DNA from: Candidatus Latescibacterota bacterium
GTDB lineage: Bacteria; Latescibacterota; UBA2968; UBA8231
Length of the DNA: 64,000 nucleotides
NCBI GenBank assembly: GCA_965261395.1
Contig: OZ253462.1
Location: 6,208,001 to 6,272,000 of the forward strand
Direction: 5' to 3'
Part shown: one piece after another, positions 1-64,000 of the stretch
Numbering within the stretch: position 1 is the first letter of the stretch
Layout: every line of letters begins with the position of its first letter
Notes under the pieces: model-generated
Databases searched by the model: none
The model's input: only the letters and a program-made list of their open reading frames with translations
What the model was told of the DNA's origin: nothing
Made by a program: the position numbers and the translations under genes

Positions 1-1116
1 CAGGGGCTTGAACACGCCCAAGGCGGGCATTTCCACGCAGCCATTGCCGCGTACAAGCAAGCGGCCGCGCAGATGCCCAATGCACCCCAAGTCCATTACA
101 ATCTGGCCAATGCCTATTTTTTGACCGATGCCCTCGACCAAGCTGAGGCCGCGTACCAAAAAGCCATAGCACTCAAGCCCAACTACGCGGACGCGTACTA
201 CCAGCTCGGTGCTGTGTACATCCGGCAAAAAAAGTACGAAGCGGCCTACGCGCCGCTCCGCAAGGCATTGGAAAGCGATCCCGGGCACATTTCCGCCTAC
301 AATGCCTTGGGCCTGCTGCACATCCGGCAAGGCGCCTACCAAGAGGCCGCCGCCCTGTACGAGCGCGCCTTGCAGGTAGATTCGACGCACTATGAACTTT
401 GGTACCATCTCGGCCAAGTCCACGTCAAGCGCGGCGCGCGCGAAGCAGCGAAAACGGCATTTACTCATGCGATTCACGCGGACACGACCCAAGCGGGCGC
501 GTACGCGGACTTGGGTGCTATGTATGTGGAGGAGCGGCGCTACGAAGAGGCCGAGGATCTTTTGCTGCGCGCCGTTGCGCTGCGCCCGTTTTGGGCGCGC
601 CCCCACTACGACTTAGGGCAGGTCTATATGCGCTTAGGCGAGCGGCAAAAGGGCCGCGAGGTGTTGGAGCGATTTGCGCGCCTCGAAGAAGAGGAAAAGA
701 TGATCAAGAGCTTGGAGTTTACGCTCTTGAGCGAGGCCGAGGACGCGCGCCGCCACTACGACTTGGGCGTGCTCTACGGCCAACGTCGCCAATTCAACAA
801 GGCCGCGGCGCGCTACCGCCGCGCCCTCGCGCTCGACTCGACCTTTGCGGCGGCCTATGTGAACTTGGGCAACATCTATTTGCGCGAGGAGCAATTCGAC
901 GCGGCCCAGCAGCTTTTTGCCCAAGCGCTCGCCGCGGATTCGACTCACGCCAACGCGCACAATAGCCTCGGCAACCTGCACCTGATGCGCCGGGACTTTG
1001 CGGTCGCCGCCGCGGCGTTTGCCAGCGCGGTGCGCTTGGCCCCGGATGACCCGGGTTTCCGCGAAAATTTGGATATCGCCCGGGGGTTGAAGGCGGGCGA
1101 TGCGCGTGGGCCATGA
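1..1116 (+). CDS. Tetratricopeptide repeat (TPR) protein, 5'-partial
   Basis: Frame open from base 1; many TPR units (AYYQLGAVY, AYNALGLLH, AYVNLGNIY, AHNSLGNLH). Confidence 0.9.
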   Translation, partial: QGLEHAQGGHFHAAIAAYKQAAAQMPNAPQVHYNLANAYFLTDALDQAEAAYQKAIALKPNYADAYYQLGAVYIRQKKYEAAYAPLRKALESDPGHISAYNALGLLHIRQGAYQEAAALYERALQVDSTHYELWYHLGQVHVKRGAREAAKTAFTHAIHADTTQAGAYADLGAMYVEERRYEEAEDLLLRAVALRPFWARPHYDLGQVYMRLGERQKGREVLERFARLEEEEKMIKSLEFTLLSEAEDARRHYDLGVLYGQRRQFNKAAARYRRALALDSTFAAAYVNLGNIYLREEQFDAAQQLFAQALAADSTHANAHNSLGNLHLMRRDFAVAAAAFASAVRLAPDDPGFRENLDIARGLKAGDARGP

Positions 1117-1170
1117 TGTATTGGACGGTGGAGCTAGTGCAGCGCTAGGTGGCCAGTTCTTTCGCTTCAA

Positions 1171-1794
1171 CTAGGGGGTCAAAAGCCGCGTGGCGGCGTC
1201 TTCAGGGCTAAGGTGGGGAATGGAGCGGTTGAGGAAGGTTTCGAGGAGCTGGGTCGGCGTTAGATCGGTGGTATCAATGGCGAATTTGCGGTGGATCCAA
1301 GAGGCCTGCACCTCTTGCTGGAAACGATCTAGTATTTCTGGAACATCTTCGGCGGGGACCAATGAGTGCGGGTGTGGGGCTGCGGCCATGCGGGCGCGGA
1401 TTGTTGCAGGCGTAGCGTGCAAATAGACGAGCATGGTGTCGTCGGGCATGTCTGGTTCGTATTCGCGGATGTCGATGTCGATGCCTGGGTAGTAGTATTG
1501 GGGGCCGTACACCTTTTCCTCGATGTGGAAGCCGCCCAACAAAATGTCTCGATAGCGGTGCAGCAAGCGCACGTGATAGACGATCTGGAAGCGCTGGAAG
1601 CGCTCCTTGATGGCCGGCAGCATGGCCAGCATGGCTAGCTGCTCTTCGTCGCTGAGGTGATAGGCGTCGGGGATGGTAAAATGGTCGTCGAGATGGTGGC
1701 TAATTCCGCGACTCAGCCCCCATTGATGCACCTGCTCGATGAGGGTGCTGACGCCTGAGTATTCGCAGCCAACGGCAATGACGCGCATGAGCAT
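1171..1794 (-). CDS. Nucleotide-kinase-like (P-loop fold) hypothetical protein with degenerate Walker A
   Basis: N-terminal VIAVGCEYSGVSTL; later LVYLHATPATIRARM and IDTT as in NMP-kinase folds; AAGGA RBS. Confidence 0.6.
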   Translation of the reverse strand: MLMRVIAVGCEYSGVSTLIEQVHQWGLSRGISHHLDDHFTIPDAYHLSDEEQLAMLAMLPAIKERFQRFQIVYHVRLLHRYRDILLGGFHIEEKVYGPQYYYPGIDIDIREYEPDMPDDTMLVYLHATPATIRARMAAAPHPHSLVPAEDVPEILDRFQQEVQASWIHRKFAIDTTDLTPTQLLETFLNRSIPHLSPEDAATRLLTP

Positions 1795-1950
1795 ATCCTT
1801 TGGAATGTCGTGAACCGAGTTGAAACACTATACTGGCCCCACAATCCCCTGTCAAATTTGTCAACGAAGAACGAGCATAGGAGTACGCAGCACTGTATAT
1901 TGGCAATTATTTTTTGGCTTTGGAACTCAACCCCTTGGAAAGGAAATCCC

Positions 1951-2913
1951 ATGGCAGATTTGAAAGTAGCGGTCATCGGCTGCGGCGGTCACGCTCAGTC
2001 ACACTTCCGCATGATTGCCGACGAGCCACGCCTGCGCTTGGTGGGCATTGCCGAGCTGGACGAGGAGCGGCGGCGCAAAAACCAGACCGAATGGGGGCCG
2101 GAACGCGCCTTTGCCGACTATCGGGAGATGCTCGATGTCTGCCAGCCGGACGTGGTGTACGTGGTCACTATGCCCGGCCACTTGCTGCCCATCGTGTTCG
2201 ATTGCTTGGAGCGCGGGCTGCACACCTCGGTGGAGAAAGCGCCGGGCATGACCGCGGCTGAGACCGAGCAAATGGCGCAGGCGGCTCAGCAAAGCCAAGG
2301 CAAGGCGCTGGTGTCTTTTAACCGGCGTTACTTTCCCCAGGTGCTAGCCGTGCGGCAGCGCATCGAGGCGGTCGGGGGCGCAGTGCATTGCGCTGCCACG
2401 TACAATAAGCCGGTGACCCTGTTGGGGCCGGCAGCACCCGATCCGGTGATATGCGACGCCATTCACCACGTCGATCTGCTGCGCTGGCTGGCTGGCCGTA
2501 GCGCTGAGGAAGCGGCCATTCCGGTGGAGGTGCAGGGGATGGTGCAGGACGGCGAGCGGCCTGGGTGCCACCGGCACAACGCCGTGGTGCGTTTCGATAC
2601 GGGCACCTTCGGCACCATGATGAGCCACTACGGTGTGGGCTACCGCATTCAGCGGGCCGAGGTACACGGCGAGGATTTGTCGATCTATCTGGATATGACC
2701 CGAGGGCCGCAGGTGGAGGGCTATGACAAGGGCCAACCCTTTACCGTAGAGGCCGAGGAGATCGAAGCAATGGGCGGGGCCGGCTTCAACGAGGTCGTCC
2801 ACTTTGTCGATTGCATTCTGGAGGATCGCACGCCGTGGTCGAACTTGGATGATGCCGTGCATACCATGCGCTTGTGCGAGGCTATTCGCAGGGGGCATCG
2901 GGGGGTGTTATAG
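1951..2913 (+). CDS. Gfo/Idh/MocA family oxidoreductase
   Basis: VAVIGCGG Rossmann motif, EKAP, FNRRY, DAIHHVD; AAGGA RBS before ATG 1951. Confidence 0.9.
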   Translation: MADLKVAVIGCGGHAQSHFRMIADEPRLRLVGIAELDEERRRKNQTEWGPERAFADYREMLDVCQPDVVYVVTMPGHLLPIVFDCLERGLHTSVEKAPGMTAAETEQMAQAAQQSQGKALVSFNRRYFPQVLAVRQRIEAVGGAVHCAATYNKPVTLLGPAAPDPVICDAIHHVDLLRWLAGRSAEEAAIPVEVQGMVQDGERPGCHRHNAVVRFDTGTFGTMMSHYGVGYRIQRAEVHGEDLSIYLDMTRGPQVEGYDKGQPFTVEAEEIEAMGGAGFNEVVHFVDCILEDRTPWSNLDDAVHTMRLCEAIRRGHRGVL

Positions 2914-2954
2914 GGGCCTGCCAAGTTTGAAGCTGCGTTTGTTACGCAGCGCTT

Positions 2955-3385
2955 CTACTCGTCGGCGTCTAACAGGTGCCTAAAGGCTTCGAGGCTGGGC
3001 ACCTGTATAGGCCGCTCGATGCAACTGCTTGAGGCGCTGCACATCGCTAATGGCCCCAATCTGCCCGGCCAACTGCTGGGCCGCGTCCGCATCAAAGCGC
3101 AGGGCCAACACTTCGAGGAGAAATTCTCGCCCCCCCTGCTCAATGCCCTTTTCCGTGAAATACTGCACTACCGAAGATTCGTACATGGTCTCCTCCGCGA
3201 TGATGGCCATAATCGTTTCTAATCTATACACCAACCCGCTCAAAATCGCAAGATCGGCCAGATAATTGGCTTTGAGGATCTCATCCATCGGCACCTGCTG
3301 CGCCCGGTTCACACATTGGCGCAGCCACGCCTCCACATCCACACCGGCCGGCCGCTGCATCAACGGCGCAAACGGCAGCAAGCCC
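2955..3385 (-). pseudogene. C-terminal remnant of an Rpn (YhgA-like)/DUF4351-type protein, frameshifted
   Basis: LLPFAPLM...MYESSVVQYFTEKGIEQG...LALRF; frameshift near 3010 separates HRAA from IQVPSLEAFRHLL; N-terminus absent. Confidence 0.65.
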
Positions 3386-3520
3386 GAATTAGACCGACCC
3401 GGCAGTACAAAAAATGCGAGCGTCGCCAAAGCAACCACTGTTTTATGGCCATGTATGCGGCCTGTCGCTTAGAGCGCCCTACATGTCAAGCACCCGCTGC
3501 TCAGTTCTTTCAATTATAGT

Positions 3521-3628
3521 GCCTCTTTTTCTTGCTTAGTCCGAAGGAACCCGACCAAACAGAGTTCGCGCCGCTGGGTTGGCCTTAGCATCCAGAAGCA
3601 CGGTGATGACAGGGGCGAGGACCGCACT
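3521..3628 (-). pseudogene. Possible ankyrin-repeat gene remnant
   Basis: Manual translation SAVLAPVITVLLDAKANPAARTLFGRVPSD*ARKRG resembles the ankyrin consensus LLxxGAxxxxxxxxGxTPxxxA. Confidence 0.35.
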
Positions 3629-3689
3629 GCATCATAATGTCCGCGTTTGTGTCGCCCGGGTATTGTGACAGGGCCTCGGTAAGTATTCC

Positions 3690-3731
3690 AAGAGGCACAA
3701 AGAGGACATTAAAGGACATAAAGAGGACATT
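3690..3731 (+). repeat. Short imperfect tandem direct repeats, core (A/G)AGGACAT
   Basis: aagaggcaca aagaggacat taaaggacat aaagaggacat upstream of the HTH gene. Confidence 0.7.
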
Positions 3732-3792
3732 TTAATTCAATTAATTCATTTTTAGATCATATATTTTATGGAAATAACTATTTATATGTCTC

Positions 3793-3822
3793 TTGATAAA
3801 TTTATCATAGCAGCTATATTAT
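3793..3822 (+). promoter_or_regulatory. Putative promoter with overlapping 14-bp palindromic operator
   Basis: Perfect palindrome TGATAAATTTATCA at 3794-3807 overlapping TTGATA; TATATT/TATTAT at 3815-3822. Confidence 0.55.
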
Positions 3823-3857
3823 GAGTGTCAATCGTTAAACTTCACAGGAGCTTCATC

Positions 3858-5024
3858 ATGAAGATTGATCCTAAAAGCCTTCGTAGCCTACGCCAGAAGC
3901 AAGGCCTGACCCGCCCCCAGCTTGCTGAACGGTCTGGAATCAACAAGCGCACGATCCAACGCTTGGAAAACGAACCGCAGCAATGCCAAAAATCCCGAAA
4001 GGACACTCTGGAACGTTTGGCCAAGGCGCTCGGAGTCAAAGAAGGCGAAGAAGGTCTGCTCACTGGTGAGTTACCACTTCATGAGTCCGGTAAGGCACCC
4101 GACTCCGACCCCGAGCGCGTCCAAATCGGCGCGCAGATCATGCCGAAGGTCCGGCTTGCCTACGACCTCATCAAACGCCGATATGGCGTCAGTGCCACTG
4201 AAATCATCAACATGGCACCGCTCTTCTTTGCGCTTCTGGCTGAGGGAAGTCTCGCTTGGCGACGCGAGAAATTGAAAGAGTTAAAAGAAGGTATTGATCG
4301 TTTAGAGGAGATCGACGGGTTTTGGCGTGAGAACCACTTCCCATTTGCCGTGACAGTCGATGACAATGATATCGAGGCAGAAGAGGATTCCATCGACAAG
4401 ATCAACGACAAGGCCAATCTGTTCGGCGAGCATTTGTTAGGCTGTGTGACGTATGATCTCGATCCCTCCACAGACAACCCATTCGCCAGCTATTTGCGCA
4501 AGTTGAAAGCCGAACTCGACATAACCGGCGTCGTCGATGTGGACAGTGGCGATCTCCGTTTCGGATCTCCGTTAAAGTTCCCCGGATACGACCTCTGCCG
4601 CGACGAACTCGACCGCATAGCCAACGACTCTAGCTCCGTCAAGGATCAGAAGAAGAAGATAGAGGATCTGGAGAAGGGGATGAAGGATCTGAAAAAAGAG
4701 ATAAAGGAGAAAGACGAGAAAATAAAAGAAATAGAAGAAATGGGGAGGGCAGAAACCCATCCAGAAGGCGTTTCCGAGGAGGAGTTCAAGGAGGGCTTGA
4801 AGGAGTTCAATAAGCGGGATAAGCTCTGGAAGGAACTGAGCCACTTACAGGAGAAACACAGGGAGGAACAGAGCCGCTTAGAAATGCTCATCAAAGAGGA
4901 GAGGGACCGCATTACTTCCTTAAGCGACACTATCACGTACCCAGAAGGCGACTCAAAGGACATAGAGGAGGAGGACTCTCAAGAGACCAACTCCGAAATC
5001 GAAAAAGGAGGCGACGACCAATGA
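3858..5024 (+). CDS. XRE-family HTH protein with long C-terminal region and coiled coil
   Basis: LRSLRQKQGLTRPQLAERSGINKRTIQRLE; CAGGAG RBS before ATG 3858; K/E-rich heptads at ~4640-4920. Confidence 0.8.
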   Translation: MKIDPKSLRSLRQKQGLTRPQLAERSGINKRTIQRLENEPQQCQKSRKDTLERLAKALGVKEGEEGLLTGELPLHESGKAPDSDPERVQIGAQIMPKVRLAYDLIKRRYGVSATEIINMAPLFFALLAEGSLAWRREKLKELKEGIDRLEEIDGFWRENHFPFAVTVDDNDIEAEEDSIDKINDKANLFGEHLLGCVTYDLDPSTDNPFASYLRKLKAELDITGVVDVDSGDLRFGSPLKFPGYDLCRDELDRIANDSSSVKDQKKKIEDLEKGMKDLKKEIKEKDEKIKEIEEMGRAETHPEGVSEEEFKEGLKEFNKRDKLWKELSHLQEKHREEQSRLEMLIKEERDRITSLSDTITYPEGDSKDIEEEDSQETNSEIEKGGDDQ

Positions 5025-5323
5025 TCGACATTAGCTATACTCGCCACGCCGAGATGCGCATGCAGCAGCGGGCTATTCGCGAAAGGGATATTCCGCTCAT
5101 TATCGAGTTGGGGACGCAGGTTGACGACGAGACTTGGATTTTGCTCAAGCGGGATGTTGCCCGCGAGATCGACATCCGCAAGCGGGAGATCCAAAAGCTG
5201 GAACGCCTAGCGAATTGCAAGGTCGTGATGCTCGGCGAGCATGTCATCACCGCCTATCCCTCACGGCCGACGGATCAGAAACGCACTCTACGCCTTGGTC
5301 GGCAGAAGGGATTGGCGAAATGA
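5021..5323 (+). CDS. DUF4258-like (RelE/BrnT-fold) small protein, possible toxin
   Basis: YTRHAEMRMQQRAI...VITAY pattern; ATGA overlap with HTH gene. Confidence 0.65.
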   Translation: MIDISYTRHAEMRMQQRAIRERDIPLIIELGTQVDDETWILLKRDVAREIDIRKREIQKLERLANCKVVMLGEHVITAYPSRPTDQKRTLRLGRQKGLAK

Positions 5324-5430
5324 CGACGGAGAGAAAAATCACCTACGATCGTACTGTTGGGTATTTGCGCGGCGGCTGGTTTCCCCATGCCTAGCCATTC
5401 TTTCACCCTAAACAAGTAAGGAGATATTCC

Positions 5431-6006
5431 ATGATTCACGCTGTCATCCCTCTCGCCCTATTCACCCTGCTGTCCGCTTGTGGCCGGTCCATCCCTATAC
5501 AGCCCGATGTCCCTATAGCCAAGGTTGCTGCGGATCAGCCCGGAGGTAGCTTGGTCGGAACGTGGCTGCGAACTGAGAGTAGATTCGGGGGTATATACGT
5601 GGACTCACTTATCATAACGCTCCGCGATGGAGTCGCCGACGAGCTCAACTATTACGAAAAAACGATCCGACTGGAGGGGTGGGACGAGCCTGAGTCCATC
5701 TGCATAGAAACCTTGGATCTCGGCATAGACGACTATGTTGCCTGTCTGATGGAGACTGCCCCACGAAGACGCTCTCTTGGATCTTGGGGGCGTATCCGTA
5801 TCCAATCGGACAATGGGCGAGGGCATATCCACTACGACCAATGGGAGGAAGGACGGGAGGAAGAGGATGGCACAAGAACTCTAATACAGCCCTACATCAC
5901 CTATGACAATCGACTCATCGTGTGGGATGACCAGCTAATCCTTGTGGTAGATGACGATCTTGAGGACATACTTGAGGACATACAGTTGATCCGTTCCACT
6001 AGATAA
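5431..6006 (+). CDS. Hypothetical lipoprotein (lipocalin-like GTW motif)
   Basis: Lipobox LSAC; SLVGTW; AAGGAG RBS. Confidence 0.6.
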   Translation: MIHAVIPLALFTLLSACGRSIPIQPDVPIAKVAADQPGGSLVGTWLRTESRFGGIYVDSLIITLRDGVADELNYYEKTIRLEGWDEPESICIETLDLGIDDYVACLMETAPRRRSLGSWGRIRIQSDNGRGHIHYDQWEEGREEEDGTRTLIQPYITYDNRLIVWDDQLILVVDDDLEDILEDIQLIRSTR

Positions 6007-6146
6007 GTCGCCTCTCTTGGTATATGCCACACAATTGGCCTCGGGGCTTGTCCTCGGCTGCCGTCGTCTCGCTCCTGCCGCGTAAGATACAGCAGGCTGA
6101 GTTGTCGGATAAAGTGAAGATCAAAAAGTGAACCTTTGGAGGAACG

Positions 6147-7100
6147 ATGGATAATACGAAAGCGATGCTAAAACAGTACTTAAGCATACGAGTACAACTG
6201 AAGTCTGTAGGCGTACTCATTGATGAAATAGAGCAGTTGAGCGAGGAAGTAATCGCCAAAATTGTGGATAAAGCAGGAGACCTTACGGTTGATGAATTTC
6301 TTATCGGGTTGTCTGATTTCAGTAGCTCATACCCGGACGAGTACGAGAATTTGTGTCTCATTGGAAAAAAAGTAGGCCAAGGTCTGTCTGAGTTGCGATC
6401 CTCGTTGGACTATTTTGTTCGATTTTTAGTGTATGCTAATGGAGAAACTCCACGTAAAAATTCAGAGTTTCCTGTCATAGATATAGAGAAATTGTCAGAA
6501 GACTATAAGAAAAAGAAGAGAGATAGAACCTATTCATTTTCTGTTCAAAAGGAGAGGGAGAAGAATAAGTACCTCCGTGAGGAGAGACAGAAGGAGAAGT
6601 GTTTACGTAAGAAGAGGGAGACAGATAAATTTTTAGATGAGACTTGTCTTTGTGGTTTAACACATGATCAGAAGCTCATCATCCTTGAGATGCAGCCTGC
6701 TTATGCTGATCTCCCGCAAGCGGCGATGCTTTCTGCTGTGCATTATTACCGAAATATCTATATGCACAACGCTGTTCCAGAAATAGAGCTATTTATTGGC
6801 AGAGGCTGTCCTGGGGGGCTATCGAGAGAGGAAATGAAAAAGAAAATAGCGGCAATACAAGTTAAAAATGCAAACATATCGCTTGGGTTTGCTGTTTCCT
6901 CAGAGTATTTGTCTAAGCTAGAGAAGATGATGGAACAGTCTGATTTATATGGTTCACCAGATAAGTTATTATTTAGATTCAAAATGATGATTATCGACAT
7001 AATGCGTCTGCTTAATGTACCGCCTGACGATCGAAGACCTGATTTCGATTTCAACCTATACAATGACAGTTCCAGAGGCATTTTAGGCCGTCATGATTAA
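6147..7100 (+). CDS. Hypothetical low-GC protein with HEPN-like motifs
   Basis: GGAGG RBS; LRSSLDY helix and RNIYMH (Rx4H); AT-rich versus the backbone. Confidence 0.55.
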   Translation: MDNTKAMLKQYLSIRVQLKSVGVLIDEIEQLSEEVIAKIVDKAGDLTVDEFLIGLSDFSSSYPDEYENLCLIGKKVGQGLSELRSSLDYFVRFLVYANGETPRKNSEFPVIDIEKLSEDYKKKKRDRTYSFSVQKEREKNKYLREERQKEKCLRKKRETDKFLDETCLCGLTHDQKLIILEMQPAYADLPQAAMLSAVHYYRNIYMHNAVPEIELFIGRGCPGGLSREEMKKKIAAIQVKNANISLGFAVSSEYLSKLEKMMEQSDLYGSPDKLLFRFKMMIIDIMRLLNVPPDDRRPDFDFNLYNDSSRGILGRHD

Positions 7101-9288
7101 ACTGCGTCCCTACCAGCGAGACTTGCTACAGCAGGTTCAGACCGCTCTGGCCGCCGACACCAAAGCGCGGGTGATGATGCAGTTGCCCACTGGTGGCGGC
7201 AAAACCATTATCGCCGGAGCGCTGCTGGCCGACTGGCTCACGGGCGGGCGCAAGGCGGTTTGGCTGACGCACCGCCGGGAACTTGCCGAGCAGACTTGTC
7301 GGATGCTAACCGAGGCCCACATTTCGGCCATGACGGACGTGAAATGGACGCCGGGAACCGATGCGCCAGCGATGAGCGGCGGTGCCGTCATTTTGATGGC
7401 GCAAACCGTGAGTCGGCGCACCGCCAGCATGGAAGTTTGGCACGGATATAACGCCGATGACCTAATGGTGATTGACGAAGCGCACCACGCTGCCGCTGAG
7501 GGTTGGGAGCGGGCGATGAAGCAATGGCCCGGCCGTATTATAGGCATGACCGCTACCCCTTGGCGGCTATCAGAAAAAGAGGGATTTGACCATCTGTTTG
7601 ACGAGTTGCTCTGTGGGCCGCAGGTCGCCGATTTGCAGGCGGCTGATTGGCTATGCGATGCCCAGACCCTACTGCCGCCCCCGGAACAGCGCATAATCGG
7701 CGGCGAAGTTGACCGCACCGGAGATTACACTGAGTGGGGCATTAAACTGGCCAATCGCTCGGACGTAATGACGGCGGGGGTACTAAATTTCTGGCAAAAG
7801 GACTTCGGCGACCGGCCAACCATCGCCTATGCCGTTTCAGTGGATCACGCTCGTAACCTAGCCAGCGTTTTTAACGACGCCGGCATACCGGCTGCGGTTA
7901 TCTTGGGCGATACCAGTAGCGAAGAGCGCAATAAAGCGATAGCCGGTTTCAGAGAAGGGATTCTCAAAGTGCTGGTCAATGTGGTCGTCGCAACCGAGGG
8001 ATTTGACCTGCCCGACGCATCCTGTATCGTAATTGCCCGGCCTACTATGAGCTTGGCCCTGTACTTGCAGATGGTAGGACGCGGCTTGCGCCCGAAAGAC
8101 GGCGGCGACTGCCTAATTCTGGACTTGGCCGCTAATTCAGAAAAACACGGTTTACCCGAGGAACAGCGGAAATGGTCTTTGGAACCGCGCGGAATAGAAT
8201 CGCCGGGCGAGGCCCCGGTTGTCTGGTGTCCACAGTGCGAAACTGTATCTCCCGCCACCAGCCATCATTGCCGGGGATGCGGCGACGACTTTGGCAAAGA
8301 CTGCAACCGTTGCGGCAAATGGCGGGCTTGGAAACGCTGGCAGTTTGAAAATCACTGCGGCGACGACCATGAGTTGGTGTGCGACCTGTGCCACATTGAT
8401 GCTCATATACAAGCGCATTTGCCTGTTACTAAACCACTGGACGAGTTGATTGACATTTACCCCCCGGAGGACGGAATGTTGTCCCATGATTACCCCGAAC
8501 TGAACGACGAACTGGCGAATCGCTTGGCTGGCTTGCTCAAAGAGCTGCTTGAGCAAGAACGGCGGAGTGTTACTGGTGCCAGCGGTGACCGTCAACTCGA
8601 ACTGCTTGAGAAAATTAAGCAGCGGGAAACGGAATTGACCGATGAAGAGGGATTGGAGACACTGTTTGAAAGACATATCGCCGACTTGTCAGAGACGGAG
8701 CGCCCGGAGAACTGGGTGCAGAAAAGCCGTATGCTTGTCGATTGGGAAGGCGGTCTCAGGTCGGAATTGACCGGCTGGAAAGACGAGTTAGACGAACTGA
8801 AGAACCGGCCTATCGACAAGCAGTTGATATTCAACAGCGCAAAAAATAAAGCAATGTCCCTGTTGCAGCGTGAGGCGCGAGCCGCCGACCTATTGCCTGA
8901 ACTACTGGAATCACCAGACGATGGGGATAAAGGTAAAGGGGCAGAAAAAAAAGATAGAACGAGAATGAAGGGCGTGAGGATTAAAAAAAAGTATGAGAAA
9001 GAGTATGAGCTAGTGAAAGATTATCTAATCCCCGTTGTTCAACTTATGAAAGTGGAGGGTAAAACGCATACAGAGGCTTTCCAGTTAGTAGATAAAAACT
9101 TGGGCGTTCCCCGAGGTTGTGCTAGCTCCCAATGTACGAGAACGTTGCGCTTTTTCCCGAAAGAAAAATTTCACACTCAGGAGTTTGTTGAGGCGGTCTC
9201 AAACGGCGAGATAATTCAAAGAGTAAAGAAAAAACGTCCTCAACAGAGTGAATTGATCGAGCGTGAATTAGAGCCTTTGTACTCTTGA
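7093..9288 (+). CDS. SF2 DEAD/DEAH-box helicase with zinc ribbons and C-terminal extension
   Basis: LRPYQ, PTGGGKT, DEAHH, MTATP, EGFDLP, QMVGRGLR; CPQC/CRGC/CNRC/CDLC. Confidence 0.9.
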   Translation: MIKLRPYQRDLLQQVQTALAADTKARVMMQLPTGGGKTIIAGALLADWLTGGRKAVWLTHRRELAEQTCRMLTEAHISAMTDVKWTPGTDAPAMSGGAVILMAQTVSRRTASMEVWHGYNADDLMVIDEAHHAAAEGWERAMKQWPGRIIGMTATPWRLSEKEGFDHLFDELLCGPQVADLQAADWLCDAQTLLPPPEQRIIGGEVDRTGDYTEWGIKLANRSDVMTAGVLNFWQKDFGDRPTIAYAVSVDHARNLASVFNDAGIPAAVILGDTSSEERNKAIAGFREGILKVLVNVVVATEGFDLPDASCIVIARPTMSLALYLQMVGRGLRPKDGGDCLILDLAANSEKHGLPEEQRKWSLEPRGIESPGEAPVVWCPQCETVSPATSHHCRGCGDDFGKDCNRCGKWRAWKRWQFENHCGDDHELVCDLCHIDAHIQAHLPVTKPLDELIDIYPPEDGMLSHDYPELNDELANRLAGLLKELLEQERRSVTGASGDRQLELLEKIKQRETELTDEEGLETLFERHIADLSETERPENWVQKSRMLVDWEGGLRSELTGWKDELDELKNRPIDKQLIFNSAKNKAMSLLQREARAADLLPELLESPDDGDKGKGAEKKDRTRMKGVRIKKKYEKEYELVKDYLIPVVQLMKVEGKTHTEAFQLVDKNLGVPRGCASSQCTRTLRFFPKEKFHTQEFVEAVSNGEIIQRVKKKRPQQSELIERELEPLYS

Positions 9289-9487
9289 ATTCGCAGATCT
9301 ACGTGAGTCGAATGAAGGCAACGGACATTTCGCAATACGTGGTCCCGCCGCCGGCCCATGCTTCAGACGGCTCGACGCGGACGGCGAACTCGATCATGTC
9401 GGCGTCTCGAGGAGCAAATCACAAGACAGCAATACTATCGTTAGATGTCTCACGTCCTCCCGCCCACAGGTTCGGGACGTGCTGGCT

Positions 9488-9703
9488 TTAGACCGATTGA
9501 TCGGGGCGTTTTTCTTGACGCTCGAAGGTGAGCTCTAGGATGTTGGCACTCTTCTTGGCGTGCTCAACCTTCATGGAGACGAGGTTGCCATGCTTGTCGA
9601 GGTCTATATGGATGTTCTCGCACAATTCCCGAGTCTCAGCGACACGTTCCGAAGTGAACTCGATAAAAGCGGTGTCCGTATCTTCAAAGTAGTTGATCTT
9701 CAC
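9488..9703 (-). CDS. DUF2283-family antitoxin-like protein
   Basis: MKINYFEDTDTAFIEF...IDLDKHGNLVSMKVEHA; AAAGGA RBS; upstream partner appears decayed. Confidence 0.75.
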   Translation of the reverse strand: MKINYFEDTDTAFIEFTSERVAETRELCENIHIDLDKHGNLVSMKVEHAKKSANILELTFERQEKRPDQSV

Positions 9704-9991
9704 GTTTTTCCTTTCGTTTGATACTTCCGATCTATCGCGTTTAGTGCTACATAGACCCTGAGCTAATATACGACGTGAGCGTACTTCTGGACGACCGCGT
9801 CTTTAGGATCGGTTTGTAGTTCGACATTCCCGACTCGGCGATTAGGCGGCCGTCGAGGGAAGAGACGCGCACGTGTGGCTGCTTGTTTTGACGACTAACC
9901 GCAATTGGGGGCCAAAGTGGACACGGAGACGGCCAAGAGACATACTTAAACGGCAGTTAGAATCCGAAAGTTTGGCAAGGGAATTTGGCAA

Positions 9992-11950
9992 ATGGACGCC
10001 TCGAAAAAACCCGCAGACCGCGCCGGAATCAGCGTGCGCGCCATGCTCGTGGGGGCCGTGCTGTGCGGCGCGATTGCCGTGGGCCTGCCGTACGGGGAAT
10101 TCGTCCTCAACGGCACCCAGCTCGGGCTGAATTCCTCGACGCCAGCCGCCTTTTTCTTGCTCTTTTTGCTCGTTGCCTTCGTGCAGCCGCTGCTCGGCCT
10201 GGTGCGGCAGGACTGGCTTTTCAGCCGCGCCGAATTGTTGAGTATCGCGGTGATGATGATGATTACCACCGCCATTGCCGCGCGAGGGTTTATCAGCATT
10301 GCCGTGCCGATTCTGACCGGCATCTTCTACTTTGCCAGCCCGGAAAACAACTGGGAGGAGCTGCTGCTCCCGCATGTCCCCACTTGGCTCATTCCCTACG
10401 ATGCCCAGGCCATTCAAGGTTTTTACGAGGGCCTGCCGGAGGGCGCGGCGATCCCTTGGGGCGTTTGGGTGGAGCCGCTTTTGTGGTGGTTTCTGTTTAT
10501 GGCTGCGTTCTACGTGGTCGTCGTATGCGCGATGGTCATCTTGCGGCGGCAGTGGATGGACCACGAGCGACTGCTCTACCCGCTGACGCAGGTGCCGCTG
10601 GGCATGGTCGAGGACGAAGCGACGCCTGCGCGAATCAAACCCTTCCTGAAGAATCCCTCGATGTGGCTGGGGCTGGCCGTGCCGTTTGTCCTGCACGGGG
10701 TTAATGCCTTGAGCCACTACTACGAGTTTATCGGCCGCATCAACTTTGCGTACTCACTGCCGCTGGCCCACGACGCCGTGCGGTTTTACCTGCGCTTCGA
10801 CTGCATGTGGATGGGACTGGCCTATCTGGTCAACGCCAATATCACCTTCAGTCTGTGGTTCTTCTATTTATTGGTCAAAGCCGAGGAGGTGATCTTCACC
10901 CGTATCGGCATCTTGAGTACTGAAAACCTCGACATCTTCAGCCACACCTTTGATGGGCCGACCATGGGCCTGCTGAGCCATCAGACCATGGGCGCGATGA
11001 TCGTCATGGTGATTTTGGGGCTGTGGACGGCGCGCGTCCACATGTGGCACGTGGTGCAGCACCTTTGGCGGCGGGAGGGGCGGTCCGATGGCGAGGAGTT
11101 GCTGTCGTATCGCACGGCGGTCCTCGGGGTTGCGCTGGGCTTGGCGGTTATGTCGCTGTGGCTGTGGCGCTCCGGCCTGCCGCTGTGGGCGGTTTTCGTC
11201 TATCTGTTCGGGGCGTTTGTCATCTTTTTGGCTCTGACGCGGATGATCGTCGAAGCCGGTTTGGCCGCTGCCGTCCAGGGCATGTCGGGCTGCGGCTTTC
11301 TCATTTCCAGCGTTGGCTCCTCGTCCCTCGGGGTGGCTGGGGTGCTGGCTACGGGCATGACCCTCGCTTGGGCCGGCGATCTGCTGGTTTTTATGATGGC
11401 CCCCTGCGCCAATGGCATTCGCATGTTGCACGGCCTGAGCCGCTACAAGCACCGCATCCTCGCGATGATCGGGCTGGCCATGGCCATTGGCCTGGTGGGC
11501 GGGGTTTGCACGATCCTCGTGCTGAGCTACCACTACGGCGCGAACAACTACCACGGCTCGTGGGCGTGGTTTGCCAAGGAGCCGTTTCGCGTCGCGCAAA
11601 ACTTTGCGCTCAATCCGACTGGCCCCAATTGGGATGGCTGGCTGTGGAATGGAGTCGGCGCGGCGATTATGGCGCTGTTGATCTGGGCGCGGCACCACCT
11701 TTTGTGGTGGCCCTTCCATCCACTGGGCTATCTGGCCAGCGGCACTTGGATCCTCAACAGCGTCTGGTTCAGCATCTTCCTCGCGTGGCTGGTCAAGGCA
11801 CTCGTGCTGAAGTACACCGGGCCGAATGGCTACAAGGCGACGCGGTGGTTTTTCCTCGGCATGGTGCTGGGGCAGTTCGTCGCCGGGGGATTCTGGATGG
11901 TCGTCGATGGGTTTACGGGCATGACCGGAAATAGGATTCGGATGTTTTGA
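9992..11950 (+). CDS. Multi-pass membrane protein, DUF6785/DUF6784-like (putative transporter)
   Basis: Many TM helices; RRQWxxxERLxYP and WWPFHPLGY motifs; paralog at 52205-54199. Confidence 0.75.
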   Translation: MDASKKPADRAGISVRAMLVGAVLCGAIAVGLPYGEFVLNGTQLGLNSSTPAAFFLLFLLVAFVQPLLGLVRQDWLFSRAELLSIAVMMMITTAIAARGFISIAVPILTGIFYFASPENNWEELLLPHVPTWLIPYDAQAIQGFYEGLPEGAAIPWGVWVEPLLWWFLFMAAFYVVVVCAMVILRRQWMDHERLLYPLTQVPLGMVEDEATPARIKPFLKNPSMWLGLAVPFVLHGVNALSHYYEFIGRINFAYSLPLAHDAVRFYLRFDCMWMGLAYLVNANITFSLWFFYLLVKAEEVIFTRIGILSTENLDIFSHTFDGPTMGLLSHQTMGAMIVMVILGLWTARVHMWHVVQHLWRREGRSDGEELLSYRTAVLGVALGLAVMSLWLWRSGLPLWAVFVYLFGAFVIFLALTRMIVEAGLAAAVQGMSGCGFLISSVGSSSLGVAGVLATGMTLAWAGDLLVFMMAPCANGIRMLHGLSRYKHRILAMIGLAMAIGLVGGVCTILVLSYHYGANNYHGSWAWFAKEPFRVAQNFALNPTGPNWDGWLWNGVGAAIMALLIWARHHLLWWPFHPLGYLASGTWILNSVWFSIFLAWLVKALVLKYTGPNGYKATRWFFLGMVLGQFVAGGFWMVVDGFTGMTGNRIRMF

Positions 11951-14424
11951 AGACCATACGTTGGCCTTTTGCGCTGTTGCTCGTCGCCTTTAGCGCCCTT
12001 GCGGGACCCTTTGACGACCAGCATGTAACCGTCCTAGTGTTTACCAAAACCGCCGGTTTCCGCCACGATTCCATTGCCGACGGCATTGCCGCCATCCAAG
12101 CCTTGGGGCGGAAAAACGGTTTTGCCGTCGAGGCTACCAAGGACACGGGGCGTTTCACCGACGAGGGCTTGGCACCGTATCGGGCGGTAATTTTCCTCAA
12201 CACTACCGGCGATGTACTGGCCGCGGACCAAGAGCGGGCTTTCGAACGCTACATTCGCGGCGGCGGCGGTTTTGTAGGCATTCACTCCGCGGCTGATACC
12301 GAGTACGACTGGGCTTGGTATGGCGACTTGGTGGGGGCCTATTTCGACAGTCATCCGGCCATCCAACAGGCTCAGATCCAAGTAGCCGACCAGGTTCATC
12401 CGGCCACGGACCATTTGTCCGCCCGCTGGCAGCGGCGCGACGAGTGGTACAATTACCGCCGCAATCCTCGCGGGCAGGTCCACATCTTGGCCACGCTGGA
12501 CGAAGGCAGCTACAACGGCGGCAATCACGGTTTTGACCACCCCATCGCCTGGTGCCACGACTACGACGGCGGCCGCTCCTGGTACACCGGCGGCGGTCAC
12601 ACCCGCGCAAGCTACGGCGAGCCCCAGTTTATGCAGCATATCCTCGGCGGCATCGAGTACGCTTCAGGAGTGACCGCGGCCGATTGCGGGGCACCGAGGA
12701 ACCTGTCGCCCAACAACACGGGTCTGCAATCGCTGCCTCCGGCGCAGGCGGCGTGGGTCTGGTATCCGTATGGCACCTCGTCCTCGTTTCCCGAGATCAT
12801 TGCCGATGGCGGCCGCACGGCGCTGGCTGGGCCGGTGTATTACTACGATGCCGCGGCGGGTAGCAAGAAGCTGCCGGCGTATTACAACGGCACGCTCTTT
12901 ATGTACGAGTGGGCCAGCAATTGGATTAAAGAGGTCAAGCTGGACGAGGACGGGAACATCCTCAAAATCAATCCCTTTTTGGACGGTATGGAATTCATTC
13001 GGCCCATTTCCATGCAGTTCGGCCCCGATGGCTCGCTGTACGTGTTGGAGTGGGGCAGCGGCTTCTGGGGCGACAACGACGACGCCCGCGTGGTGCGGAT
13101 TGACTATGTGCGGGGTACGCGAGCACCGGTGGCCCGCATTGAAGCTGCGCCCACTAATGGTGCTGCGCCGCTAGAAGTGCATTTCTCGGGCCACAATTCC
13201 TTTGATCCCGATCCGGGGTCGGTGCTAGACTTTGCCTGGGATTTTACCGGCGACGGCGAGATTGACGCGACGGGGCCCGAGGTCGTCTTCACCTACCAAG
13301 TAAGCGGCGACTATATTGCCCAGCTAACGGTCTCTGACGCCGAGGGCAACCAAGGCGTGGCGCAAGTGCCTATCTCAGTCGGCAATACCGTCCCCCAAGT
13401 GGAGATCGTGCAGCCCCCGGACGGCGGTTTCTTTAGCTGGGGAGAAATCGTCGATTTTGAAATCCAAGTCTTTGACCCAGAGGACGGGACCGCCGACTGC
13501 GCCCGGGTGGTATTGCAGGCTTTTATCGGCCACGACGAACACAGCCACCCCCTTGAGGAATACGGCGCTTGCAGTGGTAGCTTCCAGACCGAGGCCGGGC
13601 ACGGCGGCGATGGCGACGATTTGTTTTATACCATCGAGGCGCGCTATACAGACCGAGGTATGGAGTCGGTGGCACCCTTGACTGGTAGGACGGGCCACAT
13701 TCTGCAACCTAAGCGCAAGCAAGCCGAGCACTATACGCGCCAGAGCGGAGTACGATTAGAAATGACCGGAGATGAGGCCGGTGGCGGGCAGAATATCGGC
13801 TTTATCGCCCACGGCGATTGGATTTCCTTTGCGCCAATGAATCTGCAGGGCATTGAGTCGCTCAACTATCGGGTGGCTTCGGCCGGGATAGGGGGACGCA
13901 TCGAAGTGCGCGTTGATTCGCTGAGGGGGCCTCCGATTAGCACGGTGCGCGTGGGCAGTACGGGCGACTGGCAGGTCTATACCGACTTGGCGGCACCCCT
14001 TGCGAATCCAGGCGGCACCCACGAGTTGTTTTTCATCTTCCGGCGCAATCCGGGGGATGACGGTTTGTTCAATATTAACTGGATTGATTTCGAGGGACCG
14101 GGGGTGTCTCGTCCCACGGGTACTGCAAAGGCGGCTAAGTCGCGCATAGAGCCGTTGCTCGGTCCGGCTGTTCTGTACCCGCCCTATCCCAATCCCTTTA
14201 ACCCGATGGCGCAGATCCGCTTTGTGCTCCCCGGGCGCATGGCGGTACGGTTGGAGATTTTCGATCTCTTAGGGCAGCGGTTGGACGTGGTGGTTGACGA
14301 GGTGTTGGACGCCGGAAGCCATGCGGTGCGGTTTGACGGAGCCGATCTGGCGAGTGGGGTCTATATCGTGCGTTTGGCGACGCCGAGTGGGGTTTTGGTG
14401 CGGCGGATGGTGTTGTTGCGCTAG
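11947..14424 (+). CDS. Secreted ThuA-like + partial sugar-dehydrogenase propeller + PKD + CBM6 protein with T9SS-like C-terminal domain
   Basis: Signal peptide; VFTKTAGFRHDSI/DEWY/YTGGGH (ThuA); WDF..DG/GDY.AQLTV (PKD); STGDWQ..NINW (CBM6); YPNPFNP..ASGVY..L tail. Confidence 0.85.
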   Translation: MKTIRWPFALLLVAFSALAGPFDDQHVTVLVFTKTAGFRHDSIADGIAAIQALGRKNGFAVEATKDTGRFTDEGLAPYRAVIFLNTTGDVLAADQERAFERYIRGGGGFVGIHSAADTEYDWAWYGDLVGAYFDSHPAIQQAQIQVADQVHPATDHLSARWQRRDEWYNYRRNPRGQVHILATLDEGSYNGGNHGFDHPIAWCHDYDGGRSWYTGGGHTRASYGEPQFMQHILGGIEYASGVTAADCGAPRNLSPNNTGLQSLPPAQAAWVWYPYGTSSSFPEIIADGGRTALAGPVYYYDAAAGSKKLPAYYNGTLFMYEWASNWIKEVKLDEDGNILKINPFLDGMEFIRPISMQFGPDGSLYVLEWGSGFWGDNDDARVVRIDYVRGTRAPVARIEAAPTNGAAPLEVHFSGHNSFDPDPGSVLDFAWDFTGDGEIDATGPEVVFTYQVSGDYIAQLTVSDAEGNQGVAQVPISVGNTVPQVEIVQPPDGGFFSWGEIVDFEIQVFDPEDGTADCARVVLQAFIGHDEHSHPLEEYGACSGSFQTEAGHGGDGDDLFYTIEARYTDRGMESVAPLTGRTGHILQPKRKQAEHYTRQSGVRLEMTGDEAGGGQNIGFIAHGDWISFAPMNLQGIESLNYRVASAGIGGRIEVRVDSLRGPPISTVRVGSTGDWQVYTDLAAPLANPGGTHELFFIFRRNPGDDGLFNINWIDFEGPGVSRPTGTAKAAKSRIEPLLGPAVLYPPYPNPFNPMAQIRFVLPGRMAVRLEIFDLLGQRLDVVVDEVLDAGSHAVRFDGADLASGVYIVRLATPSGVLVRRMVLLR

Positions 14425-14536
14425 CTGCGCTGTGGGAGGCTTACGAGTTCAGAGTTGCGCCGGTTCCAATCCCAACAGCACGATCAAGAACGAGCGCACC
14501 CAATAGGTGCTGTTCGCGTAGGGGTTTTCGACTGAG
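14409..14536 (+). repeat. Left copy of ~130-bp imperfect direct repeat (3' ends of the ThuA gene and solute-binding gene)
   Basis: Aligns to 27278-27411; minus strand encodes ENPYANSTYWVRSFLIVLLGLEPAQL*. Confidence 0.9.
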
Positions 14537-14660
14537 ACTGGAGAAATACGTATTCTAATCAGTATGCAATCTAGGCCGTGCAGAAGGGGATCGCGGAGCT
14601 TGGGACTGAACTTGCCGAGGTCGAGCCCGAGTTAGAAGGGTAGCTGAAGGAGTTGGAGTT

Positions 14661-15725
14661 ATGAGGCGTAACTGTCCTATTACTGGGGATATAGTAGAGG
14701 TAGTCGAGTCTGCGGATTGGCTTATCGTCGAGCATCCCAAGCTCGGACGGTACATGCTCGACGCGAATGCGCGCTCTGTGCTTGAGACCGACGACGAGGC
14801 GCGAATGCGAATGGCCCGCTGGATTGCCGAATCCTGCTCACTAGGTATCGACATCCCAAACCTCACCATTGAGCACGTTCGCCTCTTTGAACGCCTAGCG
14901 GATTTAGAGGCGGCGATTGCGGAATGGCACGAGCGACGCGAAGGCATGAAAAGCGCTGACGACGAACGGCTCTGGAGAAAACTCAGACTTGAATGGAACT
15001 ACAACAGCAACCACATCGAGGGCAACACGCTAACCTACCACGAGACCGAATTACTGCTCATCCACGGTCGCACGGCCGGTGGGCACCCGATGCGGGATTA
15101 CGAGGAGATGAAGGCGCACGATGTTGCGATCGACTATACGCGATCCCTCGCTGGAGAGGAACGAATTATTGGGGAGAGCGATATAAGACAGCTAAACCAA
15201 GTCCTCCTCAAAGAGCCATTCTGGAGCTACGCAGAGACTCCGGATGGCCAACCGACTCAGAAGCGCATTATTCCTGGCCAATACAAGACACAGCCGAATC
15301 ACGTGCGGACGGCGACCGGAGAACTCCATCGATTCGCTGAGCCCGAGGAAACGCCCCCATTAATGGAGGAGTGGACTCGTGATTTTCGGCGCGACCTAGA
15401 GCGGAATGCCTATCCTCTGCCGTTGTTCCTAGCTGAGTCGCATTGGAGTTTTCTCCGCATCCATCCATTCGATGATGGGAACGGGCGTACCGCACGGCTA
15501 CTTGCCAACTATGCTTTATTTCAGAATAACCTGCCGCCTATCGTGATCAGCAGCGAAGACCGGGATCGCTACATCGGCGGGCTCCAGAACGCCGATGTAA
15601 GTCTCATGTTGCCCCTTGCCCAGTTCATGCTGGAAAACGTCTTATGGTCGCTTGAGCTGGCGATTCGGGCTGCGAAAGGTTCTCGTTTGAGGCAGAGATC
15701 GACGGAAAGCCTCTCACGGACATAG
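14661..15725 (+). CDS. Fic family protein
   Basis: Canonical HPFDDGNGRTAR; inhibitory-helix motif SNHIEGN; C-terminus may be truncated. Confidence 0.9.
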   Translation: MRRNCPITGDIVEVVESADWLIVEHPKLGRYMLDANARSVLETDDEARMRMARWIAESCSLGIDIPNLTIEHVRLFERLADLEAAIAEWHERREGMKSADDERLWRKLRLEWNYNSNHIEGNTLTYHETELLLIHGRTAGGHPMRDYEEMKAHDVAIDYTRSLAGEERIIGESDIRQLNQVLLKEPFWSYAETPDGQPTQKRIIPGQYKTQPNHVRTATGELHRFAEPEETPPLMEEWTRDFRRDLERNAYPLPLFLAESHWSFLRIHPFDDGNGRTARLLANYALFQNNLPPIVISSEDRDRYIGGLQNADVSLMLPLAQFMLENVLWSLELAIRAAKGSRLRQRSTESLSRT

Positions 15726-15941
15726 GCCACTGCATTCCTTATGCAGAACTCGACGGCCAAAACGCTGAAGTGGACCACACAGTCGAGGCGATATGTGGTT
15801 GCATGATGGATGAACTCGACAGTCAGTCACAGAGGCCGGAATAGGAGCGGTGACGGACCGCAGATTCACAGGCTATTTGGCAACTCAACTTTTGACTTTG
15901 GCAGATGCAGTAATTCGCCAAGCTTTTCGCGGAGAATTTCT

Positions 15942-17909
15942 ATGAAGTACGTGGCTATCCTATCGTCGGCCTTGTGCTGTATCGCCATCCCGGTCGCGGC
16001 CCAAATAGTCCACGTGTGGGATCTGGCCGATACCGCCCAGACGGGCCAATTCACAGTGTACAACCCCGATGTCAATGACGCTGAATTCGGCACGCCTATT
16101 ACCGCCGGCGATCTCGATGGCGACGGGCGCGACGATCTGGTGATTTCGGCCATGGCCGGTGATGGCCCCGCCAATGATCGCTCCAACGCCGGCGAAGTGG
16201 CCATTTGCTTCAACACCATACCCTCGGGGGGCGGCTTGGACTTGGCCGCCGACCCCGACGATGTGGTCACTCTATATGGCGAGGCCCGGCGCGACCTTTT
16301 CGGTATCAAGACCCATGTGGCCGACCTCATGGGCGACGGGCGCGCCGATCTTTTGGTGGGCGCTTTTTACGCCGATGCCCCCGAGCGCGCCAACGCCGGC
16401 AAGCTCTATATTTTCTCGGCCGAACTCATCGCTCGGTTGCGGGCCGCAGGGGGGCGCTTGGATTTGGCGCAACGACCTTGGCCGGAGGGCGTGAGCACCG
16501 TTATCGGTGCTGAACGCGACAATCGCTTGGGGGTGTGGATGGCCGCCGGCGATTTCGACGGCGATGGCCATCGGGATGCGGTGGTGGGTGCCGACCAGGC
16601 CTCGGGGGCGGCGGGGGCCGTTGAGACGGGACGGGTGTACGTCCTCTACGGTCCGCTAGATTCGGGTGCTACTATCGATCTGACGGCGGCGGAACACCCT
16701 TTGAGCATCATCTACGGCATCGATGCCCTAGACCACGCCGGTTCGACCGTGGCTACTGGCGACTTTGACGGCGATGGGTACGACGACATCGCCATTGGCG
16801 CGGCGGCTTTCGGCACCTTGCGCAATGCGTACCATCGCACCGGCGGCGCTGGGGATGGCCCCGAAAACCAGCGCGAAAACGCCGGGGAAATGTACGTGGT
16901 GTACGGCGGTCCCCAGCGTCCCGCGGCCATTGATTTAGCCGGGGATCCACCCGACGATCTGACCGTCATTTACGGTGCCGATGGCGGCGGGGATTCGCCC
17001 GATCGGCTGGGCGAGGAATTCGTCTTGGCCGATATCGACGGCAATGGCATCCAAGACCTATTCATCGGCGCGTACCGGGCCGACGGTCCGAGCAATAGCC
17101 GCACCGACGCCGGCGAGGTGTACGTGGTGTACGGCGGTCCCCAGCGGCGCGGACAGCGGCTGGATATGGCTGCGCCGCCGGCCGACATTACTGTTATCTA
17201 CGGTGCCCGCCCCAATGCCATTACGGGCGACGCCTTAGCGGCCGGCGATATCCACGGCGACGGGTACGACGACCTTTTTGTCGGTGTGCCCGGCGACGAG
17301 GGGCCGCTCAAGCGGCGCTTTGCCGGCGGTTTCGCGGTGCTGGCCGGCGGCCCCGATCTGCCGCACGAGATCGATTTGGCCGACCCCGCAGTACCCGTGG
17401 TGTGGATTGAGGCACCCGACCCGATCGATTTTTCGGCCTATTGGGGGGCCAGCGGCGATATGGATGGCGACGGGCGGATGGACGCGATCCCCAACGGCAT
17501 GGCCGGCGATGGCCCCGACAATCAACGCGAAAACGCGGGGGAAGCCCACATCATCAGCGGTGCCGCTCTGTCCCAATATTTGCCCGGCGCGGTCGTCCCC
17601 ACGGCCGTGGAAGAGGTGGCACAAACCACCCCCGCCAAGGCCGCTCTGTTGGCCAATTACCCCAATCCGTTCAACAGCTTCACGCGAATTCCCTTCATCC
17701 TGCCGGTTGAGGCGGATTATGTTTTGGCCATTTACGGGGTCGATGGCCAATTGGTGCGCCAACTGACCGGCGGCCGGGGGATGGGTCGCTACCTAGCCGG
17801 GTGGGATGCCCGCAACGACCAGGGGCGTCCGGTGGCCTCTGGGGTCTATTGGGCGCGGTTGCGCGTCGGCTCCCAACTGTACTGGCAGTCGCTGATGTAC
17901 ATCAGATAA
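15942..17909 (+). CDS. Secreted FG-GAP (integrin-alpha-like) repeat protein with FlgD/T9SS-like C-terminal domain
   Basis: Signal peptide; repeated GDLDGDGxDDL and NAGEVY; TAVEE linker; NYPNPFN...WDARNDQG..VASGVY. Confidence 0.85.
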   Translation: MKYVAILSSALCCIAIPVAAQIVHVWDLADTAQTGQFTVYNPDVNDAEFGTPITAGDLDGDGRDDLVISAMAGDGPANDRSNAGEVAICFNTIPSGGGLDLAADPDDVVTLYGEARRDLFGIKTHVADLMGDGRADLLVGAFYADAPERANAGKLYIFSAELIARLRAAGGRLDLAQRPWPEGVSTVIGAERDNRLGVWMAAGDFDGDGHRDAVVGADQASGAAGAVETGRVYVLYGPLDSGATIDLTAAEHPLSIIYGIDALDHAGSTVATGDFDGDGYDDIAIGAAAFGTLRNAYHRTGGAGDGPENQRENAGEMYVVYGGPQRPAAIDLAGDPPDDLTVIYGADGGGDSPDRLGEEFVLADIDGNGIQDLFIGAYRADGPSNSRTDAGEVYVVYGGPQRRGQRLDMAAPPADITVIYGARPNAITGDALAAGDIHGDGYDDLFVGVPGDEGPLKRRFAGGFAVLAGGPDLPHEIDLADPAVPVVWIEAPDPIDFSAYWGASGDMDGDGRMDAIPNGMAGDGPDNQRENAGEAHIISGAALSQYLPGAVVPTAVEEVAQTTPAKAALLANYPNPFNSFTRIPFILPVEADYVLAIYGVDGQLVRQLTGGRGMGRYLAGWDARNDQGRPVASGVYWARLRVGSQLYWQSLMYIR

Positions 17910-18025
17910 TGAATTTATGAGCGAGAATTTGCGGTTTCGGCTGGATGATTGGAAATTGAGGACGTATTCGGAGCACTTACAGCATAGCGTTTGCCATGAG
18001 ACCAAATCCGACAAGGAGATGAAAC

Positions 18026-18262
18026 ATGGATACTGAACTTATTCAATCTGATCCCGCAGTCATGATGGGCAAACCTGTCGTCGCGGGAACGCGCATTACT
18101 GTTGAGTTGATCCTAGAGAAACTCTCCGCAGAAGAGACAATCGACCAGATCCTTGAGGCGCATCCCCGTTTGACTAGGGAAGGTGTTCTGGCAGCCTTGA
18201 GTTTTGCCGCTCAAGCTCTGCGAGCTGATGTAGTATATCCAACTGTTGAGCAGAGTACGTGA
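18026..18262 (+). CDS. DUF433 family antitoxin
   Basis: DPAVMMGKPVVAGTRITVELIL...HPRLT. Confidence 0.9.
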   Translation: MDTELIQSDPAVMMGKPVVAGTRITVELILEKLSAEETIDQILEAHPRLTREGVLAALSFAAQALRADVVYPTVEQST

Positions 18263-18624
18263 ACCTGCTGGCGGACGAAAGTGTGGATAAACCCATCGTT
18301 GACCGCTTGCGGCAGGATGGTCACACCGTGCTATACATTGCGGAGTTGGATCCAAGTATTGATGACGATGCTGTGCTGCATCGGGCCAATCAGAATAGTG
18401 CCCTGCTGATTACAGCGGATAAAGACTTCGGCGAGCTCGTTTTCCGTATGGGACAGATCCACGCTGGAGTTGTACTTTTTCGCTTGGCAGGATTGTCTCC
18501 AAAAATGAAGGCGGGAATTGTATCGGCTGCGATTATCCACCGGGGCCGTGAACTACTTTCTGCTTTCAGCGTCATTTCGCCGGGAACGGTACGGATTCGT
18601 TCGCGAGCCGGGGAGCCTGATTGA
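18259..18624 (+). CDS. DUF5615 PIN-like toxin (VapC45-like)
   Basis: LLADESV, LRQDGH, DDDAVL, LITADKDFGEL; overlaps DUF433 gene. Confidence 0.85.
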   Translation: MNLLADESVDKPIVDRLRQDGHTVLYIAELDPSIDDDAVLHRANQNSALLITADKDFGELVFRMGQIHAGVVLFRLAGLSPKMKAGIVSAAIIHRGRELLSAFSVISPGTVRIRSRAGEPD

Positions 18625-18638
18625 GTAAGGATCGTTGT

Positions 18639-18929
18639 ATGCTACACGACGTTGTTTCTGCGATCTATCAGAGTGACTACTTAATTGAGCTAGAGTTCGA
18701 TGATGGCCAGCGCGGAACCGTTGATTTCGCAAAGTATTTGCAGAGGCGAGGTGTATTTGAGCGATTCAGGAATCTTGAGTTTTTCCGGAGCTTCGCTATC
18801 AACAAGGAGCTTGGCGTTTTGACGTGGGGCAACGAGATCGACATAGCACCAGAGACCTTGTATGCGGAGGCTACAGGGACTCCTCTTCCTTCATGGATGA
18901 ATCCAGAGAAAGAGCCTCGGAAGAACTAG
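18639..18929 (+). CDS. DUF2442 family protein
   Basis: LEFDDG...LTWGNEIDIAPETLY. Confidence 0.8.
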   Translation: MLHDVVSAIYQSDYLIELEFDDGQRGTVDFAKYLQRRGVFERFRNLEFFRSFAINKELGVLTWGNEIDIAPETLYAEATGTPLPSWMNPEKEPRKN

Positions 18930-18937
18930 GAGGAAGA

Positions 18938-19171
18938 ATGCCTTCCATTTCAAAGAGTAAATTGAAAGCCAATATGTTTCGCATCTTCCGCGAGATTGAA
19001 GAAACTGGCGAAGAATGGATCGTTACAGATCACAATCGCCCCGTTTTACGCATCCAACCGATTACGCAAAAAAAGACCGTGGAAGAGGTGTTCGGAGCGA
19101 TTCAGGGCAAAGTCATCTATCGCGCAGACATCAATACGCCGACCGCTGACGAATGGGGAGCGCTGTCGTGA
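18938..19171 (+). CDS. Phd/YefM family antitoxin (cognate toxin truncated)
   Basis: SKLKANM..FREIEETGE..IVTDHNRPV; GGAGG RBS; overlapping GTG ATC GTC start then divergence. Confidence 0.8.
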   Translation: MPSISKSKLKANMFRIFREIEETGEEWIVTDHNRPVLRIQPITQKKTVEEVFGAIQGKVIYRADINTPTADEWGALS

Positions 19172-19245
19172 TCGTCACAGGGCATGTCGGACTGCGGCGT
19201 TTCCATTGCTAGTGGCCCTCTGCGAAACATCAAAGCCATCGCCTC

Positions 19246-20706
19246 CTATCGCTCCATCAAGAACGTAGGCGCGTAACCGTGCCCAGGCCCAAGGTCATCG
19301 TAAAGTTGAGTCATGGGCATCCGGTTCCAGAGGTGACCGACCATGACCGACAGAGGTAATGGCCCAGCTTGGAAGAGATGGACCATACCCTGGACTTTTC
19401 GTGTGTCAGTTCTCATCATGGCAGATATTTCGTGAGCAAATCCAAGCCCCTCTTTCGGTCCCGGAATTGACTGGCGGCTGACGCCTGAACTCGGAGAGTA
19501 AACGATCAATCGGTCAATCGGCAGTTCCGCACTATGAACATACTCAAGTACATCATCGCGGATCTGGGCACTGACACTCAAGGCCATCGCGATTTCACTG
19601 CCGGCTCCGACTTCGATCTCTTCTCGGATGACCTCCATGTTGACTTTCTCACTATAGCTCGACCATTCACCTTCGCGACCACAGATCGAGACACTTAAGC
19701 CAGTGACCTCGGATAGTAGGGAACCCGCCATCAGTCCGGTTGAGAGCCGTATCGTCCCGGCCAGAAAGACGTCACGATACTGTTGATGTTTGATCTTAGT
19801 GACCGCCGTATGAAGTTCGGGCTTCATCTGGGAATTCCATTCATCAGGTCGGCGAAGCTGTCGGCGTGATGAAGCGTCGCTCCCCTCAAAGAGGTCTACC
19901 CAGTCAACATAGGCCGTCGCAGCCTCCGGCCAAGGGTCAGATTCCAAGGACTGGATGAGGAGGGTCGCCCGGTTCTTACTACCCAGAAGTCTCTTAGAAT
20001 GAGCGATTTCCATTAGATCATCGGCGTCGAGTTCACAGATGCCTTCACCGATAAGCCGTCGGATCTCGCTGACTCCTATGTCAACGGCCTCTGGATCTCC
20101 TCGAAATCCCACGGCGCGCATTCGCCAAGTGCATTGATCGCGTAGCTGGTCCAAACCTTCACGACCCGCACGAATCTCAAGGTGTTCAAGCATCTGGAGG
20201 AGTTCGTCGTCACCGACCTTAAGATGCTCTGCCCATTCGGCACGTACTCTCCCAGAAGCTGATCTAGGTGTCGCCTCGGTGAGCCGCGGCACGACCTTTC
20301 CCGACCTACCACAGACATGCTTCAGCAGTGGATCCTCTGCAGCTGGCCACCGGTTTGTTTGCAGGGCCATCTCTGGAGGCACGCCGTTGATCGTAAGGGT
20401 CTTCATGCTGTCGTAAAAACGCTGCAGGGGAGTGAGAGTACCAGGCCTGGAAGGTGTCGTAAACCATTTGTGTGTCAATGGTTTCTGGGTCATCGCAAAT
20501 TTGATCTGATTGTAGACAGAAGGCGCATTGCTGCGGTGTATTACAAGATCGTCGACATTGCCAGCTTTAACCTCGAAGCTAACCTTTATTACACCATCTT
20601 CTTTAAGCAGCAGCCTAAGAGTATTCAGCCAAGTGAATAAGTGCTGGTAGTCATCGCCCGAGAGGCGCGCACCACTCGGGCTAGGTTTATTCCTCGACAT
20701 ATCCAT
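19246..20706 (-). CDS. CBASS effector: Cap4-like PD-(D/E)XK endonuclease + SAVED domain
   Basis: GARLSGDDYQH, VDDLV, NQIKF; C-terminal VHLFQAGPLPLSVMVGHLWN; last gene of operon. Confidence 0.85.
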   Translation of the reverse strand: MDMSRNKPSPSGARLSGDDYQHLFTWLNTLRLLLKEDGVIKVSFEVKAGNVDDLVIHRSNAPSVYNQIKFAMTQKPLTHKWFTTPSRPGTLTPLQRFYDSMKTLTINGVPPEMALQTNRWPAAEDPLLKHVCGRSGKVVPRLTEATPRSASGRVRAEWAEHLKVGDDELLQMLEHLEIRAGREGLDQLRDQCTWRMRAVGFRGDPEAVDIGVSEIRRLIGEGICELDADDLMEIAHSKRLLGSKNRATLLIQSLESDPWPEAATAYVDWVDLFEGSDASSRRQLRRPDEWNSQMKPELHTAVTKIKHQQYRDVFLAGTIRLSTGLMAGSLLSEVTGLSVSICGREGEWSSYSEKVNMEVIREEIEVGAGSEIAMALSVSAQIRDDVLEYVHSAELPIDRLIVYSPSSGVSRQSIPGPKEGLGFAHEISAMMRTDTRKVQGMVHLFQAGPLPLSVMVGHLWNRMPMTQLYDDLGPGHGYAPTFLMER

Positions 20707-20746
20707 TCTTCAGGGCTCAGGGAGTGACTCAGTATTGATGGCACCC

Positions 20747-21259
20747 CTAGATTTTCGATAAAGAATCGTCGTAATCGTGGGGTGATTGGGATGCAGGTAA
20801 AGGTCCGGCTCCGATGATACGAAGACGTCTCAGTGACGCTCCTGTCCATTGTCGGGGATCAATCTCGTACTTGTCTCTCGTCCGACGGACTATGAACAAG
20901 AGTGGGTGCCGACAGTCCCCATTGAGTGCTAATCTAGCCATAGTGGCTCTATCCGCGCCGCTCGGGTCAACGTCGCAAGGATGTGAATGCCAGTCGCCGA
21001 GATATCCCAAGCGGCTGTCCTTCTTCCGTAGCTGAACCACTGCACGATTGCGAGCTCCTGAGGGGAGTTCGAAATATGTGTTGCTACTACGACGGGGGGA
21101 GATTTCCTTCGCGTGAGTCACCCAAGGCCGTCCCCAAGCAAGAACGCCGATAAGAACACCGCCGGTCTCTCTAGGATGTCCGCGGTGAGCTGCGACAATA
21201 AGTGCGTCGCGAACTGCCTCAGTAAGCCAAACGCGCCATAGCCCAATCATGCTACTCAA
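20747..21259 (-). CDS. cap3: CBASS Cap3-like JAB/Mov34 isopeptidase
   Basis: RETGGVLIG and YLGDWHSHP..PSGAD (JAMM motif). Confidence 0.85.
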   Translation of the reverse strand: MSSMIGLWRVWLTEAVRDALIVAAHRGHPRETGGVLIGVLAWGRPWVTHAKEISPRRSSNTYFELPSGARNRAVVQLRKKDSRLGYLGDWHSHPCDVDPSGADRATMARLALNGDCRHPLLFIVRRTRDKYEIDPRQWTGASLRRLRIIGAGPLPASQSPHDYDDSLSKI

Positions 21260-22387
21260 AGATTAACCCTCCCTACCTTATCAAAGGGGGCACTTTCAAG
21301 AGGGCGGTAGACGTCAATTATTTCCTCTATGTAATTGTTGCGACCAGTGAGAAAATCTATTACGACCTCTGCTGTTAGTGCTGCGCCGGATGCGACGGCT
21401 ACAGGCGACGCATTGTTGACCGGCGATGAACATCCTGGTTCAAAAGTAAGAGTTTCTTTTCCCGCCGGAATCACTGGATAACGTGAACAAGAAGAGCGTT
21501 TGTAGATGGCACAAGAACTAGGCGTCTGCCGTCGCACACGCATGATAGAGCCACCACGGTATAGAGCGGACGATACAAGCGGTATATTCTTTTGCTCGCA
21601 GAGCACCGATAGCAGGTTGGTGAAGGAAGCGAGTCCGGTCGCCTCTACCACGAAGTCAGTGGTGTCAACAAGCCCTTCGATCTCGTTAGGGTTCCATGTT
21701 GACTTCTCCGCTCGGGCAACCTCTGTCCAGGGTGCCCGAGCATGAGCAAGAAAGTGGACTGCGGAAACTTTCGTGTTACCGACAGCCCACGAGCCAGCGG
21801 CATGCCGCACGACGTTTCCAGGCCGAAGACGCTCCCCATCGACAACGACCAAGTGTCCTAGGCCTGCCTCAGCGAGACGGAGGGCAGCATTAGATCCAAT
21901 TGCCCCGAGCCCAAAGATAACAACACGTTTCCCGGCAAGTACTTCGATATCAGAACCCGCCCTGAGCTTCAGCATTTCCAAATCGGTGAGCGCCACCTCT
22001 ATCGACTCAGCCACTACTCCTTTTCCCCCCTTCTCCGCTATCAGCACGAGCACTTCCTGACCAAGATCCCGATTCCAGATGAGCATAAAGATTCGGCTTT
22101 CTTCATGCTTCTCGATAGCCCGATAGCGACGATCGAAATTATTCCGCTGACTCGAGCTAAGCAGCTCCCGGACATCATCGAGCTCCCTGGGGGGTGTTTT
22201 GACTTCTCCAACCTCATACCAACGTCCTTCGATCCGGCCATTAAGACCAGGAACGATCTTGATTGCCGAGTTATCCTTATTCCATGTGGCTGAGATAACA
22301 CCGAGTTTCCTCTCGTGCTTTTCAAGCTTCAACTCCTTGAGCTTCACCGTGGCGATCACGCTGGGCCGGATCTTACTAAAATAAAGA

Positions 22388-23572
22388 GGCTTTGTTGCAT
22401 GAAAACCGGTCGGGGCCGTGTTGGCTTCTTTCGCGTGTGATTTACGCTTTTTTGGTTAGCGGATAGGACTCAGGTTTCGCCAACGCCCGCATCCGGTTGA
22501 GCAAGGCACAGCCCAACCGCGCTTCGGTCTGTTGGTTGGTTAGGGTTCGGGTGCGCAAGGTGTCACCAAGTATCTGTTTGTAGCGGCCTATCTGCGTTTC
22601 GGCTACCGAGCGTCGATGATAGCCGCTCTCGTGTTTCCAACCTCGACGGCCCCGTTTGCGGATGGCTCGAATCGTCTCATCGCGGGGCAACGGCTCGGCG
22701 TTGGTGTTGCCATGTTGCTCGATTTTGGCGTCCTTGCGCGGCGGAATGATCGGATGAATAGGTGCCCCCTGCTCGGGCGCGGCCAACGCCTTGAACACCT
22801 TGCGTTTGTCATAGGCCCCATCGCCGCCCAACGCCTCCACGGGGGCCTCGATCTGTGCCAGCAACGGCTCCACCTGCCCCGCATCATCGTGGCTATTCGT
22901 CGTCAAGGTCTGCGCGACGATCTCGCCGGTGGCTTCATTAACCCCGAGGTGCAATTTGCGCCACGTGCGCCGCTTGCTCCAGCCGTGCTGACGCACCTTC
23001 CATTCGCCTTCGCCATACACTTTCAGCCCGGTCGAATCCACCACCAAGTGCATCGGTTGGTCTCCCCGCTGGGGCGGCCACGCCACGGCTAAACCCGCCT
23101 GACGGCGCGACAGGGTCGTGTGATCGGGCACCCGCAGATCCAAGCCCATCAGGGCCAACACCGAAGCGACAAACCCCTCGGTTTGGCGTAGGGGCAAGTG
23201 ATACAAAAGACGCAGCGTCAACGCCGTTTGGATGGCGACCTCCGAAAAGGTATATTGCGCCCCCCGCTGAGGCGGCCCTTGATAATACCAAGCTTCGACG
23301 GCCTGGGGCGTGAACCACACCGTCAGACTACCGCGCTGTTGCAGCCCGGCCTCATAGTCGGCCCAATTACGTACCCGGTACACGACGTTGGAGCGACGGC
23401 GAGGCGAGCGACCAGGCTTGACGGAAGAGGGGCAAGACGATAGGTTGGCCATGACAGGTTCCTTGGACGAGAAAGCATGGGTTTTTTGGCGAAAGTCGTG
23501 CTCAATCTACTGAGGAGCCTGTTTTTATTCAACCGATCAACCGAAAAAAACACCAATTCATGCACCAAAGCC
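22388..23572 (-). mobile_element. IS5 family (IS903 group) insertion sequence, 1185 bp
   Basis: Terminal IRs GGCTTTGTTGCATGAA / TTCATGCACCAAAGCC (15/16); 9-bp TSD AAATAAAGA at 22379-22387 and 23573-23581. Confidence 0.95.
22442..23452 (-). CDS. IS5/IS903-group DDE transposase, intact
   Basis: NWADYEAGLQQRGSLTVW, VDSTGLKVYGEGEW, WRKLHL, DGAYD, YHRRSVAET. Confidence 0.95.
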   Translation of the reverse strand: MANLSSCPSSVKPGRSPRRRSNVVYRVRNWADYEAGLQQRGSLTVWFTPQAVEAWYYQGPPQRGAQYTFSEVAIQTALTLRLLYHLPLRQTEGFVASVLALMGLDLRVPDHTTLSRRQAGLAVAWPPQRGDQPMHLVVDSTGLKVYGEGEWKVRQHGWSKRRTWRKLHLGVNEATGEIVAQTLTTNSHDDAGQVEPLLAQIEAPVEALGGDGAYDKRKVFKALAAPEQGAPIHPIIPPRKDAKIEQHGNTNAEPLPRDETIRAIRKRGRRGWKHESGYHRRSVAETQIGRYKQILGDTLRTRTLTNQQTEARLGCALLNRMRALAKPESYPLTKKA

Positions 23573-23947
23573 AAATAAAGATGAGAATCGAGGACGAAGT
23601 CCTCGGGTTGGAAGTCTTCCCTAACTCGCCTTGCCCACTCCGCGATCCGTTTGAAGTACCCCCTGAGAGTAAGCCACTCGCCCGAGCAATCGCCTACCTG
23701 CCATAAGCACACCTCGCCTTCTGCATTAACGTGTACCTCATCAAGTCCTTCAACTAAAAGACTAGGATGGCGGAATGGCCAACCGTCGTGGAAAACTACG
23801 GTCATCCTTGTCGCTGAGGTTAAACCTTTCAGATCATCAGCAATTGGTCCAATCCAGATTCTGAGATCCTCATCTCTAGGCTCAAAACCCGCCTCGATCA
23901 GCTCTGTCCGGAACCGCTCAAGTGAGGATGGATCGAGGGAAGCTATA

Positions 23948-24949
23948 TCACGCGAAGCCACTTGCTTCCCTCGGTCCGATGGCCGCTACTCGGGCGACCT
24001 CCTTGATCTCCTTGCCTTTCTCATCGCAACCGGGCGGGAGCGGGAAGCATTGGCCACGGCTGTTCGAGCCTAATATATGACGCCATATGATGGCTGCTGG
24101 ACAACGGTCGGCCATACAAGCCTCTTCCGCCTTTTGCGTAAGCCCTACGAAGGTTGCCGCCGCCGCCGCGCGGTCGATAGGATCGGGCTCCGGGCTATAC
24201 GGGCGTCCTAGCACCGGATCGATAAGCGGCTTGGAAGCAGTGAGTTGGCTAGCTATCGAGCGCAACGATGCGGTGAAAATTTCAGCGAAGCTATCTCCCT
24301 TAATACCCATGTCAAACGCCCAGTAGGTCAGAAGCTCGAAGTAAAGGCCGCCAGGCTTCTTGTCGCCAAGGTGATGACAGCGGGTCTGACGGACAAGCTT
24401 TACAGTGGGCACATATGCGCCTTGTCCGTCGACTTTGAGAACGCTGTTCATTTCGGAGGTAAGCTCCGAGAGCTTCTCCGGATCAGTCTCAACCCAGCGT
24501 GCGCTGTAATCTGGATCGGCCCACTGATCCCTATCTCGGCGGGGAATCCCCCACCTATTCCCTATACGAACTGCCGGCACAATATCGACTCCGAAATCAT
24601 CGCCATCGAACGGGAACAAGACCTTGATTGACCGAGACTGTGGATGGACCCGCTCCCCATACCGGGCGAGAAGTATATCAACCAAGGCCTCGTACACGTC
24701 GTTTGGGTCCACTCTCGCATCCAGATTAGCGAGTTTGCTAAAGACGTCGACGTCGTTCCCAGGGTGGATGCCCGTGTGACGCGCATAGGAGCCGATGAGA
24801 ACTGTATCGATACCCCATTGGCGAAGGAGCTCTCTCTCCTCGAGGTAGCTGCGGATCTCGGAGTGTGCCTTAATTGCGCGCTCGCGCTTTTCGCCCTTGA
24901 TCTCGATCCTGCTCAGCGCATCCTTGAACTGCTGAGGTAGCTTTTCCAA
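23948..24949 (-). CDS. CBASS cGAS/DncV-like nucleotidyltransferase (CD-NTase)
   Basis: LIGSYARHT..NDVDV, VDIVPA, ETDPE, VKLVR; C-terminal ..SGFA tail; GGAG RBS before TTG. Confidence 0.9.
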   Translation of the reverse strand: MEKLPQQFKDALSRIEIKGEKRERAIKAHSEIRSYLEERELLRQWGIDTVLIGSYARHTGIHPGNDVDVFSKLANLDARVDPNDVYEALVDILLARYGERVHPQSRSIKVLFPFDGDDFGVDIVPAVRIGNRWGIPRRDRDQWADPDYSARWVETDPEKLSELTSEMNSVLKVDGQGAYVPTVKLVRQTRCHHLGDKKPGGLYFELLTYWAFDMGIKGDSFAEIFTASLRSIASQLTASKPLIDPVLGRPYSPEPDPIDRAAAAATFVGLTQKAEEACMADRCPAAIIWRHILGSNSRGQCFPLPPGCDEKGKEIKEVARVAAIGPREASGFA

Positions 24950-25044
24950 TTATAGACTCCTTTTTTCGAATTCTTGGGCGGCACATTGCTGCGACCGATT
25001 TGACTACCAGCGTGTGTCCACCTCGTATTTCTTATGGTTGGCTT

Positions 25045-25150
25045 AATTTAGTCGGCGGCGATGTGATTGTCAAGAAAAACACCTTCGATTTATATGTTTG
25101 TTTAATAAACTGTTTGAATAATTGACAAATTTGTTGTTACAACTTATATT
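25045..25150. promoter_or_regulatory. Back-to-back sigma70-like promoters
   Basis: Minus: TTGACA(25073-68)-17-TAAATT toward CD-NTase; plus: TTGACA(25122-27)-17-TATATT. Confidence 0.7.
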
Positions 25151-25914
25151 AACAATATATTTTTGTTTGTTACGAATATATCATCTTCGTAGCATATTGC
25201 ATGACAAGAGGTTGTACTATCTATCTAGATAGCGATCGAGCTCTACAAGAACGTCTCGATGCCTGCTGTGGGGATAGCAAGGCAAGATCGTACGCGCAGC
25301 CTCGCTGCAGGGCAGCCCCGTCTGCGCCGCAGCCTATGGCTGCAACACTGCCCTTGAGAGCTCTACTGTCCAATCCCTGGTCGTCGGGGCAGGTAGATCC
25401 CCTCCACCGCCCTGCACTCTCGGGCCCGCGTAAGTTTCTACTTCGAGTAGCTCCTGCTCAGATCCTAGCCTTGGATACCCTAGAATATCTCCTGCGCTTG
25501 GCTTCGTCCTGTCCAATACTCTGTACCGGTTCGTCGAACATCAGCGGCAAGGTCACGCGTCCTTCGAACCACGAGCTGGCATGCCCCTCTTGAGCTACTA
25601 ACAGCTTCGAGACACCTTAATAGCAGTTATAGGGGAAGTGATTGAAGTGGGGATACACCAAGTAGGGATGACCTGAGGTGCCTCCGTTTACTTAATTATG
25701 GAAAAGAGTAGGTTGCCCCTGACTTTTCATTTTGGCATTATACCACGAACCGGCGGTGCACGCCGGACAGGAAAGGAGAGAGTCGCTGTGAGAGAGTCTA
25801 CGCGGGTATGCCATGTCCCCGTCCAAGCCAGACGTGGGCGACCTTGGAAGCTTGGGCTTGAGTCTGAATACAGAATCTGCTGCAGCGTTTGACATATACT
25901 TATCTATCGACACC

Positions 25915-26253
25915 ATGAATAATAAAAAGTCTGAATTCGATCACTCGCTCGGGAAGCTCATACGAGAAGCGCGAGAGCAGGCGCGAGTAACTCAGGATCA
26001 ACTAGCGGAAGCAGTCAGGCTTTCTCGAACATCGATCACGAACATCGAAAGAGGGCGCCAAGGGGTTCAGGTATCCTTGTTGGTCCGTATCGCGCGAACC
26101 TTGGGGAAGAATGTGGCAGATCTCATCCCAGATGATGATGCTCAAATAACACGATCGCTTCCCGAGCAACTGGGAATGTCCGACAAACGTAGACTGGAAT
26201 GGGTAGTCCGTGTCTTAGGTGTAGAATCGAAGGAGGAAAGCGATGGCTCCTAG
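25915..26253 (+). CDS. XRE-family HTH repressor, CapH-like
   Basis: IREAREQARVTQDQLAEAVRLSRTSITNIERGRQ; divergent from CBASS. Confidence 0.85.
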   Translation: MNNKKSEFDHSLGKLIREAREQARVTQDQLAEAVRLSRTSITNIERGRQGVQVSLLVRIARTLGKNVADLIPDDDAQITRSLPEQLGMSDKRRLEWVVRVLGVESKEESDGS

Positions 26254-26803
26254 ATATGCTTTGGCTCGTCGTAAGGCTCGGAATCTTCTGCAAGAATGCC
26301 ATATTACCGAACCACCTGTGCCGGTGAAGCGACTTACCGCACAGTGCGGGGCCATCCTACGGCTTGAGCCGTTCGATGGCGATATTTCTGGAATTGTGTC
26401 CGAGCAGACTAATGGCTCGTCCATCATTGGCGTGAATTCCACGCAATCGCCAACACGTCAACGATTCACGATCGCTCACGAAATCGGCCATCTTTTGCTT
26501 CACAAAGGGGAGGATATTCACATAGACGAGAAGCCGTTGAGCAAGTTTCTCATATCAAGGAGAAGGGACAACATCTCCAGTCAGGCAACAGATGATCGTG
26601 AGATCGAGGCTAATCAGTTTGCAGCAGAACTACTTATGTCCGAGGAGTTCATACGTCAGAGCGTTGGAGATCTTGACCCAGAGACCTCGGTTGATGAAGC
26701 AATCGAAAGTCTATCCCGTCTGTTTCAAGTAAGCCCAATTGCGATCACATACCGCCTGACCAACCTGGGAATACTATACTCGCCAGATGAAGTGGCCGGC
26801 TGA
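26243..26803 (+). CDS. ImmA/IrrE family metallopeptidase, CapP-like
   Basis: RQRFTIAHEIGH (HExxH), EIEANQFAAELLM; AAGGAGG RBS. Confidence 0.9.
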   Translation: MAPRYALARRKARNLLQECHITEPPVPVKRLTAQCGAILRLEPFDGDISGIVSEQTNGSSIIGVNSTQSPTRQRFTIAHEIGHLLLHKGEDIHIDEKPLSKFLISRRRDNISSQATDDREIEANQFAAELLMSEEFIRQSVGDLDPETSVDEAIESLSRLFQVSPIAITYRLTNLGILYSPDEVAG

Positions 26804-27129
26804 CTCTACCTTCGCGAAGCAAGAACGCGAATGCCCGCTCCTAGAATAAGCGCCGTCCTTGCAAAGGATGACACCTGTCTTGAGAATCCGACGGATGATC
26901 AAGCGTTGAGGTAGTTGCTATAAGGAGCGGAGCTATCATCCTCAGTACCGAACTCATTAACTTGAAAACGACAGGTTCCAGTCCTATTGTTTTTATAACT
27001 GACTGCTCAACAATGAGTTATGAAGATAAAATCTTGGAAATGAAAAATCCCGGATTTCAATCAGTATTCTTCTAGTTTCCCTATGAGAAGCGTTCCCAGA
27101 ATATTCCGATTTGGGGCAAACCTGTCGTT

Positions 27130-27277
27130 TTCAAGTCATTAAGACGCCCTTGCGCTGTATCGAGTACGTCATCATGCACGAACTCTGTCATCTGCGCATC
27201 CATGACCCAGTCCAGCGTTTTTCCGATTGCTCAACCGCTATATGCCGATTGGGAATAAGGAAATTGCAGCTTGATTC
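27130..27277 (+). pseudogene. Remnant of YgjP/M48 (DUF45) metallopeptidase
   Basis: IKTPLRCIEYVIMHELCHL followed by decayed sequence. Confidence 0.7.
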
Positions 27278-27411
27278 GGTGTTGTTGCGCTAGCTGCGCT
27301 GTAGGAGGCTTACGAGTACGAGTTCAAGGCTGCGCCGGTTCCAATCCCAACAGCACGATCAAAAACGAACGCACCCAGTAGGCGCTGTTCATGTAGGGGT
27401 TTTCGGCCGAG
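27278..27411 (+). repeat. Right copy of ~130-bp imperfect direct repeat
   Basis: Aligns to 14409-14536; includes real stop of the solute-binding gene. Confidence 0.9.
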
Positions 27412-29060
27412 GGCCAGTTTGTCCAATAGGTCTGGTTGTGGGGAATGCGGTGGAACCACTGGAGCAGGGGAATGGCCGGCAATTCGGCCAGCCAGATCTC
27501 GAGGGCTTGGCGAAACAGCGGCACGAGCGCTGGATCGTCGGGCGCGGTCTGGCCCATGAGATCGACCAAGCGGTCGAAATCCGCGTTGCGCCAGCGCCAG
27601 AAGGACTGGGTAGCCGTGCCGGTGGGTTGGACGTAGCGGCTGTGGTAGAGCCGGAGAGTGAAGTACGGGTCGCGCACTGAGCCGCCGTTGCCCATGATAA
27701 AGGCGCGGGCCGTGCCCTGAGTCATGCGGGTATAGGCGTCGGAAAACATGCGGAAGGAAGAGTCGAAACCCGCGCGGCGCAGTTGTTCGACCAGCACGGG
27801 CGTGAAGTCTTGGAAGAGGGAGGGAAAGACGACGACGGGAATCCTCAGGCGCTCGCCGTTCTGCTGCCACATACCTTCCGCATCTCTGCTCCAGCCCTTG
27901 CGCTCCATGATGGCTGCGGTCTGGGCTAGGTCGTGTTTCCCCACTGGATACTTTGCTAGCAGATCTTGGACTTGGTTGATGTAGTGCATCAGCGGCGGGA
28001 AGTGGGGGAACGGCAACAGGGTGTACTCGCCAGCTCCTTGCCAGCCGATGGCCACGAGCTGGTCGCGGTCAATGGCGTAGTTTACGGCCCAGCGAATGTC
28101 CGGGTCGTCGAAGGGTGGCTCTAGGTTGTTAAAGCCGAGGGCCGGCGGCCACCAGTCCCGATAGCCGTAGGGCAGTTGGCGGCCCGACCACGTGGTGACG
28201 TTGGGGTTTTGGTCGAGGAGGGTCTTGATGTTGGAGGGCCGCAAGTCAATGCACTGATCCATCTGGTTGGCGAGGATGAGCTGGACCCACTTGTTCTCGT
28301 CGCCTTGGGGCAGGTAGATGATGCGCTCGACCCGGGGCAGGCGCTGAAAGCCGATTTGGGCGGCCCACCAGTCCTCGCGCAGATCCCAGAGCCGTTGCTG
28401 AGGCCCGGAGAGGGCGAGGCGGTAGGGGCCGCTGACGACCGGCAGGCCACGGGCCAAGTCGAGGTTTCTGAACGAAGTCGGATCCTCGCCTTCCCAGATG
28501 TGCTTGGGCACGATGTGGATGCCGTTGCCGAAGTTGTAGGTAAAATAGGAGAACACAAAGCGGGGGTTGGGCGCTTTGAGCACGAACCGCGCCGTCAGCG
28601 AATCCGGGACTTCGACTGCGGCTACCCAAGTGTCCATGTCGGTGGAAAAGGCCAGCTCCGGGGCGTGGGCCTTGAGCATGTCAACGGTGAACTTGAGATC
28701 GTGGGCAGTCCAAGGCCGCCCGTCGCTCCACGCCACCCCCTTGCGAATGTGGATCGTCACTTCCGTATAGTCAGCGTTGTACTCGTGGCCTTCGGCGATC
28801 CAGGGTATGACGTGGTCTTTTTCTACGTACGCGTTGTAGAAGTAGAGCGGCTCAAACAGGTAGTCGAAGCCCGGGGATTGGGTGCCGACGATAAAGGGAT
28901 TAAATGAGTCGTAGTCCCGCATCTGCGGCAGACCGAGGATGAGGGTGCGGTTGCGGGGGACGTGCTTTATGGTCCCCTCGTCGGAGCCACAGCCGGCGAG
29001 CGCTAGGCCGCCGAGCAAGCCCAAGGCGGCGAGTTTTGTCTTTTGGAGGAATTTGCTCAT
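27324..29060 (-). CDS. ABC transporter family-5 solute-binding lipoprotein
   Basis: Start MSKFLQK; lipobox LAGC; RKGVAWSDGRPWTAHD, PFDDPDIRWAVNYAIDR. Confidence 0.9.
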   Translation of the reverse strand: MSKFLQKTKLAALGLLGGLALAGCGSDEGTIKHVPRNRTLILGLPQMRDYDSFNPFIVGTQSPGFDYLFEPLYFYNAYVEKDHVIPWIAEGHEYNADYTEVTIHIRKGVAWSDGRPWTAHDLKFTVDMLKAHAPELAFSTDMDTWVAAVEVPDSLTARFVLKAPNPRFVFSYFTYNFGNGIHIVPKHIWEGEDPTSFRNLDLARGLPVVSGPYRLALSGPQQRLWDLREDWWAAQIGFQRLPRVERIIYLPQGDENKWVQLILANQMDQCIDLRPSNIKTLLDQNPNVTTWSGRQLPYGYRDWWPPALGFNNLEPPFDDPDIRWAVNYAIDRDQLVAIGWQGAGEYTLLPFPHFPPLMHYINQVQDLLAKYPVGKHDLAQTAAIMERKGWSRDAEGMWQQNGERLRIPVVVFPSLFQDFTPVLVEQLRRAGFDSSFRMFSDAYTRMTQGTARAFIMGNGGSVRDPYFTLRLYHSRYVQPTGTATQSFWRWRNADFDRLVDLMGQTAPDDPALVPLFRQALEIWLAELPAIPLLQWFHRIPHNQTYWTNWPSAENPYMNSAYWVRSFLIVLLGLEPAQP

Positions 29061-29127
29061 ACTTGTCTCGCTAATGCGTGCGCTTGCAAAGGGTGCGCAA
29101 CATCCGAATAATAGAGGAACGTATAAT

Positions 29128-30288
29128 ATGGCGATGATAAGGATTTTTTTGCTTATGGCAGCACTGCACGGCGCGAATGTAGCCCTAGCGGAGACCGAGG
29201 TCAAAGGCCGGCCAACCCTAGTACTCAACGGCGAGGTGGCCCAAGTTGTCGTCGATTTGCTGGGCGGCTCGATTGCGGATTTCCACTTGCGGGACCAGGA
29301 TGTCAACCCGCTTTCATGGGGGCGGGAAGGAGCCGCAGAAGAGCCGAGTGCAATGGGACACTTTCTCTGCCTAGACCGCTGGGCGTCGGTCTCGGAGGCC
29401 GAGGCCGAAAATGGCATGCCCGGCCACGGCGAAGCCTCGGCCGTGCCGTGGCGGGTCGTGCGCGGTCCCGAGGAGCGAGACGGCTTCATCGAGGCCGAGA
29501 TGGCCGCCACCTTGCCGCTGGCCGGCTTTGAGGTGAGGCGCTGGCTGCGGCTGGCCAAGGACCGCGCCTTGCTCACCGTGCGCGAAGAGGTCGAAAACAC
29601 CGGCGTGCTCGGACGCATGTACAATATGGTCCAGCACCCGACCATTGGGCCGCCCTTTCTCGACGAGACCACGGTAGTTGACGCCAACGCCCGCAAGGGC
29701 TACATGGTCTATAGCCCCATGCCCAACCCCGAAGAGCCGGCGGTGTTTTGGCCGGAGGCGCGCAAATTGGCGAGCGGGGACGAGGTCGATATGCGCTACT
29801 TGGGAGGCGACGACGACCCAACCAACGCGGGCTATAGCTTCGACGGCGACTACGGCTGGGTCGCAGCCAGCACGGCGAGCAAGGGCCTGCTCATCGGCTA
29901 TATCTGGAAAACGGCTGAGTACCCTTGGCTCAACATCTGGCGCAACTCAGACGCGGGAGAGCCCGTGGCCCGGGGACTCGAATTCGGCACCACGAGTTTG
30001 CCCCTGCCGCCGGCGGCTATCGCGGCCAAGGGAAAAATCTTCGATATCCCGCTCTTTGAATTTCTCGACGCTGGGCAGACTGTCGCCAAAGTCTATGCGG
30101 CCTTTCTCTTTGAGATCCCGTCCGACTACGCTGGGACCGAACAGGTGGCACTGCTCGATGAGCGGCTGGTCGTGCGCCCGCGCGGCACCACGGGCAATCG
30201 CGCCAAAGCTATAGAGGCTGCGGCTGGCGCTGTTGAACGCACGAATGCAGACCTAGAGATGGAAGTCGATGCGCTATTTATCGAGTAG
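29128..30288 (+). CDS. Secreted galactose-mutarotase/aldose-epimerase-like protein
   Basis: Signal peptide; GMPGHGEA, QHPT, YPWLNIW, GLEFGT. Confidence 0.55.
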   Translation: MAMIRIFLLMAALHGANVALAETEVKGRPTLVLNGEVAQVVVDLLGGSIADFHLRDQDVNPLSWGREGAAEEPSAMGHFLCLDRWASVSEAEAENGMPGHGEASAVPWRVVRGPEERDGFIEAEMAATLPLAGFEVRRWLRLAKDRALLTVREEVENTGVLGRMYNMVQHPTIGPPFLDETTVVDANARKGYMVYSPMPNPEEPAVFWPEARKLASGDEVDMRYLGGDDDPTNAGYSFDGDYGWVAASTASKGLLIGYIWKTAEYPWLNIWRNSDAGEPVARGLEFGTTSLPLPPAAIAAKGKIFDIPLFEFLDAGQTVAKVYAAFLFEIPSDYAGTEQVALLDERLVVRPRGTTGNRAKAIEAAAGAVERTNADLEMEVDALFIE

Positions 30289-31903
30289 GTTTTGGGGTGC
30301 GCTGGCCCTGTTGTTGGCTGGGTGTGGCGAGGACGGGACCGGGACCATCGTCGCCCGGGTCGGCGAGGTGGAGATTGGGCAGGCGGAGTTGGCGGCTTTT
30401 GTCGAGCGCCTGCCGCCGGGGTTGCGCAGCCCCAAGGAAGGACGCGCGGCCGACCGGGAGCACTTGCAGTCGATGATCGACGAGGAGCTGATGTTTGCCG
30501 AGGCGCGTGCGCTCGGGATCGACACCAGCTTGGCGGTTGAGCACCAGCTCCGCGAAATGGTGCGGCAGCGCCTAGTGGAGCGCTACCGCGCCCAAGTCAT
30601 TGTGCCGCAGGTGGAAGTCACAGCCGAAGATGTCGAGCGCGCCTTTGCGGAGATGGGGTTTGACCGCGAGCGGCTCTTCAGTCGCGTCTTGGTGCGCTCC
30701 CCCGAGGAGCTGGAGGCGGTCGGGCGCAGTCTGCGCGAGGGTCAGTCCTTTGAAGAAGTAGCCGCGCGCTTTGCCGCCAACGATCTCTTCGCCTCGCAAG
30801 GAGACGGCGTGGTCGGCTGGGTCGGGCGCACGCAAGCCGAGCGGCGGTTCTCCATCCCGCCTGCCGTCTTTGCGAGTTTATCCGTCGAGCAAGTGGCCGA
30901 GCCGGTTGCGCTGGCTGGCGGGTATCAGGTCTTCCGCTTTGTCGAGGACCGCCCGACCGCGCTCGCCGATTATAGTGAGGAAGTGGCCGAGCGGCTGCGC
31001 AAGGAACGGACGCGGGAGAAGGAAGAGGAGGAGTTTGAACGCCTCCGCCTCCGCTACGACGTGCGCCTAGATCCAGAGGGCGAGGCCATTTTGCTCCAGC
31101 GCTCGGATCAATCCCTGACGACGGACGAGTTGAATCATCCCTTCTATACATACGAGGGCGGCGCGATTAGCGTGGCCGAGGGGTTGGGCAGCCTGCAAGC
31201 GGTTGGAGCACAGGGCCTATTGCAGGACGAGGCCGCCGAGCGGATCGGGCGCTTGCTGCTGCCGGTGCGGCTCTTTGAGGCCGAGGCCCGCAAGCGCGGC
31301 TGGACCGAGGCGGCGGCCTTTGTCGAGTGGGGCGAGCACCAGCGCCGGGCACTGATTCTCAATCAGCTCTTCCAACGGGCCACGGCCGGAGCCGCGCCCA
31401 GCGAGGACGAGATTAGAGCGCATTACGAGGCCCACAAGGACCGCTACCGCACCCAGGAGGCCGTGGTCGTCCACGAGTTGTGGACCGCCGAGCAAGAGGA
31501 CGCTGCGGCTTTGCGCGCCGAGTGGGAGGCTGGCGTGCCCATCGCCGACCTGCTCGACCGGCCTGGGGTGCGCTCGCACGTCGGCATTGAGGGGCACGGA
31601 GTGCGCGAGCACGGCTGGGAGATGCGCCTGCTGCGCCTGTACGAGCCGCGCTATCCCGAATTGGTAAAAGCGGCCTTTGCCGCTGAGGTCGGTGCGCTCG
31701 TCGGCCCGCTAGAGAGCATGAACGGGCACGCGGTGTTCCGGGTGCTGCGGCGGGAGGGCGGCCAGATCCAGCCCTTTGCCGAGGCGCGCCGCCGGGCGGC
31801 CGCCAGCTTGCGCCGCCAGCGGGAAAACCAGCGGATCGGTGCGTTTATCCGCCAGTTGCAGGATAAGTACAAGGACCAAGTCGCCGTCTTGGTGGATTGG
31901 TAG
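30269..31903 (+). CDS. SurA/PrsA-like peptidyl-prolyl isomerase (foldase) lipoprotein
   Basis: Lipobox LAGC; IVARVG, LQSMIDEELMFAEA, GQSFEEVAARF, two parvulin-like units. Confidence 0.75.
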   Translation: MRYLSSRFWGALALLLAGCGEDGTGTIVARVGEVEIGQAELAAFVERLPPGLRSPKEGRAADREHLQSMIDEELMFAEARALGIDTSLAVEHQLREMVRQRLVERYRAQVIVPQVEVTAEDVERAFAEMGFDRERLFSRVLVRSPEELEAVGRSLREGQSFEEVAARFAANDLFASQGDGVVGWVGRTQAERRFSIPPAVFASLSVEQVAEPVALAGGYQVFRFVEDRPTALADYSEEVAERLRKERTREKEEEEFERLRLRYDVRLDPEGEAILLQRSDQSLTTDELNHPFYTYEGGAISVAEGLGSLQAVGAQGLLQDEAAERIGRLLLPVRLFEAEARKRGWTEAAAFVEWGEHQRRALILNQLFQRATAGAAPSEDEIRAHYEAHKDRYRTQEAVVVHELWTAEQEDAAALRAEWEAGVPIADLLDRPGVRSHVGIEGHGVREHGWEMRLLRLYEPRYPELVKAAFAAEVGALVGPLESMNGHAVFRVLRREGGQIQPFAEARRRAAASLRRQRENQRIGAFIRQLQDKYKDQVAVLVDW

Positions 31904-31952
31904 CGGCTAGACGGCCGCAGCCATCTTGACAGCCCTAGGTTTTGGACCCTAT
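31809..31952 (+). repeat. Foldase 3' end and downstream TTGACA element, duplicated at 34741-34870
   Basis: RRQRENQRIGAFIRQLQDKYKDQVAVLVDW* vs RRQRENERIGAFIRQLQDKYKAEVAVFVDW*; shared ATCTTGACAGCCCTAGGTTTTGGACCCTA. Confidence 0.9.
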
Positions 31953-32058
31953 CTGAAAATCAAGTAATCGAAAGGGCCACCCTCTCGCACAACCCGGCGA
32001 CGAGGGAGACCCTTCATAAGTGGTAGAAGCCGCATTCAACGAAAGAGGAGTATTTCGG

Positions 32059-34518
32059 ATGAAAAAGTTGCCGTTGTTCTGCATGACCTTCTTGTTGGTC
32101 GGCGTCCTGTTTGTGCAGGGCAGCCGCGCTGAAGACTATACCCTCTGGGGACTGCCCGACGGTGCCCGCGCCCGCTTGGGTAAAGGCACCATCTCATCGG
32201 GCTTGGCCTACTCACCCGATGGTACGCGGATAGCAGTGGGTAGTCGCGTGGGAATCTGGCTCTACGATGCCCATACTGGTACCGAAGTAGCCCTGCTTGA
32301 AGGCCATACGGAAGGTATCACTTCGGTTTTGTTTTCACCGGATGGGTTGACCTTGGCCAGTGGCAGTTATGACGAGACGATCCGGTTGTGGGATGTGTCC
32401 AGCGGCCAACCAAAGGCCACCCTCAAAGGCATAGGCGGTATCACTTCGGTTTTGTTTTCACCGGATGGGTTGACCTTGGCCAGTCTCTCAAATGGGGTTT
32501 CGCCATCTGGGGATAGTTACCAAACCAGTGATGGCGCGTCCCTGACGACTATGATTTGGTTGTGGGATGTGTCCAGCGACCTACCGGTCCTGCTTGAAGG
32601 CCATGCGGGCGGTGTTACTTCGGTTTTGTTTTCACCGGATGGGTTGACCTTGGCCAGTGGCAGTGGGGACGGTAGGATTCTGCTGTGGGATGTGTCCAGC
32701 GGCCAACTACAGGCCACCCTCGAAGGCCATACGGACGGTGTTACTTCGGTTTTGTTTTCACCGGATGGATTGACCTTGGCTAGTGGCGGTGGGAGCCCTT
32801 CGTATGGGGGGAGCGGTAGGGACGATAGGATTCTGCTGTGGGATGTGTCCAGCGGCCAACTACAGGCCACCCTCGAAGGCCATACGGGCGGTGTTACTTC
32901 GGTTTTGTTTTCACCGGATGGGTTGACTTTGGCCAGTGGCAGTTATGACAAGACGATTCGGTTGTGGGATGTGTCCAGCGGCCAGCTACAGGCCACCCTC
33001 GAAGGCCATTGGGTAGGGTCGTTTTCGTTTTCGCCGGATGGATTGACCTTGGCCAATGGTGGCACTTCGGATGAGACGATTCGGTTGTGGGATGTGTCCA
33101 GCGGCCAGCTACAGGCCACCCTCGAAGGCCATTGGGTAGGGTCGTTTTCGTTTTCGCCGGATGGATTGACCTTGGCCAATGGTGGCACTTCGGATGAGAC
33201 GATTCGGTTGTGGGATGTGTCCAGCGGCCAGCTACAGGCCACCCTCGAAGGCCATACGGACGGTGTTACTTCGGTTTTGTTTTCACCGGATGGGTTGACT
33301 TTGGCCAGTGGCAGTTATGACGGTACGATCCGATTGTGGGACGTATCCAGCAGCCAACTAAAGGCGACCCTCGAAGGTCATACGAGGGCTGTCAATTCAG
33401 TTTTGTTTTCACCGGATGGATTGACCTTGGCTAGTGGCAATGGGGACACGCCTTGGATTTTCAGTGCGGCCAGTAGGGCCGGTACGATTCGGTTGTGGGA
33501 TGTGTCCAGCGGCCAACTAAAGGCCACCCTCGAAGGCCATACGAGGGCTATCGATTTAGTTTTGTTTTCACCGGATGGGTTGACCTTGGCCAGTGGCAGT
33601 TATGACGGTACGATCCGATTGTGGGACGTATCCAGCAGCCAACCAAAGGCCACCCTCGAAGGCCATACGGGTACGGGCATCGTCGAGTCGTTTTCGTTTT
33701 CACCGGATGGGTTGACCTTGGCCAGTGGCAGTAGGGACACGCTTATTGTCGATAGTGTCATTAGGGACAGGGCCGGTACGATTCTGCTGTGGGATGTGTC
33801 CAGCGGCCAGCTACAGGCCACCCTCGAAGGCCATACGGGCGGTGTCGAGTCGGTTTTGTTTTCACCGGATGGGTTGACCTTGGCCAGTGGCAGTTCAGAC
33901 GGTACGATCCGGTTGTGGGATGTATCCAGCGGCCAACTACAGGCCGTCCTCGAAGGCCATACGGGCGGTGTCGAGTCGGTTTTGTTTTCACCGGATGGGT
34001 TGACCTTGGCCAGTGGCAGTTCAGACGGTACGATCCGGTTGTGGGATGTATCCAGCGGCCAACTACAGGCCGTCCGGCGAATGGTTGGAAAGTTCTTGGC
34101 TTGGTTCGGGTTGTGGGATGTGTCCAGCGGCCAACTACAGGCCACCCTCGAAGGCCATACGGGCGGTGTCGAGTCGGTTTTGTTTTCACCGGATGGGCAG
34201 ACCTTGGCCAGTGGCAGTTCAGACGGTACGATTCGGTTGTGGGATGTGTCCAGCGGCCAACTACAGGCCACCCTCAGAGGTCATAGTATGGACGATGTCA
34301 GTCTATTTTCGTTTTCACCGGATGGATCGACCTTAGCCAGTCGCGGTTTCTTCAGTAGGGACGGTACGATTCGGTTGTGGGATGTGCCCAGCGGCCAACT
34401 ACAGGCCACCCTCGAAGGCCATACGAGTGCTGTCAATTCGGTTTTGTTTTCACCGGATGGGCAGACCTTGGCCAGTGGCAGTTCAGACGGTACGATTCTG
34501 CTGTGGGATATACCCTAG
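32059..34518 (+). CDS. Secreted WD40-repeat protein (17 SPDG units, near-identical at DNA level)
   Basis: Signal peptide; WGLPDGARARLGKG cap; repeats LEGHT..V.SVLFSPDGLTLASGS.D.TIRLWDV. Confidence 0.95.
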   Translation: MKKLPLFCMTFLLVGVLFVQGSRAEDYTLWGLPDGARARLGKGTISSGLAYSPDGTRIAVGSRVGIWLYDAHTGTEVALLEGHTEGITSVLFSPDGLTLASGSYDETIRLWDVSSGQPKATLKGIGGITSVLFSPDGLTLASLSNGVSPSGDSYQTSDGASLTTMIWLWDVSSDLPVLLEGHAGGVTSVLFSPDGLTLASGSGDGRILLWDVSSGQLQATLEGHTDGVTSVLFSPDGLTLASGGGSPSYGGSGRDDRILLWDVSSGQLQATLEGHTGGVTSVLFSPDGLTLASGSYDKTIRLWDVSSGQLQATLEGHWVGSFSFSPDGLTLANGGTSDETIRLWDVSSGQLQATLEGHWVGSFSFSPDGLTLANGGTSDETIRLWDVSSGQLQATLEGHTDGVTSVLFSPDGLTLASGSYDGTIRLWDVSSSQLKATLEGHTRAVNSVLFSPDGLTLASGNGDTPWIFSAASRAGTIRLWDVSSGQLKATLEGHTRAIDLVLFSPDGLTLASGSYDGTIRLWDVSSSQPKATLEGHTGTGIVESFSFSPDGLTLASGSRDTLIVDSVIRDRAGTILLWDVSSGQLQATLEGHTGGVESVLFSPDGLTLASGSSDGTIRLWDVSSGQLQAVLEGHTGGVESVLFSPDGLTLASGSSDGTIRLWDVSSGQLQAVRRMVGKFLAWFGLWDVSSGQLQATLEGHTGGVESVLFSPDGQTLASGSSDGTIRLWDVSSGQLQATLRGHSMDDVSLFSFSPDGSTLASRGFFSRDGTIRLWDVPSGQLQATLEGHTSAVNSVLFSPDGQTLASGSSDGTILLWDIP

Positions 34519-34579
34519 ATCACCCCTCGGCATCAAAAGCCATTCACGTTTCACCGTCGTAGCCTGATAACCGTTCAAT

Positions 34580-34870
34580 TTGCCCGCAGGTGCCCCCGCC
34601 CGCTTGGGCAAAGTCTTCATCTATGATGTGGCCTATTCACCCGATGGTGCATGGCTGACAGTGAGTACCCAACTCGCCGACCTGCTCGACCGGCCCGGTG
34701 TGCGCGAGCACGGCTGGGAGATGCGCCTAGTGCGCCTGTATGCGCCGCCAGCGGGAGAACGAGCGGATCGGCGCATTTATCCGCCAGTTGCAGGATAAGT
34801 ACAAAGCCGAGGTCGCCGTCTTCGTGGATTGGTAGCGGCTATCTTGACAGCCCTAGGTTTTGGACCCTAC
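34580..34870 (+). pseudogene. Mosaic scar: WD40 N-terminal remnant fused to deleted copy of foldase 3' region
   Basis: PAGAPARLGK..VAYSPDG then LADLLDRPGVREHGWEMRLVRLY matching 31541-31643 with deletions. Confidence 0.8.
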
Positions 34871-34950
34871 CTAATAGTTTTTGCATCCACTCATGCAGCA
34901 AGCGCCGCGGCAAGGGCGGGCCGCTGGCGAGCGAGGGAGAACGCGAAGCG

Positions 34951-37900
34951 ATGAAGAGCCACTCCGCTGTGCAGATCCTCGTCGGCCTAGCACTGAGTTG
35001 GGCATTGGCCGAGGCCCAATCGGGCTATCAGATCGTCGGCGACGAAGTCGTAGTCGAGCGGGCCAGCCACTGGCAGCGGTGGTCTATTCCCACCCATCTG
35101 GCGCGCATCCAAGAGGACGGCTCGGTGCGGGCGCACGCCCTGCGGACGGTCTTCAACGTCCTAGACGATCCCGGCTTCAAGCGTCCGATCGTCATTAGCA
35201 AGTCCGAGCCGCGTATCGGCACCATCGACAGCACCATGCAGTTCGACGTGTTTGGCGAGCCGATACGGAACACGCTCAACGAGCTGGTCTTCGACTATTG
35301 GGTGCGGCCCGGTATCAGCCGAGTGGGATCCAATCCTCAGCTCGCGGCCAACATTCTCGACGGCGACCCCACCACGTTTTGGGAGCCAGACCCGCGCGAC
35401 CCCATTGAGCAGTGGTGGATCGAGGTGGACTTGGGGAGGGTGGTGCCGGTGGAGCGGCTCAAGCTCCAGTTCGTTGATGAGTCGCTCGGGGATCCTTTCC
35501 TGCGCTTCATCATGCTGCTGTCGGACCGGCAGAGCGCGCTTTTGCACGAGTCGAATAGCCGCATCGGCTTCCAGCTTTTCATCCCGCAAGACGCGCCCAA
35601 TACCACGCAGCGCGAATACATCTTCGAGAGCGAGCACACCAGCCCCGAACTCCCCCCGGCCACTGGCGTGGTCAGCGACAAGGAGCTCGTGGAGAGCTTG
35701 CGCCGCTCGCCCGAGTGGACCGGGCGGAAGATCGAGACGATCCGCATTGTCATCACGGATACGCGCGGCGGCCGGGCCGAGCAGATTGCGCAGGAGGCGT
35801 GGGAAGCCCTGGCGGAAGCAGAGCGCGGGGATATCGTCTATTTTGCGCGCGACGTGGCCGGCCGCGAGGAGCCGGTGGACGAGGCCACCTATCAGGCTTT
35901 AGAGGCCCAGCGCCAAGGGCGGCGGGATTTCTACCGCCGCGAGTTGCCGCGCCTAGCCGGGGTCGAAGCGCACGGCTGGGGCGACAACTTGGCGATCAAC
36001 CTGATTGAAAACGGCGGCTCGTACGTGCTGACGACCGATGGGACCAATACGCTGCTTGCGTTCGACGGCGCCGCCAGCACTGGATTTTCACACCAGATCC
36101 GCAATCCGAAAAACCCCACCGCCAACGTACTGACCATAGATATGGGAGGCATTGTGCGCTTGGCTCAGACCCGCTTAGTGGGCAGTAGCCGGGGCTACAT
36201 CATGCGCGCCTCCACGGGCGAGCGCGACGCTCAGGGCAATCTCAAGTGGCAGCGCATCAGCCCGGAGGAACGCGAGCGCAATATCTTCACCGGCCACTTC
36301 CTCGACATCGCCGACATTCAGGACCCGCCAGTTTTGACCCGCTTCCTCGACATGGTCACCATCGGCCACGTGCCCCCGGGATTTAGGGCCACCGGCCCGG
36401 GCGGCACCGGCCACATGAACCAGTTCTGGTCGTATCATCATGAGCTCATGCTGCTCGCCGAAGGTCCGCCGGCCGAGGTGGTACTAGAGTCGGATCTGAT
36501 CGAGTTGCCGGGGTTGGTGGGCTTGGGCGCGGTGCGCTGGGAGGCGAGCACGCCCCCGGGCACGGATGTGGAGATTCGCACCCGCACCGGCGACCAGCTT
36601 TTGCAGCAGATCCGCTATTTCGACAAGACCGGCAACCAGAAGACCGCGGCCGAGTACAAGACGCTGGCCGGTTTTCTGAAGGGGCCTTCGGACACGACCG
36701 TGGTGGTGGGGCCGGGCTGGAGTCCGTGGAGCCAGCGCTACTTGCAGCCGGGGGACTTGGCCACTTCGCCGGGCCTGCGGCGCTTCATGCAGATTCAAGC
36801 GCGTCTCAAAAGCAGCGGCCAAAACGCGCCGGCCTTGCACCGCATTGCGGTGGCGTTCCACCAGCCGGTGGCCCAGTATCTGCGGGCCGAGGTGTGGCCG
36901 ACCGCAGCCGCGGCTGGGGTGCTCGACACTTTCTCGCTCTACGTGCAGCCCAACTTTTTGCAGCAGCCGGCCGCTGTGCGCAGCCCGGGCTTCGACCAAC
37001 TGCTCTTGTACGCGGAGCCGTCGTTTGCGCTAAAGATCGTCGATGTGGCCATGGGGACCGAGGCCGAGCTGTTGGCTGAGACGCCGGTCCAGTGGGGCGA
37101 CGAGCTAACGGTACGCGCCGAGGGCGATTCGCTGTGGCTGGAATTCCCGCAGACCGTGCAGGACGCGCCGACCGACGTGCTCACGCCGGTGTACTACCGG
37201 TCGGTTGTCCCCGGCGATGAGGTGCCCACTGGATTGGATCGCAACCTGTTGACCTTTACCTCGCATAGCCTCTTGCCGGATGCCGAGCGGGGTGCCGTGC
37301 GCTACTTCCGGCGGCTGGCAAACGGTAGCTTGGCCGAAGTGGACGCCGCGGACTACGACGCGCTCAGCGCGGACGAGCAAGGGCCGGTGCGCTACTTCCG
37401 CAAGGTGGTCGGGCTGGGCGATCAGGTGCCCTTTGACGCGGCTGGCGACAGCCTCGACGAGCGGGGCTACGGCCGGCTGGGCAGCCAGCGCGGTTGGGTG
37501 GTGGGTCGCGGTCGGCTGTTGCGCGTGCGCTTTGCCGGGCGGGTGTACCTGCAAGGGACGCGGATGCAGGTCGCCGTGCGGCAGAGCCAGCCGGCGACGC
37601 CTTGGCAGGGGGCCGACGGAGGCGACGCGACGGCCTTGAGTCCGTCCAAGAGCCTGTCGATTGGCGCGCAAGGGGCGCGGGCCACCATCGACGATATTGC
37701 TATCGCGCCCAATCCGTTTACTCCCAATGGCGACGGGATCAACGAGACTGCGGAGATCGACTTTTCCCTGTTCCGCGTCCAGGTCGCACGGCCGTTGACC
37801 CTTCATCTATATACGCTGGCCGGACGGCGGGTGCGGCAGTTGGTGGGGCTGGCCACCGGCGGGCCGCAAAAGTTTAGATGGGACGGGAAGGACGAGGCCG

Positions 37901-38007
37901 GGCAGGTAGTACCGCCGGGGTTGTACTTGTGTCAAATCGCAGTGGAGGCAGATGCAGCAGGAGTCGGAGGGACGACCCGCACCCGCCTCATCGCCGTTGC
38001 ATATTAA
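34951..38007 (+). CDS. Large secreted protein with discoidin-like domains and FlgD-Ig tail (paralog A1)
   Basis: Signal peptide MKSHSAVQ; DGDPTTFW..WIEVDLG; IRTRTG..WSPWS..SPG.RRFMQ; PNPFTPNGDG..WDGKDEAG..VAY*. Confidence 0.75.
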   Translation: MKSHSAVQILVGLALSWALAEAQSGYQIVGDEVVVERASHWQRWSIPTHLARIQEDGSVRAHALRTVFNVLDDPGFKRPIVISKSEPRIGTIDSTMQFDVFGEPIRNTLNELVFDYWVRPGISRVGSNPQLAANILDGDPTTFWEPDPRDPIEQWWIEVDLGRVVPVERLKLQFVDESLGDPFLRFIMLLSDRQSALLHESNSRIGFQLFIPQDAPNTTQREYIFESEHTSPELPPATGVVSDKELVESLRRSPEWTGRKIETIRIVITDTRGGRAEQIAQEAWEALAEAERGDIVYFARDVAGREEPVDEATYQALEAQRQGRRDFYRRELPRLAGVEAHGWGDNLAINLIENGGSYVLTTDGTNTLLAFDGAASTGFSHQIRNPKNPTANVLTIDMGGIVRLAQTRLVGSSRGYIMRASTGERDAQGNLKWQRISPEERERNIFTGHFLDIADIQDPPVLTRFLDMVTIGHVPPGFRATGPGGTGHMNQFWSYHHELMLLAEGPPAEVVLESDLIELPGLVGLGAVRWEASTPPGTDVEIRTRTGDQLLQQIRYFDKTGNQKTAAEYKTLAGFLKGPSDTTVVVGPGWSPWSQRYLQPGDLATSPGLRRFMQIQARLKSSGQNAPALHRIAVAFHQPVAQYLRAEVWPTAAAAGVLDTFSLYVQPNFLQQPAAVRSPGFDQLLLYAEPSFALKIVDVAMGTEAELLAETPVQWGDELTVRAEGDSLWLEFPQTVQDAPTDVLTPVYYRSVVPGDEVPTGLDRNLLTFTSHSLLPDAERGAVRYFRRLANGSLAEVDAADYDALSADEQGPVRYFRKVVGLGDQVPFDAAGDSLDERGYGRLGSQRGWVVGRGRLLRVRFAGRVYLQGTRMQVAVRQSQPATPWQGADGGDATALSPSKSLSIGAQGARATIDDIAIAPNPFTPNGDGINETAEIDFSLFRVQVARPLTLHLYTLAGRRVRQLVGLATGGPQKFRWDGKDEAGQVVPPGLYLCQIAVEADAAGVGGTTRTRLIAVAY

Positions 38008-38077
38008 TGTGGGGCCGATCGGCCGATTGATGCCGCGCCCCGTCCGTCGCAGTGGCTGGTAGATGTTGCATATCAAT

Positions 38078-38105
38078 GTAGGGGCGACCGGCCGGTCGCC
38101 CCTAC
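38078..38105. repeat. GTAG-type REP-like perfect palindrome
   Basis: GTAGGGGCGACCGGCCGGTCGCCCCTAC is its own reverse complement. Confidence 0.8.
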
Positions 38106-38119
38106 CAAAGGAGGTTGTT

Positions 38120-40783
38120 GTGAGACCAAAGACCGGATTGTATTGCGGTCTCCTATTGTTGTGGAGCGCGGTCGGCGCGCCAACCGTTGCGCAGGGCCAG
38201 TACGGGACGCGCTTGGGCTTGCAGCTCGGCGACCAGACTAGTCTCGCGCCCCAAGGCCCAGGGGTGTCTCTGAACGCGCTCGACCCGGCCGTGCGCCGTT
38301 GGTACGTGCCGCAGGAGCTGTACAGCGAGTACCAATGGCGGCAGTGGGAATACACCAACTATGCGCGCAATCCGTATGCGCGCTACGTGGAAACAACCTT
38401 GGAGGGCGATTACTTCTACGATCTGTACGGCAATTTCCTCACCCGTGGCTGGCTGATTTTCAACAACTCGCAGAGCAAGCCCCAGCAGTTCGGCAACGTG
38501 CTGTTCAAGTCCTCCCGCTTCCAGAACTGGTTTTCCGAAGTCGTGGTGGCCCAAGACAACAAGGGCCAATACTTCTACACCTTGACGGCGAGCAGCCGCC
38601 TGCGCTCGGTGCTGTCGCCGATGGTGTTTGCCAAGGCCCGCATGGACGGCGTGCAGTTCGACCTCGCTACCGACCGCTACGAAGCCACCTTTTTGTTTTC
38701 GCGGCTGAGCAATCCAGGTGGCGGCACGACCGGGGACCGCGAGGTGCTGCGGACCAACAACACCATCTTGGCGGGCGGGCGATTGGGGGTCCAGCTCGGC
38801 GACTTTGCGGAAGTCGCGCTGCACATGGCCAACGCCCACCAGTCGCATACCTTGCTCGACAAGCAGGCTGGCAACCCATTCGCCGGCTCGCTGACCATCG
38901 GGCAAAACAAAACCATCTCGCTGGTCAAGCTGGTGCTGCGCGACGACTCGCCCGAAGACGGCGTGGGCGGCGCGGCGTTTTTTCCCGATGCGTCGGACGT
39001 GCAGATCACCTATCGCGATGGCTCGGCGGAATCGGGCAAGGCCATTGGCTTTGAGCCGGTCATCGAAGGTGGCTTCTTGCAGCAGGGCTTTGTCGCGGCC
39101 AACGGGCCGGAGGAGATGCGGCTGGTGTACGACTTCGACAGTCCGGCCTTTGTCGATCAGGCCCGTTTTGCCAAGGACGAAATCGCCCAAGTCGAATTCC
39201 TGCTGACGCTGGGCAACGACTACCAGGTTTGGATGACCTCGGACCGCCAGATCAACCTCGATGGCCAGGAGGTCTTGCTGCTCGTCGCGCAGGCCGAGGG
39301 CAATGTTCAGGACATCACCAATTTGCAGACCATCCGCTTCGAGTACGGCCTGCCCACGGCGACTCATATCTTTGGCGGCAGCGTCGAGTTGCAGGATCTG
39401 CGGGGCTTCGACGTGTACGGCGAGTACGACCTGAGCTGGAGCTATCGGAAGTACCCCAACGTGCTCAAGGAGACCCACGAGGCCTTCTCAGGGATTGGCG
39501 GCCGGCCCTCGGCACCCGCTTGGATGGTCAACGTGTCCAAAAAGGCCGCTCCCTACTTCGCCTTCGGTGAGTTTTACAGCATGGATCCGCGCTACAACAC
39601 CCAGACCTTTATCACCTCGGGCACTGGGGATTTCGACTACGACAACGAGCGCGGCTTGGTCGATTTGGTCGATGACAACGACGATCAGGACAAATTCCCG
39701 GACAACGTGCGCTTCGACTTTCTCAGTGGCGATCAGCAGGTCTTTCCGGGCTGGGATCAAAACAACGACTTCGTGCCCGACTTCAACCAAAACGACACGT
39801 TCGTGCGCTCGAATACCGAGCCGGACTACGAGGAGGCTTTTCTGCGGTTTTACGTCGATCGGCCCGAGTTTCTCTTTGGCGTCGATATGAACAACAACTT
39901 TTGGGTGGATCAATACGAAAACGACGAGGAGCCGGATTATCCGTATCGCCGGGATCACCGGGGATTCAACATCCACCTCGGGGCCGACATCACGCCACGG
40001 GCGCGCTTGGTGGTGGGCGCACTGCGCGAGGGGCTGATTTCCTCGGCGCGCAAAAACGAGAGCAATTACCTGATGTTCACCTGCGAGCGCGATGAGTCGC
40101 GGCTGGGTCGCTTCCGGGTGTTTGAGATGAGCAAGTTGGTCAAGGACGACATTCCCAACCCGTTGTTGCAGTGGGCACCCGACAATACGCTGCGCGGCGG
40201 CGAGCTGACCAAGGTCGAGGACCCGCTGTTGGCGCGCGACACCTGGGTCAATCAGCTTTTTGTCGGCCACAATCTACAGGTGGCGGCGCTCTTTTTGACC
40301 ACTAAGATGCACTGGCTCTACTTCCATCAGCAGATGGAAAAAGCCCAGCGGCAGCAGTACGGCTTGGCACCTTCTGACTTCTTCTTCGGCCTGATCAACA
40401 AAGCGAGCTATCGCTTCCAACTCGGGGCGTGGTCTTTGGAGCCGCGTTGGAAAAGCGAGCTACGCAAGCAGAGCCGCAGCTTGCTCTCACTCAATAGCCA
40501 CACCAGCCTGATGGAGCTGTTTTCGGGCTTGGTGGAGACGCAGGTCTTGCAGGTTACTAAGCTCCAGGCCGGGGTGGAGTATGCGATCTTCAACGATTTC
40601 GACGCCAACGACTTCGACTTCGACGCGGTGACCGTAGCCGTCCAGTTTAGCAATGAGTCCAACTATCTCGGCTACAAGCTCCGCGCGCTGACCGGCATGA
40701 AAGTAGAGCGCAAGCAGTTCACTGGGCAGCAGGCGCGGACGACCAACGAATCCTTTGTGACGATTTACGCGGGGCTGAACTAG
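38120..40783 (+). CDS. ~890-aa exported hypothetical protein, putative outer-membrane beta-barrel (paralog B1)
   Basis: AAGGAGG RBS before GTG; signal peptide; amphipathic beta strands; DDNDDQD/WDQNND acidic loops; ends FVTIYAGLN. Confidence 0.65.
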   Translation: MRPKTGLYCGLLLLWSAVGAPTVAQGQYGTRLGLQLGDQTSLAPQGPGVSLNALDPAVRRWYVPQELYSEYQWRQWEYTNYARNPYARYVETTLEGDYFYDLYGNFLTRGWLIFNNSQSKPQQFGNVLFKSSRFQNWFSEVVVAQDNKGQYFYTLTASSRLRSVLSPMVFAKARMDGVQFDLATDRYEATFLFSRLSNPGGGTTGDREVLRTNNTILAGGRLGVQLGDFAEVALHMANAHQSHTLLDKQAGNPFAGSLTIGQNKTISLVKLVLRDDSPEDGVGGAAFFPDASDVQITYRDGSAESGKAIGFEPVIEGGFLQQGFVAANGPEEMRLVYDFDSPAFVDQARFAKDEIAQVEFLLTLGNDYQVWMTSDRQINLDGQEVLLLVAQAEGNVQDITNLQTIRFEYGLPTATHIFGGSVELQDLRGFDVYGEYDLSWSYRKYPNVLKETHEAFSGIGGRPSAPAWMVNVSKKAAPYFAFGEFYSMDPRYNTQTFITSGTGDFDYDNERGLVDLVDDNDDQDKFPDNVRFDFLSGDQQVFPGWDQNNDFVPDFNQNDTFVRSNTEPDYEEAFLRFYVDRPEFLFGVDMNNNFWVDQYENDEEPDYPYRRDHRGFNIHLGADITPRARLVVGALREGLISSARKNESNYLMFTCERDESRLGRFRVFEMSKLVKDDIPNPLLQWAPDNTLRGGELTKVEDPLLARDTWVNQLFVGHNLQVAALFLTTKMHWLYFHQQMEKAQRQQYGLAPSDFFFGLINKASYRFQLGAWSLEPRWKSELRKQSRSLLSLNSHTSLMELFSGLVETQVLQVTKLQAGVEYAIFNDFDANDFDFDAVTVAVQFSNESNYLGYKLRALTGMKVERKQFTGQQARTTNESFVTIYAGLN

Positions 40784-41848
40784 ATGCACCGGCTAGCAGC
40801 CATATTGGCCCAGCGCGGGCGCGTCTGGCCAAAGGCCGCGGTCTTAATCGCGCTCAGTATCGGTCTCAGTGCGTGCGATGGGAAATCGCCAGGGGAGCAA
40901 CACTACTGGTCAGGCCATGCATACCAAGAGCAGGGCATGAAAGCCAACGCCCTGCGCGAGTACCGGAGTGCAATCGAGGTAGGGATTGATTCTCCCGCCG
41001 CCTATTACGCGCTCGGAGCGCTCTATGGCGAAAAGGACGAGCACGGCAAGGCCATTGCTGTGTACCGCGAACTCGTGGAGCGCTGGCCCGGAGAACGTCG
41101 CGCGCAGGAGTTGCTGGCGGCCCGCTATGTAGATGCCGGGCAGTCGGTCGCAGCCGCCAGTCTCTATCGGACCCTGCTGGACCAAGGTGGCGATCCCGCC
41201 GCGTTGCTCGGTTGCCTAGGCGACGCACAGAGCCTGAGTGGCGACCTGCAGAGTGCCGCCCAGTCCTACGGCGACTTGCTGGTGCTGCGTCCCGACAGCA
41301 GCCGGGCCCGGTACCAGCTAGCGCGCATTCACGAGGCCGAAGGCCGGGTCGAACCGGCGATTGCGGCCTACGCTGAGCTGTTGGGCCAAAAGTCCTATGC
41401 GCGGCAAGCGGCCTTGGGGCTGGCGGACCTCCTCATTGAAATGGACCGCCGCAGCGGCGAGTTGGGCCGCGCAAGGGCAGAGGGCTGGTGGCGGCAGCAA
41501 GGGCTGGTCGGGGAGGAAGCCATGCAAAAGGCGGAAGCGCAGCTCGAGGCCGCGCTGGGGGAAAGGCCCGATTCAAGCGCCGACTTATGGGGGCTGGGCA
41601 AGCTGTTCTTTTGGCAGGGGCGCTACCAAGAGGCCCTCGTCTGTGTCGCCGCGCTGGCTGAGACCACCCCGGATGACTATCGGGTGTATTTCTTTCTGAG
41701 CAAGCTCTACGGACTGCTGGGCGAGGAAGAGGCCGCACGGGAAGCTTTTGCCCAGTACCAGCACCAAGAGCAGCGCGCCAAAGTCGCCGCGCGCGTCCAA
41801 ACCGAGAGAGACGTGTTGCTGAAACAATTGTCGGGGAAAACGCCATGA
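40784..41848 (+). CDS. TPR lipoprotein
   Basis: LSAC lipobox; AYYALGALY, ARYQLARIH, WGLGKLF TPR units. Confidence 0.8.
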   Translation: MHRLAAILAQRGRVWPKAAVLIALSIGLSACDGKSPGEQHYWSGHAYQEQGMKANALREYRSAIEVGIDSPAAYYALGALYGEKDEHGKAIAVYRELVERWPGERRAQELLAARYVDAGQSVAAASLYRTLLDQGGDPAALLGCLGDAQSLSGDLQSAAQSYGDLLVLRPDSSRARYQLARIHEAEGRVEPAIAAYAELLGQKSYARQAALGLADLLIEMDRRSGELGRARAEGWWRQQGLVGEEAMQKAEAQLEAALGERPDSSADLWGLGKLFFWQGRYQEALVCVAALAETTPDDYRVYFFLSKLYGLLGEEEAAREAFAQYQHQEQRAKVAARVQTERDVLLKQLSGKTP

Positions 41849-43893
41849 AAGCCGCGTTGCTGATTGGAGTCCTAACTGCGTGCTTGGTGCAACCGCTAGC
41901 GGCCCGACAAATCCTGCTCATCGGGCAGGACGGGCAGATTTCGTGGACCGGGCGGGTCGAAGGGGCCGAGGGCATCTCGACTATTCGGCCCGAGCACCGC
42001 TCCTTTCTCGACCCCAACATCACTGAGATAGGCCATGCGCCGGCCGACTTGATCGAGTTTGACAGCGCGGATTTTCCGGGCAGCATCTTGCCGCGACGGG
42101 TGGGTGCCGAGCAGAATTTGGCCACAGAAGTGCTGGAGCGCGGCGGCTCGCTGCGCGCACCGACCGTCTTCGACCTGACCGCCTTGCAGTTACAGGTGAT
42201 TTTCGAGGACATGCTCGCGGCCGATCCGACCGGGCAGGCATTCGAGCGCAAAGAAGACGACATTTTGGGGACCCAGATCATTCTCGACCTAGGCGCGCGC
42301 TTTGGGGTCAATCGGGTGCGCTTCTTCCCGCGCAACACGGTCTTTCTCTCGCCCGGCACCCCCTTTCAAAACGACTTTTTGAAAAACTTTGAAGTGGAGA
42401 TCAACGACGGCTTGGTGCTGACCAACTCGGGCAACCCGATTTGGGAAACCTATGCCGTGCGCGACGACAACAGCGACCGGATCACCGAAGTGCTCATCGA
42501 CCCGCCGCGCTACATCCGCTTCATCCGCCTGCGGGCCATGTCGGCCATTCCCTTTGAGATCGAGAAGCTCCAGGTCTTTGGCGAGGGGTTCTTTCCGACG
42601 GCGCGCTATATCTCGCCGATCATCGACATGGGCAGTCCGGCCAATTGGGGCCTCATCCGCACCTTGCAGCAGCAAGTAGGCGCTGCGGACATGGCCGACA
42701 TGCAGTTGCGCACCCGCAGCGGCCACGACCCCAGTCCCCTGGCGTACACCCGCAAGCAGGTGGCTCTGCAAGATGCCCCTGAGATCCCGTTGTCCGTGGG
42801 CAATCCGGGCGAGCCGCTGCTGCGCAACGAGTACTTAAAGCTGCCCGAGCGCGGGCGTCAGGGCGACGATTGGGAGCGCGGCTCAGTGCGCGACGACTTG
42901 GCGAATTGGAGCCCGTGGACCTCGCCTTATGCGCTGGAGGAGCTGGCTGCGGGCACGCAGATTCTCTCGCCTGGCCCCAGCCGCTACTTCCAATTTCGCG
43001 TGGAATTCCAGAGCCAGCACTTGGAGGCGAGCCACATTCTCCAACAGATCGGCCTCGAATTTTCCTCGCCGCCGCTGGCCGATGCCCTCATCGGCGAGAT
43101 CTTCCCCCGCGAGGTTCCGGCCGCGGCGGACGTGCCCTTTGTGTACGCGGTGCGGGCGGAGATGGAGAGCGATCAAGTGCAGGGTTTCAACAGCTTTGAG
43201 GTGTTTACTCCGAGTCGCGTGGGCCGCGTCGAGCGGATCGAGGTTATCGACGCCAGCGGCCAACAGGTGCTCGACCACGCCTTTGCGGTCGCCGATGGGG
43301 TTACAACCGAAGGCGAGGTCGCTATCACCGCCATTGACGACCAGCGCTTTGCAGTAAGTTTCCCGGCCATAAACCAGCACGACGCCGTGCTGAAAATCCA
43401 CTTCGTCAGCCGGGTGCTGGCCTTTAGCACTCGCTTTGGCGGTCGCGCCCTGCTGCTAGAGGAGGATGCCTTTCAGGGTATTACTCCGGGCAACGCGGCC
43501 TTGTTGGAGGAGAGCGACGTGGCGACCGAATCGGGGACGACGGTGCTGAGCCGGGCGGTGAACCAGGGCAGCTTGATCGGCCACTTCGCCCTCGGCAGCG
43601 AAGTCTTGACGCCCAATGGGGACGGGGTGAACGATGTCCTCGACGTCAATTTTGAGGTGCTGGCGGTTATCGGCAAAGCGCGGATTGTGATTGACCTGTG
43701 GGATTTAGGGGGTCGGCGGGTGCGCCGCCTCTTTGAGGCCGAGGGGCAAAACGGCGTGTACGACGCCGTGCATTGGGACGGTACAGATGAGCGGGGCCAG
43801 CGCGTTGCCCCCGGCATCTACTTGGTGCGGACCGAGGTGCAAGGGGATGCGCGCAGCGGGCAGACGGTGCGGACCCTGTGCGTGGCGTACTGA
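41845..43893 (+). CDS. Secreted FlgD-Ig-tailed protein (paralog A2)
   Basis: DLGARFGVNRVRFFPR, RTRSG, WSPWT, SPGPSRYFQ, GEIFP, TPNGDGVND, ends VAY. Confidence 0.75.
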   Translation: MKAALLIGVLTACLVQPLAARQILLIGQDGQISWTGRVEGAEGISTIRPEHRSFLDPNITEIGHAPADLIEFDSADFPGSILPRRVGAEQNLATEVLERGGSLRAPTVFDLTALQLQVIFEDMLAADPTGQAFERKEDDILGTQIILDLGARFGVNRVRFFPRNTVFLSPGTPFQNDFLKNFEVEINDGLVLTNSGNPIWETYAVRDDNSDRITEVLIDPPRYIRFIRLRAMSAIPFEIEKLQVFGEGFFPTARYISPIIDMGSPANWGLIRTLQQQVGAADMADMQLRTRSGHDPSPLAYTRKQVALQDAPEIPLSVGNPGEPLLRNEYLKLPERGRQGDDWERGSVRDDLANWSPWTSPYALEELAAGTQILSPGPSRYFQFRVEFQSQHLEASHILQQIGLEFSSPPLADALIGEIFPREVPAAADVPFVYAVRAEMESDQVQGFNSFEVFTPSRVGRVERIEVIDASGQQVLDHAFAVADGVTTEGEVAITAIDDQRFAVSFPAINQHDAVLKIHFVSRVLAFSTRFGGRALLLEEDAFQGITPGNAALLEESDVATESGTTVLSRAVNQGSLIGHFALGSEVLTPNGDGVNDVLDVNFEVLAVIGKARIVIDLWDLGGRRVRRLFEAEGQNGVYDAVHWDGTDERGQRVAPGIYLVRTEVQGDARSGQTVRTLCVAY

Positions 43894-45969
43894 ATGAAAG
43901 GAGACGTCGTGCTGAATAGGATAGAGCGGATGGGCTGGCTGAGCGCGGTGCTGGCGGTGGCTTGGACCACTAGTGTGTGGGGACGCGGCGAATTTCGCCT
44001 CGGCGGCCCAGATGGCAATTCTTGGCAGGCCCTAGTCGCCGAGCAGACGGCTGCGTACGTGCTGCTCGACGCCGAGGGCGGCATCGTCGAGGAGGTGACC
44101 ATTGGCGCGGTCGCCGATGAGGTCAGTGTGCGCTTTAACACCGCGGGCGTCGATACCTTGATTGATTTTGCCGATGGCGGCCTGCGGCCGGTGTACATCG
44201 ATCCGAGCGCAAACCTGGGGCTGTCGATCAAGGAGCGCCAAGGGCACTTTTACACGGCCAGCATTTACGGCGGCACGCACTTGGTAACCGACTCCCAGCC
44301 CTTGCAGTTTCTCGTCGACGGCGATCCGACGACCGCCATGTTGGTGCGAGTGCCCGAGCCGCCGCGCTTGGCCGGCCGCAACAATCCCGGAGTGGTCAAG
44401 AACAACGTCATTCACTTGGGGGCCGAGCTGCCGATCAACCGCCTCCGCTTCTTCCCCCGGCCTGGGTTTGAGGACAACTACTTGGCTTGGTACGAAATCG
44501 GCGTGGCCGACCGCACCGCGCCGTTTTGGGACAGCAACTTTGACCGTAGCCAGCGCGGCAAGCGTTGGTACATGGTTATTGACGCGGCCTTGGGTGCGCC
44601 CAACGACCCGGCCTTTGACATCTTGGCGCGCAACCGCGAAAGCCTCGACGTGGTGGTGGATTTGCGCTTCCCCACCCGCGACCTCAAGTGGGTTGCCATC
44701 CGCCCGCTCGACCCCGAGCGTGACTGGGAAATCGCCGAGTTCGAAATCTATGGCGAGGGCTTTGTGACCCGGACGACGTACCGCACCCCGATCATGGATT
44801 TTGGCCGCGAGGTCGCCTGGAGCAAAATTCGCTGGCAAGGCGAGGTGCCCGAGGGGACTCAGCTTTTGCTCCGCACCCGCACGGGCAACACGCCGCAGCC
44901 CAACATCTACCGCACCATTGGCCCGACCGGCACCCTCGAAGTATCGACCCTCGACGAATACCTGACCCAGCTCGGCCTTCGGCGGTGGGACAATGTGGAG
45001 TTGGGCTACGACCTAGAAAATTGGAGTTCTTGGTCCGCGCCCTATGAGCTCGCCGCTGGGCTGCGGCAGACCGAACTGCCGGCGGATTTGTGGCAGGACG
45101 GCACGCCGGTGCTGTCGCCGAGTCCAGCGCGCTACTTCCAGCTAGAGGCCATCCTGCTCGCCAGCGGCGACGCGGCCCCGCGCATCGACCACATGTCCCT
45201 GCTGTTCTCCGAGGATCCAGTGGCCCAAGAGGTGGTTGGAGAGATTTGGCCGATCTCCACGCAGAGCTTTGCGGCCGAAACCTTCACCTATGTGGTGCGC
45301 CCGGTTTTGCGCGCCAGCGACTTGGGCTTTGACCGGCTGGAGATTTTCACTCAGATCCCGGTGGAACGAGTGCATTCGGTGCTCATCGACGGCGAGGAGA
45401 TCAGCGACCGCTTCCCACCCGAGATCCAAGACGACCGCCTGATAGTCTCGTTCGACCGCTTGGTGGGGCCGCGCGACAACGAGAAGCGGATTGAGGTGGT
45501 TTTCGACGCCAAGGTCTTGCGCTTTGGCGCGGACTTCAGAAGCTGGGTGTACGACAGTGCCGAACCCGAACTCAAGCAGCAGGTCGCCCCGGGCAACGCG
45601 ACGTTCCGCTTTGGCGGCGACGTAGTATCGGTGCGCACGCCCATGGGCGGCGGCCTCATCCGCAGCGTGCAGGCCACGCCGGCGACCTTTACGCCCAACG
45701 GCGACGGCGTCAACGACCAAGTCGCGATTGCCTACGAATTGCGCGACTTGGAGAGCCTGCGGCAGATCCGCTTGCGAATCTACGACCTGTCCGGTCGACT
45801 GGTGCGCCAAATCGCGGCTAGCACCGGCAGCGGTAGCTTTGCCCAAACCTGGAATGGGCGCGACGAAGAGGGCGCACTCGTGCCGCCCGGCATGTACCTC
45901 TACCAGCTCGATTGGGACACCGACAAGGGCCGCGAAGTGGCCAATGGCGCAGTGGGCGTGGCGTATTAG
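43894..45969 (+). CDS. Secreted FlgD-Ig-tailed protein (paralog A3; start may be GTG 43909)
   Basis: INRLRFFPR, RTRTG, WSSWS, SPSPARYFQ, GEIWP, FTPNGDGVND, ends VAY. Confidence 0.75.
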   Translation: MKGDVVLNRIERMGWLSAVLAVAWTTSVWGRGEFRLGGPDGNSWQALVAEQTAAYVLLDAEGGIVEEVTIGAVADEVSVRFNTAGVDTLIDFADGGLRPVYIDPSANLGLSIKERQGHFYTASIYGGTHLVTDSQPLQFLVDGDPTTAMLVRVPEPPRLAGRNNPGVVKNNVIHLGAELPINRLRFFPRPGFEDNYLAWYEIGVADRTAPFWDSNFDRSQRGKRWYMVIDAALGAPNDPAFDILARNRESLDVVVDLRFPTRDLKWVAIRPLDPERDWEIAEFEIYGEGFVTRTTYRTPIMDFGREVAWSKIRWQGEVPEGTQLLLRTRTGNTPQPNIYRTIGPTGTLEVSTLDEYLTQLGLRRWDNVELGYDLENWSSWSAPYELAAGLRQTELPADLWQDGTPVLSPSPARYFQLEAILLASGDAAPRIDHMSLLFSEDPVAQEVVGEIWPISTQSFAAETFTYVVRPVLRASDLGFDRLEIFTQIPVERVHSVLIDGEEISDRFPPEIQDDRLIVSFDRLVGPRDNEKRIEVVFDAKVLRFGADFRSWVYDSAEPELKQQVAPGNATFRFGGDVVSVRTPMGGGLIRSVQATPATFTPNGDGVNDQVAIAYELRDLESLRQIRLRIYDLSGRLVRQIAASTGSGSFAQTWNGRDEEGALVPPGMYLYQLDWDTDKGREVANGAVGVAY

Positions 45970-45978
45970 GCTGGAGAA

Positions 45979-48708
45979 TTGGCGTTGACTAGGGCTATTC
46001 ACTGTGAGAAGCTGTCTGTAAGCCCCCGGCGGACGTTTGCCTTCTGCGCCGCGTTGCTCGGCCTCGCCCTGGCCGACGGGGCTTACGGTGACCGCTTGGG
46101 ATGGCAACGGGAAGTAGCGCAAAGCCCGGAGGTGTACCTCGACGCCCTCGACCCGGCCCTGCGGCGCTGGTACGTGCCGCAGGTGATGTTTGCCGAATAC
46201 CCGTGGCGGCAGTGGGAGTACACCAACCGCGCACGGCTGCCGTATCAGCGCTACGTGAACATCGACTTGGAGGGCGATTACTTCTACGATCTATACGGGA
46301 ACTACCTGACCCAAGGCTGGCTGATCTTCAACACGGCGCAGAGGCGGCCCGAGGAGGCCGGTAGCTCCCTGTTCAAGACCCAGCGGTTTGCGCAGTGGTT
46401 CAACCAGCTGGTCATCGCCGGCGATCACAAGGGCCAATATCACTACGCGCTGACGGTGAGCAACAACCTGCGGACGACCTTGACGCCGCTGTCGTTTTCC
46501 AAGCCGCGCCTGAACGGCATGCAGATCGACCTCGCCACCGACAAATATCAACTGACCTTTCTCCACTCGCTGGTCACCGGCCCGCGCGGTTTGCAGGTGG
46601 AGGAGAGCCGCTTTACGGACGCGACTTCTCTCGTGGGAGGGCGGTTCACGGCCCAGCTAGGGGATTTCGTGGAGTTGGGCGTACATGCGGTCAACGCCCA
46701 CCAGACCAACAGCGAGTCGGATCAACTCGTAGAGACTCTGTACAAAGGCGGGCTGAACGAGCAGCAGAACGAAACCATTTCCCAGATCGCGATCGCCTTG
46801 CGGGACGACTCGCCGGAAGACGGCCGCGGCGGTGCCGCGTTCTTCCCAGACGCCTCAGACGTGATTATCACCTACCGCGACGGCACGGTGGAGTCGGGCC
46901 GCGACATTCGCTTTGGTCCGGTGATCAGCGGCGGCTTGGAGCGGCAGGGATTTCTCACTGCGGATGGCGACGGGCAGATCAGCCTGCTCTACGACTTTGA
47001 CAGCGCGTCGTTTGTCAACCGCGCCTCGGCCGATAAATCCGAGATCACGGTGGTAGAATTTCGCCTCGTGCTGGCCAACGACTACCAGATCTGGATGAGT
47101 TCGGACCAGCAGTTGGGGGAAGGCGGCGGCTTTGTAACGGTCGGTCGGCCATCGAGCACGTTTAGTTGGACGGGCGAGCGCAGCATTAGCTTGGGCGACG
47201 TATTCGGGGCGGATGTGGAGGACCCGGTTTTCTTGCTGGTGGCGCAGGCCGAGGGCAATGTGCAGGACATATCCAATCTGCGCACGGTCCGCTTTGAATA
47301 CGGCCTGCCAACGGCCACAGCGGTCGCCGGAGCCACGCTCAAGGTGGAAGACGTGCTTGGCTTCGACCTGTATGGCGAATACGACCTGAGCTGGGGCTTC
47401 CGCAAGTATCCCAATGTCGCCGAGGAGACGCACACTTCCTCAGCGGGCATTGGCGACCGGCCCAGCGCGCCGGCGTGGATGGTGAACCTGAGCAAGCACC
47501 TGGGGCGGCTGTCGCTGTTCGGGGAAGTGTATTCGATCGACCCGCGCTACAACACCCAGTCCTTTGTCACCACGACCTCGGGCCTCGATTACGCCCGGCA
47601 GGGCAACCGCTTTGACTTAGTGGAAGACAACGACGATCAAGACCGCTTCCCCGATGGGTTCCGCGCGGATTTTTTGGTCAACGACCGCTTGGTCTTTCCC
47701 GGCTGGGACCTCAACAATGACTTGGTGCCCGACTTCAACCAAAACGACAACCGGGTTAAGGCCAACGCCATTCCAGATTACGAGGAGCCGTTCCTGCGCT
47801 TCTTGGTCGATCGGCCGGAGTTCCTCTTCGGCGTGGATATGAACCACAACTTCTGGGTCGATCTATACGAAAACGACACCGAGCCGGACTACCCCTACCG
47901 CCGCGATCAACAAGGCTTCAACGTCTATGGGGGCATCGACCTGAGCCAGCACTGGCAGCTCAAGGTGGGGGCCTTGCGCGAGGAGCAGATTTCGGCAGAT
48001 CGCAAAAACCACAGCACGTATTTGCAGCTAGGCTACGAGCGGGCTTGGCCGCGGGTGGGTCGGGTGCGGCTCTTTGAGATGAGCCAGTTGGTGCAAGACG
48101 ACATTCCCGATCCGATTTTGCAGTGGCAGCCAGACAACACGCTGCGCGGCGGCAAGCTCGTGCATATCGACGATCCGCTGTTGGCGCGCGATGCTTGGGT
48201 CCACCAGCTATTCGTCGGCCATAGCCTGACCAGCGACGCGCTGTTGGTGATGAGCAAGCTAAACGGGGTCGTCTTTGCGCCGCGACAGGGCGATGCGTCG
48301 GACTTCTTCTTTGGCTTGGTCAACAAGGCCAGCTATCGCCGCACTTGGCGCGGGCTGACCCTAGCGCCGCGCTGGAAGAGCGAGTGGCGCCAACAGAGCC
48401 GGTCGCTGTTTGACCAGGAGGAGCGCACGACGCTGATGGAGCTGTTCTCGCTGCTTTTGGAGACGCAATTATTGCAGGCCACGCGGGTACAGGCCGGTGT
48501 CGAGTACGCGTTGTTCAACGACTTCGACCGCGATATGGAGAGTTTCGACTCCCTGAGCTGGGCCTTGCAGTTGGCGACCGAGTCGGCCTATTTGGGCTAC
48601 CGGATCCAGGCGTTGGCCGGCTTTGTGGTAGAGCGCAAGGCGTTTGCGGAGGCAGAGGCCGCAACGACGACCGAGACCTTTGTCACGCTATACGCCGGCT
48701 TGCAATAG
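45979..48708 (+). CDS. ~900-aa exported hypothetical protein, putative outer-membrane beta-barrel (paralog B2)
   Basis: Colinear with B1 (ALDPAxRRWYVPQ, DDSPEDG, FEYGLPTA, DMNxNFWVD); ends FVTLYAGLQ. Confidence 0.65.
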   Translation: MALTRAIHCEKLSVSPRRTFAFCAALLGLALADGAYGDRLGWQREVAQSPEVYLDALDPALRRWYVPQVMFAEYPWRQWEYTNRARLPYQRYVNIDLEGDYFYDLYGNYLTQGWLIFNTAQRRPEEAGSSLFKTQRFAQWFNQLVIAGDHKGQYHYALTVSNNLRTTLTPLSFSKPRLNGMQIDLATDKYQLTFLHSLVTGPRGLQVEESRFTDATSLVGGRFTAQLGDFVELGVHAVNAHQTNSESDQLVETLYKGGLNEQQNETISQIAIALRDDSPEDGRGGAAFFPDASDVIITYRDGTVESGRDIRFGPVISGGLERQGFLTADGDGQISLLYDFDSASFVNRASADKSEITVVEFRLVLANDYQIWMSSDQQLGEGGGFVTVGRPSSTFSWTGERSISLGDVFGADVEDPVFLLVAQAEGNVQDISNLRTVRFEYGLPTATAVAGATLKVEDVLGFDLYGEYDLSWGFRKYPNVAEETHTSSAGIGDRPSAPAWMVNLSKHLGRLSLFGEVYSIDPRYNTQSFVTTTSGLDYARQGNRFDLVEDNDDQDRFPDGFRADFLVNDRLVFPGWDLNNDLVPDFNQNDNRVKANAIPDYEEPFLRFLVDRPEFLFGVDMNHNFWVDLYENDTEPDYPYRRDQQGFNVYGGIDLSQHWQLKVGALREEQISADRKNHSTYLQLGYERAWPRVGRVRLFEMSQLVQDDIPDPILQWQPDNTLRGGKLVHIDDPLLARDAWVHQLFVGHSLTSDALLVMSKLNGVVFAPRQGDASDFFFGLVNKASYRRTWRGLTLAPRWKSEWRQQSRSLFDQEERTTLMELFSLLLETQLLQATRVQAGVEYALFNDFDRDMESFDSLSWALQLATESAYLGYRIQALAGFVVERKAFAEAEAATTTETFVTLYAGLQ

Positions 48709-48783
48709 TTGGTTGTATTTGGCGAGTCATTTGACTACATTTGCAGTTCATCGTTCATCGTTCATCTACCCAAGGAGGTAGCT

Positions 48784-49716
48784 ATGAAGCGTCTTTTTAC
48801 CTGTGGCCTTACGGCAATTGCCCTATTGGCCTTTGCGCTAGCCGCCGGGGCGCACGAGCCCCCGGGCGAGGTCTTCCTCGCCGTGCAGTTCCCCGATTCA
48901 CATGTGCCGAACATCGACGGATTTGACGACGATTGGTCGGCGGTGCCGCTCGAAGTGTACGCCGTTCCCAGCTCGAGGCTCTTTTCGGTGCATGGCTTTG
49001 CTGGCGACGACGTGTCGCGCGGCGGCATGGATCCGGCCTCGATGCAGATCCGCCACATCTTAGGCTGGAATGACTCGCGCAACGAAATCTATGTGACGAC
49101 GAAGATATTCGATAACAAGCACACGATTACCCGCCAAGACTTAGGCTCCTATTGGTGGGACGATAGCATTGAGATCGAGTTCAATCCGCGGCACGACTAC
49201 TTGCCCAAGCCCGAAGACGTGGTGACGCACCACAAGTACTCGTTCGCGTTCCCGCCGCTCAACGGCAATTTCGGCCCGGCCCTGCAAACGGCTGCGGTCA
49301 GTAGCGCCGACGTCGAAAACCCGACGCTGTTGTCCAATGGCAGCCGTTGGTACTACTGCACCTATAGCTTCGAGGGCGAAGAGTACGGCGAGAGCACGTA
49401 TATCTACGAGTTCCGCACGATTGCCATTGATTCGTATCCCAGGCCCACCGAGGAGAATATCACGGAAGATCAGGTGATTGAGCACGACCTGACCGCGGGC
49501 GAGGTGATCGGCTTTTCGATTTTCGTCAGCGACGTGGACGACAGTGCCGGCGATGCCGACAACCGCGTCGGTATGTGGGCGACGACTCCGACGACCTGTT
49601 GTCACTCTTCGCAGGACCTGCTCATCTCCCCCATGGACGACACCATTGATTGGGGCGAGGCGACTGCGGTTGAAGCGCAGAGCTGGGGTCGGATTAAGCA
49701 CCAGTATCAGCAGTAA
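48784..49716 (+). CDS. Secreted CBM9/DOMON-like protein with C-terminal TAVExxSWGxIK motif
   Basis: AAGGAGG RBS; PNIDG.DDDW, WWDDSIEI, IGFSIFVSDVD; ends TAVEAQSWGRIKHQYQQ. Confidence 0.65.
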   Translation: MKRLFTCGLTAIALLAFALAAGAHEPPGEVFLAVQFPDSHVPNIDGFDDDWSAVPLEVYAVPSSRLFSVHGFAGDDVSRGGMDPASMQIRHILGWNDSRNEIYVTTKIFDNKHTITRQDLGSYWWDDSIEIEFNPRHDYLPKPEDVVTHHKYSFAFPPLNGNFGPALQTAAVSSADVENPTLLSNGSRWYYCTYSFEGEEYGESTYIYEFRTIAIDSYPRPTEENITEDQVIEHDLTAGEVIGFSIFVSDVDDSAGDADNRVGMWATTPTTCCHSSQDLLISPMDDTIDWGEATAVEAQSWGRIKHQYQQ

Positions 49717-49738
49717 TACCCGGTTCCGCACCCCTTGC

Positions 49739-49773
49739 AAAGCCCGCTTGCCCCTATGGCAGGCGGGCTTTTT
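49739..49773. terminator. Intrinsic, probably bidirectional terminator
   Basis: AAAGCCCGCTTGCC-cctat-GGCAGGCGGGCTTTTT between convergent genes. Confidence 0.85.
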
Positions 49774-49778
49774 GCGTC

Positions 49779-50513
49779 TTACAGCCCGAGTAGGCCGCGG
49801 GCATTCTCGCCGAGGATGAGGCGCTTGGCGTCGTCGTCAATGGCCGCGGTGATGATCTTGCCAAGCTGCGGGCGGGGGTCCATCAAGGGAGTATCCGAGC
49901 CAAAGAGAACGCGGTCGGCTCCGGCCTTGGCCACCAGCTCTTCGACGACGCCTGGGGTGCGGAAGGTCGAACAGGTTTCGAGGAAGTAGTTGGGCAAGCG
50001 CTGGGCCGCGGCAATGGCTTGGCCGCGATACGGCTCGATGTTGCCGGAGTGGCCGGCGACGAAGCGGGCGTTGGGGAAGCGCGCAGCCGCGCGGCCAAAC
50101 TGCGCGGGCGCGGCTGTTGGCTCGCCGCCTGTGTGCGCCAAGATTGCGAGGCCGCGCTCAGCGGCAAACTCGTAGATTGGATCCCAAGCCGGGTCATCGA
50201 GCGGAAAGGGCGTATAGGGCGGGTAGATTTTGATCGCCCGGAACCCGAATTCGTCGATGGCCCGTTCCAACTCGGGCTGCACAGTGTCGGGGCAGGTGGG
50301 GCACACATAGGCGAAGCCAATGAAGCGGTCGGGGTGGCGGGCGACAAAAGCCGCTGTCTGGTCGTTGCCGGGTTTGCCGTCGGGATGGAAGATGTTGAAG
50401 ACGCAGCTTTTGTCGATGCCCACCGCATCCATGGCGCGCAGCATCTCGGCCGGGTCATCGACCATGTCGAGGGCATCCCAGCGGCCTACGTGGCCGTGAA
50501 AGTCGATAATCAC
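49779..50513 (-). CDS. Amidohydrolase family protein
   Basis: IDFHGH, LAHTG, AGHSG, VLFGSDTP. Confidence 0.9.
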   Translation of the reverse strand: MIIDFHGHVGRWDALDMVDDPAEMLRAMDAVGIDKSCVFNIFHPDGKPGNDQTAAFVARHPDRFIGFAYVCPTCPDTVQPELERAIDEFGFRAIKIYPPYTPFPLDDPAWDPIYEFAAERGLAILAHTGGEPTAAPAQFGRAAARFPNARFVAGHSGNIEPYRGQAIAAAQRLPNYFLETCSTFRTPGVVEELVAKAGADRVLFGSDTPLMDPRPQLGKIITAAIDDDAKRLILGENARGLLGL

Positions 50514-51289
50514 GCGGCACCTCCGAGAATGCGTTCTAGATTGCCCGCGGTCAAAGCCGCGAGCGCGTCGTCGTCAATGGCTAAGTGGTGCAGGTAAAAG
50601 AGCATTGGCCCCATGGCGTAGCGCGGATAGTAGGAGCCGTAGAGGAAGCGCTCCACGCCAAATTCGCCGATCAGAGCCTCGATACCACCCAGATTCTCAA
50701 AGCGGCTTAGCTCCAGCACCGCTTGGGGCAGTGCCCTGAGCAGGGGGCGCAAGGCGAGGGAATGCATGTAGTGAGCGCCGAGGAGCACTACCTGGACATC
50801 TGGGAAGCGGCGCAAGGTCTCCATAACTTCGGCGACCGGAGTGTCGGCCAGCGAGAGCCACAGGGGGATGCGCTCGGCCGCCAGCCAAGCGAGCAACTCA
50901 CCGTAGATCCAGTCGGCAAAGGGGACGCGGCACGCCTCGGTGTTGTGCAGGCGGACGCTGGAGACCTCGCCCGCGGCGTGAAGCGCTTGCAGTTGCGCCA
51001 ACGAGTCTGCGCCCGGCCCGGCGACCCATTGGGGGACGAGGCCGTCGCCACGCCAAGCGCGCAGGGCTTCGTTGCCCTCAATCGCGCTGATGGTTTCGCC
51101 TTGGAGGTGATAGATCAAGCCGCGCTCCACGCCGTGGCGCTGCATTTCCGCCCGCAAGCCGGCGGCGTCGGCAAACGGCGAGGGCCGGTCGTGGCAGTGG
51201 CCGACGCCGATGTTGGCGTCGAAGACCGGGACGCGGGCGCGGAAGCTCAGGTGCCCGCTGTTTTGCGTCGAGATCGGCTGTGATGCCAT
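50510..51289 (-). CDS. Amidohydrolase-like protein lacking metal ligands
   Basis: FDANIG instead of DxHxH; FLYGSYYP instead of GSD; ends GNLERIL. Confidence 0.7.
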   Translation of the reverse strand: MASQPISTQNSGHLSFRARVPVFDANIGVGHCHDRPSPFADAAGLRAEMQRHGVERGLIYHLQGETISAIEGNEALRAWRGDGLVPQWVAGPGADSLAQLQALHAAGEVSSVRLHNTEACRVPFADWIYGELLAWLAAERIPLWLSLADTPVAEVMETLRRFPDVQVVLLGAHYMHSLALRPLLRALPQAVLELSRFENLGGIEALIGEFGVERFLYGSYYPRYAMGPMLFYLHHLAIDDDALAALTAGNLERILGGAA

Positions 51290-51307
51290 GGCATTTGGCT
51301 CGCAGGG

Positions 51308-52141
51308 CTAGGAGATGTTTTCGCGCTGCTTGACGATGTCTTTGTATTCGTAGTACGGAGCCAATTCGAGCAGGTCAATCGTCTCGGGGTCGAGCCGCTG
51401 GCGAATGGCGTCTGGAAATGGGCGGCGCTGGCCGGTGAGCATGTGCTGGACGTTGTAGCGCAAAATCAGGAAGCGACGGTCGCGGTCGCGGGGTTTCCAG
51501 GTGAGCGCGCCGTGCATGAGGTGCTCGGGCATGATGACGACATCGCCGGCGCGGGCGCAGACATTGTGAACACCCGGGGGCACGGTGTCGGCGACGTAGT
51601 CCGCGTCGCCTTCGGCACCTGGGTAAAACATCCCTTGGGGCCGGTCGAAGTGGGCCTTGTGCGAGCCGGGCAAGATGATGAGGCCGCCGTCGCCGGGAAA
51701 GACATCGCTCAAGTAAAAAAAGAAAATGAAGTCCGTGCAGCGGACCTGGCCGTCTTCGATGTAATAGCGCCGCACATCGGGCCGTTTGGAGGGTTGCCAT
51801 CCGGCGTGCAGGTAGTGGAAGCCGTGGCCGTGGCGGTTATAGCCGAGGGTGCCGCCATTGAGGCGTGGCCGGCGGTCGGTGAGTTCCATGAGGATCGGCC
51901 AAGTCGCCGGATGCCGGGTGAGCACTTCGAGGCTTTGGTCAAAGGCAAAGCCGTGCTGATAGCCGGTGAGGTCGCGGCGCGCGAGGTCCGCGCCGAATTC
52001 AGGCGGCCACTCTGCGGGCGGCATGCTGATGTAGCGGTCGGCCGCTGCCTGGGCGGGCGCGAGCTCCGCTGGGCTAAGCACGTCGCGCAAGTGGAGGTAG
52101 CCGGTCAAATCGAAGAAGTAGCGTTGGTCGGGTGTCATCAT
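51308..52141 (-). CDS. Phytanoyl-CoA dioxygenase (PhyH) family protein
   Basis: FDLTGYLHL, YLSDV..GDGGL..LPGSHK, AGDVVIMPEHLMHG. Confidence 0.85.
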   Translation of the reverse strand: MMTPDQRYFFDLTGYLHLRDVLSPAELAPAQAAADRYISMPPAEWPPEFGADLARRDLTGYQHGFAFDQSLEVLTRHPATWPILMELTDRRPRLNGGTLGYNRHGHGFHYLHAGWQPSKRPDVRRYYIEDGQVRCTDFIFFFYLSDVFPGDGGLIILPGSHKAHFDRPQGMFYPGAEGDADYVADTVPPGVHNVCARAGDVVIMPEHLMHGALTWKPRDRDRRFLILRYNVQHMLTGQRRPFPDAIRQRLDPETIDLLELAPYYEYKDIVKQRENIS

Positions 52142-52204
52142 GGGGGTGGGCCTTTGTTTGGGATGGGTAAGATAGCCGTTGCAAGGGTGCCTTTCAAGCT
52201 CATT

Positions 52205-54199
52205 TCACTGGAACACAATCCCGCCTAGATAATTGTTTTGCATGCCGGTTACATAGTCGATGAGTACCCAAGTCCCGGCCACTACGGCCTCGCCTAAGAC
52301 CAGCCCTAAAAAGAAGGGTTTGAGACGATTGAAGAGCGTCAGCCCTCCGTATTTGAGCACGACGCTTTTGATGATCCAGGCGATGAAGACGCTGAACCAC
52401 ATCTTGCCGAAGACGCAACTGACCGGAAACCCCAGCGAGTGGAAGGGCCACCACAGGAACCGGTACTGGACGGCCATCAACCCGCCCATGATCGCCGCGC
52501 CAGTGCCGATGTGCATCCACGTACTCGGCCGCGGCTCGAACGGATTGAGAATGCTTTTCTCCATGAACCGATAGGGATATTGCGCGACATTATCAAAATA
52601 AAATCGCGACAAATTAATGGCCCCGTACTGGTAGCCTAGATAGAGAGTCAAGGTAACGACGCAGCCCAGCGTCAAGATGATCACCGCGACCGTGGCACCA
52701 AAGAGGCGACGGCGATGGGGCAGGCTGATCTCGGTGACGAGTTTCAGGCCGTTGGCGCAGGCGCTCATCATTAGTATCAAGGTATCCACGCTCCATGCAT
52801 AGCTCAGGGCCATGCCAGCCATGCCCTTAGTGCCCAACAAGGTGCCCCCGACATTGGCGACGACGAAGTCCGGCCCATTCGTCGGCGGAAACATCGCCGC
52901 CACCCCACCTTGCGCGACGACGCGGGCGATGGTCATAAATCCGATAAAGGCACCAAAAAGCAGCAGGGGGACAAAGAGCAGCGGAATACCGGATTGCCAG
53001 AGCCAGACGCCCATCGTCAGGAAGCTGATGATAGCTCCCCACACGGCGACTCGGTAGGACATGATTTCATCCGCGTCGGTTACGTCCGGTGCTCCGAGAA
53101 AAGCCTTGCGCAGCACGTCCCTGATGTGCCCTCTACCCACCCAAAGCGACCCCACCACCAAGACGATCATGCCGCCCATGGCTTGGTGGATGATGATCGG
53201 ATCGGTGTACTGGCTGTACGCGCCCATGGTCTCGTCCCTGCCCCCCCAAGCCAGCATCCTCAACAACCCGCGCTGCACCACATTCACGATGTGAAAAAAG
53301 ACCAAACCCAAGGCTATGTTCTGCGGGACGAAATAGGAGAAGCCCACCATCGACAGGCTTAGATACAGACTCAGCGACACCGCACCGCGGAACACCGACA
53401 AGCCATCGAGCGAGACACTGACGGTAGGAACGACCACAAAGTAGTTGTGCAAGGCGTTGATCGAGGCCAGGACAAAGGGGAGAGAAAAGCCCAGCCACAT
53501 CAACCCACTGCGGAACAGGGGTTTGATGGTCCGTCCGCGGCCGTCGTCGGCGATCATGGCTAAGGGAAGCTGGACCATGGGATAGGCCAAGCGCTCGCGC
53601 TCCACCCACTGCCTCCGCACGATCACCATCAGGCAGACCATAGCCAGAAAGAGGGCTAGGCCGAACACGGCCCAGTAGAGCATGGGGGCCGCCCAGATTG
53701 CCCACGGCACGGCCCCGGTCGGGTCGCCTTCGTAAAAGCCCCAGATGGCGTCGCGGCTTTGGGGCACCGGCCAATCGGGCATGTAGGGCTGGACGATCTC
53801 GGCCCAACCGTTTTCTGGCGTGGCGTAGTAATAGGCCCCGGTGATTACCGGCAGGAGTTGCGCGGGCAGGCCGCGGCTCGACAGGGTGTTGGCCAGCAGA
53901 ATCAGAAAGAAGGCCACGGCCAATTCGCCGCGCTGCAAGGGCAGGCGCGGATGCAGCAGCTTTAAGAGCGGGTTTAAGAGGACGACCAGCACAAAAAAGA
54001 GAAAGATCGCCGCAGGAGTCAGATTCCACACGGCCAGCCCAGAGCCTTTGACGATCATGTCGTTGTAGGTCGAGCCAAGGCCGATACAAACGGCACCGAG
54101 CAGCCCGACGATCAGCGCCTTGGGCGTGCATCCCTTGGTCGTCGGTGGCGAGCGCTTGAGCAAAGTATTCTTCCCGCGAAGAGTAAAGTTCTCCCCCAT
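52205..54199 (-). CDS. Multi-pass membrane protein, DUF6785/DUF6784-like (start uncertain)
   Basis: RRQWVERERLAYP, WWPFHSLGF, LKYGG..FFLGLVLG; paralog of 9992-11950. Confidence 0.75.
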   Translation of the reverse strand: MGENFTLRGKNTLLKRSPPTTKGCTPKALIVGLLGAVCIGLGSTYNDMIVKGSGLAVWNLTPAAIFLFFVLVVLLNPLLKLLHPRLPLQRGELAVAFFLILLANTLSSRGLPAQLLPVITGAYYYATPENGWAEIVQPYMPDWPVPQSRDAIWGFYEGDPTGAVPWAIWAAPMLYWAVFGLALFLAMVCLMVIVRRQWVERERLAYPMVQLPLAMIADDGRGRTIKPLFRSGLMWLGFSLPFVLASINALHNYFVVVPTVSVSLDGLSVFRGAVSLSLYLSLSMVGFSYFVPQNIALGLVFFHIVNVVQRGLLRMLAWGGRDETMGAYSQYTDPIIIHQAMGGMIVLVVGSLWVGRGHIRDVLRKAFLGAPDVTDADEIMSYRVAVWGAIISFLTMGVWLWQSGIPLLFVPLLLFGAFIGFMTIARVVAQGGVAAMFPPTNGPDFVVANVGGTLLGTKGMAGMALSYAWSVDTLILMMSACANGLKLVTEISLPHRRRLFGATVAVIILTLGCVVTLTLYLGYQYGAINLSRFYFDNVAQYPYRFMEKSILNPFEPRPSTWMHIGTGAAIMGGLMAVQYRFLWWPFHSLGFPVSCVFGKMWFSVFIAWIIKSVVLKYGGLTLFNRLKPFFLGLVLGEAVVAGTWVLIDYVTGMQNNYLGGIVFQ

Positions 54200-54280
54200 C
54201 CCTGCCCGCGTTTTGCTTCTCTCTTGACAATGCCCGTAGCCGCGCACGACCTTCCGCATACACAAACAGGAGACCCTATT

Positions 54281-55537
54281 ATGGAAAAAGTACCGCTTTG
54301 CGTCGTCGGTTGCGGCGGCATGGGCCATCGCCACATCATGGCCTACAAAGTGTTGGAAGAGAGCGGCATTGGCAATGTCGAATTGATGGCCGTCTGCGAC
54401 GTGCGCCGGGAGAACGCCGAATTTGCCGCCCGCGAAGTGCAGCGGCTGTTAGGGCGCGAGCCGCTGGTCTTTACGGATATGGACTCAGTGCTCAAGCGCG
54501 ATGATATCCTAGCCGTCGATATAGTTACCGACGTCTCCATGCACCACCAAGTGGCGGTGCCGGCCCTCTTGGCTGGCAAGCATGCGCTGGTGGAAAAGCC
54601 CCTCGGCATTACCATGCGCGCCTGCCAAGCCATGATAGACGCGGCCCGCGTTGGCGGCGCGGTGCTGGCCACAGCCGAAAACTACCGCCGCGACCCGCCC
54701 AACCGCTTGGCGCGGGCCGTCGTTGAGTCCGGCCTGCTCGGGGATCCCTTTTTGATGGTACAGGCATCGGCCGGTGGCAGCGACCGCATAACCATCACGC
54801 CTTGGCGTCACCTCAAGGAGAAGGGAGCCATTGGCTTGGACATGGGCGTCCACTACGGCGACATCATCCAATATTACATGGGAGAGTACGCGCACGTCTT
54901 CGGCGGTGGCTTCATCGTCGAGCCGGTGCGGCGCAAGCCGGAAGGACTCGAGGATCACCCCCTCGAATCCTACCGCGAGCGGGTCAAGACCTACCCCGAT
55001 ACCGTAGAGGCCACGGGCGAGGATTCAGTGGTCGCGCTATACAGGATGCGATCCGGTGCGCTGGCGCAACTCGTGCTGGTGGCGGGTCGCGGCGGTCGGG
55101 GACGGGAGCGCAGCGTCCACGGCCGCTGGGGTGCGCTCTATTCCCCAGGCGACCGCAATGGCCGACCCGTGGTGCTGCGCTTGGAAGGCAAGGAGCTAAA
55201 AGGCCGCGAAATCCTCTCGCTCCTGCCGGATTTTCACCTCGACGAGATCACTGAGCGCCTCTTTGGTGCCGACGGCGTAGAATACGATCCGTCCGCAACA
55301 TCCTTCTACGAAATCGACTCCCGACACTTGGCCATCGAGTACCACGACTTTGCCCAAGCCATACTCACCGGCGGCCAACCCGAAGTGGATGGCCTAGGCG
55401 GGATGCAGGCCGTAGCGGCGATTGTGGGAGCCTATGAGTCGGCGCTCGCCGAGCGTTCGCTGTCTATGGAGGAGATTCTGAGCGGAGCCGTGCGGGCCTA
55501 TCAGCAGGACATCGACGAGGCTCTTGGGCTGGCCTAA
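54281..55537 (+). CDS. Gfo/Idh/MocA family oxidoreductase
   Basis: VVGCGGMG, EKPL, ENYRR, DMGVHYGD; CAGGAG RBS. Confidence 0.9.
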   Translation: MEKVPLCVVGCGGMGHRHIMAYKVLEESGIGNVELMAVCDVRRENAEFAAREVQRLLGREPLVFTDMDSVLKRDDILAVDIVTDVSMHHQVAVPALLAGKHALVEKPLGITMRACQAMIDAARVGGAVLATAENYRRDPPNRLARAVVESGLLGDPFLMVQASAGGSDRITITPWRHLKEKGAIGLDMGVHYGDIIQYYMGEYAHVFGGGFIVEPVRRKPEGLEDHPLESYRERVKTYPDTVEATGEDSVVALYRMRSGALAQLVLVAGRGGRGRERSVHGRWGALYSPGDRNGRPVVLRLEGKELKGREILSLLPDFHLDEITERLFGADGVEYDPSATSFYEIDSRHLAIEYHDFAQAILTGGQPEVDGLGGMQAVAAIVGAYESALAERSLSMEEILSGAVRAYQQDIDEALGLA

Positions 55538-55543
55538 GAAGAT

Positions 55544-55572
55544 CCGCAGATGAACGCAGATGAGCACCGATG
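55544..55572 (+). repeat. Short 10-bp-period tandem repeat (GCAGATGAAC-like)
   Basis: ccgcagatgaacgcagatgagcaccgatg in intergenic gap. Confidence 0.5.
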
Positions 55573-55604
55573 TAGGGTGACGTTGTTCGGGGCGTACACG
55601 GCCT

Positions 55605-56627
55605 CTAAAGGGTCGTTATCATTACCCAAAACGGTTTACTGCCCACGTCGTAATCCGCGATGGGCTGTAGTGCGCCGCTGGTTGCATCGACCCGATAATA
55701 GGTCATGCGGTCGGCGGCTTCCCCGGCGCAGTACAGGTACGTGCCGGTTGGGTCGATGTTGAACGAGCGCGGGCTGGCCGGCACTGGGTAGTGCCCAAAC
55801 GGGCTGAGCGCGCCCTCGGCGTCGATGTGGTAGCCGACGATGCTGTCGTGGCCGCGATTGGATGCGTAACACCACTGGCCATTGGGGTGGACTTCGACGT
55901 GGGCGGTGTTCCCGCCGTCGGCGTAGTCCGCGGGCAGGGTCGAAATGTCTTGGAAGATGGAGAGGGTGCCGCGCTCGGCGTCGAAGCGGTGGGCGGTGAG
56001 TGTGTTGGCCTGCTCGTTGACAATGTACGCGACATCGCCGAGCGGGCGGAAGCAGATGTGCCGGGGGCCAGGCTCGCCCGCCGGCGGAGCCAGCACAGGT
56101 GGGTCGTTGGGCGCGAGTTGGCCGGTGCTGGCGTCGAAGCGGAACTGGCTGGTCTTGTTATTGGGGCAGACGTGGGGCACAAAGACAAAGCGCTCGTCCT
56201 CGGTCAGCAGGACGGCATGTGCCCTGGGGCCGGTGTCGATGCGCTGGACGAGGTCGCCGATGGCTCCGTCGTCGTCTAAGCGGTGTACCGTGATGCCGCC
56301 CCCTTCGTAGTAGGCCGTCAGCAGGAAGCGACCGGCGCGGTCGGTAATCAGGTGCGCGGGGATGTCGATGCCGGTATCCACCTTGTTGATCAGGGTTAAT
56401 TCCCCCGATGCGGTATCGAGGCGGAAGCTGGCGAGGGTCGTGGACAGGACGTGGGCGTCGTAGAGCACGGGGCGCGACGGGTGCAAAAAGAGCGCGCCCG
56501 AAGGGCCGTGCGCTGGGCTAGTGGCGCGCAGCTCCAGCGCGCCCGATTGGGGGTCGAGGTCGTAGAGTTTGATGGCTTCGTCGCCGGTGAGCGAGACGAA
56601 GACGACGGGTCGTTCTTGTGCGGTCAT
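55605..56627 (-). CDS. Lactonase family beta-propeller (6-phosphogluconolactonase-like)
   Basis: GPRAHAV, PGPRHI, YASNRGHDSI, SPRSFNID; AAGGAG RBS before ATG 56627. Confidence 0.9.
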   Translation of the reverse strand: MTAQERPVVFVSLTGDEAIKLYDLDPQSGALELRATSPAHGPSGALFLHPSRPVLYDAHVLSTTLASFRLDTASGELTLINKVDTGIDIPAHLITDRAGRFLLTAYYEGGGITVHRLDDDGAIGDLVQRIDTGPRAHAVLLTEDERFVFVPHVCPNNKTSQFRFDASTGQLAPNDPPVLAPPAGEPGPRHICFRPLGDVAYIVNEQANTLTAHRFDAERGTLSIFQDISTLPADYADGGNTAHVEVHPNGQWCYASNRGHDSIVGYHIDAEGALSPFGHYPVPASPRSFNIDPTGTYLYCAGEAADRMTYYRVDATSGALQPIADYDVGSKPFWVMITTL

Positions 56628-56705
56628 TGAGGTTTGCTCCTTTGAGGTTTTGCGCCGAAACATAGCCTCTTGTTCCGGGTGCGACAAGGGGTATACTACC
56701 TTACC

Positions 56706-57902
56706 ATGACCACCCCCCACCGCCAAACGACGATCATCGTGCTCTTCAGCTCGTTGACGGTCCTCGCCAGCATGGGGATCCGCCAGTCGTTTGGCCTCTT
56801 TCTACAGCCGATTAGCGACAGCTTGGGCTTGGGGCGCGAAGTGTTTAGCCTAGCCATAGCGCTACAAAACGTGGTCTTCGGCCTGCCCCTATTCGGGATG
56901 ATCGCCGACCGCTATGGGGCGCGGTGGGTCGTGCTCGGGGGCGCGCTGCTCTACGCGGCCGGGTGCCTGCTGGTGCCAGCTAGCAGCGGCCCGCTCGGCT
57001 TGTATCTGACGCTGGGACTCATCATCGGACTGGGGCTTGGCAGCACGACGTATGTGGTCGTGCTGGGGGCCGTCGCCCGAGTCGTCCATCCGGCAAATCG
57101 CAGCACGGTGTTTGGCATCGTCACCGCGGCCGGTTCGTTTGGCACCTTCGCCTTAGTACCCGGGGTGCAGTGGGCGATTGTCCACGCAGGTTGGCAGGCG
57201 TCCTTTGTGGTCAGCGCGGCCCTAATTGCCTGGGTGGTGCTTTTGGCTTTTGGCTTTCCGCGCCGGTCCAGCGAACACGCGGCCCGGCCGCACAGCGAGG
57301 GCACGCTGCTGCAAGCGCTGGTCAGGGCGCGGGGCCATTCGGGCTATTGGTTGCTCAACGCGGGGTTCTTCGTCTGCGGTTTCCACGTCGCCTTTATCGC
57401 CACGCACCTGCCTTCGTTCCTCACCGACAACGGCCTGTCGCGCATGACCGGAGCCACGGCTTTGTCGCTGATTGGTCTGTGCAACATCTTCGGTTCGTCT
57501 TTGTTCGGCTGGCTGGGCGACCGCTACCGCAAGAAATATCTGTTGAGTGCGCTCTACTTCAGCCGCGCCGTGGTCATCGGCCTGTTTCTCTTCGTCCCTC
57601 TGACCAGCTTTTCCGCCTTGCTCTTCGGTGGCCTAATCGGCTTCTTGTGGCTGGCCACCGTGCCGTTGACCAGCGGGACCGTGGCGCAGATATTCGGGGC
57701 GCGCTACCTGTCAACGCTCTACGGCATTGTCTTCTTTAGCCATCAGGCCGGCAGTTTCTTGGGCGTCTGGCTGGCTGGCCGGCTCTACGACGCGACTGGG
57801 TCGTACGATCCGGTCTGGTGGCTGGCGATTGCCCTCGGCGTGGCGGCGGCGCTGCTCCACCTGCCGATTGCCGATCGGCCGGTTGAGGACGAGGCCCACT
57901 AA
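56706..57902 (+). CDS. MFS transporter
   Basis: ~12 TM; GMIADRYGAR, GFFVCGFH, GWLGDRYRKK. Confidence 0.9.
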   Translation: MTTPHRQTTIIVLFSSLTVLASMGIRQSFGLFLQPISDSLGLGREVFSLAIALQNVVFGLPLFGMIADRYGARWVVLGGALLYAAGCLLVPASSGPLGLYLTLGLIIGLGLGSTTYVVVLGAVARVVHPANRSTVFGIVTAAGSFGTFALVPGVQWAIVHAGWQASFVVSAALIAWVVLLAFGFPRRSSEHAARPHSEGTLLQALVRARGHSGYWLLNAGFFVCGFHVAFIATHLPSFLTDNGLSRMTGATALSLIGLCNIFGSSLFGWLGDRYRKKYLLSALYFSRAVVIGLFLFVPLTSFSALLFGGLIGFLWLATVPLTSGTVAQIFGARYLSTLYGIVFFSHQAGSFLGVWLAGRLYDATGSYDPVWWLAIALGVAAALLHLPIADRPVEDEAH

Positions 57903-57937
57903 GGTGCGTTGGGCAGCGTCAGTAGAAAATACGGGTC

Positions 57938-57966
57938 GTCGGAGCCGACCTGTGTGCCGCTCCGAC
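57938..57966. repeat. REP-like hairpin
   Basis: GTCGGAGC-cgacctgtgtgcc-GCTCCGAC; related to 59190-59216. Confidence 0.55.
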
Positions 57967-58302
57967 ATGCCAAGCACTCTATCATTTCGTTTTCGGCCCA
58001 TTTTTTGCCGTCAAACTGGGTTGCTTGTAACCTATCAGTAATGGAAACGGTAAAACCACGCTCTTTTGCCTTGCTCTTTTGCCTTAAAGGAGGATGGGCG
58101 ATGGGAGTGGATAGAAAATTTCCAGACCTCCATCACAAATATGCTGTGTCACACCGTTTGAAGAATCCAGGCGACGGAGCGTTAAGCCGCCAGAATGAAG
58201 AAGGTGTATACTATAGACTGGAAGACCGAATTGGCCATTTGGTAGAAGAATTTCGAGAACGATGCGCTCCAACAAAACCCTAACCCTTTTTTAGAGTGTG
58301 CC

Positions 58303-58923
58303 ATGTCCGCGAAAAAAGTGCCCAACCCAAAAGACGAGCTGCTTGAAATGCTGGACTCGAAGTACCGCAGCGAGCCTGAGAAGTTCCGTTCATATCTGCC
58401 TGAAGTAGCCCAAGCACTTGACAGCCTCAACCCCCCTCGTCGTCCAGGTAGGTCGCCGTTTGGCCTGACGGAGCGGGAGCGGCGACATCACCAACAGGCA
58501 TTGGCGCGAATCATGGAGGCGGAAGGCACACCATCCGCAGAGCAGGCATTCAAGGGCTTGGAACACTGCGCGACCCTGATTCAGGACGATGGCCTGCCGG
58601 AGGAATACAACTACGGAACCCTAGTGAAGCTGTTCAGAGCCGCCGTTGGCAAGTCCCCTAGCTCTTTTCGTGCACAGGAGACGATTGCTGTCGCTGCCGA
58701 CTGCTCGCCGACGGACGCTGTCGCCAAAGTCTCGCTCATAAAGGGCGTTTCCCTCGACCTCGACCGGGGAATGCGTCTCGTATCCATCACCGTCTTGCCT
58801 AGCAAAGTCCGACAGCGACGCAAGTTGCTCGCCTTCGTCGGCATAGGGCAGGACGCCAAATCCGACGTCGCCCTCCGCCACGACGAATACTTGGCCGAAC
58901 AGGATCCCCATGCCTCTTCCTGA
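58303..58923 (+). CDS. Hypothetical protein with VapB-like C-terminal motif
   Basis: Ends SDVALRHDEYLAE; overlaps PIN gene. Confidence 0.55.
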   Translation: MSAKKVPNPKDELLEMLDSKYRSEPEKFRSYLPEVAQALDSLNPPRRPGRSPFGLTERERRHHQQALARIMEAEGTPSAEQAFKGLEHCATLIQDDGLPEEYNYGTLVKLFRAAVGKSPSSFRAQETIAVAADCSPTDAVAKVSLIKGVSLDLDRGMRLVSITVLPSKVRQRRKLLAFVGIGQDAKSDVALRHDEYLAEQDPHASS

Positions 58924-59128
58924 AAAGGTTATCATAGATACGTCCGCCTTCTATGCCCTCATGTCGGCCAATGACTCCTTTCACCGGCGGGCCGCCGATA
59001 CCTACGAGCGGCTAATCGACCGGGAACAGGAGCTTTGGACTACGTCCTACGCCTTGGTGGAAACCATGGCCCTAGTTCACCGACGCCTCGGCTTCGCCGA
59101 GCGCAGCCTTCCCGTCATTCCTCGCTGA
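58910..59128 (+). pseudogene. Truncated PIN (VapC) toxin
   Basis: IIDTSAFYAL..D.FH..TTSYALVET..RRLG, then stops at 72 aa. Confidence 0.75.
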
Positions 59129-59189
59129 TCCGCCCTGCGATAGAATACGTCCGAGCCCCTATCGCACACGGCACCACAACGCGCAGACC

Positions 59190-59216
59190 GTCGGGGCCGA
59201 CCTGCGCGTCGGCCCT
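59190..59216. repeat. REP-like hairpin
   Basis: GGGCCGAC-ctgcgc-GTCGGCCC. Confidence 0.6.
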
Positions 59217-59288
59217 AAACCGGCCCCAGCTTTCCTTTCGCCCATCGCAATTATCAACGCAAGTGAACTCAACACACAGGAGGACGTT

Positions 59289-59828
59289 ATGGCCGCTAGC
59301 TTCAAGGAAATGACTGGATTTTTCAGGGAAATTGGTGCTGCCGACGTAGGGCATACCAACAAGACCTACTTGGCCCACTGCATCGGCGTGTACGGCGATA
59401 TGAAGAAGTGGGGAGGCGACGATGTGATGTGCCATGCCGCGCTCTTTCACTCCATATACGGCACCGAGCTGTTCCAAGATTTCGCTCTACCTGTTGAGCG
59501 CCGCGACCAAGTGCGGGCACTGATCGGCGAGCGGGCCGAATACTTGGCGTACGTCAATTGCGCCATGGTGCGCGATACCTTTGACGCCGCTGTGGAGCAG
59601 CACGGTGTTCCCTACGTGCTGCAAGACCGCTTGACCGGCAATCCCATCGAGATGACCGAGCAGGACTTCAACGACCTAGTAACGATTCACCTGTGTGACT
59701 GGCTGGAGCAGGTGGCGCGGTGGGGCCAATGGGACTATCGCCGCGAGGCATTCGAGAGCATGGCGCAGCGCTTGGGTGGCATCGCCGAGGAGCGGTTCGC
59801 CGAGGTTTTTGCTGGCCGCCTCAAATAG
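59289..59828 (+). CDS. DUF6817-like (HD-related) protein
   Basis: GHTNKTYLAHC..AALFHSIYGTE..LIGERAE; AGGAGG RBS. Confidence 0.75.
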   Translation: MAASFKEMTGFFREIGAADVGHTNKTYLAHCIGVYGDMKKWGGDDVMCHAALFHSIYGTELFQDFALPVERRDQVRALIGERAEYLAYVNCAMVRDTFDAAVEQHGVPYVLQDRLTGNPIEMTEQDFNDLVTIHLCDWLEQVARWGQWDYRREAFESMAQRLGGIAEERFAEVFAGRLK

Positions 59829-59859
59829 ACAGTGGTTAGGGGACTTTGATCTGTCCGGC

Positions 59860-59990
59860 CATAAAACCCAACCGACGAGACGCCGCCGTTTGGTCAGCTC
59901 GCTTGCGGACGAGGGTTTTGAGGTAGCCCCGGACCAATGCCGACACGGATGTGCCCAACTCCGCCGCCCGAATGCGGGCGAGCCGATGGG
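59860..59990 (-). pseudogene. Ribbon-helix-helix antitoxin remnant lacking its start
   Basis: Manual translation HRLARIRAAELGTSVSALVRGYLKTL. Confidence 0.55.
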
Positions 59991-59996
59991 TCTCTC

Positions 59997-61550
59997 TCAC
60001 CCCCGCTCCACGTCAAACGTCGCGACATTGCGCTCATCCTTGCTGAACTCCACGCCAATCAGGTGAATCGGCTGCTCCAAGGCTCGGTAATTGTCCGCGT
60101 AGCGCCGCTCCTGCAACTGCGCCAATGCCGCACCCGCTGCCGACAACTCGACCACCTTAAACTCAAACAGATAGACATGGCCGTTGAATAGAACCGCCAT
60201 GTCCAAACGACCGTGGCTGCTGCTGTCCTCCACGGTGATGTCCAATCCCAGCGCGGCGAAATAGGAGTAGAACACGCTGGCGTAGTACCCCTCGTAGCCG
60301 GCGATGTCGTTGTTAGTGTACCACTCGTAGGGAATGCTGGCGAAAAAGGCGTGGAACAGCGTCTCTAGTCCGGCGAAGTCGTTGGCTTCCAACAGCCGGT
60401 AGAGCTGGATGCTGTTGGCCATCTGCCGCGTCGAGTCCTGCACCAAGTAGCGCAGCAGGCTGCGGTTCAGGCTCTGCCGTACCTCCCGGTTGGGATAGTC
60501 CAAGCGATAAAGCATCTCGCCGCCCAGTTCCTCGGCGTCGGTTATCGTGAGGTAGCCGGTCTGGAACAGTAGCGCCTCGGTGGCGATATGATCGACGTCA
60601 AAGGTCGAGAGCAACTCGTCGCTGCCGACCATTTCACCAAGTTCTAGGGAACTGACGTGGCGTTTGCTCAGCGTTTCGACTAAAAACGTCGGCGTACCGG
60701 TCTCAAACCAATGAGCTTTGAATTCGCGGTTGCGAAACAGCAGCAGGATGTCGAATGGGTTGTACACCTTCTCGTCGCCGAGCCAACGATAGCCGTTGTA
60801 CCAGTCGCGGATTTGGTCTCGGTCGAGGCCGGGCAGTTCCGGTGCGAACACGGCGTCCAAATCGGCGTCTGAGTAGCCGCAGATCGCTGAATACTCCGGT
60901 TCAAGGGTAATGTCCGTGAGATTGTTGAGGCCAGAAAACAGGCTGACCTTGGAGAATTTGCTCACCCCGGTGATGAACGTGAAGCGGACGTGCGCGTCGC
61001 TGTCCTTGATGACCGCGTACAGGCCGCGCAAAAAGTCGCGGTTGGCGCGAGCTATATCCGGCACCTCCAGCGCATCTAAAATCGGCTTGTCGTATTCGTC
61101 GATCAGCACGGCCACCGGCTGCTCGGTTTGGCTGTGCAGTGCCTCCAACAGGTGCGCGAATCGCTCCGGTCCGGTGGGGTAGTCCGATGCCACACCCGTG
61201 CGACGTTCAACCGCGTCCAATTGCGCCATCAGATTTGTCTCCACGTAGCCGGGCACCTTGAAGTTGCCGCTGCCAAAGCTGAGCCGCAGGACCGGATGGC
61301 GCACCGACCAATCCCAACGGTCGTGGATGGACAGCCCCGCAAACAGCGGCTCGTTGCCCTCGAACACCTCCTTGAGCGTGTCCAAGAATAGGCTCTTGCC
61401 GAAGCGCCGGGGATGCGACAGGAAGTAGTGCTTGCCCTCGTTGAGCAGCCGACGAATGTAGGCGGTCTTGTCAACGTAGTAGCACTCGCGCTCGCGAATC
61501 TCGCGGAAGGTCTGAATGCCGATGGGGAGCAAGCGTTTGTTCATGGCCAT
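59997..61550 (-). CDS. AAA-ATPase-like + PD-(D/E)XK nuclease protein
   Basis: LPIGIQTF, YVDKT, PRRFGKSL, LIDEYDKP, GRLDM..FEFK..ALAQL. Confidence 0.9.
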   Translation of the reverse strand: MAMNKRLLPIGIQTFREIRERECYYVDKTAYIRRLLNEGKHYFLSHPRRFGKSLFLDTLKEVFEGNEPLFAGLSIHDRWDWSVRHPVLRLSFGSGNFKVPGYVETNLMAQLDAVERRTGVASDYPTGPERFAHLLEALHSQTEQPVAVLIDEYDKPILDALEVPDIARANRDFLRGLYAVIKDSDAHVRFTFITGVSKFSKVSLFSGLNNLTDITLEPEYSAICGYSDADLDAVFAPELPGLDRDQIRDWYNGYRWLGDEKVYNPFDILLLFRNREFKAHWFETGTPTFLVETLSKRHVSSLELGEMVGSDELLSTFDVDHIATEALLFQTGYLTITDAEELGGEMLYRLDYPNREVRQSLNRSLLRYLVQDSTRQMANSIQLYRLLEANDFAGLETLFHAFFASIPYEWYTNNDIAGYEGYYASVFYSYFAALGLDITVEDSSSHGRLDMAVLFNGHVYLFEFKVVELSAAGAALAQLQERRYADNYRALEQPIHLIGVEFSKDERNVATFDVERG

Positions 61551-61759
61551 TTCTCCTTGGGTCGGTCCCTCAGACCGCTTGGATGGGGCCGGGATGGCAG
61601 GAGACGGTAATGTTTTTCACGTTCATCGCCTTGCAGATGCTGTGTTTTACAGTGTATGGATAGGGCGATTGGTGTGCAACGGCACCACATCTGACCAGCC
61701 GCCATACATACATCTACTTGACGAGTAATCACATCGGCGATCTTCCCTAGCAAGACGCC

Positions 61760-61811
61760 GAGCGGTTCGCCGAGGTGTTCGCGGGCCGTCTTAAATAGGT
61801 ACAGTGGTCAG
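61760..61811 (+). repeat. Second copy of DUF6817 gene 3' end (59790-59839)
   Basis: Both encode ERFAEVFAGRLK*; five codon differences, all synonymous. Confidence 0.85.
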
Positions 61812-61878
61812 TAGTTAGTAGAGTAGAGCTAGGTCGCGGGGCACAGCCCACTGGACTGGCCAGACGCTCAATCAAATT

Positions 61879-61922
61879 GATTGGGCATTGAGGTCGTAGA
61901 GTTTGATGGCTTCGTCGCTGGT
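61879..61922 (+). repeat. 44-bp copy of lactonase gene segment 56545-56588
   Basis: 40/44 identical by manual alignment. Confidence 0.8.
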
Positions 61923-61926
61923 CCTA

Positions 61927-63366
61927 CTAGCCAGCAGCCTCGGCAGCAGCCGAAAGTTTTGCTACGTCAAATTTTGCGCCGTTAATGGTTATCGTCCCTG
62001 TAGCATAAAGGCCGTCGGCATCGACCGAAAACTTCATATCGAGTATCAACTCGGCCTCATGCGATCCAGAAAGGGTAACCTCTCCGCTCAGCGGAATGGG
62101 CGTCTGATCCAAGCCGACACTCAAGGCTCCGTTGACTATCAGCTCGCCATCGGGCGAATAATCCTGCAACGTCCAGTCGTTGTCGGCGATTTCTACTGAG
62201 CCGCCGCCCCGCCCTGGCACCGACGTCGTACCGGGAACCAGCGCGGAGAAGAAGATGTCCGTAAGACTGGAGACCAACGTGCTGTATAAGCCAATGATTT
62301 CAGGCGTTATCTCGACCGCAAAGCCCGGCCCGCTTTCTTCGACGTGGATTTCGATTTCCGGCGAGACGAAATCGGCATGGCCTCCGTGGTTGATTTTGAT
62401 GCGGATGGTGGTCTGGCCTTCCGCTAGGCCGATGATGTGAAAAGCCCAAGCATTGTTCTCGGCGTGATGTTCGACGTCGGCGATGCTCTCGTCGGTAATT
62501 TCCCAGTCAAGGGCGTAGTCATCGTCTTCGTCTGGGGTAAAGAGATCGCCGTCTTCGGCGATAAAGCGCACGGACAACAGGGCCGTTTTCAAGCCGTGGC
62601 CGACCTCAATCTCGCCGGTCACCTGACCGCTTTCAACGCGCACGATTTCAGTGCCGCTATCGCGTACAATCAGGCCGATGGCCTCGGCGTGTTCTTCTTC
62701 GTGCTCGGTATCGACGGGGGTGTTGTCAACACGCTCATAATCATCGTAGTAGTAGCCTCCATCCCCAGACTCCCACCCTAAAGCAAGCCAACCGTCAAAC
62801 ATCTTTATTTCATGGTCCCAACTCGGCCGAGTCTTAGTCTCTATCTCATCAAAGACCCGTAAATCCAGCAGCTCCAGCGTTTTTTCCCCTTTATACTCTT
62901 TCGTTTCTACGTCCCACATTCGGAAATAGGTTCCAATATGGTTGAATGCCCACTTACCACCGTCCGCATAGTACACGCCCATTTTACCGCGTCGCTCGCT
63001 ATAAAGGCTGGGCAAACCCAAATCGGCAAGTGCTGGATCATCCCAATCAGATGGGGAATAATACGAAAGCAGCGTGTAGTCGTAATACGTTACGCCCGGT
63101 TCGCCCGTTGGATTTGGGTCGGGCGCAAGCTCTATCCGCAACGTGTCCGCGGTCGAGATGTACTCACTGCCCCACCCATCACAGGCTGGACAATCAACAC
63201 TAAACCGACCCTGACCTGACCATGTACCCGCTATGCCCAAAATCGGCATCGGGCATTGTTCGGCCACAGCCTCGGTACGCTTGGCGGCACTAGGCGAAGT
63301 AGGACGGCCTACGTCACAGCCTAAGAAAACGGCGAAAGCGACAAGGGCTACGGTTACTTTATGCAT
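61927..63366 (-). CDS. Multi-domain hypothetical lipoprotein
   Basis: Start MHKVTVAL, lipobox FLGC; IAGTW; EHEEEHAE..HGGHADF His/acidic domain; beta-rich C-terminus. Confidence 0.65.
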   Translation of the reverse strand: MHKVTVALVAFAVFLGCDVGRPTSPSAAKRTEAVAEQCPMPILGIAGTWSGQGRFSVDCPACDGWGSEYISTADTLRIELAPDPNPTGEPGVTYYDYTLLSYYSPSDWDDPALADLGLPSLYSERRGKMGVYYADGGKWAFNHIGTYFRMWDVETKEYKGEKTLELLDLRVFDEIETKTRPSWDHEIKMFDGWLALGWESGDGGYYYDDYERVDNTPVDTEHEEEHAEAIGLIVRDSGTEIVRVESGQVTGEIEVGHGLKTALLSVRFIAEDGDLFTPDEDDDYALDWEITDESIADVEHHAENNAWAFHIIGLAEGQTTIRIKINHGGHADFVSPEIEIHVEESGPGFAVEITPEIIGLYSTLVSSLTDIFFSALVPGTTSVPGRGGGSVEIADNDWTLQDYSPDGELIVNGALSVGLDQTPIPLSGEVTLSGSHEAELILDMKFSVDADGLYATGTITINGAKFDVAKLSAAAEAAG

Positions 63367-63531
63367 GGTTAATCCCCTTTGGACGTGGGTGAGTTTCAGC
63401 GGCTGTGATCGCCGCAACCTGCGGCCAGCAGCCATCGAGATAGGCACAGGGCACAAAAAAGGGAGTGGGTCAGGAAATTGGAGGCCGCTTTGGCGCGGTT
63501 TTTGCCAAGCATAGAAAGCCCCGACGATGGC

Positions 63532-64000
63532 TTACTTCGGCGTACATTTGAGAACTTGATCGACATATAGCGGATCTTTCGACACGGCAGCACCGTCCTC
63601 CTCCCCCAAACTTTTCATAAATGCAAGCATCTCATTATCTATCGCTGTCGGCTTGCGCCAAGTGTTATCTACCACCTTGCCGCCGGCAAGTGCCATAACA
63701 TGTCTAGGAATTTCGATCAAATAGCCGGCCGGGTCATCTGGCCCAGCATGAGACTCAAGCCATGTTTCAAGAAGTTGGTGCGCCCAAGAATACTCGACGT
63801 TGAAAAATTGCCTGAGAATGGGGCTGTGTTCGTGTTTGTCTGTGAAGAGCACTCTTTCATCGAGAATTTCGGCGGCCCGCTTTTCCCCAAAATGGGCGAC
63901 CATCCGTTGCGCAGTGCCCGATTCTACTCTTTTAGACATTATCTGTGCGGCCATGTCGCCAGTGGAAAGCCCTGTCAGGGCAGATAGGGAGCAAACGCCG
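63532..64000 (-). CDS. Hypothetical protein, possibly papain-like fold, 5'-partial
   Basis: Frame open to window end (GVCSLSALTGLS); YLIEIPRHVMAL..GKVVDNTW. Confidence 0.45.
   Translation of the reverse strand, partial: GVCSLSALTGLSTGDMAAQIMSKRVESGTAQRMVAHFGEKRAAEILDERVLFTDKHEHSPILRQFFNVEYSWAHQLLETWLESHAGPDDPAGYLIEIPRHVMALAGGKVVDNTWRKPTAIDNEMLAFMKSLGEEDGAAVSKDPLYVDQVLKCTPK

Follow-up and report, generated by a model that had tools for sequence, protein, structure and literature searches.

The operon described here is one of 32 copies of a gene cassette in the genome of one uncultured Latescibacterota bacterium, an amplification that the preliminary description of this DNA had overlooked. The cassette combines secreted proteins of sugar-binding type (A) with a large unannotated envelope protein (B), and it probably functions in the display or capture of molecules at the cell surface. 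Our analysis established the linkage of these genes, their amplification and co-occurrence, the identity of the A tail, the genome's type IX secretion system (T9SS) parts and the representation of the genes in RNA libraries. The phylum Latescibacterota is uncultured and widespread and, to judge by record titles, common in sponges. Our literature searches found no paper on this cassette, nothing joining Latescibacter* with type IX secretion and nothing on DUF6785 or DUF6784; the main text of a paper on sponge Latescibacterota (PMC12993501) makes no mention of secretion, the outer membrane or TonB.

Layout, recurrence and co-occurrence of the cassette

In the window, the whole 64,000-nucleotide stretch of DNA that was analyzed, the genes A1-B1-TPR-A2-A3-B2-C form a tight same-strand run (34951-49716), as previously described, with intergenic junctions of -4 to +55 nt. 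The features of the locus are as follows.

30269..31903, + strand: SurA-like double-PPIase, probable lipoprotein, recurrent cassette component (Pfam Rotamase_2 and Rotamase; lipobox LLAGC, by eye)
34951..38007, + strand: A1, 1018 aa, secreted; F5/8 type C (discoidin) domain, conserved beta-rich core and type-B-like VAY tail of about 100 aa
38120..40783, + strand: B1, about 887 aa, signal peptide, unannotated family; Asp/Asn-rich conserved insert and YAGLN end (the open reading frame opens at 38063)
40784..41848, + strand: TPR protein, 354 aa, probable lipoprotein (Pfam TPR families; lipobox LSAC, by eye)
41845..43893, + strand: A2, 682 aa, A family, VAY tail
43894..45969, + strand: A3, 691 aa, A family; tail over the Pfam CHU_C and FlgD_ig cut-offs
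45979..48708, + strand: B2, 909 aa, B1 paralogue (57% identity), in a separate conserved "second B" clade
48784..49716, + strand: C, about 310 aa, secreted, CBM9-like by language-model neighbors only (the open reading frame opens at 48709)
49741..49775, + strand: GC-rich hairpin and T run, probable terminator common to the convergent downstream gene (read from the sequence)
52205..54334, - strand: DUF6785/DUF6784 polytopic membrane protein (Pfam; at least 10 hydrophobic segments)

The raw same-strand open reading frames of the run lie at 34651..38007, 38063..40783, 40784..41848, 41845..43893, 43894..45969, 45979..48708 and 48709..49716. A1 likely begins at 34951, given that a signal peptide starts at this position and that A2 and A3 have nothing aligning to the preceding 100 residues. 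For B1, the homologue length of about 887 aa makes the GTG at 38120 the probable start, and for C it is probably 48784, where a Met is followed by a signal peptide. The terminator that was said to close the run is supported in part: at 49741-49775, inspection by eye shows a GC-rich hairpin with TTTTT after it, but this hairpin is absent from the output of a consensus terminator scan. A WD40 gene sits upstream of the cassette. In contigs from four metatranscriptome runs of two studies, which do not prove transcription, 28 of 30 bins were covered and A1-B1, A2-A3 and B2-C were bridged; the two uncovered bins lie inside the upstream WD40 gene, and differences in depth between genes are not interpretable from such contigs.

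The 6.55-Mb genome carries 46 B genes in 32 loci, and a full-length A homologue is present at every one of them (32/32). The immediate same-strand upstream neighbor of B is A in 30 of the 46 cases and another B in 9. A genes number 143, giving an A:B ratio of three to one, and 47 of these lie more than 15 kb from any B. There are 28 C genes, with C present in 21 of the 32 loci, and 7.4% of the genome consists of A, B and C genes. The upstream SurA-like PPIase, also overlooked before, belongs to the cassette: of its 28 genes in the genome, 25 are no more than 8 genes away from a B, and one is present in 25 of the 32 loci. In other genomes, the A core adjoins B at 78 of 79 fetched loci. The locus scan was based on a 17-row alignment. 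Because the arrangement recurs 32-fold in this genome and at nearly all the loci fetched elsewhere, it is far beyond chance.

Co-occurrence and co-diversification of A and B had been raised by the preliminary description as points to check, and both were found. Among 151 genomes sampled from the phylum, B occurs in 95 and the A core in 76, all 76 of which also have B, while two whole families have neither (0/30 and 0/19). The identity between B proteins correlates with that between their upstream A proteins (r of 0.58 for the core and 0.43 for the tail, values reached in 0 of 2000 permutations), although this co-divergence may reflect duplication of whole cassettes and nothing more.

The A proteins and the type IX secretion parts of the genome

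Alignment of A1, A2 and A3 reveals invariant columns for every motif earlier ascribed to these proteins: R643, T644, R645 and G647; W690, S691 and W693; S706, P707, R711 and Q714; E747 and P750; G780 and F781; T1024 to G1029 (TPNGDG); and the final V-A-Y. The F5/8 type C domain of A1 scores 36.7 bits (Pfam cut-off 28.2), and weak matches to this domain occur in 5 of 27 A3-type relatives. All three tails match FlgD_ig and CHU_C of Pfam, with both over cut-off only in A3, plus FlgD_ig of A1 at exactly 27.0 bits. For CHU_C (PF13585, gathering cut-off 27 bits), A3 reaches 42.7 bits, and A1 (22.7) and A2 (24.6) stay below; for TIGR04131 of NCBIfam (cut-off 35 bits), A3 (31.3) and A1 (13.8) are both below and A2 has no match. 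Across the A family, CHU_C is matched by 27/27 members (E <= 0.1) and FlgD_ig by 26/27. The tail carries a conserved PNPFTPNGDGIND block besides its VAY end, and of 5271 genes in the genome, 123 have this motif and ending, 121 of them being A-family genes. In agreement with the type-B-like tail suggested earlier, the tail of the A proteins is a domain of T9SS type-B-like (CHU_C/FlgD-Ig) character, and it is private to this family.

A search for SprA, PorV and PorU, which had been named as the genes to look for, found SprA and PorU over cut-off. SprA_N scores 78 bits (cut-off 27) in a 2164-aa open reading frame, the single SprA of the genome, and PorU scores 618 bits (cut-off 420); adjoining PorU is a PorV-like gene at 150 bits, below its cut-off of 250. 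SprA is nearly universal in the phylum sample (143/151), including families without the cassette. The whole genome contains no match to PorP/SprF (PF11751) and none to GldL/GldM (PorL/PorM; TIGR03513, TIGR03517), both weak negatives, as the control genomes gave no match either.

These results bear on whether the cassette might instead be a private export pore, in which B and the PPIase and TPR lipoproteins form a translocon for the A proteins of their own cassette, as a smaller SprA-PPI-SprE analogue or in a two-partner-like manner. The make-up of the cassette parallels the SprA-PPI-SprE Extended Translocon of Flavobacterium johnsoniae, which in the available text of PMC10994853 comprises a large outer-membrane protein (a location that B would share by prediction), a peptidyl-prolyl isomerase, a TPR lipoprotein and CTD-bearing substrates; that the tail is private to A and that no GldL/GldM motor was matched also point this way. 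However, SprA, PorU and a PorV-like protein are present, SprA extends to cassette-free families, 47 A genes have no B nearby and no energy source lies within the window. In addition, SprA is more than twice as large as B, which has no SprA_N match and occurs in 46 copies versus a single SprA, and neither a SkpA nor a PorD partner was seen in the window. We regard the private pore as improbable. The TPR protein itself gave weak matches to PorW/SprE and PorE of NCBIfam, far below their cut-offs.

The B family

B1 and B2 align colinearly at 57% identity across 890 residues, and both have the acidic loop (VDDNDDQD and VEDNDDQD) and the terminal YAGLx (YAGLN and YAGLQ) attributed to them in the preliminary description. 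All B paralogues have a signal peptide and a conserved F-x-T-x-Y-A-G-L end, and the C-terminal residue is not aromatic. The proteins contain no hydrophobic helices and 21 segments of alternating hydrophobicity, which are spread over both halves, and conservation is highest in an Asp/Asn-rich insert, where six Asp within residues 519-597 are invariant. At loci of this type, the first B and the second B fall into two cleanly separated clades (34/34 sequences, support 1.0), which means that both copies have been retained for a long time.

Neither B1 nor B2 has a Pfam or NCBIfam match, and profile searches of PDB sequences with two B alignments returned chance-level matches only. The statement that B resembles no SusC, TonB-receptor or Bam protein held up, with no match to SusC, TonB-receptor, Omp85, Plug or TonB_dep_Rec models of Pfam and NCBIfam. 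B likewise does not match PF11751 (PorP/SprF), and at 887-909 aa it differs from that barrel of about 300 aa. For SlpA_C (cut-off 35 bits), 12 of 53 B-family members gave partial sub-threshold matches, the best at 30.2 bits and all confined to profile positions 232-308; B1 has none, and within its own genome only one divergent paralogue is matched, at 17.9 bits. The nearest named Atlas cluster to B is a TonB-receptor-like barrel DUF (0.88), which is a lead only; the Pfam family behind it, DUF6029, was rejected as the identity of B, matching a different gene of the genome. Mean-field DCA of 227 non-redundant B sequences (effective number 120) gave local and gap-driven signals only, with antiparallel ladders no commoner than in the parallel control.

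From its sequence pattern, B may adopt an outer-membrane barrel fold. It was also considered that B, rather than being an integral outer-membrane protein, could be a beta-rich, calcium-binding scaffold, either secreted or periplasmic, whose link with A is mere co-occurrence. The six invariant Asp of the 519-597 insert are typical of calcium-binding loops of soluble proteins too, and the C-terminus lacks an aromatic last residue, but the alternating segments across both halves, the weak SlpA_C barrel matches and the Atlas lead make such a scaffold very unlikely. As regards the large barrels of SlpA/OmpM type (SlpA_C; cf. PMC9388160), the likeness lies in the weak partial profile similarity of those 12 of 53 members; unlike SlpA/OmpM, B has no SLH or coiled-coil part, and all its matches are below cut-off.

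C and the neighbor genes bring in a further alternative. The CBM9-like nature claimed for C is a lead only: it has no Pfam match, including PF06452 (CBM9), but its nearest Atlas clusters (score 0.97) carry CBM9_1 in 13%, 37% and 100% of their members. The genes near cassettes include 19 members of the DUF6785/6784 family, of which the one in the window is possibly an associated inner-membrane permease, as well as FG-GAP/ASPIC proteins (25) and PhyH, amidohydrolase, aldo-keto reductase and lactonase genes. Together with the lectin and CBM-type domains of A and C and an amplification to 7.4% of the genome that resembles that of PULs, these neighbors suggest a SusCD-like uptake system, in which B would be a large outer-membrane channel, A and C its surface ligand-binding partners and the tail simply a means of delivering A. 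SusC/SusD loci likewise have many diverged copies in which surface binders are paired with a large outer-membrane protein (here a predicted one) near transporters and catabolic genes. However, B has no Plug or TonB-dependent receptor domain, no TonB box and no SusC model match; A proteins are tailed Sec- and T9SS-type proteins, unlike the SusD-like lipoproteins; 22 ordinary Plug-domain receptors are encoded in the genome, all away from B; and ExbB occurs at one divergent B locus only. We consider SusCD-like uptake unlikely as the main explanation, and it would be compatible with B acting as a carrier or anchor.

Proposed working of the cassette

We favor a reading, to which we give about an even chance of being correct, in which the A tails have B as their cognate carrier or anchor in the outer membrane, as SprB has SprF, and in which the cassette is for surface capture. 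In the available text of PMC9143113, SprF binds SprB and PorP binds PG1035, and in that of PMC12618676, type-B substrates require cognate PorP/SprF shuttles, which are often encoded adjacently. Our cassette resembles the type-B CTD/PorP-SprF pairs described there (SprB-SprF, PG1035-PorP-PorE) in its cargo with a CHU_C-type C-terminal domain of about 100 residues, in a partner gene directly adjoining the cargo gene, in the many cognate pairs per genome, in a TPR-containing periplasmic helper and in the presence of SprA and PorU in the genome. It differs in its partner, B, which shows no similarity to PorP_SprF and, at about 890 versus 300 aa, has about three times the length; the neighbor of A is B rather than a PorP/SprF-family gene. 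Other differences are the VAY ending of the A tail and its additional FlgD-Ig score; a PPIase lipoprotein and a CBM9-like protein as extra members of the cassette; the lack of a GldLM match (with none in the controls either); and a host that belongs to Latescibacterota, not Bacteroidota. On the whole, the earlier interpretation of A and B as a cognate surface-protein/outer-membrane pair is only partly supported, namely in their linkage, co-occurrence and co-divergence, in the type-B-like tail and in the T9SS parts.

According to the carrier and anchor model, A1, A2 and A3, with their lectin-type beta-sandwich domains and private type-B-like T9SS sorting tail, would be exported by Sec and would then pass the outer membrane through the single SprA-type translocon of the genome. 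B1 and B2, as large outer-membrane proteins, would receive the tails of those A proteins whose genes lie just upstream, and anchoring of the tails by B would therefore keep the binding domains displayed on the cell. The TPR lipoprotein and the SurA-like PPIase lipoprotein would work at the periplasmic face, and C would contribute another carbohydrate-binding-type module. The many diverged copies would provide many binding specificities, most likely for the capture of glycoconjugates or other nutrients. A-B binding, SprA dependence, the ligand and the nutritional role are what we infer here. In its fullest form, which we put forward tentatively and consider possible rather than likely, the cassette would be a hitherto unrecognized outer-membrane nutrient-capture machine of Latescibacterota, in which giant calcium-loop barrels of a new family would retain the tailed lectins and also let through the matter bound by them, with private PPIase and TPR lipoprotein helpers: a functional replacement of SusCD made from T9SS-derived parts, at 7% of the genome.

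With 7% of a genome devoted to it and no core protein annotated, such a cassette probably has a central part in the contact of the cell with its surroundings. If B does partner the tailed A proteins, the principle of cognate cargo and carrier known from type IX secretion would reach beyond Bacteroidota by way of an unrelated partner family, and the cassette would represent a natural collection of surface-binding proteins with anchors to match.

Operon layout and RNA-library coverage

The interval 34651-49716 is occupied by seven ORFs on one strand, with junctions of -4 to +55 nt between them, which confirmed the tight run A1-B1-TPR-A2-A3-B2-C proposed in the preliminary description at 34951-49716 (+). 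The A1 start was set at 34951, because the first 100 codons of its long ORF align with nothing in A2 or A3 and the signal peptide begins there. Judging from the ~887-aa length of close homologues, the most likely start of B1 is the GTG at 38120; the likely start of C is 48784. As for the terminator said to close the run, a hairpin and T run are readable at 49741-49775 but are unlisted by the consensus scan. The 354-aa protein was assigned to TPR by Pfam and has a lipobox. C, a secreted protein of ~310 aa that had been called CBM9-like, has no Pfam or NCBIfam match, but CBM9_1 is present in 13%, 37% and 100% of the members of the clusters closest to it by language model (at 0.97, 0.97 and 0.93, respectively), making CBM9 a lead rather than a membership.

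Positions upstream and at the operon start
30269-31903, PPIase gene, the window's own copy (SurA-like, double-PPIase)
32020-34518, + strand, secreted WD40 protein of 832 aa, between the PPIase gene and A1
34951, + strand, start of A1

In metatranscriptome data (four runs, two studies), contigs sharing 90-99% identity with the window covered 28 of the 30 bins of 30000-49900 and bridged the A1-B1, A2-A3 and B2-C junctions; such contigs demonstrate presence but give neither the strand nor the ends or level of a transcript, and they may include DNA carry-over. Contig depth over C (48592-49900) reached 75.9, 84.8, 73 and 58.8 in the four runs versus ~3-18 over the rest of the operon; because contig depth cannot rank genes, this no more than hints that C has a separate or more stable transcript. 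One bin inside the WD40 gene showed very high depth in two runs (123.9 and 154) and was followed by two empty bins; the deep bin may derive from WD40 repeats of other organisms. The WD40 gene does not recur at other cassettes, forming no cluster among the neighbour families.

Elsewhere in the window lies a type II CBASS defence operon (19246-24949, - strand), in which a transposase gene separates the cyclase from the other genes.

Genes of the CBASS operon
19246-20706, - strand, SAVED-endonuclease effector
20747-21259, - strand, JAB protein
21256-22359, - strand, E1-E2 protein
22442-23452, DDE transposase gene
23948-24949, - strand, oligonucleotide cyclase

The A tail and the B family

All the motifs described for the A proteins, including TPNGDG and the terminal VAY, are invariant columns in the A1/A2/A3 alignment. 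In all three proteins, the final ~100 residues match FlgD_ig and CHU_C (the latter being the type-B sorting domain of T9SS) in Pfam: the A3 tail exceeds both cut-offs (CHU_C 42.7 and FlgD_ig 31 bits versus 27), the A1 tail scores exactly 27.0 bits for FlgD_ig (cut-off 27), and the A2 tail falls below the cut-off for both. A1 also contains an F5/8 type C domain (Pfam). CHU_C matched 27 of 27 A-family sequences and FlgD_ig 26 of 27, while NCBIfam TIGR04131 stayed below its cut-off (31.3 bits versus 35). A conserved PNPFTPNGDGIND block, which resembles the type-B CTD signature, is present in the tail, whose last three positions are a hydrophobic residue, A or V, and Y. This motif in the last 125 residues together with that ending was found in 123 of the 5271 genes of the genome, 121 of them A family and the other 2 fragments near B loci; therefore, the tail is private to the A family. 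A ThuA-PKD-CBM6 protein of 825 aa (window 11947-14424, +) has a weak match to the type-A Por_Secre_tail (26.4 bits, cut-off 27), a second, different sorting-tail class in the same genome.

B1 and B2, described earlier as colinear with acidic loops and a YAGLx end, are indeed 57% identical over 890 residues, have a VDDNDDQD-type acidic block in common and end in YAGLN and YAGLQ. No Pfam or NCBIfam match was found for B, nor a common Pfam family in any of its 30 nearest clusters in the Atlas, a protein-cluster resource compared by language model. The family comprises 682 clusters at 50% identity (E <= 1e-3), 181 of these at E <= 1e-30. All B paralogues carry a signal peptide and terminate in a conserved F-x-T-x-Y-A-G-L. 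A hydrophobic helix is absent, and 21 segments of alternating hydrophobicity are distributed over the two halves of the protein. Conservation is highest in an insert rich in Asp/Asn that has six invariant Asp. SlpA_C (outer-membrane barrel) provides the sole family hint, through a partial match below threshold in 12 of 53 members. B is a putative barrel, and the rival reading of a non-membrane scaffold seems highly improbable. A TonB-dependent receptor was ruled out, because B has no Plug domain and the 22 Plug genes of the genome are located elsewhere, in agreement with the preliminary description, which had recognised no such match. Across 17 loci arranged A-B-T-A-A-B as in the window, the first and the second B separate cleanly into two clades (34/34 sequences, support 1.0), and therefore both B positions are old and have been retained.

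Linkage of A and B within and across genomes

The window's genome is a single contig of 6.55 Mb. Our own ORF set and phmmer gave 143 A, 46 B and 28 C genes, which alone occupy 482,310 bases (7.4% of the genome); the B genes lie in 32 loci, none of which lacks a full-length A homologue. The same-strand gene just upstream of B is an A in 30 of 46 cases, a B in 9 and another gene in 7. The identity of B tracks that of the upstream A (r 0.58 for the core, r 0.43 for the tail; 0 of 2000 permutations reach these values), so the anticipated co-diversification is seen within this genome, although whole-cassette duplication would also produce it. One divergent B locus (G000:C1:5294000-5325000, genome coordinates) holds B genes at 5305048-5307987 and 5311966-5314935 and a MotA/ExbB-family gene at 5301107-5301439; of the six such genes in the genome, this alone lies inside a B locus.

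The expected co-occurrence also extended to other genomes. Scanning one genome for each species gave 79 loci, and in 78 of these a homologue of the A core, identified with a query leaving out the tail, stood beside B; in the sole exception, B is cut by the contig end. Among 151 genomes of the phylum, the B profile matched 95 and a single tail-less A3 core (E <= 1e-10) matched 76, all 76 with B, counts that represent a pattern rather than a statistical test because the genomes are related. By this single strict A query, 19 genomes, 13 from one family, have B alone; 56 have neither, including two whole families (0/30 and 0/19 for both). Two genomes that share family and genus (G060 and G086; genus g5) have 90 and 77 B candidates, among the most in the sample, and no A3-core match at E <= 1e-10; B may pair there with a different partner family.

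The suggested search for type IX homologues found one SprA-type ORF (78 bits), PorU above its cut-off (618 bits) and an adjoining PorV-like gene below its cut-off (150 bits). PorP/SprF, GldM and GldL gave no genome match, a weak negative since control genomes matched nothing either. SprA occurs in 143 of the 151 genomes, including families without the cassette; therefore, the cassette is accessory to a broader translocon, not a core part.

A possible cargo-carrier module and its neighbours

The reading with the best support, to which we give about an even chance, is a module that pairs cargo with carrier in the manner of SprB-SprF. The A proteins would be tailed, lectin-type cargo, exported through SprA and held at the surface by the adjacently encoded B, with the PPIase and TPR lipoproteins acting at the periplasmic face. 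According to PMC9143113, SprF binds SprB, and PorP binds PG1035 with PorE; PMC12618676 states that type-B substrates require cognate shuttles, often encoded alongside. Three points count against membership in that family: B shows no sequence relationship to PorP/SprF, it is three times their size, and A genes outnumber B genes three to one. Of the 28 SurA-like double-PPIase genes in the genome, 25 lie no more than 8 genes away from a B. A private export pore, which would echo the SprA-PPI-SprE assembly (PMC10994853), is considered unlikely.

Recurrent cassette neighbours include FG-GAP/UnbV_ASPIC proteins (25), polytopic DUF6785/DUF6784 membrane proteins (19, two within the window), a 255-aa family without Pfam match (9), and PhyH, amidohydrolase and aldo-keto reductase genes; small amidohydrolase (5) and PhyH (4) families stand beside other cassettes. 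Our literature search found no publication mentioning DUF6785 or DUF6784.

DUF6785/DUF6784 proteins in the window
9992-11950, + strand, at least 10 hydrophobic segments
52205-54334, - strand, at least 10 hydrophobic segments

Catabolic and transporter neighbours speak for a SusCD-like uptake channel, which we consider unlikely but compatible with the cargo-carrier reading. Downstream of the operon, 49779-52141 (-) and 55605-57902 encode Amidohydro_2, a 259-aa unknown protein, PhyH, a 7-bladed lactonase and an MFS transporter.

No publication on the cassette was found in the literature search. If the cargo-carrier reading holds, the cassette would carry the type IX principle of cargo and carrier beyond Bacteroidota, using a partner family that is unrelated and much larger, together with additional private helpers.
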